DNA of 47,651 nucleotides from Vicinamibacteria bacterium (GTDB taxonomy: Bacteria > Acidobacteriota > Vicinamibacteria > Vicinamibacterales > UBA8438): the NCBI GenBank assembly GCA_963577695.1, contig CAUZAY010000003.1, forward strand, positions 1 to 47,651, given 5' to 3'. The notes below the pieces were generated by a model. The model did no database searches. It saw nothing but the letters and a program-made list of their open reading frames with translations, and had not been told where the DNA came from. This document shows positions 1 through 47,651 of the stretch, in pieces (the first letter of the stretch is position 1; each line of letters opens with the position of its first letter). Made by a program: the position numbers and the translations under genes.

Positions 1-1077
1 GGCATCCTCGACCACGTCGCCACGCTCCAGTGGGTGCGGGACAACATCGCCGCGTTCGGCGGAGACCCGGGCAACGTCACCATCTTCGGGCAGTCAGCCG
101 GGTCCTGGTCGGTGTGCGCCCTGCAGGCGTCGCCGCTGGCGCGAGGCCTGTTCCACAGGGCCATTGGCCATTCGGGCGGCTGTTTCGGTGCGCCCCGGGC
201 TCATCTGGCCGAGACCGGCGGAGTGGCCACCGGCAGCTCCGGTCACGACGCCGGACTGGCGATTGCCAGCGAACTGGGCGCCGACGGCGACGGACCTGAC
301 GCGGCGGCGGGGTTGCGCGCAGCCACGCCGGAAGCGGTGATGGCGGCCCAGACGGCCGCCGGACTCGGGACCGGTATCGTCGTCGACGGCTGGGTCCTGC
401 CAAAGCTCACCGATGACCTGTTCGCCGCCGGCGAACACAATGACGTGCCGGTCATGCTCGGGTCGATGTCGGACGAAGGGACGACGCTGTTCGCCGGGAT
501 GGCCGAGCCGCCACACGACGAATTCGTGGCCGCTATCCGCCGTCAGTACGGCGCCCAGGGCGACGCTGTGCTGGCCGCCTATGCCGACGACGTGGCGGCG
601 TCAACCAAGACCGCCGGGCAGGCCATCGCCACCGACCGCACCTTCACCTGGCAGATGCGGGCTTGGGCCAGAGCGATCGGCGACACGAACGACGTCTACT
701 TCTACCATTTCAGTCACGCCCCTCCGGTCTTCCGTCTATATCGCCCCGAGGCACCGGAGCTCGACTATGCGGCGGGACGCCGAGGTGCGGGCGCCTATCA
801 CTCGGGCGACCTCGCCTACGCGTTCGCCAACGTCGGACTCGTCGGCCTCGATTGGAACGACCGCGACCGTCAGCTGTCCGACCAGATGTCGCAATACTGG
901 GTGAATTTCGCCACCACCGGGAACCCGAACGGCGAAGGGCTCCCCGAGTGGCCGAAGTATGACCGAGCGTCAGAGCCGGCCATCCATTTCGCGACCGACG
1001 GGACGACCGCCATCAGCAAGGTGCGGGAGGCCAAACTCGACCTGTTCGACCGCTCGTACCAGGTCGGCGGCAACTAG
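1..1077 (+). CDS. Carboxylesterase type B family (5'-truncated by window edge)
   Basis: Open frame from base 1 (GILDHVATLQWVRDNIAAFGGDPGNVTIFGQSAG) with the type-B signature and GxSxG nucleophile. C-terminal AYHSGDL His motif and WVNFATTGNPN...WPKY. Confidence 0.92.
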   Translation, partial: GILDHVATLQWVRDNIAAFGGDPGNVTIFGQSAGSWSVCALQASPLARGLFHRAIGHSGGCFGAPRAHLAETGGVATGSSGHDAGLAIASELGADGDGPDAAAGLRAATPEAVMAAQTAAGLGTGIVVDGWVLPKLTDDLFAAGEHNDVPVMLGSMSDEGTTLFAGMAEPPHDEFVAAIRRQYGAQGDAVLAAYADDVAASTKTAGQAIATDRTFTWQMRAWARAIGDTNDVYFYHFSHAPPVFRLYRPEAPELDYAAGRRGAGAYHSGDLAYAFANVGLVGLDWNDRDRQLSDQMSQYWVNFATTGNPNGEGLPEWPKYDRASEPAIHFATDGTTAISKVREAKLDLFDRSYQVGGN

Positions 1078-1117
1078 GCGGTCCGTCGAGCGATTGACCG
1101 GTTCTACTCAGGTCCTC

Positions 1118-1231
1118 ATGTCAGTTCGTCCTGGCGCCCGCATAGCCCACTACGACGTGACCACCCTCATCGGCGAGGGAGGGATGGGACAGGTTTGGCA
1201 GGCCACCGACACCCAGCTCAATCGCCGGGTC
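1118..1231 (+). pseudogene. Ser/Thr protein kinase 5' remnant
   Basis: ATG at 1118 gives MSVRPGARIAHYDVTTLIGEGGMGQVWQATDTQLNRRV (Hanks subdomain I glycine loop). Similarity stops just before the VAIK lysine. Confidence 0.8.
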
Positions 1232-1647
1232 TGCTCGAACGGAATGTCGACGGTGTCCTTCCACTCCAGCGGTCGGACCGGTTCCTGCTTCTCGTCCAAC
1301 ACTAGGAAGAAGAACCCGTGCAGGTGGAGGGGGGTGACCATTTGGTCGTGTTTTCAACCGTCCAGAGTAGTACCTCGCCCGGACTCGCCGGTACCGGCGT
1401 GGCGTTCCACCCGGGGCGGTCGTTGATGCGGTACTCCTGGTGCGATGGTCACCATGGCCACCCGTGCCTCCAGGGTGACCTCGACGATGTGCGGGTCGGC
1501 GTTCAGGTCGACCGCCTCTGGAAGCTTGATCTGCTCGTCCCATCCCAGCGGCTGCAGCGAGTCTTGGGCGAGCGCCGGGGCCGACTCCGACAGCAATGTC
1601 AGGGTGCAGAGGGCGGCAATGAGTCGTGCGGTAGTGGCGGTTGTCAT
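1220..1647 (-). pseudogene. Multicopper oxidase remnant (internal deletion, frameshift, 3' truncation)
   Basis: A signal peptide plus EAVDLNADPHIVEVTLEA N-terminus jumps near 1435 into another frame reading EYRINDRPGW...WTVENTTKWS. A 1-nt shift in a C-run (~1330) then gives PLHLHGFFFLVL...WKDTVDIP (MCO domain-3 HPxHLHG region). The HCH motif is absent. Confidence 0.75.
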
Positions 1648-1800
1648 TCGTGCTCTGGGACGAATTGCTGCTAGAGCTAGCGTCGAGGTGGGGAATTTTT
1701 CCGTTCGTGTGTGTTTTTCCGCGAACAGGCCGCGTCAACCGGGCCACACGTCCCACTGACCTGACAGTGCACGAGCGAGACCAAACCCAGCGCTAGGGCA

Positions 1801-2337
1801 CTAGCAACCCCGATTCGGCGGAGTCCCCTCGAACCGCTCGGTCACCGCCGAGAGCTGCACGATCAGGCCGTCGGGGTCCGGAACGATCACGCTGGTCGAT
1901 CCGGCCTGACGCACCCCTTCCACACCGGCGTCCTCGAGTTGGGAGGCGACGCGCTCGGCGTCAAAGTCTTCGACGCCGACGCCAAAATGGTCGATCTCTC
2001 CGGCGACGGCGTTGCCGGCGGTGAGGCTGCAGTTGCCCCCTTCAGTTGGACACAGACTGATGAGACCGCCGTCCGGGAAGTCGAGCGCATAGGCGTCACC
2101 GACGATGTAGCGACGGGCGGGAAGCCCGAGCAGATTCCGGTAGAACGCCTCGGAACGCCCGACATCGCTGACCCCGACGTTCACGTGGTTCAACGAACGA
2201 GCCCTGATACCGGTACGGTTGGTTTGCGCACCCGCCGTGGCGGGCAGGGCCAGTGCGGTCATCGCGCCGAGGAGTTGGCGGCGGGTCAGCGTCCCGTCTT
2301 CGTATTGCCGTAACAGCGTGTCGAATGACTGCGTCAT
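1801..2337 (-). CDS. VOC/glyoxalase-family protein with probable Tat signal
   Basis: LNHVNVGVSDVGRSEAFYRNLLG, IDHFGVGV and DPDGLIVQL motifs; TRRQLL twin-arginine plus AGA cleavage site; AGGAGG RBS before ATG 2337. Confidence 0.85.
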   Translation of the reverse strand: MTQSFDTLLRQYEDGTLTRRQLLGAMTALALPATAGAQTNRTGIRARSLNHVNVGVSDVGRSEAFYRNLLGLPARRYIVGDAYALDFPDGGLISLCPTEGGNCSLTAGNAVAGEIDHFGVGVEDFDAERVASQLEDAGVEGVRQAGSTSVIVPDPDGLIVQLSAVTERFEGTPPNRGC

Positions 2338-2377
2338 TGGTGCCTCCTGGCTTCCTGAGGAATCGTACCGAGCCGTT

Positions 2378-2420
2378 GTAGCAAGCCCCTTCAGGGGCGC
2401 TGATCTCAAGCCCCTGCTAC
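2378..2420. repeat. GTAG-type REP palindrome pair
   Basis: GTAGCAAGCCCC-TTCA-GGGGC...GCCCCTGCTAC; the left half is nearly identical to 7054-7080. Confidence 0.7.
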
Positions 2421-2526
2421 GAACACAATCGCGCCGGGTCAGAGCGCCCGTTTCCGTCGCCGGGCTTCACGCCCCGCGCAGGACGGGATGACAGGCCGAT
2501 TCTAGTCGGACTCGCGGCGTCCGTCG

Positions 2527-3897
2527 CTACGGCGATCCGAACTCCAGCCGTTGCCAGAGGGCCTGCAGCTGGGCCGCCACGAACTCGTGGCCCGCCTCGT
2601 TCCAGTGGCTGTCCTCCGGCGCATAGAGCAGTCGTCCCGCCGCCGCCTCGGCCTGCATGAGCGGGGACAGGTCCACGCAGTCCAGACCCTCATCGGCGCA
2701 GAACGCATTGAATCGCTCGACCAGGTCCCAGGGCCGCCAGTGCCGGCACTGGCTCTCAGCCGCGAACGTGCAGTGCTCGCCGTAGACTCGGAACTTCATT
2801 GGCACGAAGACCGGCACCACCACCACCCCGAGACCGCGACCGAGCGCCACGCCGTCCCGAATGGCCTGTTTGGTCGTGTCGAAGCGCTCGGCCTCGTACT
2901 CGGTGAACGGCAGGGCCGCATAGTCATGGTAGGCCAGCAGATGCCGGGTACCGGCGTCATCGAGAAACCAGCCGTGGGGCGGCAGTGGCTGGCCCACCAG
3001 CGGGTGCACCGCCTGCCTCAGCCATCCATGCGCGTTGCGAACCAGCGACGCGCGCCGGAACCGGGGCCAGTCGAAGCGGAGGCCCAGGTCGAACCCGAGG
3101 TCTTCAACCTCGTGGTCTTCGAGAAAGAGCAACGTGTCTTCGAACGACTGGTCGTCATACAGGTCGTTGCCCTCAAAAAAAAACCAGGCCACGAGCCGCG
3201 GCCGCATCGGCAGCCCGTATCGTCTGAGCACTTCAAGCTCTTGGAGCGTCCCGTATCCGGAGACGGCGAGATTGGACACCGGCCGACGCAGACGCTGCTC
3301 CAGCACGGTCGCCGCAGTCTGGTCGTCTGAGACATACCAGCCCTCGACATACGAGTCGCCGATGAGGACCACGTCCGCGAGGGTTCGGTCGATCGTGTTG
3401 CGGAACCCGCGCGCGTCGGTGGTGAAGGAGATTTCCTTCCGCGGAGCGAGCGGAACGTTCCATGAACTGGCGAGGTCGCTTCGCACTCGGCCGGCCCAGG
3501 AAGCCTGGGGCGGTCGGCGGAAGGAGAGCGCCGCATCGGCGACGAACGCATCGGTTACAGCGGTCGCTTCAAGGAGACCGGCGTAGCTCACCAGGCCGAA
3601 CGCGGCCGGAAGCTCCAGCAGGGCCACGAGCACGACGAGGGTCAGAGTTGTGCCGATCGCGCGGAGCTGGGTGCGGCGGGGCATTGACCAGGGCGATGCC
3701 CAGGGTGACGACCAGCCAGACCCACCGAACCAGCATGCCCCGTAGGTGAGGACCAGCCCGCTGAGAAACAAGCGCTCCGTCCAGACGTCTGCCCACGCAT
3801 CGGTCCCCCGTGACAAGAGACCGACGCCGACCCACCAGGCCACGACGAGACCGATACTGAGGGCGGCACGCTGGAGGGAGGGGTGTGCGGGGTTCAT
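2527..3897 (-). CDS. Membrane-anchored SGNH/AlgX-AlgJ-like O-acetyltransferase/hydrolase
   Basis: N-terminal TM segments; IGDSY Ser motif, NLAVSGYG, FFEGND and C-terminal DSHWN (DxH) motif. Start uncertain (3897 or 3918). Confidence 0.75.
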   Translation of the reverse strand: MNPAHPSLQRAALSIGLVVAWWVGVGLLSRGTDAWADVWTERLFLSGLVLTYGACWFGGSGWSSPWASPWSMPRRTQLRAIGTTLTLVVLVALLELPAAFGLVSYAGLLEATAVTDAFVADAALSFRRPPQASWAGRVRSDLASSWNVPLAPRKEISFTTDARGFRNTIDRTLADVVLIGDSYVEGWYVSDDQTAATVLEQRLRRPVSNLAVSGYGTLQELEVLRRYGLPMRPRLVAWFFFEGNDLYDDQSFEDTLLFLEDHEVEDLGFDLGLRFDWPRFRRASLVRNAHGWLRQAVHPLVGQPLPPHGWFLDDAGTRHLLAYHDYAALPFTEYEAERFDTTKQAIRDGVALGRGLGVVVVPVFVPMKFRVYGEHCTFAAESQCRHWRPWDLVERFNAFCADEGLDCVDLSPLMQAEAAAGRLLYAPEDSHWNEAGHEFVAAQLQALWQRLEFGSP

Positions 3898-3983
3898 GAC
3901 AGGCCGGCGGTTTAGCATAAGGTTATGTCGTGAGACCGCCTGGCGGTGAATGCGGGCCGGGCCGGAGACTCTGAGGTTACGCT

Positions 3984-5072
3984 ATGGCCAACAGAAAATC
4001 TGCTGCGTTCGTCGTGCTTGGCCTCGTAGCCGGAGCGACCCTGATCGCGCAGGACGGACCGATGCACGTCGACATTACCTGGATGTCGATGGCCAACCTG
4101 CACTATCAGATCGGCGATGTCGGCGTCGTGACGGACGGCTACATTAGCCGTATTCCGGAAGACGCCTTCTTCGGTGGGCCTAGTGGGCTGGCCAGCAGTC
4201 GCCGGGCGTATCGTCCGGACATCACTGCGGTCAGTAATGTGCTCGTCGCGCTTGGGGGACCGCCACGCGTGACGCTCCTGCTGACCGGCCACAGTCACTG
4301 GGACCACTCCTTCGATACCGCCACCTGGTCAGGCCTCACGCAGGCGCCCATCATCGGGTCTCGAAGCACCTGCTTCCAGGTTCAGGCTGAGAACATTCCC
4401 GCCGATCGCTGTACCGTCGTGGAGGGGGCCGAGGCCATCGTGTTGAGTCCCGGCGTCACGATGTATGTCGTGCGCTGGAACCACAGCGGCGACCCCGATC
4501 GCAACCCGGAGCAACACAACCCGGTGGAGCTGGACGGCGTGCCGACGCCCGATGCGGCGAGCGGCGGGCTTCGTCCCGGTGTTGCGGAAGATTTCCCGAA
4601 TGGCGGCGGAACTCGCGGTTTTCTGTTCGTCGTCGAAGGCCCCGGCGGACCGTTCAGCTGGTTTCAGCAGAGCTCGGCCAGCGCGGTGGATCTGGATGTG
4701 CCGATCGTCGTGGACGGGGTCGATCACGGGGCGCCGATCGACAATCTGCGGGCGGCGCTCGCACAGGCGGGCTTGGACCGCGTAGATGTGTGGATCGGCA
4801 CCGGTGGGTTGGGGGTTGCCAGGTTGGTGGTGCCGCTTCTCAGGCCGAAGGCCTACTTGCCGATTCACTGGGACGGACTATGGGACCCATTTGAAGACGG
4901 CCTGGCTCGGCCGTTCGCGGGTGGCGCGCTCGAGGCCTACCTTCGAGAGGCGGCGGTCGAGTTGGTCGCACCGGGGCAGTTCTTGGACCAATGGCGACTG
5001 GACGCCACGGGGATACAGCCGCGGAACAACCAAGCGGCGCAGCAGTCGCTCGGTTTCGCCGTCCGGCAGTGA
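3984..5072 (+). CDS. Secreted metallo-beta-lactamase-fold hydrolase
   Basis: Signal peptide; HSHWDH (HxHxDH) motif; later WNH and PIHWD motifs. Confidence 0.8.
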   Translation: MANRKSAAFVVLGLVAGATLIAQDGPMHVDITWMSMANLHYQIGDVGVVTDGYISRIPEDAFFGGPSGLASSRRAYRPDITAVSNVLVALGGPPRVTLLLTGHSHWDHSFDTATWSGLTQAPIIGSRSTCFQVQAENIPADRCTVVEGAEAIVLSPGVTMYVVRWNHSGDPDRNPEQHNPVELDGVPTPDAASGGLRPGVAEDFPNGGGTRGFLFVVEGPGGPFSWFQQSSASAVDLDVPIVVDGVDHGAPIDNLRAALAQAGLDRVDVWIGTGGLGVARLVVPLLRPKAYLPIHWDGLWDPFEDGLARPFAGGALEAYLREAAVELVAPGQFLDQWRLDATGIQPRNNQAAQQSLGFAVRQ

Positions 5073-5151
5073 GAGCCGAGCGAACCAACCTTGAGCGACG
5101 GCCGTGCCCTCGAGAGGCGGGATCGTCGCGCAGCCGCCCGCTGTTGACGGG

Positions 5152-6153
5152 CTACCGCGTGCCTTCGACTGCCTGCGTGTTGAGCTTGCGCGCGCCGGCC
5201 ATGATGCCGGTCAAGCCATAGTTGCCTTCGTGGCAGGCATATTCGAACAACGGTCCGTCGGTCCGGCGGAACGGGATGGCCGCGCTCCAGGGACGCGTGT
5301 AGTTGTTCGGATCCTCGATGGTGAACTCATACATCACCGTGTCGGGATCGAGCCGCGTGAATCGCTCGATGAGGATTGTGTCCTTCGATGAGCCGGTGAA
5401 GTTCGTGGCCCGGGAAAAATTCTTTGTTTCGACGATGAACGTGTTCCCGTCATACCGACCGCGCGAATCGCCGGACCACTGACGGATGTCACCGTGGGCC
5501 CGGTCGGTCACCGGAATGACCCGCGTGTTGTGGATGTGCTCGTTGACGATGGTCACGACGCCAGCGGCCTGCAGGATCAGCGTATTGTTGTTGTAGGAGC
5601 CGGGACGCATCGGGGGACCGGCATTGGACCCCATCAGACACCGGTCGCCCAAGCTGCGGTCCGTGTAGTGATCCGCGAACCCGTTGCGCAGGTTCAGGCG
5701 TCGAATCGTGTTCTCCTGTCTGAAGTCCTCAGTGTACGGAATGCGGCCGCTCGGCGGGTCGACTACCAACGAGGTGCGTTTGTCACTGGTGAGCTCGATC
5801 CCGCGCTCGTACCAGAATTCGTTGTAGGACAGGACGCCGCCCTCGGCGCGTGATTGATAGCCGGCGCTCGGGGCGCCCGACTCTGGGTCGAACAGGTCGC
5901 GATTCAGCCGCGTGCGCTCGGAGGCCTCCCAGGCCGCCGCCTCCTCGTCGCTCAGGGCGTCCTTGTCGGCCAGCGCCAGGGGACGTTCCAGGGGAGTGAG
6001 GGTGCGGAATGTGAAGATCCCGGCAATATTCGGATGCCCCTCGGCGGTGCGCATCGGCGCCGGGGCGTCCCCCGATTGGGCCACTGCGGGAGCGGGCGAC
6101 ACGGCGAGCGCGGTAGCAGTCACGACGACGGCCGTCAGGCATCGAGTGGTCAT
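5152..6153 (-). CDS. Uncharacterised secreted protein, 'YACHEGNY' family (paralog 1)
   Basis: Signal peptide, RTAEGHPNIAGIF, TSLVVDPPSGRIP, DRC, GDSRGRYDG, ERFTR and FEYACHEGNY; clearly paralogous to 14206-15225. Confidence 0.8.
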   Translation of the reverse strand: MTTRCLTAVVVTATALAVSPAPAVAQSGDAPAPMRTAEGHPNIAGIFTFRTLTPLERPLALADKDALSDEEAAAWEASERTRLNRDLFDPESGAPSAGYQSRAEGGVLSYNEFWYERGIELTSDKRTSLVVDPPSGRIPYTEDFRQENTIRRLNLRNGFADHYTDRSLGDRCLMGSNAGPPMRPGSYNNNTLILQAAGVVTIVNEHIHNTRVIPVTDRAHGDIRQWSGDSRGRYDGNTFIVETKNFSRATNFTGSSKDTILIERFTRLDPDTVMYEFTIEDPNNYTRPWSAAIPFRRTDGPLFEYACHEGNYGLTGIMAGARKLNTQAVEGTR

Positions 6154-6394
6154 CTGTGGTCTCCGGTGGTTCGCAGGATTCCAGACATCGTCACGCACGC
6201 TCTCCGCCAGTTCATCTCGCCGGCATCCGAGCATCGGTCTTCAGTTTCAGTGTTGATTTTACTGCTGGCGGGCGGGAGGTTCAACGTCCGTCGTCTGGAA
6301 CCGTCGTCGTGAGGAAGTCAGCGACCCGTCAGGCGTCGACCGGAACGTCGATGGAGCCGCTGAGTGAGTGCGGTACCATAGGGGCCGGCGTGCG

Positions 6395-6958
6395 ATGTCC
6401 ACGACAGAAGGAGAGTCTGTGTCTAGCAACGGAATCTCAGTGCGGTCCAGGTGGCTGCTGGCGGTGGCGGCGGCCAGCGGCGTGCTGCTCGCCGTGACCT
6501 CCGGACCGAACCTGCGAGCGCAGGAACCGACCGAGGCGAACATCGCCTCCGGCCGGCGGCTCTATCACCAGAAGGCGGACTGCCAGGCCTGTCACGGCTG
6601 GTCTGGGAATGGCGACAAGCTCGATAGTCAGGCGCCAGACGGGGCCGACCTCCGCGCCAGCACCCTGGACCGTGAGCGGCTCATCTTCGTCATCAAGTGC
6701 GGCTTACCCGGTCGAGAGATGCCCGCCTTCGACCGGATGTCCTACAAGGACGATCGATGTCTGGGACGGACCCAGGCGGACTTGGACCGGATGGGGCTGG
6801 AGCTGCCCGACGCGGGGGCGACGTTGCAGAACCGTGAGGTCGAACGGCTGGCCGACTTTCTGATGACGAAGGTGATCGGGAAGGGCGAGATGGACCGGGC
6901 CACCTGTATCGATTTCTGGGGTGAAGATATCGACGTGTGCGCCGATCTTCAGAACTAG
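6395..6958 (+). CDS. Monoheme cytochrome c
   Basis: Signal peptide, CQACH heme motif, distal MPAF Met ligand, and four additional Cys. Confidence 0.85.
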   Translation: MSTTEGESVSSNGISVRSRWLLAVAAASGVLLAVTSGPNLRAQEPTEANIASGRRLYHQKADCQACHGWSGNGDKLDSQAPDGADLRASTLDRERLIFVIKCGLPGREMPAFDRMSYKDDRCLGRTQADLDRMGLELPDAGATLQNREVERLADFLMTKVIGKGEMDRATCIDFWGEDIDVCADLQN

Positions 6959-6968
6959 AGGTGCGAAC

Positions 6969-6992
6969 GCAGGCCCAAAGGCCTGCGTCCAC
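6969..6992 (-). repeat. REP-like palindrome
   Basis: Reverse complement GTGGACGCAGGCC-TTTG-GGCCTGC matches the REP at 27265. Confidence 0.6.
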
Positions 6993-7003
6993 GACAGCGG
7001 GGC

Positions 7004-7172
7004 GGTTTCCTGGCGAGGCGTTCGCCTCCTGAGGAAATCGTGGCCGTGGGATCGTAGTAAGCCCCTTCAGGGGCGCTGATCGCTCAGCGGGCCTAAAGGC
7101 CCTTGCTACGGCCGGCAGCTGGGCGTGACCGAAGAAGCAACGCCGTCCAGGCGGACGCCTCGCCAGGAAACC
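7004..7172. repeat. Inverted-repeat-bounded MITE-like element with nested REP pair
   Basis: GGTTTCCTGGCGAGGCGTTCGCCT (7004-7027) versus AGGCGGACGCCTCGCCAGGAAACC (7149-7172), 23/24 complementary. REP doublet at 7054-7109 inside; related to 13263-13368. Confidence 0.75.
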
Positions 7173-8929
7173 TACTCCAGCGCGAAGACGAACAGGTAGC
7201 TCGAGCTCTCGAGGTTGTCGTACTTCACCGGGTGCAGGTGGCGCCCGCTGCTTTGCACCGCGACGAACTGTTTCGGTCCCACCGAATAGGTCACCGGGGC
7301 GCCTTTGAGCGGCGTCCCCACGTTGAACCGCCACAATTCTTCGAGGGTCTCATCGTGGTAGGCGATGACCCAGCCGTCCTGCAGCGCGCTGAACACCAGC
7401 CCGCCGGCGGTGGCCGTGATCCCGGACCGGACCTCGATGTCGGTGACGACCTTGGCCTTCACCTCGTGCTTGTCGGCGTCGAAGGCGGTGATGGAGCCGT
7501 AGTACAGATCGCTGGTGTACTCGCGGCGCTCGCTCGCGCTATTGTCGATGTTGCCGTCCGGACCAGCCGAGGCCACGGCGGCGCCGTTCTGGGTGAAACA
7601 GCCCTCGGTGCCGACCCCGTAGGCAATCTGCTTCACCGGGTTGAACGCCAACGGCTGGTGCGCCACCCCGCCGTGCCAGGTCGGACACGCGCGCTTCATG
7701 TTGTCGCGGTCGGCGCGAAGAGCGCGCGCTTCGGGGTTGTAGATCTGCACGTCGAGGTTCGGGTCGTAGTCCACGGGAAGTCCGCTGACCGGGTCCAGAC
7801 CGGCGGTCCAGTTCAGGTCGTTCACATACTTGGCGCCCCGGATGAAGCTGCCGTTGGTGCGGTCGAGCGAATAGAAGAATCCGTTACGGCCGTAGTGTGA
7901 GACCACCTTCCGCATCTGTCCATCGATCTCGGTGTCGTAGACCATGTGCACGCCCACTTCGTCGTAGTCCCACGAGTCGTTCGGCGTGTACTGGAAGTGC
8001 CAGCGGAGTTCCCCGGTGGCCACGTCGAGGGCGACAGCCGAGTTCGTGTAGAGGTTGTCACCCGGTCTGAACTCAGGGTCGTAGATCGGATACGGGTTCC
8101 CGGTGCCGAAGATGTAGAGATTCTGCTCCGGGTCGTACGAGCCGGTCTGCCAGACGCCGCCCCCCCCGGTCTTCCAGGCGTTGTGGTCGTCTTTCCAGGT
8201 CTCGCTGCCCGGCTGGCCCGGTTCCGGCACGGTGTACCACCGCCACAGTTCCTCGCCGGTCTCCACGTCCAGCGCCGCGACCCATCCGCGGGTGCCGCCA
8301 TCGCCGGCGCCGTTCTGCACCAGCACCTTGCCGTCGGCCACGAGCGGTGCGGTGAGAAAACGCTCGCGGCGGCCGAACTCGGTGACGCCGGCCACCTCCA
8401 CGTCCCAGATGATTTCGCCGTTGTCACGGTCGACGGCGATCACCCGACCGTCCGGAAGATTCGCCAGCACTTTGTCTTCCCAGAGCGCGATGCCGCGGCT
8501 TCGCGAGACGTTGCCCTCGTGGTCCACACCCGGGTCGGCAATCCAGACATAGTCGCCACGGTCAGGCTGTCTGGCGTCGATCTTGTAAATAGTGCCCCAG
8601 CCGTCGGTGGTGTACATGAACCCATTGTCGACCAGCGGGTTGACCTCGGCCTCCGGGCCGTTTCGTCCGGTATCCTGCATGCCCCCAATTGCGAGCGCCC
8701 AGACCATACGCATCGTGCTCACATTCTCCCGATTGATCTGGGTGAGCTTCGAGTACCGCTGCGAACCGTAGTCGCCGTTCATCAGCAACCAGTTCTGCGG
8801 CTCGTTCTGCGCGTTGAGCAGCCGGTCCTTGCTGACAGTCAGGCTGTACTGGCCGTCAATCGTGACCGCCGCGGCGGCGACAACGAGAGCGCAGGCGAAC
8901 GCTGTCTTCACCATTGAGTGCTGGCGCAT
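7172..8929 (-). CDS. PQQ-dependent dehydrogenase (quinoprotein alcohol dehydrogenase superfamily)
   Basis: Signal peptide; NWLLMNGDYGSQRYSKLTQIN; repeated A-x-D-x-x-T/N-G-x-x-x-W propeller motifs; GTGNP, GDNLYTNS, FQYTPNDSWDYD. Confidence 0.92.
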   Translation of the reverse strand: MRQHSMVKTAFACALVVAAAAVTIDGQYSLTVSKDRLLNAQNEPQNWLLMNGDYGSQRYSKLTQINRENVSTMRMVWALAIGGMQDTGRNGPEAEVNPLVDNGFMYTTDGWGTIYKIDARQPDRGDYVWIADPGVDHEGNVSRSRGIALWEDKVLANLPDGRVIAVDRDNGEIIWDVEVAGVTEFGRRERFLTAPLVADGKVLVQNGAGDGGTRGWVAALDVETGEELWRWYTVPEPGQPGSETWKDDHNAWKTGGGGVWQTGSYDPEQNLYIFGTGNPYPIYDPEFRPGDNLYTNSAVALDVATGELRWHFQYTPNDSWDYDEVGVHMVYDTEIDGQMRKVVSHYGRNGFFYSLDRTNGSFIRGAKYVNDLNWTAGLDPVSGLPVDYDPNLDVQIYNPEARALRADRDNMKRACPTWHGGVAHQPLAFNPVKQIAYGVGTEGCFTQNGAAVASAGPDGNIDNSASERREYTSDLYYGSITAFDADKHEVKAKVVTDIEVRSGITATAGGLVFSALQDGWVIAYHDETLEELWRFNVGTPLKGAPVTYSVGPKQFVAVQSSGRHLHPVKYDNLESSSYLFVFALE

Positions 8930-9002
8930 GGTCTGGTCTCCCTGTGGACGTGCAATTGGCATAGCTTACAACGAGTGGGGTGGGGACCCCACGACACGGG
9001 CG

Positions 9003-10094
9003 TCAGCCCCACATCGTGACGAGGGTGAGCAGGACGCCGCCGGCGATGACGGACCCCAGCTGTCCGGCGGTGTTGGCGCCCATCGCGTGCATGAGGACAT
9101 GGTTCGTAAAGTCCTCTTCTTGAGCCACTTTCTGCACCAGGCGACCGCTCATCGGGAAGGCGCTGATGCCGGCGGCGCCGACCAGCGGGTTGACCTTGCC
9201 CCCGGTGACCCAGGCCAGACCCTTGCCGAACAGGACGCCGGCGACCGTATCGAATGCGAACGCGATCAGCCCAAGCAGCAGGATCAGCAGGGTGTCGACC
9301 TGGAGAAACGTGTCCGCTTGCATCAGGCTGCCGACCGTGAGCCCGAGAAAGATGGTCGACAGGTTCGCGAGCTCGTTCGAGGCGGTGCTCGCGAGTTGCG
9401 GGACCACGCCCGACTCCTTGAGCAAGCTGCCGAACATGAGCGTGGCCACGAGCGGTGCCGACGCCGGGACGAGCATTCCGACCACGATGGTGACTACGAT
9501 CGGAAAGGCAATGACCGCGCTGCGGGGCACCGGTCTGGGTGCGTACTCCATGCGGATCCGCCGCTCCGCCTTCGTAGTAAAGAGCCGCATCAACGGGGGT
9601 TGGATGATGGGTACCAAACTCATGTAGGAGTAGGCGGTGACCGCAATGGCGGGCAACAGTTGCGGGGCGAGCAGCGAGGACACGTAGATGCTGGTCGGTC
9701 CGTCGATCGCACCGATCACCGCGATGGACGCCGCTTCGTTCAACGGAAATCCGACCAGGGTAGCGAGGATGAGCGTGGCGAAGATGCCGAGCTGTCCCGC
9801 TGCGCCGAGAATGGCGAAGTAGGGCTGCGACAGCAACGGACGGAAGTCCATCATGGCGCCGATGCCGATGAAGATGAAGAGTGGGAACAGTTCCGTATCG
9901 ATGCCGAACTCGATCAGGATATGCAGCATCCCCCCGGGCTGGTTCATCGGCGAATTCGGCAAGTTACCGAGGATGACCCCGAACCCGATCGGGAGCAGGA
10001 GCATCGGCTCGTACTTCTTGGCGACCGCCAGGTAGATGAGTAGTCCGCCCACCGCGTACATCAAGAGCGTCTCGGGGCCGATCGAGGGAATCAT
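9003..10094 (-). CDS. oadB: Na+-translocating decarboxylase beta subunit (OadB/MmdB/GcdB family)
   Basis: KKYEPMLLLPIGFG, GAAGQLGIF, IGAIDGPTSIY, AYSYMSLVPIIQPP, GAAGISAFPMSGR and HAMGANTAGQLGS motifs; highly hydrophobic. Confidence 0.95.
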   Translation of the reverse strand: MIPSIGPETLLMYAVGGLLIYLAVAKKYEPMLLLPIGFGVILGNLPNSPMNQPGGMLHILIEFGIDTELFPLFIFIGIGAMMDFRPLLSQPYFAILGAAGQLGIFATLILATLVGFPLNEAASIAVIGAIDGPTSIYVSSLLAPQLLPAIAVTAYSYMSLVPIIQPPLMRLFTTKAERRIRMEYAPRPVPRSAVIAFPIVVTIVVGMLVPASAPLVATLMFGSLLKESGVVPQLASTASNELANLSTIFLGLTVGSLMQADTFLQVDTLLILLLGLIAFAFDTVAGVLFGKGLAWVTGGKVNPLVGAAGISAFPMSGRLVQKVAQEEDFTNHVLMHAMGANTAGQLGSVIAGGVLLTLVTMWG

Positions 10095-10212
10095 AGAGGT
10101 GGGGGTGTGTGTGAAAATCGCGTCGGATGGGACCGTTGTCTGTTGTTATCGGTGTGCGGTGACCGGACGCTTCGTATTGCCGTCGCCGTCGCCGCCACCG
10201 TCGCTGCCAGTA

Positions 10213-10656
10213 CTACGTCGGCACGAACGTCACCAGCGGTTCGCCCTGGACGACTTTGCTCCCCGTGGCGACGTGCACGGTGGCCACGGTCCCGTCCCAG
10301 GGCGATCGGATGACGTTCAGCATCTTCATCGCGTCCAGTGTCACCAGTTCGTCGCCCCGAGCCACGGTCTGGCCCGGTTTGACGGAGACTGCCGCGACCA
10401 CGCCGGGGATGGGCGCCGTCATGGCCTGCGGTCCACCCACGGCGGTGTCGCCGATCGTGGTTGGCGCCGGATTGCCGGTCGGCTCGGGCGGCGTCGGCGC
10501 ATCGTCGATGGCGCTGTCGTCCTCCACCTCGCGTACCGGCTCGACATCGACCGAGAAGGCGAATCCGGACAGGCGCGCCGTTACGGGGCGCGCGTGTGGA
10601 TCGTCAATCTCGACGTCGTAGATCCGCCCGTCGACAGTGACTCGGTATCGGTTCAC
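10213..10656 (-). CDS. Biotin carboxyl carrier subunit (MmdC-like)
   Basis: YRVTVDGRIYDVEI N-terminus, Pro/Ala/Thr linker, APIPG...LDAMKM biotinylation motif; GTG start overlaps the upstream stop. Confidence 0.9.
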   Translation of the reverse strand: MNRYRVTVDGRIYDVEIDDPHARPVTARLSGFAFSVDVEPVREVEDDSAIDDAPTPPEPTGNPAPTTIGDTAVGGPQAMTAPIPGVVAAVSVKPGQTVARGDELVTLDAMKMLNVIRSPWDGTVATVHVATGSKVVQGEPLVTFVPT

Positions 10657-11030
10657 CTTCGCATCCTCGTCCGTGCGCGCGACCGTGGCTGGCTCAGTCT
10701 CCGGTTGTGGTGCAAGCGGCGCCAGTCGGACGCCACCGCGGTCAGGAGCATCGGTGCGCGTTCAGGCTGGGAGCAGGCAATGGCCACCGCCAGCGCGACC
10801 GCGCGTCGTTGCCGGTCGCGCTCCTCTTCTTCCTCATTCCGGTCGTCTACCGCGTCAGCGCTGGCCGACTCGGGGGGCGCCGCATCGGGCGTCGCGGCGA
10901 CCGGGGCGGGGCGAAACAGCCACTGTGCTGTCAGCAGATACATCAGACCGATGAGACCGACCAGGGCCAGAAACAGCAACCCGGTACCGACGCCGGAGAT
11001 CCAGAGCACCGTCTCCATTTGTTCCGTCAT
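10653..11030 (-). CDS. Decarboxylase membrane-anchor subunit (OadG/MmdD-like)
   Basis: One N-terminal TM helix, Pro/Ala/acidic linker, AVALAVAIA...SDWR tail; sits between the alpha and biotin-carrier genes. Confidence 0.8.
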   Translation of the reverse strand: MTEQMETVLWISGVGTGLLFLALVGLIGLMYLLTAQWLFRPAPVAATPDAAPPESASADAVDDRNEEEEERDRQRRAVALAVAIACSQPERAPMLLTAVASDWRRLHHNRRLSQPRSRARTRMRR

Positions 11031-11037
11031 GACGGCG

Positions 11038-13083
11038 CTAGAGCGGAATGTTCCCGTGCTTCTTGGGCAACGAGGCGGGCTGCTTGTCTTTGAGGAACTC
11101 GAGCGCCGCGGTGACCCGCGCGCGTGTTTCCCGAGGATAAATGACGTCGTCGATGTGTCCCGACGAGGCGGCCACGAACGGCGAGTTGAACTGTGCCTGG
11201 AATTCACCTTCCAAGCGTGCGCGTTCGGTATCGCGGGCTGCCGGCGCCGCGGCGGCCAGTTGCTTGGCGTAGAGAATGCTCACGGCGCCCTTCGGACCCA
11301 TGACCGCGATCTCGGCGGTCGGCCACGCGAAGCAGACATCCGTGCGAATCATCTTGCTGCTCATCACGATGTAGGCGCCGCCGTAGGCTTTGCGCAGCAC
11401 GACCGATACCTTCGGGACCGTCGCCTCCGAGTAGGCGTAGACGATCTTGGCGCCGTGGCGGATGATGCCTTGGTGCTCCTGTTCCGCACCGGGCAGGAAC
11501 CCCGGGCAGTCCACCAGCGTTACGATGGGGATGTTGAACGCGTCGGCGAACCGGATGAACCGCGCAATCTTGTCCGACGCGTTGATGTCGAGCACGCCGG
11601 CCAGATAGGTCGGCTGGTTCCCGATCAGCGCGATGACCCGGCCGTGCAGGCGACTGAACCCGACCACCGCGTTGGGCGCGAACTCCTCGTGCACCTCGAG
11701 GAACGAATCACGATCCACGATCAGTCGAATCGCATCTCGGACGTCATAGGCCGTGGCGGCCGACTCGGGGATCACGTCGTCCAGGGCGGCGTCGTTCGGG
11801 GCAAGCTGGTCGTCCGGTTCGAGGTCCGGTGGGTCGTCGGCGTTGTTCGACGGCAGATAACCCAATAGTCGCCGCGTGAGTTGGAACGCCCCGTTTTCGT
11901 CGTCCGCGACGAAGTGGGCCACACCAGAGGTGGCGGCATGAGTATGGGCGCCCCCGAGCGTTTCCACGTCGACCTCTTCGCCGGTCACCGTTTTGATGAC
12001 ATCCGGGCCGGTGATGAACATGTAACTGCTGCCCCGGGTCATCATCACGAAATCGGTCAAGCCCGGGGAATAGACGGCCCCGCCTGCACAGGGCCCCAGC
12101 ATGAGGCTGATCTGCGGTACCACGCCGCTGGCCTGCGTGTTGTGCCAGAACAGGTCTCCGAAGCCAGCCAGACTCCAGACCCCTTCCTGGATGCGGGCGC
12201 CGACGGAGTCGAGCATCGCGATAATCGGCAGACCCGCGGTCGTGGCGGAGCCCAGCAGGCGTCCCACTTTTTGCGCCTGCACCTCCGAAAACGACCCACC
12301 GCGCACGGTGAAGTCCTGCGCGAACACCGCCACCCGCCGCCCTTCAATCAAGCCAAATCCCGTGACGACGCCGTCGCCGGGGTGACGCTCCTTTTCGAGC
12401 CCGAATCCGGCGTGGCGATGCTGGATGAACGGCGCCATTTCTTCGAACGACTCGGGGTCGAGCAGACGTTCGATGCGTTCACGCGCGGTGAGCTTCCCTC
12501 GGGCGTGCTGCGCGTCGATACGCTTCTGGCCGCCGCCCAGGCGGAGCGCGGCCCGTTGGGCCGCGACGGTCGCGTCGGCCGCCCGCACCGGCGCGGGCGG
12601 AGCCGGCGGTGTGGGCGTCTGGGTGTCACCTGCCTCTTCGGAGGTGTCTGCGACCTCTGGTACGTCCAGGCCCCCGGCGGCGTCCGGGTGGTCAGCCTCC
12701 TCCACTGGGACCTCGGCCTCGGTTTCGTCCGCGGCGAGCGGCACGGCTGGCGTTGCCGGGGCCGAGGTGGTTTTCGTGCGCTGCACCACCGGCGTGGCAA
12801 GCGAGATATCGCCATCGCCGGCCGACGCCAGCGCCTGGCTTTCAGATGGCTCCAACGGGGCTGGTGGCGAGGGCGGTGTGGCTGCCGTCTTGTTTCGCTC
12901 CGCTCGCCGCTTGCTCCACGCGCGGAACGCCAGCACCGCCGCTCCGGCGACAGTGGTGCCCACCGGTACCCCAAACATCTTGAACCGGCTCGCGGATCCA
13001 CCCGCCGCCGCGCCGACTCTTGGTGTCGGGTTGGTGCCGGGCTCCGGTGGGCCGGACGGGGGAATGACGGGGCTGTCAGTCAT
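11038..13083 (-). CDS. mmdA: Acyl-CoA carboxyltransferase (methylmalonyl-CoA decarboxylase alpha-like) with ~170-aa N-terminal extension
   Basis: GKLTARERIERLLD, QDFTVRGGS, GARIQEG, GPCAGGAVYSP, VDCPGFLPG, RKAYGGAY and KKHGNIPL motifs; operon with beta, anchor and biotin subunits. Substrate inferred. Confidence 0.88.
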   Translation of the reverse strand: MTDSPVIPPSGPPEPGTNPTPRVGAAAGGSASRFKMFGVPVGTTVAGAAVLAFRAWSKRRAERNKTAATPPSPPAPLEPSESQALASAGDGDISLATPVVQRTKTTSAPATPAVPLAADETEAEVPVEEADHPDAAGGLDVPEVADTSEEAGDTQTPTPPAPPAPVRAADATVAAQRAALRLGGGQKRIDAQHARGKLTARERIERLLDPESFEEMAPFIQHRHAGFGLEKERHPGDGVVTGFGLIEGRRVAVFAQDFTVRGGSFSEVQAQKVGRLLGSATTAGLPIIAMLDSVGARIQEGVWSLAGFGDLFWHNTQASGVVPQISLMLGPCAGGAVYSPGLTDFVMMTRGSSYMFITGPDVIKTVTGEEVDVETLGGAHTHAATSGVAHFVADDENGAFQLTRRLLGYLPSNNADDPPDLEPDDQLAPNDAALDDVIPESAATAYDVRDAIRLIVDRDSFLEVHEEFAPNAVVGFSRLHGRVIALIGNQPTYLAGVLDINASDKIARFIRFADAFNIPIVTLVDCPGFLPGAEQEHQGIIRHGAKIVYAYSEATVPKVSVVLRKAYGGAYIVMSSKMIRTDVCFAWPTAEIAVMGPKGAVSILYAKQLAAAAPAARDTERARLEGEFQAQFNSPFVAASSGHIDDVIYPRETRARVTAALEFLKDKQPASLPKKHGNIPL

Positions 13084-13095
13084 GAGATTCGATGA

Positions 13096-13101
13096 ATTAT
13101 A
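13096..13101 (-). promoter_or_regulatory. Putative -10 box (TATAAT) of the decarboxylase operon
   Basis: Perfect TATAAT 12 nt upstream of ATG 13083 in GC-rich DNA; no clear -35. Confidence 0.45.
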
Positions 13102-13158
13102 GTGGCAGATGGCCTTCGGTGGGGACCCGGCGCATTGGCGGCCACCAACCCCGATCAG

Positions 13159-13252
13159 CTAGGAGGGTGCTGAAGAACGGGTTGGACCGGTTTTCGAAGC
13201 AACAACGCCAGATGGGATGCCCTGCCCGAAAAAGCTAGGGGGTGCTGAAAAA
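13159..13252. repeat. Two tandem IS-end-like motifs (CTAG..GGGTGCTGAA)
   Basis: CTAGGAGGGTGCTGAAGAAC (13159) and CTAGGGGGTGCTGAAAAAC (13235); probable MITE/IS terminus remnants. Confidence 0.5.
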
Positions 13253-13262
13253 CGTCTGGAGC

Positions 13263-13368
13263 GGTTTCCTGGCAAGCCGTTCGTGTGGCCAGGCGCGACG
13301 AGGGAGCATGCAGGCGGCATGTGACCGAGGAAGCAACGCCGTCCACACGGACGGATCGCCAGGAAACC
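13263..13368. repeat. ERIC-like hairpin element (MITE-like)
   Basis: GGTTTCCTGGC...GCCAGGAAACC termini; inner stem CCGTTCGTGTGG/CCACACGGACGG; core AGGCG..GGAGCAT..ATGTGACC..CAACGC. Confidence 0.75.
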
Positions 13369-13982
13369 TAGCGGTCTGGCCGCTCGGTCGATGGTCGCGC
13401 GCCAGGCCCCGGCAGCGGGCTCTTGTCGCGCCCGCCTGCCTCTTCCCGCAGCAGGGTGTCGAGGTCCGGATAGGCGTAGACCACCGGGGCCTGGTGTTGC
13501 ATCAGACCGCCCGTGTCGGCGGTGGGACCGTAGTTGCTGTGAAGGTCGAGGTTGAGCATCCGCAGCAACGCCATCTGCTGGCCGCGGTGGTGCGCGGTGT
13601 GCGCGATGCGACGGGTCATGATCCAGATCCAGGCGCGCGACCGCGGGACCTCGAAGAACGGCACGCTCGTCTCCCACCAGGCGTCATCGCATTCCCGGAG
13701 TGCCGTCAGGCGACGGTTCGGGTTGTCGGCGTAGTGACGCATGAATGCCTGTCGGGTCTCGGTGCCGGGCAAGGGGTTGTCAGTGACCGAGATACCGAGC
13801 ATGGTGCTGAACCAGAGGTACTCGCTGACACTCTGGTGCACCATCTGTTCGAGGACGCTGCGCCCACGCGGGTCGACTGGATGAGGCCGCACGGGCAGGT
13901 CGGCGTCGTCGAACATCGCCCATACGCTGACCACCTTATCGATCTCGGTGCGGTAGGTGTCGATCAGGAACTCGTAACGCAT
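13368..13982 (-). CDS. DinB/YfiT-family putative metalloprotein
   Basis: RSVLEQMVH and RIAHTAHHRGQ His motifs, YGPTAD tail; GGAGG RBS. Confidence 0.85.
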   Translation of the reverse strand: MRYEFLIDTYRTEIDKVVSVWAMFDDADLPVRPHPVDPRGRSVLEQMVHQSVSEYLWFSTMLGISVTDNPLPGTETRQAFMRHYADNPNRRLTALRECDDAWWETSVPFFEVPRSRAWIWIMTRRIAHTAHHRGQQMALLRMLNLDLHSNYGPTADTGGLMQHQAPVVYAYPDLDTLLREEAGGRDKSPLPGPGARPSTERPDR

Positions 13983-14013
13983 CGTTGCTGTCCTCCGTGA
14001 GACCCACGTGGTC

Positions 14014-14073
14014 GGCGCCGATGAAATTGACGGCCAGAATCGGGATGAGCGCGACCGCGCGTGCCGGGGCCAT
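14014..14073 (-). pseudogene. Possible MFS transporter 5' remnant
   Basis: MAPARAVALIPILAVNFIGA resembles the first TM helix of DHA1-type MFS transporters and breaks off just before the dinB RBS. Confidence 0.35.
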
Positions 14074-14205
14074 CCGCGGATCTTACTCGTCTCGTTCCTG
14101 ACACATTCACTCTGACGCCGTGGCGCAATTCTTTGTCCCGTGCTGGCCTTTGGGCGATAATGGCCGCGGTCTCCCGTCAGGCACTAGTTGGAGAGGAGCG
14201 TTCAG

Positions 14206-15225
14206 ATGCGTCGTCGCACTCTCGTCACGTTTGGGCCGACGGTCGTGCTGGCTGCGGCCGTGGCAGTAGGTGTGCCCGGAGTGGCCGCCGCTCAAAGCAC
14301 GGGCGCCGCGCAGGACTACGTTGCGCCGCGGACGCCGGACGGCCAACCGGACCTGCAAGGGTTCTGGTCGAACCAGACCTACACCAGCCTGGAACGCCCC
14401 GACGGCGAGACGTCTGTGTACTACACGCCGGAGGAGTTGGCGGCCCGCGTAAGCGGTGCGGCCACCCGCGAGAGCGCCCAGACCGACCCCGGTACGATCC
14501 CCGACGTGCACTATGACTTCACCCAGTTCGGGCTTGACCGCAGCCAGGCGGCGCGCGCGGAGAACCTGCGGACGTCCCTGATCGTCGACCCTCCGGATGG
14601 GAAGATCCCTCCGGTCAATGCCGAGGGGCAGCGACGGGCGGCCGAGCGGGCCGCCGCGCAAGAGCGGCTTGGTGGGCGGTGGGATTCCGCCGAGGCCAAC
14701 CAGCTCGACGACCGCTGCATCATGATGGTCCCGGCAGGACCACCAATGATGAATAGCGGATACAACAGCAACTATCACATCGTGCAGGCACCCGGATACG
14801 TGATGATTCTGGCGGAGATGATTCACGACGCGCGGGTCGTGCCACTCGACGACCGCGAGGCGCCTGCCGGCGGCCTCAGCCAGTGGGTCGGCGTGTCGCG
14901 GGGGTACTGGGACGGGGAGACCCTTGTCGTCGAGACCTCCAACTTCAACGCAAAGAACCCGTTCCGGGGGTCCAGCGCGCGGATGACGGTGACGGAACGG
15001 TTTACCCGGGTGGCCGAGGACCGAATCGACTACCGGTTTACGGTGGACGACCCGGGCACCTGGGACACGCCCTGGACGGCCGAGATGCCGATGCAGCGTT
15101 CGCGCGGGCCGCTGTTTGAGTTTGCGTGCCACGAGGGCAACTACGGTCTGTACAACACGCTCGTTGGCGCGCGCATGGAAGAGCGGCAAGCCGCCGAGGC
15201 GGCCGAGCCGGGCCGGGGCCGGTGA
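14206..15225 (+). CDS. Uncharacterised secreted protein, 'FACHEGNY' family (paralog 2)
   Basis: GGAG RBS, signal peptide, PRTPDGQPDLQGFW, TSLIVDPPDGKIP, DRC, GVSRGYWDGETLVVET, FEFACHEGNY. Confidence 0.82.
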   Translation: MRRRTLVTFGPTVVLAAAVAVGVPGVAAAQSTGAAQDYVAPRTPDGQPDLQGFWSNQTYTSLERPDGETSVYYTPEELAARVSGAATRESAQTDPGTIPDVHYDFTQFGLDRSQAARAENLRTSLIVDPPDGKIPPVNAEGQRRAAERAAAQERLGGRWDSAEANQLDDRCIMMVPAGPPMMNSGYNSNYHIVQAPGYVMILAEMIHDARVVPLDDREAPAGGLSQWVGVSRGYWDGETLVVETSNFNAKNPFRGSSARMTVTERFTRVAEDRIDYRFTVDDPGTWDTPWTAEMPMQRSRGPLFEFACHEGNYGLYNTLVGARMEERQAAEAAEPGRGR

Positions 15226-16049
15226 TGTTGATGCGGTGGGAGAAGGCCACGTTGCGCGCCGGGGTCACGGTCGTGACGTGCGCGATCGTGTGTGCCGCGA
15301 CATCGGTTCCGGTTTGGGGGCAAACCACCGAGTATCGTGCGCCGCGCGGGTCTGACGGCAATCCCGATCTGAACGGTCTCTGGCAGGCATTGAACTCAGC
15401 GCACTGGGACGTCGAGCCGCATGGTGCCGGCCCCAGTGTCGTCCGCGACCTGGGAGCATTGTCGGCGGTCCCCGCCGGGCTCGGTGTGGTCGTCGATGAC
15501 GTCATCCCCTACACCGCCGACGCGCTGGCCCAACGCGACGAGAACCGCGCGAACCGCCTGCGGCGCGATCCCGCCATCAAGTGCTATCTCCCCGGGGTGC
15601 CGCGGGGCATGTATATGCCGTTTCCGGTGCAAATTCTGCAGAGCCAGCAACACATCATGATTCTGCACGAGTTCGCGGGGGCCGTCCGCACGGTCTACAT
15701 GGATGACCACATGCCGGCGCCGGCCGACAGTTGGATGGGGTGGTCGAATGGGCACTGGGAAGGCGAGACGCTGGTCATCGACACGACCGGGTTCAACGGC
15801 ATGACCTGGTTCGACCGGTCGGGCAATTTTCACTCAGAGGCGCTGCACGTGGTGGAGCGCCTCACGCGGCGGAGTCCGGAGACGCTCACATACGAGGTGA
15901 CCATCGAGGACCCGAACGTCTTCACTCGTCCGTGGACGATGCGGATGCCGCTGTATCGGCGCGTCGAAGAGCATGCGCAGTTGCTAGAATTCCGTTGCGT
16001 CGAGTTTGTCGAAGACCTGATCTACGGTCATCTCCGCAAACAGCCGTAA
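15225..16049 (+). CDS. Uncharacterised secreted protein, related family (paralog 3)
   Basis: TGATG coupling; signal peptide, DGNPDLNGLWQ, DPAIKCYLPGVPR, GWSNGHWEGETLVIDT, LHVVER, EFRCVE. Confidence 0.82.
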   Translation: MLMRWEKATLRAGVTVVTCAIVCAATSVPVWGQTTEYRAPRGSDGNPDLNGLWQALNSAHWDVEPHGAGPSVVRDLGALSAVPAGLGVVVDDVIPYTADALAQRDENRANRLRRDPAIKCYLPGVPRGMYMPFPVQILQSQQHIMILHEFAGAVRTVYMDDHMPAPADSWMGWSNGHWEGETLVIDTTGFNGMTWFDRSGNFHSEALHVVERLTRRSPETLTYEVTIEDPNVFTRPWTMRMPLYRRVEEHAQLLEFRCVEFVEDLIYGHLRKQP

Positions 16050-16086
16050 CCCCGGCGCCTGGTGGTGTCGCGCCGGCCGTGCACTC

Positions 16087-16110
16087 GTAGCAAGGGCCTT
16101 CAGGCCCGCC
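16087..16110 (+). repeat. GTAG-type REP palindrome
   Basis: GTAGCAAGGGCC-TTCA-GGCCCGC; one mismatch to the reverse complement of 7087-7109. Confidence 0.7.
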
Positions 16111-16164
16111 GGCCCGCGGACCGGTTCCACGATGAGCCGCGGGGAGATCCAGGAGGTTGTGCTT

Positions 16165-16578
16165 ATGCGTGCGAAATTCACTTGTGCCGCGGTCGCGATA
16201 GGCGTGCTGCTGATGGGCACGTCCGCCTCGACCCACCATGCGTTCTCGGCGGAGTTCGACATCGCGAAGCCGCTCGAGCTGACCGGGAAGCTCGTGAAGT
16301 GGGAGATGATCAACCCGCACTCTTGGTTCCACATCGATATCGAGGACGATGCGGGCGCCGTCGTGACGTGGAGAATCGAAGGCGGCAGCCCGAACGAGCT
16401 GATTCGCAACGGGGTGACCAAGAACACCCTGACGATCGGCACGGAGTTGACCGTCGAGGGCTACTACGCCAAGGACGGGAGCTCGAAAGGGGTCGGCCGG
16501 AACTTCCTGGTCGCCGGTGGCGAGCGCCTGTTTCTCGGTGGGTCCTCGCCACCGGTCGCGCCCGCCGCGCCCGAGTAG
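16165..16578 (+). CDS. DUF6152-like secreted protein
   Basis: AGGAGG RBS, signal peptide, mature N-terminus HHAFSAEFD, NPHSW motif, WRIEGGSPN. Confidence 0.75.
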   Translation: MRAKFTCAAVAIGVLLMGTSASTHHAFSAEFDIAKPLELTGKLVKWEMINPHSWFHIDIEDDAGAVVTWRIEGGSPNELIRNGVTKNTLTIGTELTVEGYYAKDGSSKGVGRNFLVAGGERLFLGGSSPPVAPAAPE

Positions 16579-16586
16579 TCTGAGGA

Positions 16587-17126
16587 CTACTTCAGCTCCA
16601 TCACCTTCTCGGGGTCGGTTCGGAAGATCAGATAGCTGATGGTATCGGTGGTGATCTCGCTCCAACTGTGGGCGACCCCTTTTGGCACGATCACCATGTC
16701 GCCTGGTCCCATCTGTTGTGCCGTGCCACCTTGCATCAGGCCGGCCTGCATCGGACCGAGCAACGCGCTGTTGGTCTCGCTCATCTCGGTGATCGGTCCT
16801 CCGCTCACCATCGTGCCCTCCCCCGACAGCACGTAGTAGATCTCGTCCAGCTTGACATGGATGATGCCGCGAAGGGGTCCACCAGCCGCGCGTTTGGTCC
16901 GCTGGACCACCGCCACGCCAAGCTGCTGATCGCCGACGTCCACGTGACGAATCATGATGTCGCTGATTGTGCGGCTGGTATCTTCGCGCAGCCTCGCCAG
17001 TGTCGCGGCTTCCGTGGCGTCCACATCGGCGGTGGTGATGTAGGTCCCTTCGGTCTGGGCCTCCGCATCGGTGATTGGGCACCACGTCAGCATGGTCATA
17101 CCGAGCGTCAGCATCAGGCGTCGCAT
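16587..17126 (-). CDS. Secreted cupin-domain protein
   Basis: Signal peptide; HVKLDEIYYVLSGEG and PGDMVIVPKGVAH cupin motifs; GGAGG RBS. Confidence 0.85.
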   Translation of the reverse strand: MRRLMLTLGMTMLTWCPITDAEAQTEGTYITTADVDATEAATLARLREDTSRTISDIMIRHVDVGDQQLGVAVVQRTKRAAGGPLRGIIHVKLDEIYYVLSGEGTMVSGGPITEMSETNSALLGPMQAGLMQGGTAQQMGPGDMVIVPKGVAHSWSEITTDTISYLIFRTDPEKVMELK

Positions 17127-17195
17127 GTCTACCTCCGAGCCGGGTCAATCGGTTTCGGTCGCGGCGGCGCGACCACGGGCGTCATTCTAGTTGCC

Positions 17196-17838
17196 GTGGG
17201 AGACCCCCGGCTTTGCCGGGGCGGCCGGCAGTGTTTGACGTATCCGGGAGTCGTGTGAGGAACTCCCCCCCGTGAGCCGCTGAAGCATCACGAGAGGGAG
17301 TCCTCAAGGACGCACTCCCGAAGTCTCAATCATACGAAATGGCATTGCCAGTATCACGTGGTATTCATCCCGAAGTATCGGAAAAAGGCGATCGATGGGC
17401 AGCTCCGGGCGTACTGGGGCGACGTGTTCCGGCAGTTGGCCCGGCACCGCGAGAGTCAGGTGGAGGAGGGACACCTGCTGGCGGACCACGTGCACCTGCT
17501 GGTGTCGCTTCCCCCGAAATACTCGGTGTCACAGGTGATCGGGTACATCAAGGGGAAGAGCGCGATCCAGATCGCCCGGGAGTTTGCGGACCGGGGGCGC
17601 AATTTCGCCGGACAGCACTTTTGGGCGCGCGGGTACTTCGTGTCGACGGTCGGTCGGGATGAAGGCGTGATCCGGGCATACATCCAGCAGCAGGAGCGAG
17701 AGGATCAGCGACTCGACAAGTTGCCGTTGGAGTAGGGGAGCCACCTTCAGATGGCGCAAGTGACCGCGTCGCGGTCACGTCAGGCCGCTTTGAGCGGCTC
17801 ACAGTTAAAGCCCCCGGCTTTGCCGGGGGATACTGACT
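17196..17838 (+). mobile_element. IS200/IS605-family element (tnpA only)
   Basis: Near-identical subterminal hairpins CCCCGGC-TTT-GCCGGGG at ~17204-17221 and ~17811-17829 flank a Y1 transposase; no tnpB. Ends approximate. Confidence 0.88.
17307..17735 (+). CDS. tnpA: IS200-family Y1 HUH transposase (start codon apparently lost)
   Basis: SLNHTKWHCQYHVVFIPKYRKK, DHVH (HUH), IKGKS, FWARGYFVSTVG and YIQQQ catalytic Tyr. AGG sits where ATG is expected; first GTG at 17358. Confidence 0.88.
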   Translation, partial: RTHSRSLNHTKWHCQYHVVFIPKYRKKAIDGQLRAYWGDVFRQLARHRESQVEEGHLLADHVHLLVSLPPKYSVSQVIGYIKGKSAIQIAREFADRGRNFAGQHFWARGYFVSTVGRDEGVIRAYIQQQEREDQRLDKLPLE

Positions 17839-18069
17839 GCAGTGCCCGCGTGAGATGGCCGATTCGGGCTTGGGCCCGCGACAAAAGTCGTCTACCATGC
17901 GACCGTGGGGTCTGAGCGTGCGGCCAGCAACAAGCAGGCCTGTCGCCAATCGCGTCGGGCGCGCGACAATGCGCGCGCCGCGGCCGCGGAGTGGGGCACT
18001 CGGGGTCCCCGCAGAGCGGCCGCGTGGGGTTCGGGGCGCAGCCCCGTCTAAAGTATGGAGAGCGTAATC

Positions 18070-19539
18070 ATGCGAGTACGAATCGCGGTGAGTGTGACGG
18101 TGTTGGGACTGTTGTGGGCCGGTATTCCGGCGGCCTCCGCGGCCGAGTCACCTACCTACAACCAGGATGTCGGCCCGATTCTGCTCGAGAATTGCGCGAG
18201 TTGCCATCGACCGAATCAGGTGGCGCCGATGTCGCTGCTGTCCTACCAGGACGCGCGGCCCTGGGCCCGGGCAATCAAGTCGAAAGTGGCGTCGCGCGAG
18301 ATGCCGCCCTGGTTCGCCGACCCCAGCTACGGCACGTTTTCCAACGACATCAGTTTGACCGACGACGAGATTGCGACGATTTCGGCGTGGGTGGACGCAG
18401 GGTCGCCCGAGGGTGATGGCCCGACCCCAGAGGCGCCGCGGTTCTCCGACGCGGGATGGAGTCATCCGTCAGGGACCGAGCCCGACTATGTGATCGAGTT
18501 TCCGATTTCGTGGGAAGTGCCGGCAGACGGGGAGACCCCCAATTTCAACCTGTACACGCCATTGCCGTTCAACGACGTGTTGCGGGTGTCAGCTACCCAG
18601 GTGCGGCCGGGCAACTACGCGGCCACGCATCACATCACGACCGGGCTCGTGAACATGCCGCCCGGCAAGGTACTGGGCACCGGTCCGGCGTGGTCCGGGG
18701 GGCCGATCGTGGATTATGTGCCGGTGCCTGACCCGGACGCCGATCCGGCCGCGCTGGCCACCCCGGCGGGACGGCCCCAGGGCGGGCGGCGCGCGCTGGA
18801 CCCCGAGGCACGCGAGGAGGCGGCCGCCCAACGTGCCGGATTCGGGCCCTACATCCCAGGCGTTGGCGCCGACGTCGCCCGTGCCGGTCAGGTTCGCGAG
18901 ATTCGCGGCGACCTTTTCGACTATGTCATCTGGAACCTCCACTATCAGGCCACCGGCAAACTGGAGCGTGCGCGACCGTCGATTGGGGCATGGATTGCGA
19001 CCGAACAAAGCACCCAACGGGTCCGCAGTCTGGGTCTGAGAGAGGCGACCTCGGAGGGTCGGCAACTCGTGGCCGCGCCCCCGTTGACGGCGGAGGAGCG
19101 CGCGCTCGCCGGTCCCCGCCAGGTCGGTCAGGGACTGAACCCGACGCTGGACGCGATTCCGCCGAACGCAGGGAACTGGACGGTGACCGGGGTCGGCGCC
19201 TTCCAGAACGACGCGGTCATTCAGAGCCTGTTTGTCCACGCGCACGTGCGTGGCAAGGACTTCACCTGGCTGCTGACCTATCCGGACGGACGGGAAGAAG
19301 TCTTGCTGCGTGTCCCGAACTACAACTTCGACTGGCAGTTCGAGTATGAGCTGGCCGAACCCCTCCGCGTGCCGGCCGGAAGCACCGTCAAGTCGATTGC
19401 CCGATACGACAACTCCCGGAACAACCGCCGCAATCCGGCACCGCAGAAGGAAGTGTACTGGTCGGAACAGAGCTGGGACGACATGTATCTGACCAACGTG
19501 CGGTACACAAACGCGGACGAGACCAGTAGCGAAAACTAG
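18070..19539 (+). CDS. Secreted cytochrome c / copper type II (PHM/DBH-like) monooxygenase fusion
   Basis: Signal peptide; CASCH...MPPW heme domain; ATHHIT, NLHY, HAHVRGK, YNFDWQFEY and WDDM copper-site motifs. Confidence 0.8.
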   Translation: MRVRIAVSVTVLGLLWAGIPAASAAESPTYNQDVGPILLENCASCHRPNQVAPMSLLSYQDARPWARAIKSKVASREMPPWFADPSYGTFSNDISLTDDEIATISAWVDAGSPEGDGPTPEAPRFSDAGWSHPSGTEPDYVIEFPISWEVPADGETPNFNLYTPLPFNDVLRVSATQVRPGNYAATHHITTGLVNMPPGKVLGTGPAWSGGPIVDYVPVPDPDADPAALATPAGRPQGGRRALDPEAREEAAAQRAGFGPYIPGVGADVARAGQVREIRGDLFDYVIWNLHYQATGKLERARPSIGAWIATEQSTQRVRSLGLREATSEGRQLVAAPPLTAEERALAGPRQVGQGLNPTLDAIPPNAGNWTVTGVGAFQNDAVIQSLFVHAHVRGKDFTWLLTYPDGREEVLLRVPNYNFDWQFEYELAEPLRVPAGSTVKSIARYDNSRNNRRNPAPQKEVYWSEQSWDDMYLTNVRYTNADETSSEN

Positions 19540-19554
19540 TACTGAGCCAGATCG

Positions 19555-20040
19555 ATGTGCCACCGGGTTGGGCTGGGGATAGTCGTGGCGCTGGCGTTGT
19601 GGCCAGCTGGGCCAGTTGCGTCGGTCGCGGCCACCGGTCAGGCGCAGCCTGCGGCGCGACGGAAGCCGCAGGTCGAGATGGTGCAGGTGGTCGGCTGCGT
19701 TGAAGAGCGAACTGGAAACGGCTGGTGGCTGACGCGCGCCTCCGAGCCGGTGGTCAGTCCCGCTGGGGTCTTCAACCAGGATCAAGTAGACGCCGTGCTG
19801 GCGGCGCTGGAACTCGGGACACGGGAGCTCCAACTGGTCGGTGTCGCCGACTTTCTCGATGCCGAGGGGTTGCTGGCGACCGGGAATCGGGCGGACTTCA
19901 CGTCAGCGGATCAGGTCAATGCCACCGGCGAGTTGCGCCCGGGGCGCACCGTCCTTGTGAAAGGACTCCTGATTGAGAGCGATGACGTGTCCCGCGTCAA
20001 TCTCACCACCGTAGTCGGGCTCTCCGACCGTTGCCCATAG
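19555..20040 (+). CDS. Hypothetical secreted protein
   Basis: Signal peptide, VVGCV...W.LTRA...V.VKG..C pattern with a Cys pair; 15 nt after the previous gene. Confidence 0.65.
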   Translation: MCHRVGLGIVVALALWPAGPVASVAATGQAQPAARRKPQVEMVQVVGCVEERTGNGWWLTRASEPVVSPAGVFNQDQVDAVLAALELGTRELQLVGVADFLDAEGLLATGNRADFTSADQVNATGELRPGRTVLVKGLLIESDDVSRVNLTTVVGLSDRCP

Positions 20041-20055
20041 CGCCGGTTCCTTGCC

Positions 20056-20772
20056 ATGACCGTGTTGTGTCGATGTGCTCGATTGTGCGGGTCCCTCGTG
20101 CTGATCGCGGTGGCGGGGTTGGCGCCGCCGGTGGCGGCTCAGACGCGGGCCCAGGTCGAGGCGGAGCCGATTGTGAAGCTGCGCGCCGGAGAGACCCTCG
20201 TCCCGGGCCAATGTCTCACGCGCGAAGAGCTAGATCTCCTGGCCGGCTTGAACGCGTTGCGTCGCCCCACGGTCGGGGTGGAAGGGGACGGGGACGATCC
20301 GGCTCCGTTCGACCCGCACTACTTCGTCGGCAGCTGGGAGGTCGAAGGCGTGCTCCCCGACTCGCCGCTTGGTGAGGCTGGCGAGTTCTACGGTACCGAG
20401 ACGGTCCGCCATGTCGACGGGTGCTCATACGAAAGTACGATTGACGCGACCTCGCTGGACACCCCGGTGACGGTGTCGGTGCGCACGGAGTACGACCGGC
20501 GAGCGCAGTATCTGGTCCGGCTCGAGGACGACAGCCGCGGCGTTCAGCAGATGAAAGTCGGACGCGTCGGTGGCGATCCTGGCGGATATTTCTCGCACCA
20601 CTGGAAGGCCGCGCCAGTCACCGGCCAAGGCCAGCAGATCCGGCTCGCGGGCCGAACCTTCATTACCTCCCCTGACAACTATGAAGTGCAGATGCGCATC
20701 GCCATCGACGGCGGCGAGTTTGCCAACTTCGGCCGCCTCCGGTGGCGCCGCGTCCTCGAAGCCGCGCCGTAG
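20056..20772 (+). CDS. Hypothetical secreted protein (possible beta-barrel)
   Basis: Signal peptide, YFVGSWEVEG lipocalin-like GxW motif; co-oriented with tight spacing. Confidence 0.65.
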   Translation: MTVLCRCARLCGSLVLIAVAGLAPPVAAQTRAQVEAEPIVKLRAGETLVPGQCLTREELDLLAGLNALRRPTVGVEGDGDDPAPFDPHYFVGSWEVEGVLPDSPLGEAGEFYGTETVRHVDGCSYESTIDATSLDTPVTVSVRTEYDRRAQYLVRLEDDSRGVQQMKVGRVGGDPGGYFSHHWKAAPVTGQGQQIRLAGRTFITSPDNYEVQMRIAIDGGEFANFGRLRWRRVLEAAP

Positions 20773-20798
20773 GTGTTGAGCCCGAGTCCTTCGGCTTA

Positions 20799-20956
20799 GG
20801 GCTCTGACCAAAACAAACTGGCCACCTGGGCCGCCGGGGCATCCCACCCGCCGACGTTGTTCGTCGCTTGCATACTCCCGGTATGCGCGCTCCTCGCGCC
20901 TTGTCGGGCGGGCGCCGCGACGCCCCAAGATGGCCAGTTTATTTTGGTCAGAGCCC
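20799..20956. mobile_element. 158-bp MITE with 26-bp TIRs and TTA target duplication
   Basis: GGGCTCTGACCAAAA(C/T)AAACTGGCCA at both ends (25/26 match), TTA on both sides (20796-20798, 20957-20959), inner hairpin GCATAC-TCCCG-GTATGC, no credible ORF. Confidence 0.88.
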
Positions 20957-21373
20957 TTAGTCGCGATCCGGAATCACGGGGAGCACTGCCGATACCACCA
21001 CGCGCGCGCCGTCCAGCGCCCGGGTGGCGTCGTCGCGCGAGTAGAACGTCGATGGAGTCAGATCCTCGGCGCCATAGAACGCCAGCTCGCGGTCACGCCT
21101 GAGTTCACGCGACACAGCCGCAAGTTCTTCAACCCGGGTTGCCAGCGCCGGCGGCAGACGCGTTCGCTCGGCGAGCAGCACGTCCGACACATCGTGCAGA
21201 CGCGGCGCCTCGACGCCGACGCGCCGAAGCAACCCCTTGAGCGCCAGTTCAACCGCTTCTTGAGACTCGCGGACCACATCAGCCCAACTCTCTGCCTCGA
21301 AGAGCACGTCGAGCGCGCGCAGGCGGACTGCCGCACGCCGAATGTAGTCTTCCGCAAGGTCTCTGTTTTTCAT
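20957..21373 (-). CDS. HEPN-domain protein (putative toxin)
   Basis: LAEDYIRRA...VVRESQEAVELALKGLL...PRLHDV...RELAFYG helical HEPN pattern; directly downstream of the MNT gene. Confidence 0.85.
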   Translation of the reverse strand: MKNRDLAEDYIRRAAVRLRALDVLFEAESWADVVRESQEAVELALKGLLRRVGVEAPRLHDVSDVLLAERTRLPPALATRVEELAAVSRELRRDRELAFYGAEDLTPSTFYSRDDATRALDGARVVVSAVLPVIPDRD

Positions 21374-21400
21374 CCGTCGTCGCTGCTGTGCCGGCCTCGG

Positions 21401-21979
21401 TCAGGCCGCCTCCGTCCAGTAGGGTTGTCCATGCGCCGTGCGCCGAACAATGCGGCCCGCCAGCATGTCCCGCCGTACCTGCGCCAGCCGCCTCGAGAGC
21501 GTCAGGTCGCGTTCAAACAGCAGGATCCCATCGAGTGAGACCTCCGCCCAGAGCCCCGCGACGACCGTGTCCGGGGCGGCAAACTGGACGAAGTGTGGCT
21601 CGACGGGGTGACCGTCCCAGGCGTCGGCCGCCTGGTCCCACCGACGATAGAGGGCTCGGGTGATCTCGATGACGGGGTCTACGACGATCAACAGGTCGAC
21701 GTCGGACCCGGCGGAGGCCTCCTGCCTGGCCCAGGAGCCGAAGACGGCGACGCCGACCAGGTGGTCGCCAAAGAGACTCGCGGCGTGCGTCACCGCGTAC
21801 GCGCCGCCGTCAATCACCGAGATGTCGCCCAGCGGGGCAGTAAGCTTCCGGGCGCAGTAGTCGTTCAACGACAGACCGGCCGCGGCGGCCGCGCCACGTA
21901 ACGCCTCGTGAAGACCCGGGGGCAGTCGTAGGAGAAACCGCCCCGAAGCCTGACGTGCTGGCGATGTGATATCAGACAT
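21401..21979 (-). CDS. HicB-like ribbon-helix-helix fused to minimal nucleotidyltransferase (MNT antitoxin)
   Basis: SGRFLLRLPPGLHEALRGAAAAAGLSLNDYC (RHH) followed by FGSWARQEASAGSDVDLLIV (GSx10DxD). Confidence 0.85.
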   Translation of the reverse strand: MSDITSPARQASGRFLLRLPPGLHEALRGAAAAAGLSLNDYCARKLTAPLGDISVIDGGAYAVTHAASLFGDHLVGVAVFGSWARQEASAGSDVDLLIVVDPVIEITRALYRRWDQAADAWDGHPVEPHFVQFAAPDTVVAGLWAEVSLDGILLFERDLTLSRRLAQVRRDMLAGRIVRRTAHGQPYWTEAA

Positions 21980-22050
21980 ACGTACGTTGATACTATCTCG
22001 TTCCGCGCGCTGAGGACAGTCTGCTGTCGATCGCCCACGGTGCGTCGGGT

Positions 22051-22818
22051 CTACGCCGCCGACGCTCCCGAGGGCCGCTGTCGGAACAGCCAGACGACAT
22101 CGAGGGCGAACGACGCGAGCAGCAGGGCCAGTGCGGCGCCGGCGGCGGCGATCGCCAGTGGGATCGGAATGATCGGGCCCAGGCAGACCAGCAGCACGAT
22201 GCCCTGCACGACACAGCCGGCCTTGCGTCGAAATCGTTGTGGCAGCGGCGCGCGCAGCCACGCGAGGCGCCAGCCCGCGACCACGAATAGATAGCGAGGC
22301 AGCCCGAGCAGCACCACCCACGGACCCACGCGACCGCTGCGCCAGACCAATGCGGCGAGGATGAGCATCAAGAACGAATCGAGCTCCATATCGAAGCGGG
22401 CGCCGAATGCGGTGGCGCTGTTGGTTCGTCGGGCGACCCAGCCGTCTACTCCGTCGAGACACAGGGCCAGCGTGGCCAGAGCGATGATGAACCAGTGGCC
22501 TCCGTCGAATTGGACTTCCGGGTGTGGGACCAGCGCCGCGAGGGGAAGCACCAGCATGGCCCGGCCGAGCGTGACCTGATTGGCGGGCCCCAGCCCGGTC
22601 CCCGGTGGTTGCGGCGGAAGATGACGAAGGAGCAGCGCCGAGGTCAACCCGAACAGCGCCACCGCCCGAAGCAGGTAGGTTGGCGGAAGATTGAACGCCC
22701 ACGCGATGCCACCGGCCACGACCAGCAGGAGCATCGCTCCGACGCCGAGATCGAGGAATGCGCCGTGGCGTCCCGAGGGGGCGGTCCTCGCTCGCCTGGG
22801 CGTCGGGTCGCGGAGCAT
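22051..22818 (-). CDS. CDP-alcohol phosphatidyltransferase family protein
   Basis: GPANQVTLGR and complete DGVDGWVARR...FGARFDMELD signature; multiple TM helices. Confidence 0.9.
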   Translation of the reverse strand: MLRDPTPRRARTAPSGRHGAFLDLGVGAMLLLVVAGGIAWAFNLPPTYLLRAVALFGLTSALLLRHLPPQPPGTGLGPANQVTLGRAMLVLPLAALVPHPEVQFDGGHWFIIALATLALCLDGVDGWVARRTNSATAFGARFDMELDSFLMLILAALVWRSGRVGPWVVLLGLPRYLFVVAGWRLAWLRAPLPQRFRRKAGCVVQGIVLLVCLGPIIPIPLAIAAAGAALALLLASFALDVVWLFRQRPSGASAA

Positions 22819-22987
22819 AGAGTGTCTGGTCTGACGTGATATCGGAGCCGAGATCTGTTTTGGCGTCTGGTTTGAAGTAACGTTCAGTGAGTTGGCGGCC
22901 GCTCCAGGCGCCTCCGCGCAGAGTCGGCCTGGACCGGAGGCCCGCGTCGTCGCCGAGGCAACCACGACCCACGTGATCTAGCCAGTT

Positions 22988-23971
22988 ATGTCCGAGCCCA
23001 TTATCGCTCACCAATTCTGGATTCAGTCGCCGGGCCACGGCGAGATCGTGCGGGCGACGCTGGGGCCAGCCCAGGAGGGCGACCTGTTGGTGCACGCGCG
23101 ATACTCCGGCATCAGCCGCGGTACCGAATCACTGGTCTTCCGGGGCGAGGTTCCGGCGTCCCAGTACGACGAGATGCGCGCGCCCTTCCAGGAGGGTGAG
23201 TTTCCTGGGCCGGTGAAGTACGGCTACTCCAGCGTCGGTGATGTGGTCGAGGGGCCGGTGGAGTGGCGTGGGCGCACGGTGTTCTGTCTGTTCCCCCATC
23301 AAGACCGCTACCGGGTGCCCGCCGTCGCCGTGACCCCGCTGCCGGCGGGTCTGCCTGCGGGTCGGGCGGTGCTGGCCGCGAACATGGAAACCGCCGTGAA
23401 CGTGGCCTGGGATGCCCGGCCGTCGGTGGGCGACCGGATTGTCGTGATCGGTGGCGGGGTCGTGGGGTTGCTCGTCGCCTGGCTGTTTCGGCAGATGGCC
23501 GGTGTCGACCTGACCGTCGTTGATGTGAATCCCGCACGTGCGGCGATCGCCGATGCGCTCGGCCTCCGATGCGTGACGACACCGCCCGTGGACGTCGATG
23601 CGGATCTGGTGGTCCACGCGAGCGGCCGGCCGGAGGGGGCGGTGACCGCGCTGAGCGTGGCCGGGGTCGAAGCCACGGTCGTGGAGGCAAGCTGGTACGG
23701 GACACGAGAGGTCGCGTTGCCGCTGGGGGAGCGGTTTCACGCGCGGCGTCTCACGTTGCGGAGCAGCCAGGTGGGTCGGTTATCTCCAACGCACGCTCCG
23801 CGCTGGACTCATGCCCGGCGATTGTCGCTGGCGCTCGACCTGTTGCGCGCGCCTGAACTCGATACCCTGATCTCGGGCGAGAGCCGCTTCGACGAGCTAC
23901 CGGCGGTCATGGCCTCCGTGGCTCGAGAACCGGGGGACACGCTGTGCCACCGGATACGGTATGAATCATGA
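22988..23971 (+). CDS. MDR-family NAD(P)-dependent oxidoreductase lacking canonical Zn ligands
   Basis: GroES-like domain with SGISRGTE and GYSSVG in place of CxxD/GHE; Rossmann GGGVVG; SSQVG. Confidence 0.85.
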   Translation: MSEPIIAHQFWIQSPGHGEIVRATLGPAQEGDLLVHARYSGISRGTESLVFRGEVPASQYDEMRAPFQEGEFPGPVKYGYSSVGDVVEGPVEWRGRTVFCLFPHQDRYRVPAVAVTPLPAGLPAGRAVLAANMETAVNVAWDARPSVGDRIVVIGGGVVGLLVAWLFRQMAGVDLTVVDVNPARAAIADALGLRCVTTPPVDVDADLVVHASGRPEGAVTALSVAGVEATVVEASWYGTREVALPLGERFHARRLTLRSSQVGRLSPTHAPRWTHARRLSLALDLLRAPELDTLISGESRFDELPAVMASVAREPGDTLCHRIRYES

Positions 23972-23986
23972 CCTTACGGAGGACGT

Positions 23987-24385
23987 GTGTACAGCCTTAA
24001 CGTTCGCGATCACTTCATGATCGCGCATAGCTTTCGGGGCGAAGCATTCGGTCCCGCCCAGCAGCTGCATGGGGCCACCTACGTCGTCGACGCGACGTTC
24101 CGTCGCCGGGAACTGGACAGCGACGGCCTGGTGGTCGACATCGGCCGGGCGAGCGAACATCTACGCACGATTCTGGCCGGCCTGTCGTACCGTAATCTGG
24201 ATGACGAACCGGCGTTCGCCGGGCAGAACACGACCACCGAGTTCCTCGCCCGGACCATCTTCGATCGTCTGGCGCAGGCGGCACGAGATGGTTCCCTGGG
24301 CGACGGTGCGCGCGGGGTGACGGCGATTTGCGTCACGCTGAACGAATCGCATGTGGCCTGGGGGAGCTACGAAGGCCAGGTGTGA
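23987..24385 (+). CDS. 6-pyruvoyl-tetrahydropterin synthase-like T-fold protein (COG0720, PTPS-IV-like)
   Basis: [33 protein letters not shown] and LNES motifs; no CxxxHGH; GGAGG RBS. Confidence 0.88.
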
Positions 24386-25461
24386 CACCGCCGGAGCTGC
24401 ACGTCGTTGTCCCGGGGCCAATAGATCAGCGCACCGGCGGCTACATCTATGACGCGCGCATCGTGGTGGGGCTCCGCGAGCTGGGGTGGTCTGTTGTGGT
24501 CCACTCCGTAGACGGTGCGTTTCCCGGCCCGGACCCGGTCGCGCGGTCCAGCCTGATGTCGACGCTCGCCGCCATTCCAACCGGCCGGCGCGTGGTGATC
24601 GACGGACTGGCGATGGGCGCGCTCCCGGAGCCGGTGCACGCCGAGGCGGGACGCCTCAGGGTGGTGTCGCTCGTTCACCACCCGTTGGCCGACGAGACCG
24701 GTCTTGATGCCGAAGCCCGACACAGGTTCAGCGCGCTCGAGCGAGACGCGTTGTCCGCCTGCGTGGGCGTGCTGGTGACGAGTGCGTTCACGGCCCGGCG
24801 CCTCGAGCAGTACGGCGTGGAGGCCGAGCGTGTGCGGACGGTGTATCCCGGCACGGATCGATGCCGGCCGGCGGTGGGGCCTGGGCGCAACGTGCCTCCC
24901 GCATTGTTGTGCGTCGGGTCCGTGACGCCTCGCAAGGGACACGACGTGCTGGCGCGCGCCCTGGCCCGCTTGCGACACCTGCCCTGGACCTGCGTCTGTG
25001 CCGGCAGTCTCGCGCCGGCGCCGGGCTACGCGGAGGTGGTGCACCGTCTGATCCGCGACGCGCGGCTCGACGAACGGGTGCAGTTGATAGGGGAGTGTGA
25101 CGCGGGCCGCCTCGACGCGCTTTACCATCACGCGTCCCTGTTCGTGCTGCCGTCGCATTACGAGGGCTACGGGATGGCCCTGAGCGATGCCTTGGCTCGG
25201 GGGCTGGGGGTGGTCAGCACCACGGGCGGTGCCATCCCGCACACCGTACCGAGTGATGCCGGCGCGCTGGTGCCCCCGGGCGACGATGTCGCGCTGACGG
25301 CAGCGCTTCGCGACCTCTTGGCGGAGCCAGGGGGGGGCGAGCGGCGTGCGGCCCTGGCTGCCGCGGCCTGCCGCCACGCCGAGACGCTCCCGCGATGGGA
25401 CCAGGCCGCCCTGCGTTTCGCGGCCGCCGTGCAGGAGCTGACACCTGATGGAAACGTTTGA
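24382..25461 (+). CDS. Glycosyltransferase family 4
   Basis: [33 protein letters not shown] (Ex7D variant); GTG overlaps the upstream TGA. Confidence 0.88.
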
Positions 25462-26308
25462 CGCCGATTGGCTGGCGTTGCGCGAGCCGGTCGACCACGG
25501 GTCGCGAGCCGAAGCCTTGATCGCGCCGCTCGTCGACGCATGGCAGACCCGCGGGTGGTCGCGGGTGCTGGACCTGGGCAGCGGGACCGGTTCCAATCTG
25601 CGATACCTGGCGCCACGGTTGCCAGGCGGCCAGGCCTGGGTGCTGGTTGACCACGATCTGGAGCATCTCCGCACGCTCCGGGGGCTCGCCAGGCCGGATC
25701 GGGTGAGGAGCTTGACCGTGTCGCCTGGAGACCTCGCCGCCCAGGATCTCGAGGAAGTGGCCGGTGTCGATCTGGTCACCGCCTCCGCTCTGCTCGATCT
25801 CACATCCGAACGATGGCTCGACCGCGTGGTGACGGCCTGCTCCCAGGCCAGGTGCGGAGTGTTGTGGGCGCTGACCTACAACGGGCGCATTCACTGGTCA
25901 GACCAAGAGGCCGACGACTCGGCGGCGGGCACGGTAGCCGTGGCGCCACGTGATACGGATCCCGACGATCGACTCGTCCAAGACGCGGTCAACCTGCATC
26001 AGACCGGCGACAAGGGGTTCGGGCCGGCTCTGGGACCTGCCGCCGGACGGGTGGCGGAGCGTCGCTTTCAGGCGGCCGGCTATCACACAACCCTTCGCGA
26101 TAGCCCGTGGCGCCTCGCCGCTCCCGATCGCTCAATTGTCAAACGGCTGGTCGACGGGTGGGAACAGGCCGCCGCGGCGGTTCGCCCGGCCGATTCCGCC
26201 CGGATTCGCCGCTGGGCCGATGGACGACGCGCGCGGGTCGCCACTGGTCGATTCTCGCTCACCGTGGGGCACCACGACCTCCTCGCCCTGCCCCCCGCCC
26301 CGCGATGA
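25448..26308 (+). CDS. Class I SAM-dependent methyltransferase
   Basis: WLALREPVD N-terminus, VLDLGSGTGSN motif I, DLVTASALLDL. Confidence 0.85.
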   Translation: METFDADWLALREPVDHGSRAEALIAPLVDAWQTRGWSRVLDLGSGTGSNLRYLAPRLPGGQAWVLVDHDLEHLRTLRGLARPDRVRSLTVSPGDLAAQDLEEVAGVDLVTASALLDLTSERWLDRVVTACSQARCGVLWALTYNGRIHWSDQEADDSAAGTVAVAPRDTDPDDRLVQDAVNLHQTGDKGFGPALGPAAGRVAERRFQAAGYHTTLRDSPWRLAAPDRSIVKRLVDGWEQAAAAVRPADSARIRRWADGRRARVATGRFSLTVGHHDLLALPPAPR

Positions 26309-27231
26309 GAATACCGGGCTCCTGGCGGGTGCTGCTGACCCTCGTTCTGCTGCTGGGTGTGGCCTGGTGGCTCGACCTGAACAGCGTCGCGGCGCGTTTG
26401 GTGGCACTGCGCCCCGGGTGGGTGGGGCTGGCGCTCGGCCTGTCCGCCGTTCAGGTGGCGGTGCTGGCGTGGCGCTGGCGTTTCACGGCGCGTCGGCTGG
26501 GCGTGCCTCTGCCCTTTGGCGAGGCGTGGTGCGAGTATTACCTGTCGATCTTCCTGAACCAGGTGTTGCCAGGTGGAGTCATGGGCGACGTGTCGCGAGC
26601 GTGGAGACAGGCGCGCGCGCGTCCCCTTCCCGATTCGGCCGCGGCGGGCGGCCCGGCGGCGCGGGCGGTCATCTTCGAGAGGGTGTCGGCGCAGGCGGTC
26701 ATGACCACCGTGGCCCTGGTGTCGCTACTGGCCGTGCCCTCGGCCGTCGGCCGGCGTACCGGCCCGATGGTGTTCGCAACCGTGGCGGCGTCCGCGGTGA
26801 TCGTCGTGGGTGTCGTGATCTGGGCCCGGCGGCAATCATCGGCCAAATCTCCAACCGGCCGCGTACTGGCCGAGCTTGCCACCGCGCATCTCTCCCCCTC
26901 GGTGTTCGCGGTACAGCTGTCGAGCGGCCTGTTCATCGTCGCCACTTATCTGGCCACGTACGTCGCCGCCGCGCGCGCCGTCGGGGTCGAGACCCCCTTC
27001 TTCGTCATCCTCCCCCTCGTGGCGCCAGTCCTGATGACGATGCTGATCCCGGTGACCGTCGCCGGGTGGGGACTACGCGAGAGCGCGGCTGCCCTGTTGT
27101 GGGGCGCGGTGGGCCTGACCGCTGCCGACGGGGTCACCATCTCGGTCGCCTACGGCCTCATCGTGCTGGTCGGCAGTCTGCCTGGCGCCGCGGTGCTGGC
27201 CATGGGCCGTCGAGGGACCGGCGGGACCTGA
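26305..27231 (+). CDS. Lysylphosphatidylglycerol synthase TM (flippase-like) membrane protein
   Basis: AWRW, FLNQVLPGGVMGDVSRA, IFER and PVTVAGWGLRE motifs; ~8 TM helices; ATGA coupling. Confidence 0.85.
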   Translation: MRIPGSWRVLLTLVLLLGVAWWLDLNSVAARLVALRPGWVGLALGLSAVQVAVLAWRWRFTARRLGVPLPFGEAWCEYYLSIFLNQVLPGGVMGDVSRAWRQARARPLPDSAAAGGPAARAVIFERVSAQAVMTTVALVSLLAVPSAVGRRTGPMVFATVAASAVIVVGVVIWARRQSSAKSPTGRVLAELATAHLSPSVFAVQLSSGLFIVATYLATYVAAARAVGVETPFFVILPLVAPVLMTMLIPVTVAGWGLRESAAALLWGAVGLTAADGVTISVAYGLIVLVGSLPGAAVLAMGRRGTGGT

Positions 27232-27264
27232 TAATTTCTCATCCACGACGGTCCGTGAGGCCCT

Positions 27265-27313
27265 GTGGCGCAGGCCTTCAGGCCTGCTCAGAACGTCTAA
27301 AGACTTGCTCCAC
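27265..27313. repeat. REP pair (second copy degenerate)
   Basis: GTGGCGCAGGCC-TTCA-GGCCTGC followed by inverted GTCTAAAGACTTGCTCCAC, between convergent genes. Confidence 0.6.
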
Positions 27314-27355
27314 AACGAGATCCGACGGTCGTGAGGCTCCGGCTGAGATGGTAAC

Positions 27356-28181
27356 TTAGTCTTGATCTTGGACAGTGTCACACCGGCCGCGCATGTCCCA
27401 CAGGCCGACTCCGGCCAGGACCACCAGATCAACAAACAGCAAGGGCGCGAAGACCGGCGCGCCGTGCAAAATTCTCGAACAGGCTGGACGAGAGGCCGTT
27501 GACGTCGGCGACGAGATGGAAGTAGAAGCCAGCAATCCCGACGACCACCTGTAACGCGAGAATCGCCATCGAGATTCGGATGATCGCGGTCTGTCGATCC
27601 ATCAGCACCACGGCCAGGAAGCCGACGGCGGCGGCGCTGGTGCCCACCGGGAGCCATTCCGTGGCGTGGAAGAACCCGTTCATCGCGTGGTCGCAGAGGG
27701 TGAGCATGAAATTGCCGGCGAAGCCGCCCAGCGCGAAGAAGACGATCCATTGGCCCCATTCCGCATCAGCGCTCGGGACCAGGCGATTCAGCAAGAGCAG
27801 GAACCCGAGGCCCGCGTACGCGAGGGGTGCGACGAATGGCGCCGTGTAGACCAGGCTTTGAATCGTCCACTGGGAGAAGAACTGGCTGTCCAGGTGATAG
27901 AGCACGCCGGCGAGACCGAGCGCGATCGAGGAGACCCCGACACCCAGGCCCATGATGTGAATGAGCGTGTGTCCCTGGCGGCGGTGCCGGAACCAGACGG
28001 CCGGCGCCAACACCAGGACGGCGCCGAGCGAAAAGCCGAGCGGCACCCACTCGGCCCCGTGCCGAAAGCGATTGAGGGAATGCGCGAGATAGACGTCCAG
28101 CACCAGGAAGGCGTAGTTCGAGAGGACGAAGGTGTCCAGCACCGCCGCCTTGTGCCGGTCCCACCAGAGCGGGTCAGTCAC
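27356..28181 (-). pseudogene. His-containing polytopic membrane protein (partner of octaheme cytochrome), frameshifted near 27470
   Basis: Two internal repeats (H..N.F.H..EW.P ... G..YHL ... AP..APL). The second repeat's HGAPVFAPLLF lies in a shifted frame after ENF and ends at TAA 27356. Confidence 0.7.
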
Positions 28182-29390
28182 CAGCGGATCTGAGTCCCGA
28201 GGCCATTTCTTCGAGCTCCGTCATCTTCAGGAGCAGCTCGTAGTTGCCGTGCCATTGCACGAAATCGGCGCCGCCCATGAACGCGCCATGTTTGGCCGTG
28301 CGGCCGAAATAGTGCCAGAAGTCGAAATACAGAAACTCGATGGCTTCATCGAACGGTGCCGGAGTCAGGAGCCCGTCGGACCGCAGGCCTGCCATCGGAT
28401 CCCGCGCAGCTCGCACACGCTCATTGGTGGCCGCCACGACCGCCTCGGCTTCCACGTAGAAGCCGTTCACGTTCGTGGACGCGTGTCACCTCAGGCAGGT
28501 CTCCTTCATCTCCGTCTGACCCGCGAGGTAACCGGGATGCTGTTCGGAGACCTCCGCGAACAACCAGTACGACAGCCGCTCGGTGGTGTCGTGTGTGACC
28601 TTGAGCCCGTCCAGCCCGCTCATGTGACACGTCGCGCACGTCGGAATCGGCATGTCGGCCGTCGTTAGACGTTTTGGGTCGACGCCCAGATCCAGGACAT
28701 TGCGCTGCGCGTTGAACAGCGCCCCATGTTTCCATTCGTTGTAGATCTCGATCTGCGAGTGGTCGGGGCCCATGTGGCACTGTCCGCACGTTTGGGGTTC
28801 TCGCGCCAGTGCGATCGACGTCGAATGCCTGGAGTGACACTCGGTACAGCTGCCGATAGAGCCGTCCTGATTCGGAGCGCCGGTCGCATGACACCCCAGA
28901 CAACCGGTCTGCATGGCTGCTGGGCCCTCGAGGTGGCCGGGCGATCGACGGCGCCCGGATGATGCTGCTCGCTCAGGGCGAGTTGGTCGGCGGATACCTC
29001 GGCGGCGCCGCGCACCGCTCCCCAGGCAGGCAGCGCGTGCCGGCTGCGTGCGAACTGTTCGTATTCCGTGCGGTGACACGCCTGGCAGTTCAGCGAGGTG
29101 ACATCGCCAGCGAGCACAAAGTTGTCGTGTTCGTTCGGTTCTTGCCCGTCGAGTGTCTGATGACAGTCGTAGCACGTGATGTCGGCCTGGCTGTGCGCGC
29201 TGCGCTCGAACTGGTGGACGACCGCGGCGGTCTCCTCACGGTGGCATTGCGCGCATCGCCCAGAGGCCTGCGTGAACGTGGGCGTGGCTCCGCCCGTGTT
29301 GGCCGGCGGTCGGGCGTGGTTGATCATGAGGGCCGCCACCATCAGGCTGCCTCCGATGACACAGGCAATGAAGATCGACTTGAAAGGTAT
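28174..29390 (-). pseudogene. Octaheme c-type cytochrome (HAO/multiheme family), disrupted
   Basis: CAQCH, CYDCH, CQACH, then a frameshift near 28933, then CLGCH, CTECH, CGQCH (MGPDH), CATCH and CLR-TGA-H. HAO-like C-terminus HGAFMGGADFVQWHG; start appears as ATA. Confidence 0.85.
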
Positions 29391-29397
29391 GGGTCGT

Positions 29398-30261
29398 TTA
29401 GCGAAGGTCGAAATCGAACAGAACGTCCTCGCCGAGGTGGAACGTTCGGCACGGTGGACGGAGCGCCCGGTCCAGCGAGCCAATCGGCGGGAGCGTGAGA
29501 GCCGGGCGTCCGGAACCGATCAGCATTGGCGCCACCGCGACGTGAAGCCGGGTCAGCGCCCCGGCCTGGAGGAAGCGCGAGACGGTGACGCCACCGCCTT
29601 CAATCAGGAGCCGCCGGAGACCGCGCGCGCGGAGCGCGTCGACTACCGCGAGCGGGTCGAATCCCGGCGGAGGCCCGTGGGGGGCGTCGGCGGACGCCGT
29701 TGGCAGGCTGATGACATCGTCGCTGGTGGTGGCGGGCGTGTCCGGCGATGCCCGGCGGACCACAAGCGTGCGGGCCGCCCCGTCGCTGAAGACGGCGTAT
29801 TCGGGTGACAGACGCGCGTTCGGGTCGAGCACCACTCGCACCGGGTTGGCTCCATCGACCCCCCGCACGGTCAGGCGCGGGTCGTCCGAGGCGATGGTGC
29901 CGGCACCGACGACCACCGCGTCCACCAGTGCCCTCAACCGATGCACACGGAGGATGTCGGCCTTGCCGGTGATGTAATGGGAATGTCCCTGTTCGGTGGC
30001 GATCCGACCGTCCAGGCTTTGCCCAATCTGGCCGATCACGAGGTCGGCATCCAGTTGCAGCGGCAGATACAGGTCGACGAGCGCCCTGGCCGCCTCGCAG
30101 AGCGGGCGCGAAGCGCTCCATCCTCCCGCATCGTCGATCTGCAGCCAGACCGGGTCATTTGCACTAGAATGGACGCGCGAAGAAGGCTGGGCGCTGGGAC
30201 CGGCTGCGGGCACGGCTCGAATCAAGCTCCAAGCGCTGGATTCGGTCACCAGAGTCGGCAC
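29398..30261 (-). CDS. ribD: RibD C-terminal pyrimidine reductase domain protein (no deaminase domain)
   Basis: QSLDGRIAT, HRLRA..DAVVVGAGT...DDPRLTVR, NPVRVVLD, LLIEGGG and APMLIGSG motifs. Start uncertain. Confidence 0.85.
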   Translation of the reverse strand: MPTLVTESSAWSLIRAVPAAGPSAQPSSRVHSSANDPVWLQIDDAGGWSASRPLCEAARALVDLYLPLQLDADLVIGQIGQSLDGRIATEQGHSHYITGKADILRVHRLRALVDAVVVGAGTIASDDPRLTVRGVDGANPVRVVLDPNARLSPEYAVFSDGAARTLVVRRASPDTPATTSDDVISLPTASADAPHGPPPGFDPLAVVDALRARGLRRLLIEGGGVTVSRFLQAGALTRLHVAVAPMLIGSGRPALTLPPIGSLDRALRPPCRTFHLGEDVLFDFDLR

Positions 30262-30326
30262 GTAGCGGTCTCCATTCAGCAATAACTGTATCGTGACCAC
30301 GAACGGAGTTCAGGTTGGACGGTAGC

Positions 30327-31481
30327 ATGCGAGACGCAGAGCGGGGTTTGTTCGACCTCCGGCGCGGTCGCCCCATTCGGGTGACCGGTGGCCAGACGTC
30401 TGACGAGGCCGTGCTGCTGGCCGCCGTCGAGGGCCTCACGCACGGAACGCTGGAGCAGTTGCGTGGGCATGGACGCGGCCCGGTGTGTCTTGCGGTCACC
30501 CATCATCGAGCCTATGCCATGGGGCTGACCCCGGCCCCTCCGATAGGCCAGACACCCGACCGCACCACTGGGGTTCACACGGGCGACGTCAGTCTGGGGC
30601 TGCGCGGTGAGACGACTCCGGACGGCCTGTGGAGTCTGTCGAGTGGCTTGGATCAACCAGACAAGGACGGCTTGGAGATGGGCGCCGCCTCCATCCCGGA
30701 GGTGGGTGGCCTGACCTTGGCGCGGCTCGGGCAGCTGTTGCCGGCGGTGGCGAGCGTTGCGCTCGGCCAGGACGACACGCGTGATGACGCGGGTGGCGAC
30801 GATGCCATTGCAACCGTGACCATTGAACAGATCCAGGAACTGGCCGCGAACAACCGGGTGGAAGTCACCTACGTCAGCGACGGGCCAGTGCCGCTCGAAG
30901 AAGCGGAAGAGGCCCGGTTCGTCTGTTTTCGCGAAGCCAACGGCATTCTCGAGCATGTCGCCATTCTGATCGGAGTACGAGAGGACTGGCCGGAGCCGGT
31001 GCCGGTGCGTCTGCACTCGGCCTGTCTCACTGGCGACCTGTTCGGGAGCCTCCGATGCGACTGCGGCCAACAGTTGCGTGGCAGCCTTCGGGTATTTGCG
31101 GCCCGAGGCGGCGGCGTGTTGCTGTATCTGGCGCAGGAGGGGCGCGGTATCGGCCTGGGAAACAAGCTGCGGGCCTATACCCTCCAGCAGCAAGGACTGG
31201 ACACGGTCGACGCCGATTGCGCACTCGGGTTCGGGGCGGACGAACGCCGCTACGACGCCGCGGTGGAGATGCTTGGGCATCTCCAGATCAATCGGATTCA
31301 GTTGCTCACCAACAACCCGGAGAAGGTTCGAGCCCTGCAAGCTGGCGGCATCGATGTGGCGGAGCGCCAACCGCTCTACGGCACGCTGAATCGGCACAAC
31401 CTGCCCTACGTCAAGGCCAAGGTCGACCGCGCCGGCCACTGGCTCACCGAGATGCTCTCGGGGCCGATCCGAGGGAACTAG
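30327..31481 (+). CDS. ribA: GTP cyclohydrolase II with degenerate N-terminal domain
   Basis: VRLHSACLTGDLFGSLRCDCG (three Zn Cys), QEGRGIGLGNKLRAY, DERRY, LLTNNPEK, Y..AK....GH. Confidence 0.92.
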   Translation: MRDAERGLFDLRRGRPIRVTGGQTSDEAVLLAAVEGLTHGTLEQLRGHGRGPVCLAVTHHRAYAMGLTPAPPIGQTPDRTTGVHTGDVSLGLRGETTPDGLWSLSSGLDQPDKDGLEMGAASIPEVGGLTLARLGQLLPAVASVALGQDDTRDDAGGDDAIATVTIEQIQELAANNRVEVTYVSDGPVPLEEAEEARFVCFREANGILEHVAILIGVREDWPEPVPVRLHSACLTGDLFGSLRCDCGQQLRGSLRVFAARGGGVLLYLAQEGRGIGLGNKLRAYTLQQQGLDTVDADCALGFGADERRYDAAVEMLGHLQINRIQLLTNNPEKVRALQAGGIDVAERQPLYGTLNRHNLPYVKAKVDRAGHWLTEMLSGPIRGN

Positions 31482-31521
31482 TCGGGGCCTCGCCGCGAAT
31501 GACTATTGACTGGCCGCCCGG

Positions 31522-32325
31522 TCAGTCGCGAAAGCGGTCGAGCGGGAACGCGCGCGCGTCCTCGATGACCTCGGCCAGCACCTGCCCATAGTGGCCCACC
31601 AGCTGCGCCCCCAACTCGGCCGTCGCCAGTGTGGCGTCGCCGGTCACCCCTTCCACATTCAGGTCGCCGGCCAGCCACGCGAACGAGGCCTCGCCTTCCG
31701 GACCAAGTCGACGCGTTGATTCCTCCAGGTCGTGTCCCAGCGACCGGAACGCCTTGATGGCCTCCCTCGTGACCAGGTCCGGCCGAAGATGGAGCATCAT
31801 CGCCGTTTCGACCGCCCCGCCGTGCAGCCCGTGACGCCACTCGGTGTCCGGTAGCGCGCTGTGGGGCGGGCGGGAGAACGCGAAATAGCTGGCCTTGACG
31901 ACCAGCAGTCCGTGGTCTTCCCGGAGCGCGAGCGCGGCCAGATCGAGCGCCCCCGTGTTGCCGCCATGGCTGTTGAACAGTACGAGACGCCGGATTCCGG
32001 TCGCCGCGATGGCGGCGCCGTGCTGGCGTATCGTTTCCGTCACCAGTTCCGGATCGAGGCTGAGCGTGCCGGGAAACCGCGCGTGTTCGCGGCTCGCGCC
32101 ACTGGTGTGCGGCGGCAGCACCGACACGGGTACGTCGGGTGACAGACGCCGACAGGCGTCCGCGAGGAGTCCCAGCCCAATGTCGAGGTCGGTCGAGAGT
32201 GGAAGGTGCGGGCCGTGCTGCTCGATGGCCGCGAGCGGCAGGACGACCACCGGGTCACGGCCGGCCAGCTCGGCGGCCTCGATGGTGGTCTGCGTGTGCC
32301 AGTAGGGAAGTGACGGCTCGGGCAT
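31522..32325 (-). CDS. Creatininase-family amidohydrolase (FAPy deformylase-like)
   Basis: EQHGPHLPLSTD, SREH..FPGT, NSHGGN and HGGAVET motifs. Confidence 0.9.
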   Translation of the reverse strand: MPEPSLPYWHTQTTIEAAELAGRDPVVVLPLAAIEQHGPHLPLSTDLDIGLGLLADACRRLSPDVPVSVLPPHTSGASREHARFPGTLSLDPELVTETIRQHGAAIAATGIRRLVLFNSHGGNTGALDLAALALREDHGLLVVKASYFAFSRPPHSALPDTEWRHGLHGGAVETAMMLHLRPDLVTREAIKAFRSLGHDLEESTRRLGPEGEASFAWLAGDLNVEGVTGDATLATAELGAQLVGHYGQVLAEVIEDARAFPLDRFRD

Positions 32326-32388
32326 GGTGGTGTCTCTGGGGGCGGTCTGGCCGGCCGCGCGAACGGCGAGACCCTGCGCACGGTGTCG

Positions 32389-33252
32389 TCACGCGGGAGC
32401 GACCAGACGCCGCCGACGGAAGACGGCGAGATCGTATCCGATCCAGCCTCGGGCCAAGCACGTCCGCAGCGCGTTGCCGCCGACCAGATGACCGAGCCGG
32501 GTGCCGTCGAGGGGGAGCCAGCCGAAGAGCGCGACGAAGCACGCGATCAGATGGTCGCGTGGACGGCCGAGCTGAAGATGGGGCGTGAGGTCGTCCGACG
32601 ACAGGTGATCGAAACCGGCGTCGGCCGCGAGGCGCCGCAGCTCGTCCTCGCGAATCACGGTGTTGAGGTGCCACCCGCGTTGGAAGCGGGCGATGGCCCG
32701 TGTCGCGGTCGGGGTGTCGACCCTGCGGCGGAAGTCGTCGCAGACGACAAGCAGGCCTCCTGGCCTCACGAGCCCGGCGCACGACTCGAAGAAGCGAGCC
32801 GGGTCAGGCCCATGCACGAACGACTCGATCGCGTAGGCCAGGTCGGCCGGCGCGACATCGTCCGGGGGCGCGCAGAAGTCGCCTTCGCGGCAGACGACGC
32901 GTCCGTCGAGTCCGGCCTCGCGAATGCGCTGGTCGGCGTACCGCACCTGTACCGGGCTCAACGTCAGCCCGGTGCCCTGGATGGGCAGCCGCCCAGCCAG
33001 GTAGCAGAGGCTGGCCCCGACGCCGCACCCGAGGTCGACCACGTGCAACGGAGTGGGACCGCTCGGCAGGGTTCGTACGTGGTCGAGGATTCGGTCTTCG
33101 ACGTAGCGAAACGCCGCCGCTGGGCTCTCGATGCCCGGGCTCCAGACTGGTCGGTGCAATGCGCCGACCACACCGCCCTGCCCATGGGCGACAAAGCCGT
33201 CCGTGTTCCGGTCGTAGTACCGTCGCACATCGGCGGCGTCGAACTCTGGCAT
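32389..33252 (-). CDS. Class I SAM-dependent methyltransferase (sterol/tocopherol-MT-like)
   Basis: VRRYYD, VVDLGCGVG, GLTLSPVQ, AIESFVH, LVRPGGLLVVCD. Confidence 0.85.
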   Translation of the reverse strand: MPEFDAADVRRYYDRNTDGFVAHGQGGVVGALHRPVWSPGIESPAAAFRYVEDRILDHVRTLPSGPTPLHVVDLGCGVGASLCYLAGRLPIQGTGLTLSPVQVRYADQRIREAGLDGRVVCREGDFCAPPDDVAPADLAYAIESFVHGPDPARFFESCAGLVRPGGLLVVCDDFRRRVDTPTATRAIARFQRGWHLNTVIREDELRRLAADAGFDHLSSDDLTPHLQLGRPRDHLIACFVALFGWLPLDGTRLGHLVGGNALRTCLARGWIGYDLAVFRRRRLVAPA

Positions 33253-33275
33253 GGTGGGCTGCACACGGGCCGCTA

Positions 33276-34055
33276 CTAGGCGGCGTCGCGGTTCGGGGTC
33301 TCCTGCGATACCGGCTCCAGACGCGCATAGACGTCACCGGAGCACCGGCGGGCGAGCGGCGTCTCCAATGCGGTCAGCAACGCGTCGCCGGACAGCCAGT
33401 TCTTGGACATCAACCGGTACGATTCCCCGGGGGACCAGTTGAAGCGGTAGGGCCCCAGTGCGTTCAGACGGGTGAGGCAGGCGTCCGTGTAGTCGAGCGC
33501 GTCTGGGAGATATTCGAACGACAGCGAGCGAATCGAGTGCGTGAGGCCGGCGAGCACCCCCGGTTCGCCGCCTTCGACGTCGATCTTGATGAAGACCGGG
33601 ACGCCGAAGCGCGCAATCAGGTCGTCCAGGGTCGTGGTGTCGACGTCGACCTGTCTGTTCCACTGGACGCCGGCAAAGACCGGGTCGCACACCCGGTCGT
33701 CACGCCATTCGGCGGTCAGCGTCGCCATCGTGGGCGTCCGGTCACTGACCGACAACGCGGCGCGTCCGCCGTGTTCGCCGACCGCGGCCTCGACAATCTC
33801 AATGTCTGGCTGTCGGGCGAACAACGTGCGCAGCAGCTGTGCGATGTGGGGCTGCGGCTCGAGGGCGACCACACGGCAGCCGAGCGCGCCCATGGCTCTC
33901 GTCCGATTCCCGACATGGGCGCCCAGGTCGAACGCCAGATCGCCACGCTCGACGAATGCCGAGTACAGGTGCCGGAGCCGACGTTGTCTGAATGGAATCG
34001 CGTGGTAGACCGCCAGTGACCGGAGAAGGCCGACCGCTCGACCAAGCTGGCTCAT
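33276..34055 (-). CDS. FkbM-family methyltransferase
   Basis: AFDLGAHVG, VVALEPQP, TTLDDL, FIKIDVEGGE, SFEY. Confidence 0.9.
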   Translation of the reverse strand: MSQLGRAVGLLRSLAVYHAIPFRQRRLRHLYSAFVERGDLAFDLGAHVGNRTRAMGALGCRVVALEPQPHIAQLLRTLFARQPDIEIVEAAVGEHGGRAALSVSDRTPTMATLTAEWRDDRVCDPVFAGVQWNRQVDVDTTTLDDLIARFGVPVFIKIDVEGGEPGVLAGLTHSIRSLSFEYLPDALDYTDACLTRLNALGPYRFNWSPGESYRLMSKNWLSGDALLTALETPLARRCSGDVYARLEPVSQETPNRDAA

Positions 34056-34134
34056 GTCCGCTGATCGTATCCTGAACGGTCCTCTACGGATGTCGATCCG
34101 GCCGTTGCGGATCGTCGGAGCGGACCGGACCCGC

Positions 34135-34140
34135 TACAAT
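34135..34140 (+). promoter_or_regulatory. Putative -10 box (TACAAT) for a leaderless transcript
   Basis: TACAAT ends 6 nt before ATG 34147, with no Shine-Dalgarno. Confidence 0.4.
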
Positions 34141-34146
34141 GCCGTC

Positions 34147-34578
34147 ATGCAACGCTCGGCTGCGGGCAGCCTGCGGGTCCTGTCGTGCGTGATGGGCGGC
34201 TTCCTCGTGCTCATGGCGCTCGGCAAGACCGGCTGGATGTCCGACAGCGGGCCGCTGATCGACGAGCTGTGGGGGTGGCGTGAGTCCGTGCCGGCACTCA
34301 GTGGCTGGTATCTGGATGCCGTGGCGATTCCGGGGGCACCGTTGTTCGCGCGGGTGGTGCCGATTGGCGAACTCATGACCGGCACCGCGCTGCTGGTCGG
34401 GTTCCGGGTGAGACTGGCCGCCACCGTGGCGGTGCTCATGGTGCTGAATTTTCATTTTGCGATGGGCATCTTGTTTCAGATGTCCTACCTCACGAATGGC
34501 TACGGACCGCCGGTGGTGGGGAGCCTGGTGGCCCTGGCGCTCGGCCCCGCGCGGTTGCCGTACAGCCTCCATCGCTAG
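34147..34578 (+). CDS. DoxX-family membrane protein
   Basis: Four hydrophobic segments; GELMTGTALLVGFRVRLAA DoxX-like motif; terminal YSL. Confidence 0.7.
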   Translation: MQRSAAGSLRVLSCVMGGFLVLMALGKTGWMSDSGPLIDELWGWRESVPALSGWYLDAVAIPGAPLFARVVPIGELMTGTALLVGFRVRLAATVAVLMVLNFHFAMGILFQMSYLTNGYGPPVVGSLVALALGPARLPYSLHR

Positions 34579-34595
34579 CCCGATGGTAGGGTGGT

Positions 34596-36263
34596 GTGGT
34601 GACCAGTAGTGGGCAGGAGCGCGTGACGGGGGCCGCCCCACGCCGTCCGGTTCCGGGGGGCCATCTTGCGACGCTCGTCAAGCTCGTCGCGGCGCTCCTG
34701 CTGCTCAATGTCTCGCTGACGTTCTCCAACATTTGGCCGACCCTCGGTATCAGCCTGAACGCCGACCTCTCGCTCGAGACGGCCGTGTGCGTGCTCGCGT
34801 TGCTCGTCGCGCGCCGGCGGTGGGACGGGCCGTCCGCGGCTGGCCTGCGGTGGCTGGCGGGGCTGTGGCTTGTCCTGGTCGTCGGGCGTTACACCGACGT
34901 GACCGTGACGTCACTCTACGGGCGGAACATCAATCTGTACTGGGATCTCCAGCACGTGCCGAGTGTGGGCGCCATGTTCGCCGTCGTGGCGGATCCCTGG
35001 CTGAAGCTGGGATTCGTCGTGGGGGTGCTGGTCGGGCTGGCGTCGCTGTATCTGGGTGCGCGGTGGGCGATCGCCGCCGTGGCTGCGGGCACCCGCGTGC
35101 GTGGCGCGCCGCGTGTGCTTGGCGCCCTGGCGGCCGCGGTGCTCCTGCTGAGCCTGGCCCAGACGTTGGGCGCGCGCCTGCCGCTCGGGGTGCGCGTGGC
35201 GAGCCCGGTGGCGACCGCCTACGCACGCGAGTTGGGCGAGTATGCCTATGATCTGAGCGGCGCCGGCGTGCGCGACCTGGGTCCGCCGCCGGTGCTCCAA
35301 TCCGACCTGACCCGCCTGGGTGGCGCCGACGTGTTCGTGATCTTTCTCGAGTCGTATGGGGCCGTCGCCTGGCGCCGCCCCGAGTTGGCGGGTCCACTGG
35401 TCCCGGCCATGGCGCGGCTGACAGAGGACATTGCCGAGACCGGTCGATTCGTGGCCTCCGCGTTCGTCGAATCCACCACCTTCGGCGGCGAGTCGTGGCT
35501 CGCCCATGTCAGCCTGTTGTCCGGCACGGAGATCCGCGACCCGGCCACCAACGTGCGGCTGATGGCGCAAGAGCGAGACACGATGGTCAAGCTCTTTGGA
35601 CGAGGCGGGTATCGCACGGTTGCGATCATGCCCGGCATGCTGGTGCCCTGGCCGGAAGGGGCGTTTTACGGATTCGAGGAGATCTACGACCACGATCGAC
35701 TCGGCTATCGAGGCCCGCAGTTCGGTTGGTGGGACATCAACGACCAATACGCCCTGGCGCGGGTCGATGCGCTGGAAATCGAGCCGTCCCGTGACCAGCC
35801 GGCGTTCGTGTTCTTCACCACCATCTCCACCCACGCGCCGTTCGTGCCGGCCCCCCCGTACCAACCAGACTGGGCGCGGGTGCTGACGACGAATCCGTAC
35901 GACGCCGACGCGCTCGATAGGGCGTGGTCCGCCTGGCCGGACTGGACGAATCTGGCGCCAAGCTATCTGGAAGCGCTCGAGTACGCCTTCCACAATGTCG
36001 GCGGCTATCTCCGTCTCCGCGCCGATCGCAACCTCGTGATGGTGTTGGTCGGCGACCACCAGCCACCGGCACTGGTCAGCGGTGAAGGGGCATCGTGGGA
36101 CGTGCCCGTGCATGTGATTGCCAATCGGCCGGAGGTAATGGACCGACTGACACGGCACCATCAGTTCACGGACACGCTGCAGCCGGGTGACCAGGCCGTG
36201 GCTCAAATGGACACGCTGTTGCCCATCCTGCTGGACGCGTTCGGCGACGGGGGGGGACCGTGA
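34596..36263 (+). CDS. Membrane-anchored alkaline-phosphatase/sulfatase-superfamily protein (LtaS/MdoB-like)
   Basis: About five N-terminal TM helices, then FLESYG, GGESWLAH (Ser nucleophile), STHAPF and VGDHQP metal motifs. Confidence 0.8.
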   Translation: MVTSSGQERVTGAAPRRPVPGGHLATLVKLVAALLLLNVSLTFSNIWPTLGISLNADLSLETAVCVLALLVARRRWDGPSAAGLRWLAGLWLVLVVGRYTDVTVTSLYGRNINLYWDLQHVPSVGAMFAVVADPWLKLGFVVGVLVGLASLYLGARWAIAAVAAGTRVRGAPRVLGALAAAVLLLSLAQTLGARLPLGVRVASPVATAYARELGEYAYDLSGAGVRDLGPPPVLQSDLTRLGGADVFVIFLESYGAVAWRRPELAGPLVPAMARLTEDIAETGRFVASAFVESTTFGGESWLAHVSLLSGTEIRDPATNVRLMAQERDTMVKLFGRGGYRTVAIMPGMLVPWPEGAFYGFEEIYDHDRLGYRGPQFGWWDINDQYALARVDALEIEPSRDQPAFVFFTTISTHAPFVPAPPYQPDWARVLTTNPYDADALDRAWSAWPDWTNLAPSYLEALEYAFHNVGGYLRLRADRNLVMVLVGDHQPPALVSGEGASWDVPVHVIANRPEVMDRLTRHHQFTDTLQPGDQAVAQMDTLLPILLDAFGDGGGP

Positions 36264-37156
36264 TGATGATGGGGAGGCGGGGGAGATGGCTCATGACGGC
36301 GTCAGTCGTGACCGCGGCCGCCGCTCTGGTGGGGCCGTCGACGGCGTCCGCGCAGGTGTCGCTCGACGTCATGACCTTCAACATTCGGACGGCGGCCGGG
36401 CGCGACGGCGACAACGCCTGGCCGAACCGCAAAGCGCTGCTCGTCGAGACCATTGAACGCTATGCGCCCCAGGTCGTCGGCATGCAGGAGGCGCTGGGCG
36501 AGCAGATCGACTATCTGGATCAGCAATTGCCGGACTACCGGTGGATTGGCATCGACCGTGGGCTCAACGGGGGAGTGGGGTTGAGCGAAGCGACGCCGAT
36601 CTTCTACCGGTACGCTGAGCTGAGTCCGATCGAGTCTGGGAACTTCTGGCTGACCGACACCCCGGACACACCGCCGGTCCGGCGGACCGAGGGCCGACGC
36701 CGTCGGGGCGGCGGACGCATCGTCACGTGGGCCCGGTTCTATCACCGCGCCACCGGCCGCCAGGTGCATGTCTTCAATACCCACTTCACGCTTCGGCGCG
36801 GCCAATCACAGCTCGATTCGGCCGACCTGATCGCCGGCCGTGTCGCCGCCCTTCCGGCGGGCGCCGCCGCGATCGTGATGGGCGATTTCAACAACAATGC
36901 TGAAGAGAGTGACACCTGGCGCGTCGCCACCGCCCGTGGGTTGCGCGATGCGTGGGTGGCGGCGGCCGAGCGCGTCGGACCGATCGCAACCTATGGCGAC
37001 TTCGGACCGCCGGACGAGGCGCTCGCTGAGCGCGTCGACTGGATTCTGGTGGGCGGTCCAATCGACGTTCGGCGCGCCGAGACCGTGGTCCACAACGATG
37101 GTGGCCGGTATCCCTCAGACCACTATCCGGTCGCCGTGCAGTTGGTCATCCGCTGA
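36260..37156 (+). CDS. Secreted endonuclease/exonuclease/phosphatase family protein
   Basis: MTFNIR, GMQE, NTHF, GDFN, DWI and PSDHYPV motifs; signal peptide. Confidence 0.9.
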   Translation: MMMMGRRGRWLMTASVVTAAAALVGPSTASAQVSLDVMTFNIRTAAGRDGDNAWPNRKALLVETIERYAPQVVGMQEALGEQIDYLDQQLPDYRWIGIDRGLNGGVGLSEATPIFYRYAELSPIESGNFWLTDTPDTPPVRRTEGRRRRGGGRIVTWARFYHRATGRQVHVFNTHFTLRRGQSQLDSADLIAGRVAALPAGAAAIVMGDFNNNAEESDTWRVATARGLRDAWVAAAERVGPIATYGDFGPPDEALAERVDWILVGGPIDVRRAETVVHNDGGRYPSDHYPVAVQLVIR

Positions 37157-37185
37157 GCCCCTGTCACATGATCGGGTCCCGCCTC

Positions 37186-38118
37186 TCACAGTCCGTGGCG
37201 ATCCAGGAACTGCTTGATCGTCGCGTAGATCGCCAGCGTTTCGGCGGTGTCGAACCCGCCGTGGCCACCGCCAGGTACGGTGTGTAGTTCGCTGGCGACC
37301 CCGGCGCTTTCGAGTGCGTGGTGTAACCGGACGCCCTGCTGGTAGGGCACGATCGGGTCCGCATCGCCGTGTATGGTGAGCACCGGCGGCAACCCTGGAC
37401 GGACATAGGTCAACGGTGACGCTTGTCGCGCGACCTCGGCGCGGTTCGAGAGGCCACCCAGCCACTGGACGGCGTAGCCCTTTGTGTTGGGGCCGCGCAT
37501 CAGGTCACCCACATCGGTGATGCCATACCAGTTGATGATGGCGGCGACCTCGACCGACGGCAACGACGGGGGACCGGTGAAGCTTCCGGATGTGCACTCG
37601 CGACCCAGTCCGGCCGACGCCGGGACCATGCCGGTCGTCAGCGCCAGGTGTCCGCCGGCCGAGTTCCCGGTGGTCACGATGCGTGAGAGGTCGAAGCGGT
37701 AGTTCTCCGCGTTTCGTGCGATCCACTGGAGCGCGCAGAGACAGTCCTCGACCGCTGCCGGTGCGCGCGACACCTGGACCAGCCGATACGTCACGTTGAC
37801 GACCGCCCAGCCCATCTCGAGATACGGCATCGCGCGCAGGAACTGCGACTCTTTCGTGCCCGCGACCCAGCCCCCGCCGTGGATCATCATCAACACCGGG
37901 ACCGGGCCGCTTGCGTTGGCGGGCAGATACAGGTCGAGCTTGTTCTCGTGGTTGTTCGCGACATGGTAGGTCACGTTCGGGACCACGCGGTATTGGTTTG
38001 ATATGTCGGCCAGAAAGGCTGTCGTATCGCTGAGTTGTGCCTGCGCAACCCCGGGTCGCGCGCACACGGCTGTCAATGTCACGGCGGCGATGACGCCGAC
38101 CATCCATCCGGTTCGCAT
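37186..38118 (-). CDS. Secreted alpha/beta hydrolase (HSL-like esterase)
   Basis: HGGGW, GNSAGG, HGDAD and GGHG motifs; signal peptide; GGAGG RBS; TATACT at 38158-38163. Confidence 0.9.
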   Translation of the reverse strand: MRTGWMVGVIAAVTLTAVCARPGVAQAQLSDTTAFLADISNQYRVVPNVTYHVANNHENKLDLYLPANASGPVPVLMMIHGGGWVAGTKESQFLRAMPYLEMGWAVVNVTYRLVQVSRAPAAVEDCLCALQWIARNAENYRFDLSRIVTTGNSAGGHLALTTGMVPASAGLGRECTSGSFTGPPSLPSVEVAAIINWYGITDVGDLMRGPNTKGYAVQWLGGLSNRAEVARQASPLTYVRPGLPPVLTIHGDADPIVPYQQGVRLHHALESAGVASELHTVPGGGHGGFDTAETLAIYATIKQFLDRHGL

Positions 38119-38172
38119 GTCCCCTCCTTACGAAATAAAACGCTCCACGAACGACTCAGTATATGCGGCCGG

Positions 38173-39078
38173 TCACCGGTTCGGTGGCAGGCTCACCGTT
38201 AGGCCGAGTCGTGCCTCGTAGGTCTTGATCATCGCGCTCTTGGCCTGGTCGCCAAAGCCGCTGTCGATGGCGGTCTGGTAGGTGTCGACCATGGCCTCGA
38301 CCACCGGGAGGGAGACCTGCAGATCGGCCGCGACTTCCTGCACGTTCACGATGTCTTTGAACGCCGCCTGGAGCGAGAAGTCACCGTCAAATTCCCGCCT
38401 GAGGATGCGGGGGATGAAGTACTCGCTGGCGAAGCTGCGCGCACTGCCCGACGTCAGCACGTCGGCCAACGTGTCCGGCGCGAGGCCGGCTTTGACCGCC
38501 AAGGGCATCACTTCGCACAGGGCCGCGATATTGACGTCGTAGATGATGTTGTTGATCGCTTTCATCAGCTGACCGGAGCCGAGGTCGCCACAATGGACGA
38601 CGAACTCGCCCATGACGTCGAGATACGGTTTCGCCTCGGTGAAGGCCGGGGGCGTACCGCCGAACATCATCGTCAGCGTGCCGTTCTCGGCCCGAAACGG
38701 CTTGCCCGACACCGGACAGTCGCTGTAGGACAGCCCGACCGCTGCGGCCTGGCCGGCCAGTCGCAGGGCCGCGCCGCGGTTCATCGTGGTGGTGTCGATG
38801 ATGGGGAGCGGCCCCCGTGCGCCCGAGCTCACCCCCGACTCGCCGAACAGTACCGCCTCCGCCTCGATCTCCGACGGTACGCACAAAAAGAGCAGCTCGA
38901 CCCGAGCCGCCACGTCCCCGGCGGTGGTGGCCCTGGAGACGCCGAGATCGGCGAGCGCGTCCGGTAGGTTCGGTCGAATGTCGTACACCGTCAGAGGGAC
39001 CCCCGCGCTCACGAGGTTCCTGGCCATGGCCGCACCCATCCGTCCGAGTCCAATGAATCCGGTAGGTCTCTTGTCCAT
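38173..39078 (-). CDS. 3-hydroxyisobutyrate/beta-hydroxyacid dehydrogenase family
   Basis: GFIGLGRMG, DCPVSG, GTLTMMFGG and GSGQLMKAINN catalytic Lys. Confidence 0.9.
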   Translation of the reverse strand: MDKRPTGFIGLGRMGAAMARNLVSAGVPLTVYDIRPNLPDALADLGVSRATTAGDVAARVELLFLCVPSEIEAEAVLFGESGVSSGARGPLPIIDTTTMNRGAALRLAGQAAAVGLSYSDCPVSGKPFRAENGTLTMMFGGTPPAFTEAKPYLDVMGEFVVHCGDLGSGQLMKAINNIIYDVNIAALCEVMPLAVKAGLAPDTLADVLTSGSARSFASEYFIPRILRREFDGDFSLQAAFKDIVNVQEVAADLQVSLPVVEAMVDTYQTAIDSGFGDQAKSAMIKTYEARLGLTVSLPPNR

Positions 39079-39103
39079 GTGTCAATCCAAGCCAGGCGTG
39101 CGT

Positions 39104-40360
39104 CTATGAACAATAGCGGGGCGGCGCGTCAATCAAGACACGCCGCCGTCGCAGGTCGTCGTAGGTCGGTCCGAGCACCGTCGGGTCCAGCCGAGACGAG
39201 AGGTTGGCCTCTACCGTGATGTCGGCTGGGAGGTACCGTCGACAGTCGTCGAACTCTTGGGCGTACTCCGGGGTGGGGAACTGGAGTGTGAGCGTCGAAC
39301 GGCCGTTCCGCACGACCACCGTGTACAACGGATTGACGATCACGGGTTCCTCCGGCTGTGGGGGGCGAGGTGCCTCGTGTCGGCGAAACACAGTGTCGTC
39401 TCTGGACGCGACGAGCGTCAGCGACGGTTCGTCGGCGAGGACGTCTGGAGACAGATCGCTCGCTAGATCGACAACGTCATCGTCGACAAGGCTGTCGAAC
39501 AGGCGGCGGTCACTGAAGAGTCTGGGGCGGTGCGCCGCGAACAGCTCGTGATACGCGGCGGGGCTCAGCGGGTCGCCGGCTGAGGGATTCTCGCCCAACG
39601 AGCTGTGCAGGTGCGGCAGCACGACGACCCCGTCGGGACGCGCGACCCGCGAGAGCTCGTCAGCGCACAGCCGCTTGTGCCAGATGTACGGAAACGCGTC
39701 CATCAGGACGACCATCGCGAACAGATCGCGCACGAAAGGCAACGGCGCGTCGGCATTGCAGCACACCGCGTCGGCGGCTGGCGCCGTGAACTGTGTCGCG
39801 AGCCACAGTTTCCAAAAGTGCAGGTCGGTGACCACGGTATGCGGCGCCGGTGTCCCCGTGGGTGCGAGTTGAGCCAGTACCCGCGAGAGGTGCCCCGAGC
39901 CGCCGCAGCAATCGAGGATCGGGCCGACTGAGACCGGACGGCTCTGACCGAGCGACCGCACGATCGCCTCGGCCGGCACAAAGGTTGGGTCAGAGAATCG
40001 GTAGAGGAAGTAACGTCCCTCCGCATCCGGACTCAGGACGTCGAGCAGGTCCCGATAGGTCGCCGCCCCGGTGCGTTGGCGCAGCGCCCGGAAGCGCGTC
40101 GCCCGTTCGTCGTCCAGCCCCAACAGCGTCTGGAGCGCGTCGTGGCTCCGACCCGCTTCCAGCGCGTGCATGGCGGTCCGCGTCGTCTCGTCGGCGAGCA
40201 AGACCGGGATCCCCGCCACCACTGGAAAGGCGCAGCACTCGCACCCGAGCACGCCCTCCGTGACCACCTGGTCGTCGCTGAGGGTCGCGCCGGTCTCGAC
40301 GAGGGCCAGACGGGTGCCACAGAACGGACAACGAAGCCGGTCGAGGAGGGCCGTGCGCAT
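39104..40360 (-). CDS. Trm112-like Zn-knuckle fused to SAM methyltransferase
   Basis: LRCPFCG...LGCECCAFPVVAGIPVL, then ILDCCGGSGH and ARPDGVVV. Confidence 0.8.
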   Translation of the reverse strand: MRTALLDRLRCPFCGTRLALVETGATLSDDQVVTEGVLGCECCAFPVVAGIPVLLADETTRTAMHALEAGRSHDALQTLLGLDDERATRFRALRQRTGAATYRDLLDVLSPDAEGRYFLYRFSDPTFVPAEAIVRSLGQSRPVSVGPILDCCGGSGHLSRVLAQLAPTGTPAPHTVVTDLHFWKLWLATQFTAPAADAVCCNADAPLPFVRDLFAMVVLMDAFPYIWHKRLCADELSRVARPDGVVVLPHLHSSLGENPSAGDPLSPAAYHELFAAHRPRLFSDRRLFDSLVDDDVVDLASDLSPDVLADEPSLTLVASRDDTVFRRHEAPRPPQPEEPVIVNPLYTVVVRNGRSTLTLQFPTPEYAQEFDDCRRYLPADITVEANLSSRLDPTVLGPTYDDLRRRRVLIDAPPRYCS

Positions 40361-40369
40361 CGGCTCAGT

Positions 40370-41248
40370 CTACCGGGCCCGGTGCTCCGGCGCCGGCGCG
40401 AGGCGATCGAGAAAGGTCTCGCCGCCGCTCCCGACCTCGGCCCGCCGGTAGTGTTCAACGCCGAGCAAACGGGGTGAGGCAGCCAGCGTCACCAGGGTGA
40501 GCGCGTCATTGTCTCGGATCTGGCTGCGATGACACTGCAGGGCGAGCAGCTTCTGGCGGGCGAATCTACCGGTGTCGAGCACCAGGGATGGCGGAGGCGC
40601 GCCGGCCCCGAACGCGTCGGCGTCCGCCACACCGAGGACGTGGGTTGGCGACGCGGCGATCGACGCGCGCGTCGCGGACACCGCGACGGCATGGTCGACC
40701 ACCGCGCGCATGGCACCGGGCGGTAGCGAGACGTAGTAGAGCGCCGGGCTTCCGGCCTGGCATGCGGCGATGGCCCCAATGGTCCGGTCGTGGACGGCGA
40801 TGTGGTCGGGGTGCCAGTAGAGTCCATCTTCGTCGAACGTGATGATGACATCGGCGGCGGTGCGTTCGATTGTCTCGAGGATGTCCTGTTCGAGACGGGC
40901 CGCGTTGATCCAGGGCAACATGCCGTCTTCGTGCGCGAGCAGTGTGACGTCGTCGAGACCGAGCACGGCCGCCGCCGCTCGGAGCTCCCGGGCGCGGACC
41001 GCCGCCAGCGGAGACGCCGCGGCATTGGTCTCGGGCGCCGCGCTCGGCGTGGGCTTCTCCCCGTCCGGGTCGACACGGGCGTGGTCGGCATGCTCGCCAT
41101 GAGTCAGGCACAGCAGCGAGGTGCGAACGCCCAGTGCCGTGCACCAGGAGAGCAGGCCGCCGCAGGCGAGGGATTCGTCGTCAGGGTGGGCGAACACCGC
41201 CAGCACCGAGGGGGCGGGCGCCTCCCGTCCCGCGGTCACGCCGGGCAT
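40370..41248 (-). CDS. PIG-L family N-deacetylase
   Basis: FAHPDDES, LTHGE, R..EL..A...LG, HPDH and HRSQ motifs. Confidence 0.9.
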   Translation of the reverse strand: MPGVTAGREAPAPSVLAVFAHPDDESLACGGLLSWCTALGVRTSLLCLTHGEHADHARVDPDGEKPTPSAAPETNAAASPLAAVRARELRAAAAVLGLDDVTLLAHEDGMLPWINAARLEQDILETIERTAADVIITFDEDGLYWHPDHIAVHDRTIGAIAACQAGSPALYYVSLPPGAMRAVVDHAVAVSATRASIAASPTHVLGVADADAFGAGAPPPSLVLDTGRFARQKLLALQCHRSQIRDNDALTLVTLAASPRLLGVEHYRRAEVGSGGETFLDRLAPAPEHRAR

Positions 41249-42288
41249 GGTGGGACCGCGAGGGCCTGGGTGGCGAGTCGCGTGTAGACCTCAACGTGGG
41301 CGTCGACCATCCGGCTCGGGCCGAACCGGGCCAGGGCGCGAGTCCGGACCGCGTGCCTATCCAGAGCCTCGACGGCGGGGAGACTGGCGATGAGCGCATC
41401 GAGCGACCGGCTGACCCGGCCGGTGACGCCGTTATCGACCAACTCGGACACCGCGCCCTGGTCGAGGGCCGCCACCGGGGTTCCGCAGGTCATCGCTTCG
41501 GTCAGGACGAGCCCGAACGATTCCGCCTGTTGGACGGGATAAATGAGCGCCCGCGCCCCGCCCAGCAGGGCCGCCTTGCCAGTCTGGTCCACCTCACCGG
41601 CGTAGACGATCTGGTGGCCATCAACGTGGGAAGCGACCGACTCCCGGTAGTAGTCGTTTTCTGTCGCCGCCAGGAGTAAGCGCCGGCCGCTGCGGGTGGC
41701 CACCTCGATCGCCTCCAACACACCCTTGCCCGGTGTGAACCGGCCCAGGAACAGCAGATAGTCGTCTGGGGTCGGCCGAAACGTCAGATGCGTGGGGTCG
41801 ACCGCATGGTGAATCGTGGCCGCGACGCAGAGACCGCCGAGCAGCCTCGCCTGGGCGCTGGACACGGCGATGAACGGCGCATCTGGAAAGCGCGACCAGA
41901 GCCGCACCTCCTCCGCCGACGGCGCGTGGTGCACCGTCTGTAGCAGCGGCGTCGACGTCAGACGGGAGAACGCAAGCGCGATCGGCGCGTACTCCGCTTG
42001 GTAGTGGATGATGTCGAAGTCGTCGGCACGCTCGGCCGCGGCGGCCAGATTGAACAGCTCGCACAACTCCCACGGCCAGAGCGACGTGTCGTCGTGATAG
42101 CCGTGCTCCAGGGTCGCTGCCAATGTCGCGGTGGTGGTCGAGGTCCCGGCCGCGAACAGGGTGACGTCGTGTCCGCGTGCGACCAGACCGTCGGTCAACA
42201 GCGCCGTGACGGTCTCGACGGAACCGGACCGGACCGGTGGGACGGCCTGGGCCACCGGAGCCACCATCGCGATGCGCAGTCGGCTCAT
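41236..42288 (-). CDS. Glycosyltransferase family 4
   Basis: RIAMVAP...VPP..SGSVE, GHDVTLFA, FLGRFTPGKG, ESFGLVLTEAMTCGTPV. Confidence 0.9.
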   Translation of the reverse strand: MSRLRIAMVAPVAQAVPPVRSGSVETVTALLTDGLVARGHDVTLFAAGTSTTTATLAATLEHGYHDDTSLWPWELCELFNLAAAAERADDFDIIHYQAEYAPIALAFSRLTSTPLLQTVHHAPSAEEVRLWSRFPDAPFIAVSSAQARLLGGLCVAATIHHAVDPTHLTFRPTPDDYLLFLGRFTPGKGVLEAIEVATRSGRRLLLAATENDYYRESVASHVDGHQIVYAGEVDQTGKAALLGGARALIYPVQQAESFGLVLTEAMTCGTPVAALDQGAVSELVDNGVTGRVSRSLDALIASLPAVEALDRHAVRTRALARFGPSRMVDAHVEVYTRLATQALAVPPCPA

Positions 42289-43406
42289 GACAACGCCGTT
42301 TCCAGAAACGGCGGCAGCACGCGCTCGGCCGCGAAGTACGTGTCGGCGATCTCGCGCGCGGCACGCGCGTGTGCCACGTAGTCGCGGTCGAGCCGGGCCA
42401 GCCCCTCGACTGCCTCCTCGATGGTCGAGAAAGAGAGCAGACCGGTTCCGGTGGGGAGGTGCCCGCTCCAGCCGGTGTCCTGCACGAGGGCCGGCCGCCC
42501 GGCCGCCAGGTAGCACTCCGTGCGGTCGCTGAACCAGCCGGACCGGCGCGAGACATACGCGTGCTTGGCCACGCTGAACTCCGCTCTCGAACGCTGAATG
42601 AAGTCGCGGTAGTCCCACGGGGAGCGTGACATCCGCATCGCATCCACCGGTCCCCAGCCGTGGTCACGGAGGAGCGCGTCGGGGCCATTGACCGCGAGTT
42701 GGAATCGGGCGGGCGTCCGGGCCGGGAGATCGAGGAACCTGACGAACTGGCGGTCCTTGTTTCCGTCGACGTCGGTGAAGCTTTCCGTTTTCCAGGTCAT
42801 GACCGTCGTGATGAGGTCGGTGGCGGGCGGCGTGTCGGTGCGCCACTGTGTCGTGACGATCGGTTGCCAGGTGTGGTGCCATGTGAACTCGCCGGTCGGG
42901 ACATCGGAGGCCGGTGTGCCGATATTCGCGCCGAATGTAAACAGGCGGTCGAAGCGGTGGAAGAACTCGACATACCACTCGACCCCTTTGGCGATGGCGA
43001 GTTGGGTGAAGACCGGGTCCGAATCCACAAAGACCTTTCGGGGAATCCGCTGGTATTCGTCGCGCCAGAACCAGGACCCGCCCGACAGGTTGATGTAGAG
43101 GTCCGCGTCGGCGCAGAACGCACGGAGGGCCTCTCGCGTGAGCCCATGATAGGTGCCGTCGTAGTTGACAAAGCACCAGCGGTCGCCGAGGTCGAACGGC
43201 TGGAGCGCCGCCTGAATGTAGCGCGTGCCATACGACGGGTCGGTCGAGAGTTGATCGAGGTCCGCGTCATAGACGCATTCGCCCGTGTCTTCCAGATACA
43301 GCACCTCGTGCCCGAGGTCGCGTAGCGCGAGCAGATACATCAGCGAGCACCAGGCCACCCCGCCGTAGGGGTAGCGGCCGATGATGCCAGCGAACAGCAC
43401 TTTCAT
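42285..43406 (-). CDS. GT-B-fold glycosyltransferase-like protein (CgeB-like C-terminus)
   Basis: LGHEVLYLED N-terminal pattern; EFSVAKHAY..SGWFSDRTECYLAAGRPALVQDTG; ATGA coupling on both sides. Confidence 0.7.
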   Translation of the reverse strand: MKVLFAGIIGRYPYGGVAWCSLMYLLALRDLGHEVLYLEDTGECVYDADLDQLSTDPSYGTRYIQAALQPFDLGDRWCFVNYDGTYHGLTREALRAFCADADLYINLSGGSWFWRDEYQRIPRKVFVDSDPVFTQLAIAKGVEWYVEFFHRFDRLFTFGANIGTPASDVPTGEFTWHHTWQPIVTTQWRTDTPPATDLITTVMTWKTESFTDVDGNKDRQFVRFLDLPARTPARFQLAVNGPDALLRDHGWGPVDAMRMSRSPWDYRDFIQRSRAEFSVAKHAYVSRRSGWFSDRTECYLAAGRPALVQDTGWSGHLPTGTGLLSFSTIEEAVEGLARLDRDYVAHARAAREIADTYFAAERVLPPFLETALS

Positions 43407-45265
43407 TCCGCGATACCCGTGGCCTGAGGGGTGGCGTCCGGCACGGTCTCTCGCAGTAGCTCGTCGACCGATTCCGGCTCGTCGAGTGACCGCCCGACCG
43501 ACAACCGGGCGCACATGCGTCCGTACAGTTCGCTGGTGGCCAGCAGCGTCTCATGCGGGCCCTGCGCGACCAGACGCCCGTCATCCAGGACGAGGATCCG
43601 GTTGGCATCGCGAATCGTCGACAGCCGGTGCGCGATCACCAGGGTCGTGTGACGCGGGCGCAGCCGCCTGAGCGCATCGAACACCGCTTCTTCGGAGATG
43701 GCATCGATCGCCGATGTGGGTTCATCGAGAATCAGGATCGGGGCCCGCTTCAGCAACGCGCGGGCGATACCCAATCGTTGCCGTTCTCCTCCCGACAAGG
43801 TGGCGCCCCCTTCCGCGACCGGGGTGTCATAGCCCTGCGGAAGCCGTCGCACGAACACGTCCACGTGAGCGGCACGCGCCGCCGCCTCTACCTCGGCGTC
43901 GGTGGCGTCCAGCCGTCCGTATCGAATGTTGTCGGCGATGGAACCGCTGAAGAGCACCGGGGTCTGCGGCACCAGCGCGATCCGGTCGCGCAGCGAGCGG
44001 AGCGCGAAGTGCGCCACATTGGTGTCGTCGATCAGGACGCGCCCCTCCCGCGGCTCGAAAAACCGGGGGATGAGATTGACGAGCGTCGTCTTGCCGGCGC
44101 CGGTCAATCCGACGATGGCCACCAGTTCGCCGGGGCGGGCCTCGAAGCTGATGCCGTCGAGCACCGTCCGGTCGTCGTCGTAGCTGAAGCCGACGCCCTC
44201 GAAGCGCACGTGGCCGCCGACCTGGGACGCGTCGATGGCGTCGGGCGCGTCCATGACCTCTGGCGCCAGTCCCAGGATTTCCCGCACCCGGCGCGCGCTG
44301 ACCACGGCCTGCTGCAACAGACCGGTCGTCCGCGCGATTTCTGAGATCGGTTCGTAGACGGCGGCGAGATACGCCACTACGACCAAGAGCGTGCCCACGG
44401 TGATTCGGCCATCGAGCACGTGCAGACCGCCGATGACCAGAATCAACGCGGTGCCGGACAGCGTGATGGCGGTGACCGCCACCGAGAACAGCGACTCACG
44501 CCAGGTCAGTGACAACCGGGCGCCCATGGTGGCGCGGCCGTCCCGCGAGAAACGAGACAGTTCGTGACGTTCTCGAGTGAAGCTCTTGACGGCGGCGATC
44601 GAGGACAGAATTTCGAACGTGCGCTCGATGAGCGACGACTCGAGCGTCTTGACCTGTTCGGCGTGGTCGGTCAGGGCCCCGGCGTGATACCGCAGGCACA
44701 GGAACAGAAACGGAGCCACACTCAGCGACAGCCAGGCGAGCGGGGCATCGATGTAGAGCAACACGGCGAACATCACGCTCAGGTTGATGGCCGCCAGCGC
44801 CAATGGGAACAGCCCGCCGATGATCAGGTCGTCCACGCAGTGCGCGTCGGCATCGAGTCGATAGACCGAATCGGCTGTCCGCGACTGGAGATGATGCCGT
44901 AGGGGCAGCGCCTGCAGGTGCTCCAGCAGGGTCTCGCGAAGGTGATAGACGATGCGCTGGCCCATCTGCACCTGAAGCTGAGTGTGCAGCATCCGAACCA
45001 CTTCCGCTCCCAGCTGAATCAACAGTCCGGCCAGGACGATGAGGACGAGCAGGGCCACCGCACTCGCCAACACGCTCGCTGGCAGCCGGGTCGTCAGAAA
45101 TGCGGGGAGCGGGGTTTCCCCGAACACCGTGTCGACCACGAGCTTGAGCGGCCACGGGGCCAGGGCGGCCAGACCGATCTCCAGCAGGGTCAGCGCCACG
45201 ATGCCGGCGGTGCGACGCTTGTACGGTCGAAGAAACGAGAGGGTCCAGGAGACCAGGCTTGACAC
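43403..45265 (-). CDS. ABC exporter, fused TMD + ATPase (MsbA/NdvA-like)
   Basis: TM domain, Walker A GLTGAGKT, LSGGERQR, ILILDEPTS, IAHRLST; GTG overlaps the upstream TAG. Confidence 0.92.
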   Translation of the reverse strand: MSSLVSWTLSFLRPYKRRTAGIVALTLLEIGLAALAPWPLKLVVDTVFGETPLPAFLTTRLPASVLASAVALLVLIVLAGLLIQLGAEVVRMLHTQLQVQMGQRIVYHLRETLLEHLQALPLRHHLQSRTADSVYRLDADAHCVDDLIIGGLFPLALAAINLSVMFAVLLYIDAPLAWLSLSVAPFLFLCLRYHAGALTDHAEQVKTLESSLIERTFEILSSIAAVKSFTRERHELSRFSRDGRATMGARLSLTWRESLFSVAVTAITLSGTALILVIGGLHVLDGRITVGTLLVVVAYLAAVYEPISEIARTTGLLQQAVVSARRVREILGLAPEVMDAPDAIDASQVGGHVRFEGVGFSYDDDRTVLDGISFEARPGELVAIVGLTGAGKTTLVNLIPRFFEPREGRVLIDDTNVAHFALRSLRDRIALVPQTPVLFSGSIADNIRYGRLDATDAEVEAAARAAHVDVFVRRLPQGYDTPVAEGGATLSGGERQRLGIARALLKRAPILILDEPTSAIDAISEEAVFDALRRLRPRHTTLVIAHRLSTIRDANRILVLDDGRLVAQGPHETLLATSELYGRMCARLSVGRSLDEPESVDELLRETVPDATPQATGIAE

Positions 45266-47651
45266 TAGTGCACCGTATCGGATGCCGCGGTTTCGGCCGG
45301 GGAGGGCGATGGTGCCGCCGCCGGTGGCATCGGTAACCGGATGTGTCCAGCCGCGGTCGTGACGTGGGTCAGAGCCCGGTCGAGCACCGCGGTCGTGCGG
45401 GTCGCCTGCCAGGCTGTCCGAGCCGCGACGCCGACCCCGGCCAACGCCGCCACTACGATGCCGACAGACGGCGTGTAGAGCGCCATCGAGGCGGCCATGC
45501 CGCCGGCCAGCAGCAACGCCAGCGCCAGGCCACGCAGGGTACCGTTGAGATTGGGTCTCAACCGCGTCCGGACCCGGCAGAGACACGCGCCGTCGGCGTG
45601 TTCCTCGACCAGCATCCCCACATGGAGCCAGCCCCAGCGGCCAATGGCGAGGCTCAGGTCTCGATCCGGGCGCCAGCCGTCATCGACGTCTACCCTGGGG
45701 GCTGGTCTCGACGCTCGCAGCACGCCGACCAGCTCGCTCAGCAAGGTCGTGTGGGACGTCCAGGTCTCGCTCCAGAACGACTGTTCCGCGCCGCTGCGGG
45801 TTGAGGCCAGGGCCGCCGAGAGTGCGTCACGCGGACCCGGCACCGGCGTCTTCCACGGGTGACGTGTGACATGCTGTGGCGCGACCGCCTCCGGTTGCGA
45901 CAGACCGCGGAAGCGGCCGCGGGCCCGGGCCAGCGGCTGGATGACATGGAGCCACGTAATCACGGCTCGGTAGACCCAACGACTCGGCGTCAGCGGCCAG
46001 TGCCAGATGCGCGGCACACCGGAGAGATCTGAGCGGCGTGCGAACCGAGCGCAGAGGAACAGGGTCGTCAGCAGGGCCAGGATGCCGGCCACCAGGGGGA
46101 GCCAGGCCGCGTCCATCCCGGCCAGCGGCCCGATGTTGCCGATCAGGAGCAGCGCCACCGTGCCCGCCATCCATGCCGGCGTATGTGGCAGGTAGTGCCA
46201 CTGTCGCGTCTGCGTGCTGTAGACCGACGGGAACGCGGCGGTACCCCAGACCCCCGTGTTCACCCGACGTTCCGCCGCCGTGCGCAGGAACGGGAGAGCG
46301 CTGTAGATGCGGCCGTGCCAGACCATGTGGCCGGCCAGAAACTTCTCCGGGTGGTGCGCGTCGAGCCAGGTCTCACCTTCCCCGTAGCCGACCTGTTGGC
46401 GCCAGTAGGCCTGGACGCTGGCCCGATGATGGTGCCAGACCAGCGCCGCCGGGGCAAAGCCGATCCGAAGGCCTCTCGCTTGCAGACGCCAGCAGATGTC
46501 CACATCGTCGCCGGCGCGTACATAGACCGGGTTGAACCCGTCGATGGCCAGCAAGGCGTCGCGTCGAAACGCCATGTTGCACCCGGGGACGTGTTCCGCT
46601 GTCCGGTCGTCGAGCATCACGTGGGTTGGTCCACCGGGGGCCCGCGCCACGCATTGTGCCATCCACGGGTCATCGGCCGGCACGACGTTGGGGCCGCCCA
46701 CTCCGGCCGCGTCGGAACGCACCATGGGGTGCACCAGATACGTCAGCCAGTCTGGGTCCACCCGGCAGTCGGCATCCGTGTAGGCGACGATCTCACCCGT
46801 CGCGGCGGCCAGACCGGCGTTGCGCGCGGCGCTGAGTCCGCCGTTGAGCAGGTCTACCACCTGGACGCCGGGGTGGCGCCGGGCGATCGCCGCGGTGGCG
46901 TCGCGCGAGCCGTCGTTGATGACGATGAGCTGCGTGCGCGGGTAGGACAGTGCTTCGAGTGAGGTGAGGCAGTCGTCTATCGTGTCGGCCGCGTTGTAGG
47001 CGCAGACGACCACGGACACCTCGGGCCACACCGCCGCCATCGAGACCGGGAACGGCGCCGTCTGAAACACCTGCGTGACGGCCTCCAACGCCGGTTTCGG
47101 CCGCCGCTGTGCGTCGACGAGGCCAAACGCCCAATCGTCCACCTGGCGGCCGCCGCGCCACCAGTCGTCGGTCCAGGCGTAGGCAACGGCTCCGCAGGCA
47201 CCCTCCTCGAACGCGCAGCGAAGGTGCGTCGCCGTGATCCGCGCCTGGCCGTCCGCTCCCTCTCGCAAACTGTCCGCTCCCGCTTCGGCGAGCAAGAGCG
47301 GCCGGTGACCGGCGATGTGCTGCAGTCGGGCCAGGTAGTCTCGGAGCACCGGTTCCTCGTGCAGATAGACGTTGAACGCACACAGGTCGAAACAGTCGAG
47401 GTGGAGGAACTCGGTGGGCGGGTAGTTGACGTAGGTGAAGAGGCCGTGCGGCGCGGCCGCCTTGACGTCGTCGTAGAGCGTCCGGAGAAAACGTTCGACG
47501 CGCTGGTGTCCGTGCCAGCGCACAATTCCACCGGGAATCTCGTTCCCGACCGCGATGATCAACGTCGCCGGATGCGCGGCCAACCGCTTGGCCTCCCGCG
47601 CGGCGTCGGTCCTGATTCGTCTGGGGACACGCGTGTCGTCGAGAAACGGGA
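45265..47651 (-). CDS. Clan GH-A glycoside hydrolase domain + GT2 + TM fusion (5'-truncated by window edge)
   Basis: VGNEI and LAEAG glutamates with AWTDDWW; then SVVVCAYN, NDGSRD, YTDADC, GDDVD, YWRQQVGYG; C-terminal TM helices. The frame is open to the window end. Confidence 0.88.
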   Translation of the reverse strand, partial: PFLDDTRVPRRIRTDAAREAKRLAAHPATLIIAVGNEIPGGIVRWHGHQRVERFLRTLYDDVKAAAPHGLFTYVNYPPTEFLHLDCFDLCAFNVYLHEEPVLRDYLARLQHIAGHRPLLLAEAGADSLREGADGQARITATHLRCAFEEGACGAVAYAWTDDWWRGGRQVDDWAFGLVDAQRRPKPALEAVTQVFQTAPFPVSMAAVWPEVSVVVCAYNAADTIDDCLTSLEALSYPRTQLIVINDGSRDATAAIARRHPGVQVVDLLNGGLSAARNAGLAAATGEIVAYTDADCRVDPDWLTYLVHPMVRSDAAGVGGPNVVPADDPWMAQCVARAPGGPTHVMLDDRTAEHVPGCNMAFRRDALLAIDGFNPVYVRAGDDVDICWRLQARGLRIGFAPAALVWHHHRASVQAYWRQQVGYGEGETWLDAHHPEKFLAGHMVWHGRIYSALPFLRTAAERRVNTGVWGTAAFPSVYSTQTRQWHYLPHTPAWMAGTVALLLIGNIGPLAGMDAAWLPLVAGILALLTTLFLCARFARRSDLSGVPRIWHWPLTPSRWVYRAVITWLHVIQPLARARGRFRGLSQPEAVAPQHVTRHPWKTPVPGPRDALSAALASTRSGAEQSFWSETWTSHTTLLSELVGVLRASRPAPRVDVDDGWRPDRDLSLAIGRWGWLHVGMLVEEHADGACLCRVRTRLRPNLNGTLRGLALALLLAGGMAASMALYTPSVGIVVAALAGVGVAARTAWQATRTTAVLDRALTHVTTAAGHIRLPMPPAAAPSPSPAETAASDTVH

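Follow-up and report, generated by a model that had tools for sequence, protein, structure and literature searches.

The region at 22051-36263 is one instance of a conserved, widespread and uncharacterised 'PTPS-IV cluster' that, with a probability of about 0.5, forms a dedicated pathway to a lipid with a GTP-derived head group. The window, that is the whole stretch of DNA analysed, comprises 47,651 nt (GCA_963577695.1, contig CAUZAY010000003.1, positions 1 to 47,651, forward strand) from a Vicinamibacteria bacterium (Acidobacteriota; Vicinamibacteria; Vicinamibacterales; UBA8438), whose 4.39 Mb genome is a MAG estimated as 86% complete. Genes were identified by Pfam and NCBIfam searches, and all those named in an earlier sequence-only reading were recovered where it had placed them or close by. 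As that reading had supposed, no published product of a PTPS-IV cluster was found in the literature searched.

The core operon lies on the plus strand. It starts with an MDR-superfamily NAD(P) oxidoreductase (22988-23971), which gave weak Rossmann and bchC-like matches and apparently has no catalytic Zn ligands. Its NAD(P) site is of the normal GGGxxG form (GGGVVG), with 'GISRGTES' and 'GYSSVG' at the expected Zn-ligand positions. We take these to be the positions of the Cys/His/Glu ligands in Zn-ADHs, so the previous description as Zn-less fits. The next gene encodes a T-fold protein (23987-24385; PF01242, E 5e-24) that matches PDB entry 3d7j (SCO6650) with E 4e-54 and contains FGPAQ, described as the PTPS-IV signature (PMC5445326), in agreement with its proposed SCO6650 type. 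Ala takes the place of two residues of the QueD motif, its Cys and its third His; a protein altered in this way at its catalytic/Zn motif might merely bind the heterocycle instead of transforming it. It is followed by a GT4 glycosyltransferase (24382-25461 from a proposed GTG start, the longest ORF beginning at 24328; PF00534, E 4e-26) with PimB', MshA and BshA as PDB relatives, a class I SAM methyltransferase from MT25, a family specific to the cluster (25448-26308; PF13649, E 3e-7; model pLDDT 94, generic class I fold), and a flippase-like LPG_synthase_TM membrane protein (26305-27231; PF03706, E 6e-36). The likely GT4 start overlaps the PTPS stop, and the likely ATG at 26305 overlaps the MT25 stop as ATGA. 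The five genes from MDR to flippase are predicted to be translationally coupled. Transcribed divergently from this operon is a membrane-bound CDP-alcohol phosphotransferase (22051-22965, minus strand; PF01066, E 9e-16), which has an intact D(x2)DG(x2)AR(x8)G(x3)D(x3)D catalytic motif and scored far under the cut-off of every NCBIfam equivalog.

Three genes would act on GTP and its derivatives. The RibD paralogue (29398-30300, minus strand; PF01872, E 2e-38) was correctly called reductase-only: Pfam and NCBIfam detected no deaminase domain, and its TIGR00227 and TIGR01508 scores were under the cut-offs. The GTP cyclohydrolase II (GCH II) paralogue (30315-31481, plus strand; PF00925, GTP_cyclohydro2, E 2e-52) has a degenerate DHBP-synthase-like N-domain, and alignment to 2bz0 showed conserved residues at Cys54/65/67 and Tyr105. 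The Tyr, which we assume to be the mark of the canonical enzyme, was retained in 56 of 58 cluster-linked GCH II homologues. Consequently, the neighbouring creatininase-family amidohydrolase (31522-32325, minus strand; PF02633, E 5e-60) is not required here as a FAPy-deformylase, and its role is left unexplained in most lineages.

Downstream, two further methyltransferases are encoded on the minus strand, one of the class I Methyltransf_11/CMAS-like type (32389-33264; Pfam and NCBIfam) and one of the FkbM family (33276-34055; PF05050, E 6e-14, and TIGR01444). The small DoxX/MauE-like membrane protein on the plus strand (34054-34578) is a weak assignment, with a PF07681 score of 22.6 bits against a cut-off of 23.6. 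The next plus-strand gene (34596-36263; PF00884, E 1e-10) encodes a membrane-anchored member of the sulfatase/alkaline-phosphatase superfamily with about five N-terminal TM helices, in which columns E252, S300, H413, D487 and H488 were invariant across 24 homologues. The best Foldseek matches of its model (pLDDT 87) were LtaP/LtaS, EptA, MCR-1 and GacH, so that by predicted fold it is an LtaS/EptA-like phospho-alcohol transferase, as had been suggested. It overlaps by 4 nt a gene for an endonuclease/exonuclease/phosphatase (EEP) family protein, putatively secreted through a signal-peptide-like N-terminus (36260-37156, plus strand; PF03372, E 1e-17), which extends the cluster from its earlier end at 36263 to 37156.

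Two minus-strand genes inside these limits do not belong to the conserved cluster. One encodes a polytopic, 7-TM-like protein (27429-28181), recognised by its hydrophobic segments and without a match in Pfam or NCBIfam. The other is a heptahaem cytochrome c gene (28486-29483; PF13447, PF14522) split by an apparent frameshift, with three CxxCH motifs in one frame and four in another. Both were absent from all 80 related loci inspected, and 27429-29483 is a local insertion.

Relatives of the PTPS-IV protein were sought in contigs from one genome per species, where at least 530 encoding stretches were found among the 600 pattern matches listed. Going by record titles, the 80 best-matching loci comprised 28 from Acidobacteriota, 22 from Gemmatimonadota, 19 from Actinomycetota, 10 from Pseudomonadota and 1 without a phylum; PTPS-IV identity between phyla was 67-90%. 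For the 60 related loci that span 20 kb or more, drawn from these four phyla, co-occurrence within 10 kb flanks was scored by tblastn and by profile HMMs. The MDR, GT4 and MT25 genes stood beside PTPS-IV in 60/60 loci by both methods, and at least one GTP gene was present in 57/60 (tblastn): RibD_C in 56, GCH II in 50 and the creatininase in 42. The anticipated co-conservation of lipid-type and GTP-processing genes was thus observed in Acidobacteriota, Gemmatimonadota, Pseudomonadota and Actinomycetota and on plasmids. It held firmly for the CDP-alcohol transferase (53/60, the other seven loci, all Micromonospora, keeping a remnant of about 20 aa), but just 37/60 loci had the flippase-like gene (36/60 by tblastn) and 39/60 the LtaS-like gene (35/60 by tblastn), each being missing from about one third. 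The FkbM (34/60), Methyltransf_11 (23/60), DoxX (14/60) and EEP (5/60) genes were less frequent; the accessory set varies by lineage.

In the source genome, cluster-specific HMMs matched 1-3 places each, GT4 (18) and MT11 (12) excepted; the clustering is therefore far above chance. Gene order is common to several phyla and persists through rearrangements in two loci (L019 and L088) and in Rhizobium and Thiodictyon plasmids. The cluster was carried by 21 plasmid records and is horizontally mobile.

Fusions tie the soluble core genes together. Among 120 listed longer homologues, 32 were PTPS-GT4, 30 MDR-PTPS and 3 MDR-PTPS-GT4 fusions. Proteins of about 1200 aa combine three PTPS-IV domains, an MT25-like domain (hhalign 92%, E 6e-7) in the middle and an MDR; this order differs from that of the operon, so they are not read-through artefacts. 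One protein of 1155 aa joins MDR, PTPS, GT4 and LPG_synthase_TM. Most fused forms from bacteria are single gene calls in metagenomes, and some may be frameshift artefacts. Metatranscriptome contigs from 4 libraries of 4 studies matched parts of the MDR, PTPS, GT4, flippase, RibD_C, GCH II, creatininase, LtaS-like and EEP genes with 0-1 differences, a weak hint of expression given possible DNA carry-over.

A pathway can be proposed from these assignments. GCH II would convert GTP into 2,5-diamino-6-ribosylamino-4(3H)-pyrimidinone 5'-phosphate, and the creatininase-family enzyme may remove the formyl group where the cyclohydrolase halts at the formyl stage, or hydrolyse another amide; its family includes the AFRPP formamidase BrbF (PMC9478397). 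The RibD_C reductase would then turn the ribosyl into a ribityl side chain. Tailoring of the 2-amino-4-oxo-pyrimidine could come next, carried out by the MDR and the T-fold PTPS-IV, both Zn-less, together with the core methyltransferase; it may include C2' oxidation and closure of a second ring, giving a neopterin-like pterin. Conversion of a GCH II product to dihydroneopterin phosphate has a described precedent (PMC4161248). GT4 would add a sugar to a side-chain hydroxyl, much as MshA acts on inositol phosphate and PimB' on PI. The CDP-alcohol phosphotransferase would form a phosphodiester to a membrane lipid, most simply from CDP-diacylglycerol, as the cluster has no conserved cytidylyltransferase. 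The LPG_synthase_TM protein would flip the lipid outward and, in loci that have it, the LtaS-like enzyme would transfer the lipid's phospho-head group to an acceptor outside. Modification or servicing of the product may fall to the additional methyltransferases, the EEP protein and small membrane proteins of redox type (DoxX, cytochrome b561).

A less probable but possible explanation is that the product is soluble or excreted, a glycosylated and methylated pterin or ribityl-aminopyrimidine without a lipid-bound form, serving as cofactor, signal, antioxidant or natural product, with the membrane genes used for export or for a loosely linked envelope function. It would be analogous to the pterin glycosides made by cyanobacteria and by Chlorobium; such compounds are known, as are glycosyltransferases dedicated to pteridines (PMC5683033; PMC13259868), and a review reports the route of pterin export as not known (PMC13259868). 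All members of the invariant, fused core are soluble proteins. For two plasmid versions, those of Methylosinus OB3b and Rhodobacteraceae SC52, the PLSDB gene tables, which are incomplete, show neither a CDP-alcohol transferase nor a flippase beside the cluster. The SC52 version and the triple-PTPS fusions have neither GT4 nor membrane genes or domains, showing that the soluble core can stand alone. Against this, the CDP-alcohol transferase adjoins the core far more often than a background of about 3 matches per 4.4 Mb would give, in Thiodictyon it lies in one same-strand run with RibD and the core, and the 1155-aa protein includes LPG_synthase_TM. Moreover, CDP-alcohol transferases making non-lipid products are normally accompanied by a cytidylyltransferase, which is not conserved here.

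It is unlikely that the GTP-derived compound is instead a dedicated cofactor or prosthetic group of the oxidoreductase or T-fold proteins encoded by the cluster itself, which would help to build an ordinary glycophospholipid. Strong conservation of an MDR apparently without a metal site and of a PTPS-IV without part of its catalytic/Zn motif would suit this idea, as would the recurrence of redox membrane proteins (cytochrome b561-like genes near 14/80 loci and on 2 plasmids, besides DoxX). However, the NAD(P) site of the MDR is normal, the PTPS-IV-GT4 fusion suggests substrate hand-over and not cofactor use, and we are aware of no earlier example of a GTP-derived cofactor private to one pathway.

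More doubtful is the idea that the GTP genes provide precursors for riboflavin, Fo or F420, as a back-up or specialised source, with PTPS-IV acting in deazaflavin synthesis. A 2016 review places PTPS-IV in F420 synthesis, citing unpublished work (PMC5041015), GCH II, a creatininase-type formamidase and RibD_C correspond to the three opening steps of riboflavin synthesis by the archaeal-type route, and contig C2 of the source genome encodes an FbiC-type Fo synthase. Nevertheless, genome-wide family searches located RibH on contig C342 and RibD, RibE and RibBA on contig C63, all outside the window, whereas a deaminase, a lumazine synthase and a riboflavin synthase are all lacking from the cluster. 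Because the genome holds this complete canonical set, with a rib operon of its own, the cluster GCH II and RibD_C are paralogues of housekeeping enzymes, and the proposed pathway would be separate from riboflavin synthesis; the possibility raised earlier that these were the genome's only riboflavin genes is contradicted. No FolE was detected in this MAG, which is 86% complete; relatives do have it. CofD occurred in 0/5 cluster-bearing genomes, and in a 301-genome sample of the phylum PTPS-IV was found in 16, CofH/FbiC in 27 and both in 4, all of one family; no link of the cluster to Fo/F420 was found in the source genome, the five genomes or the sample. Such a supply would also leave GT4, the CDP-alcohol transferase, the flippase and the LtaS-like enzyme without a role. 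Finally, although the genes fall into separate transcription units, some of them divergent or convergent, and the accessory genes differ between lineages, unrelated GTP-processing and glycolipid modules brought together by chance or hitch-hiking are very improbable, considering their pairing across four phyla and plasmids despite rearrangements and a heterocycle-binding T-fold gene placed within the 'glycolipid' operon and fused to its genes.

The lipid pathway is thus the reading we prefer. The PTPS-IV type, the co-occurrence, the paralogy and the LtaS/EptA-like fold stood up to analysis, and we infer all of the chemistry, namely the heterocycle identity, CDP-DAG attachment, flipping and surface transfer. 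Since the cluster joins enzymes of GTP-derived pyrimidine or pterin formation with those that build, flip and transfer phospholipid head groups, its product is probably an envelope lipid or a surface modification not described before.

The window corresponds to contig C3 in a metagenome-assembled genome of 4.39 Mb in 460 contigs (86% complete, G+C about 66%). Gene identities were assigned by Pfam and NCBIfam scans of candidate open reading frames, and every gene named in the sequence-only reading was recovered. The cluster opens on the minus strand with a CDP-alcohol phosphotransferase (22051-22965), which is followed on the plus strand by an MDR-like oxidoreductase (22988-23971), the PTPS/T-fold protein PTPS-IV (23987-24385), a GT4 glycosyltransferase, the SAM methyltransferase MT25 (25448-26308) and an LPG_synthase_TM flippase-like protein. 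The start of the GT4 gene is most likely the GTG at 24382, within a GTGTGA shared with the PTPS stop. The ATG of MT25 creates a 14-nt overlap with the 3' end of the GT4 gene, and the flippase-like gene probably begins with the ATG at 26305, in an ATGA that also holds the MT25 stop. Given these stop/start overlaps at its junctions, the stretch from the MDR to the flippase-like gene was considered a single translationally coupled unit. To its right lie a reductase consisting of RibD_C only (29398-30300, minus), GTP cyclohydrolase II (GCH II; 30315-31481, plus), a creatininase-family hydrolase (31522-32325, minus), two further SAM methyltransferases on the minus strand (MT11, 32389-33264; FkbM, 33276-34055), a weakly matching DoxX-like protein (34054-34578, plus; PF07681, 22.6 bits against a gathering score of 23.6) and a sulfatase-superfamily, LtaS-like membrane protein (34596-36263, plus). 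Since a secreted gene of the endonuclease/exonuclease/phosphatase family (EEP; 36260-37156, plus) overlaps the LtaS-like gene by 4 nt, the cluster extends beyond position 36263, where it had been proposed to end.

A local insertion at 27429-29483, which had gone unmentioned, separates the flippase-like gene from RibD_C. It encodes a His-rich polytopic membrane protein with no family match (27429-28181, minus) and a heptahaem cytochrome c (28486-29483, minus). The latter is split between two frames, with three CxxCH motifs in the N-terminal half and four in the C-terminal half, pointing to a frameshift or an assembly error. A comparison with 80 related loci recovered neither insertion gene. An Rfam scan of the window revealed no riboswitch and no other RNA family. 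Outside the cluster, an IS200/Y1-type transposase gene (17259-17732, plus) lies about 4 kb to the left and is followed by four ORFs with no Pfam match (18052-21535). A PQQ-dependent dehydrogenase and Na+-translocating decarboxylase subunits (OAD beta, biotin carrier, carboxyltransferase) are encoded at 7175-13158 (minus), and a second envelope-type group, comprising a PIG-L family de-N-acetylase, a family-less ORF, an ABC exporter and a large GT2, occupies 40373-47649 (minus).

In a scan using one genome per species, relatives were encoded in at least 530 of 600 pattern-matched stretches. The best 80 loci showed 67-90% identity over 132 aa and belonged, going by record titles, to Acidobacteriota (28), Gemmatimonadota (22), Actinomycetota (19) and Pseudomonadota (10), with one unassigned; among the matches listed, the closest relatives by PTPS-IV and its neighbours were Acidobacteriota (Vicinamibacterales-type) and Gemmatimonadota MAGs. 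Neighbours were counted in the 60 loci with full 10-kb flanks, by tblastn and then with profile HMMs built from the hits. MDR, GT4 and MT25 genes accompanied PTPS-IV in 60/60 loci each, RibD_C in 56, the CDP-alcohol transferase in 53, GCH II in 50 and the creatininase in 42. The LtaS-like gene was present in 35 loci by tblastn and 39 by HMM, the flippase-like gene in 36 and 37, and MT11 in 20 and 23, respectively; FkbM was found in 34, DoxX in 14 and EEP in 5. At least one GTP gene occurred in 57/60 loci and all three in 36/60 (tblastn). In the whole genome carrying the window, the cluster HMMs matched only 1-3 places each, except for GT4 (18) and MT11 (12). The expectation, set beforehand, that lipid-type genes co-occur with GTP-processing genes across genomes was borne out by these counts and this low background.

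The conserved order is CDP-alcohol transferase (minus), MDR, PTPS-IV, GT4, methyltransferase and flippase-like gene (plus), RibD_C (minus), GCH II (plus) and creatininase (minus), and it is near-identical from Vicinamibacterales to Streptomyces. The genes are shuffled, yet together, in loci L019 and L088 and on a Rhizobium and a Thiodictyon plasmid. Clustering of ORFs called de novo in the loci was noisy owing to high-GC shadow ORFs and served solely to inspect the region left of the CDP-alcohol transferase, where it yielded no additional conserved family and no cytidylyltransferase. Upstream in locus L085, pectinase genes carrying CBM2 domains take the place of that transferase. PTPS-IV was detected in 16 of 301 genomes in one sample of the phylum, and 21 plasmid records carry the cluster, including pOB3b1 of Methylosinus trichosporium OB3b and Streptomyces, Rhizobium and Thiodictyon plasmids. 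Such patchy occurrence and plasmid carriage fit horizontal spread. A minimal version on a Rhodobacteraceae SC52 plasmid (L094, 6834-12132) lists a ribokinase, MDR, PTPS-IV, methyltransferase, RibD and an MtnA-type sugar-phosphate isomerase, with no GT4 and no membrane genes.

Small redox membrane proteins are recurrent companions of the cluster, namely DoxX in Vicinamibacterales and a cytochrome b561-like protein. The gene for the latter was observed in 14/80 related loci (L025, L034, L036, L038, L040, L042, L045, L047, L049, L054, L056, L059, L060 and L064). It directly adjoins the LtaS-like gene in several of them, e.g. L025 and L040, and adjoins RibD on two plasmids (L092, 13026-13565; L095, 11528-12085).

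The T-fold protein was assigned to the PTPS-IV subgroup of COG0720 (SCO6650 type). The subgroup signature, FGPAQ (PMC5445326, citing Phillips 2012), was found in the window protein and is kept across eight aligned homologues. A phmmer search against the PDB matched residues 2-130 to 3d7j ('uncharacterized protein SCO6650') with an E-value of 3.8e-54. The families PF00925 and PF01872, reported as neighbours of the subgroup (PMC5445326), are both in the window and in 50/60 and 56/60 related loci, respectively. No structural feature sets the window protein apart from the subgroup, and Streptomyces loci carry the same operon, creatininase and ribA included. SCO6650 is said to lack both zinc and PTPS activity. 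A QueD (6-carboxytetrahydropterin synthase) identity was rejected: the motif CxxxHGH, with the catalytic Cys and a Zn-binding His pair, reads A-Q-Q-L-H-G-A in the window protein. The QueD-type paralogue of the same genome, on contig C48, has C-K-H-L-H-G-H, and its Cys and last His align with Ala. The plasmid-borne homologues (records H1-H14) are annotated by NCBI as '6-carboxytetrahydropterin synthase' and given a queuosine GO term; with this QueD-defining motif absent, the annotation is probably a systematic error.

Further clues came from a survey of gene fusions, in which 120 listed proteins of more than 232 aa, each with a PTPS-IV domain, were inspected. These included 32 PTPS-GT4, 30 MDR-PTPS and three MDR-PTPS-GT4 fusions, one of the last also bearing an LPG_synthase_TM domain. 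Most are single metagenomic gene calls, and some may be frameshift artefacts because the cluster genes overlap. A class of about 1200 aa (P0003, P0022 and P0049, with 2-8 member sequences each) combines three tandem PTPS-IV domains, a middle region homologous to the core methyltransferase MT25 (hhalign 92%, E 6e-7) and a C-terminal MDR. As this domain order is unlike the operon order, these proteins cannot be read-through products, which indicates that PTPS-IV, methyltransferase and MDR act together. An ESM Atlas search with a 1259-aa fusion protein returned just generic MDR leads with scores of at most 0.76. P0044 (855 aa) also has three tandem PTPS-IV domains, with no MDR match; all four triple-PTPS proteins are Ala-rich. 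Open frames of 494 aa around PTPS-IV in two genomes were rejected as fusions. An NTP_transferase/IspD-PTPS-IV fusion (P0009), a single case on a 1.6-kb contig, hints at a CDP-activated intermediate.

Among the GTP-processing enzymes, GCH II was aligned to the E. coli enzyme (2bz0). The positions of Cys54/65/67 and Tyr105, which we take to be its Zn-binding triad and active-site residue, are all conserved. Of 58 cluster-linked homologues, 56 retain the Tyr, the other two being those of Streptomyces L081 (Leu) and Pseudonocardia L067 (His). Presumably, a GCH II with this Tyr replaced stops at the formylated product, as SCO6655 does, where the residue is Met; a FAPy-forming variant of that type was rejected for the window enzyme, whose Tyr is canonical. 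Both exceptional loci have a creatininase match, and the Micromonospora loci keep the Tyr and have none. This pattern fits a role of the creatininase as deformylase in actinobacteria, for which the bacterial AFRPP formamidase BrbF, of the creatininase family, is a precedent (PMC9478397). The same role leaves the creatininase unexplained in Tyr-type clusters, that of the window included. The window creatininase matches PF02633 (E 5e-60), and its best NCBIfam match, MftE, is below cut-off. The reductase scores 132.6 bits with PF01872 (cut-off 24.1), 128 with TIGR00227 (150) and 113 with TIGR01508 (186).

The enzyme families resemble those of the archaeal/fungal-type early riboflavin pathway and BrbF. 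Presumably the chemistry is alike as well, with GTP opening, deformylation by a creatininase-family enzyme, and conversion of ribosyl to ribityl before deamination. The cluster genes are paralogous to the rib operon of the same genome; they lack a deaminase, lumazine synthase and riboflavin synthase and are set among glycosyl-, methyl- and phosphotransferases. Housekeeping genes were located elsewhere (RibD, RibE and a RibBA-length GCH II frame on contig C63; RibH on C342), so the GTP genes of the cluster are not the only riboflavin genes of the genome; had they been the only ones, this would have counted against the proposed pathway.

Two other cofactor roles were also tested. FolE was not found in the 86% complete genome itself, nor FolE2 in five genomes searched, this one included; FolE was present in 5/5 cluster-bearing relatives, and the cluster was rejected as a FolE substitute. 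A 2016 review, citing unpublished work, places PTPS-IV in F420 synthesis (PMC5041015). Such a link to Fo/F420 was unsupported: CofD was found in 0/5 cluster-bearing genomes, and of the 301 genomes of the phylum sample, PTPS-IV was in 16, CofH/FbiC above cut-off in 27 and both in 4, all from the family of the window genome. An FbiC-type (CofG+CofH) Fo synthase is encoded on contig C2 of this genome (34006-36279), in which CofD was not found; about 1 kb downstream of the synthase, a weak CDP-alcohol-transferase-like match (E 8e-6) covers 37123-37656.

The enzymes expected to act on lipids were then compared with known families. The CDP-alcohol transferase has TM-like segments and the intact motif D(x2)DG(x2)AR(x8)G(x3)D(x3)D (LDGVDGWVARRTNSATAFGARFDMELD). 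Its scores with the NCBIfam models for pgsA, pssA and PIP synthase were 21-28 bits against cut-offs of 107-180, and it fits no named equivalog. The GT4, which has PimB' and MshA among its nearest relatives of solved structure, stands beside it as in phosphatidylinositol/PIM and mycothiol assembly. The logic is the same (polyol phosphate to phosphodiester to glycosylation), but the cluster has no inositol-phosphate synthase and the presumed alcohol would be derived from GTP. The flippase-like protein matches PF03706 over the full model length (E 6e-36); this family is shared with MprF-type flippases, whereas the aminoacyl-PG synthase domain is missing.

The LtaS-like protein combines about five N-terminal TM helices with an alkaline-phosphatase-fold domain, an architecture common to the LtaS, MdoB (OpgB) and EptA transferases, at only 11-17% sequence identity to solved enzymes. 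Residues E252, S300, H413, D487 and H488 are invariant in 24 homologues, with numbers that we take to be close to those of the LtaS metal/nucleophile set. In a model built from these homologues (pLDDT 87), the best Foldseek matches were LtaP/LtaS, EptA, MCR-1, GacH and PbgA (top entries 4uop, 5fgn, 9nww and 2w8d), with TM-scores of just 0.37-0.50. Together, the predicted anchor, fold and active-site columns support the LtaS-type transferase that had been proposed. On pOB3b1 (L091, 8079-9881), an mdoH-annotated gene (periplasmic glucan glucosyltransferase) occupies the usual divergent place of the CDP-alcohol transferase, a possible hint at periplasmic glucans as acceptor.

The MDR protein, named as a Zn-dependent alcohol dehydrogenase in PGAP annotations of its homologues, has GISRGTES and GYSSVG in place of the Zn-ligand motifs and retains GGGVVG; its alignment with solved MDRs is limited to the Rossmann half. 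Zn-dependent medium-chain alcohol dehydrogenases presumably use Cys/His/Glu(Cys) ligands in GxCxxD/GHE-type motifs. With these ligands unmatched, the PGAP name was rejected, and this MDR appears to be Zn-less, as had been described. The MT25 model (pLDDT 94) displayed a generic class I methyltransferase fold only (TM 0.4-0.56), with no substrate clue.

From this gene content we infer a pathway in which GCH II would open GTP, RibD_C would reduce the ribosyl side chain, and MDR, PTPS-IV and methyltransferase would tailor the 2-amino-4-oxo-pyrimidine. The GT4 could then glycosylate the heterocycle, the CDP-alcohol transferase would form a phosphodiester to a membrane lipid, and the PF03706 protein would flip the lipid-linked heterocycle; in many lineages, LtaS-like and EEP enzymes may hand on or trim the product outside. 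In a variant of the tailoring step, reduction and a subsequent oxidation at C2' by the MDR would amount to an Amadori rearrangement, permitting closure of a neopterin-like pterin ring. The GCH II product can indeed enter pterin synthesis in this manner, becoming dihydroneopterin phosphate (PMC4161248). The corresponding Chlamydia bypass relies on RibA and TrpF, and the cluster lacks a TrpF-like isomerase. Its T-fold protein, reductase, glycosyltransferase and methyltransferase parallel the scheme of the biopterin-glycoside pathway, where the sepiapterin reductase is a short-chain dehydrogenase. In the cluster, by contrast, the reductase is an MDR, and PTPS-IV is missing the catalytic Cys of PTPS as well as one Zn ligand. 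Pterin formation is only a hypothesis here.

We estimate a probability of about one half that the product is GTP-derived and lipid-linked. The leading alternative is a glycosylated pterin or pyrimidine that is soluble or exported, which appears rather unlikely. Several loci weaken the case for a lipid link. In seven Micromonospora loci (L069, L071, L073, L076, L078, L085 and L086), the CDP-alcohol transferase is lost, leaving a remnant of about 20 N-terminal residues at approximately 8900-9000; other Micromonospora loci retain the gene. Plasmid versions list only MDR-PTPS-(GT4)-MT-RibD, and the flippase-like or LtaS-like gene is missing in about one third of loci. The lipid-linked reading may be extended, tentatively, to a new class of membrane lipid that is flipped outward and whose head group is a pterin-like or ribityl-diaminopyrimidine heterocycle, made from GTP, glycosylated and methylated. 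It could then serve as a redox-active tether serviced by DoxX/cytochrome b561-type proteins, or be transferred by the LtaS-like enzyme to periplasmic glucans or surface polymers. As for the sequence-only reading, which had proposed a GTP-derived heterocycle on a membrane lipid, the gene cluster is real and the interpretation partly supported, while the chemical steps are ones that we infer.

Parts of nine cluster genes were matched, with 0-1 differences, by contigs of four metatranscriptome libraries, each from a different study. These contigs hint only weakly at transcription, since such libraries may contain DNA. Between 9 and 19% of sampled words were present in the RNA libraries, and uncovered cluster parts are not evidence of silence; the 'seawater' label of the libraries was not taken as evidence of habitat.

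The window carries an orphan cluster of a known type. In the full-text literature that could be searched, with subscription papers and supplements beyond reach and an earlier description therefore possible, no mention was made of CDP-alcohol transferase, GT4, flippase-like or LtaS-like partners and, in agreement with the prior statement that no product is known, none was reported. Phospholipid head-group machinery is robustly associated with this cluster type, a link undescribed in that literature. Bacterial pterins were reviewed in 2026; the accessible part of that review makes no mention of lipids and says that a pterin efflux system has yet to be identified (PMC13259868). Carriers of the cluster number hundreds of bacterial species, living in soil, freshwater, soda lakes and the sea and spanning at least four phyla. 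The cluster is also found on megaplasmids, and the crystal structure of its central protein has been available since 2008 with no function assigned. Its carriers include cultivable, genetically tractable bacteria (Streptomyces, Micromonospora, Methylosinus trichosporium OB3b and Rhizobium), making a direct test feasible. If the product is lipid-linked or surface-bound, it would represent a new head-group chemistry for bacterial envelopes and would bear on the access of pterins to the periplasm, a question described as open in the same review (PMC13259868). Should the bolder reading prove true, the cluster would provide a new lipid class and the first route to be defined for the exit of a pterin-type molecule from the cytoplasm.
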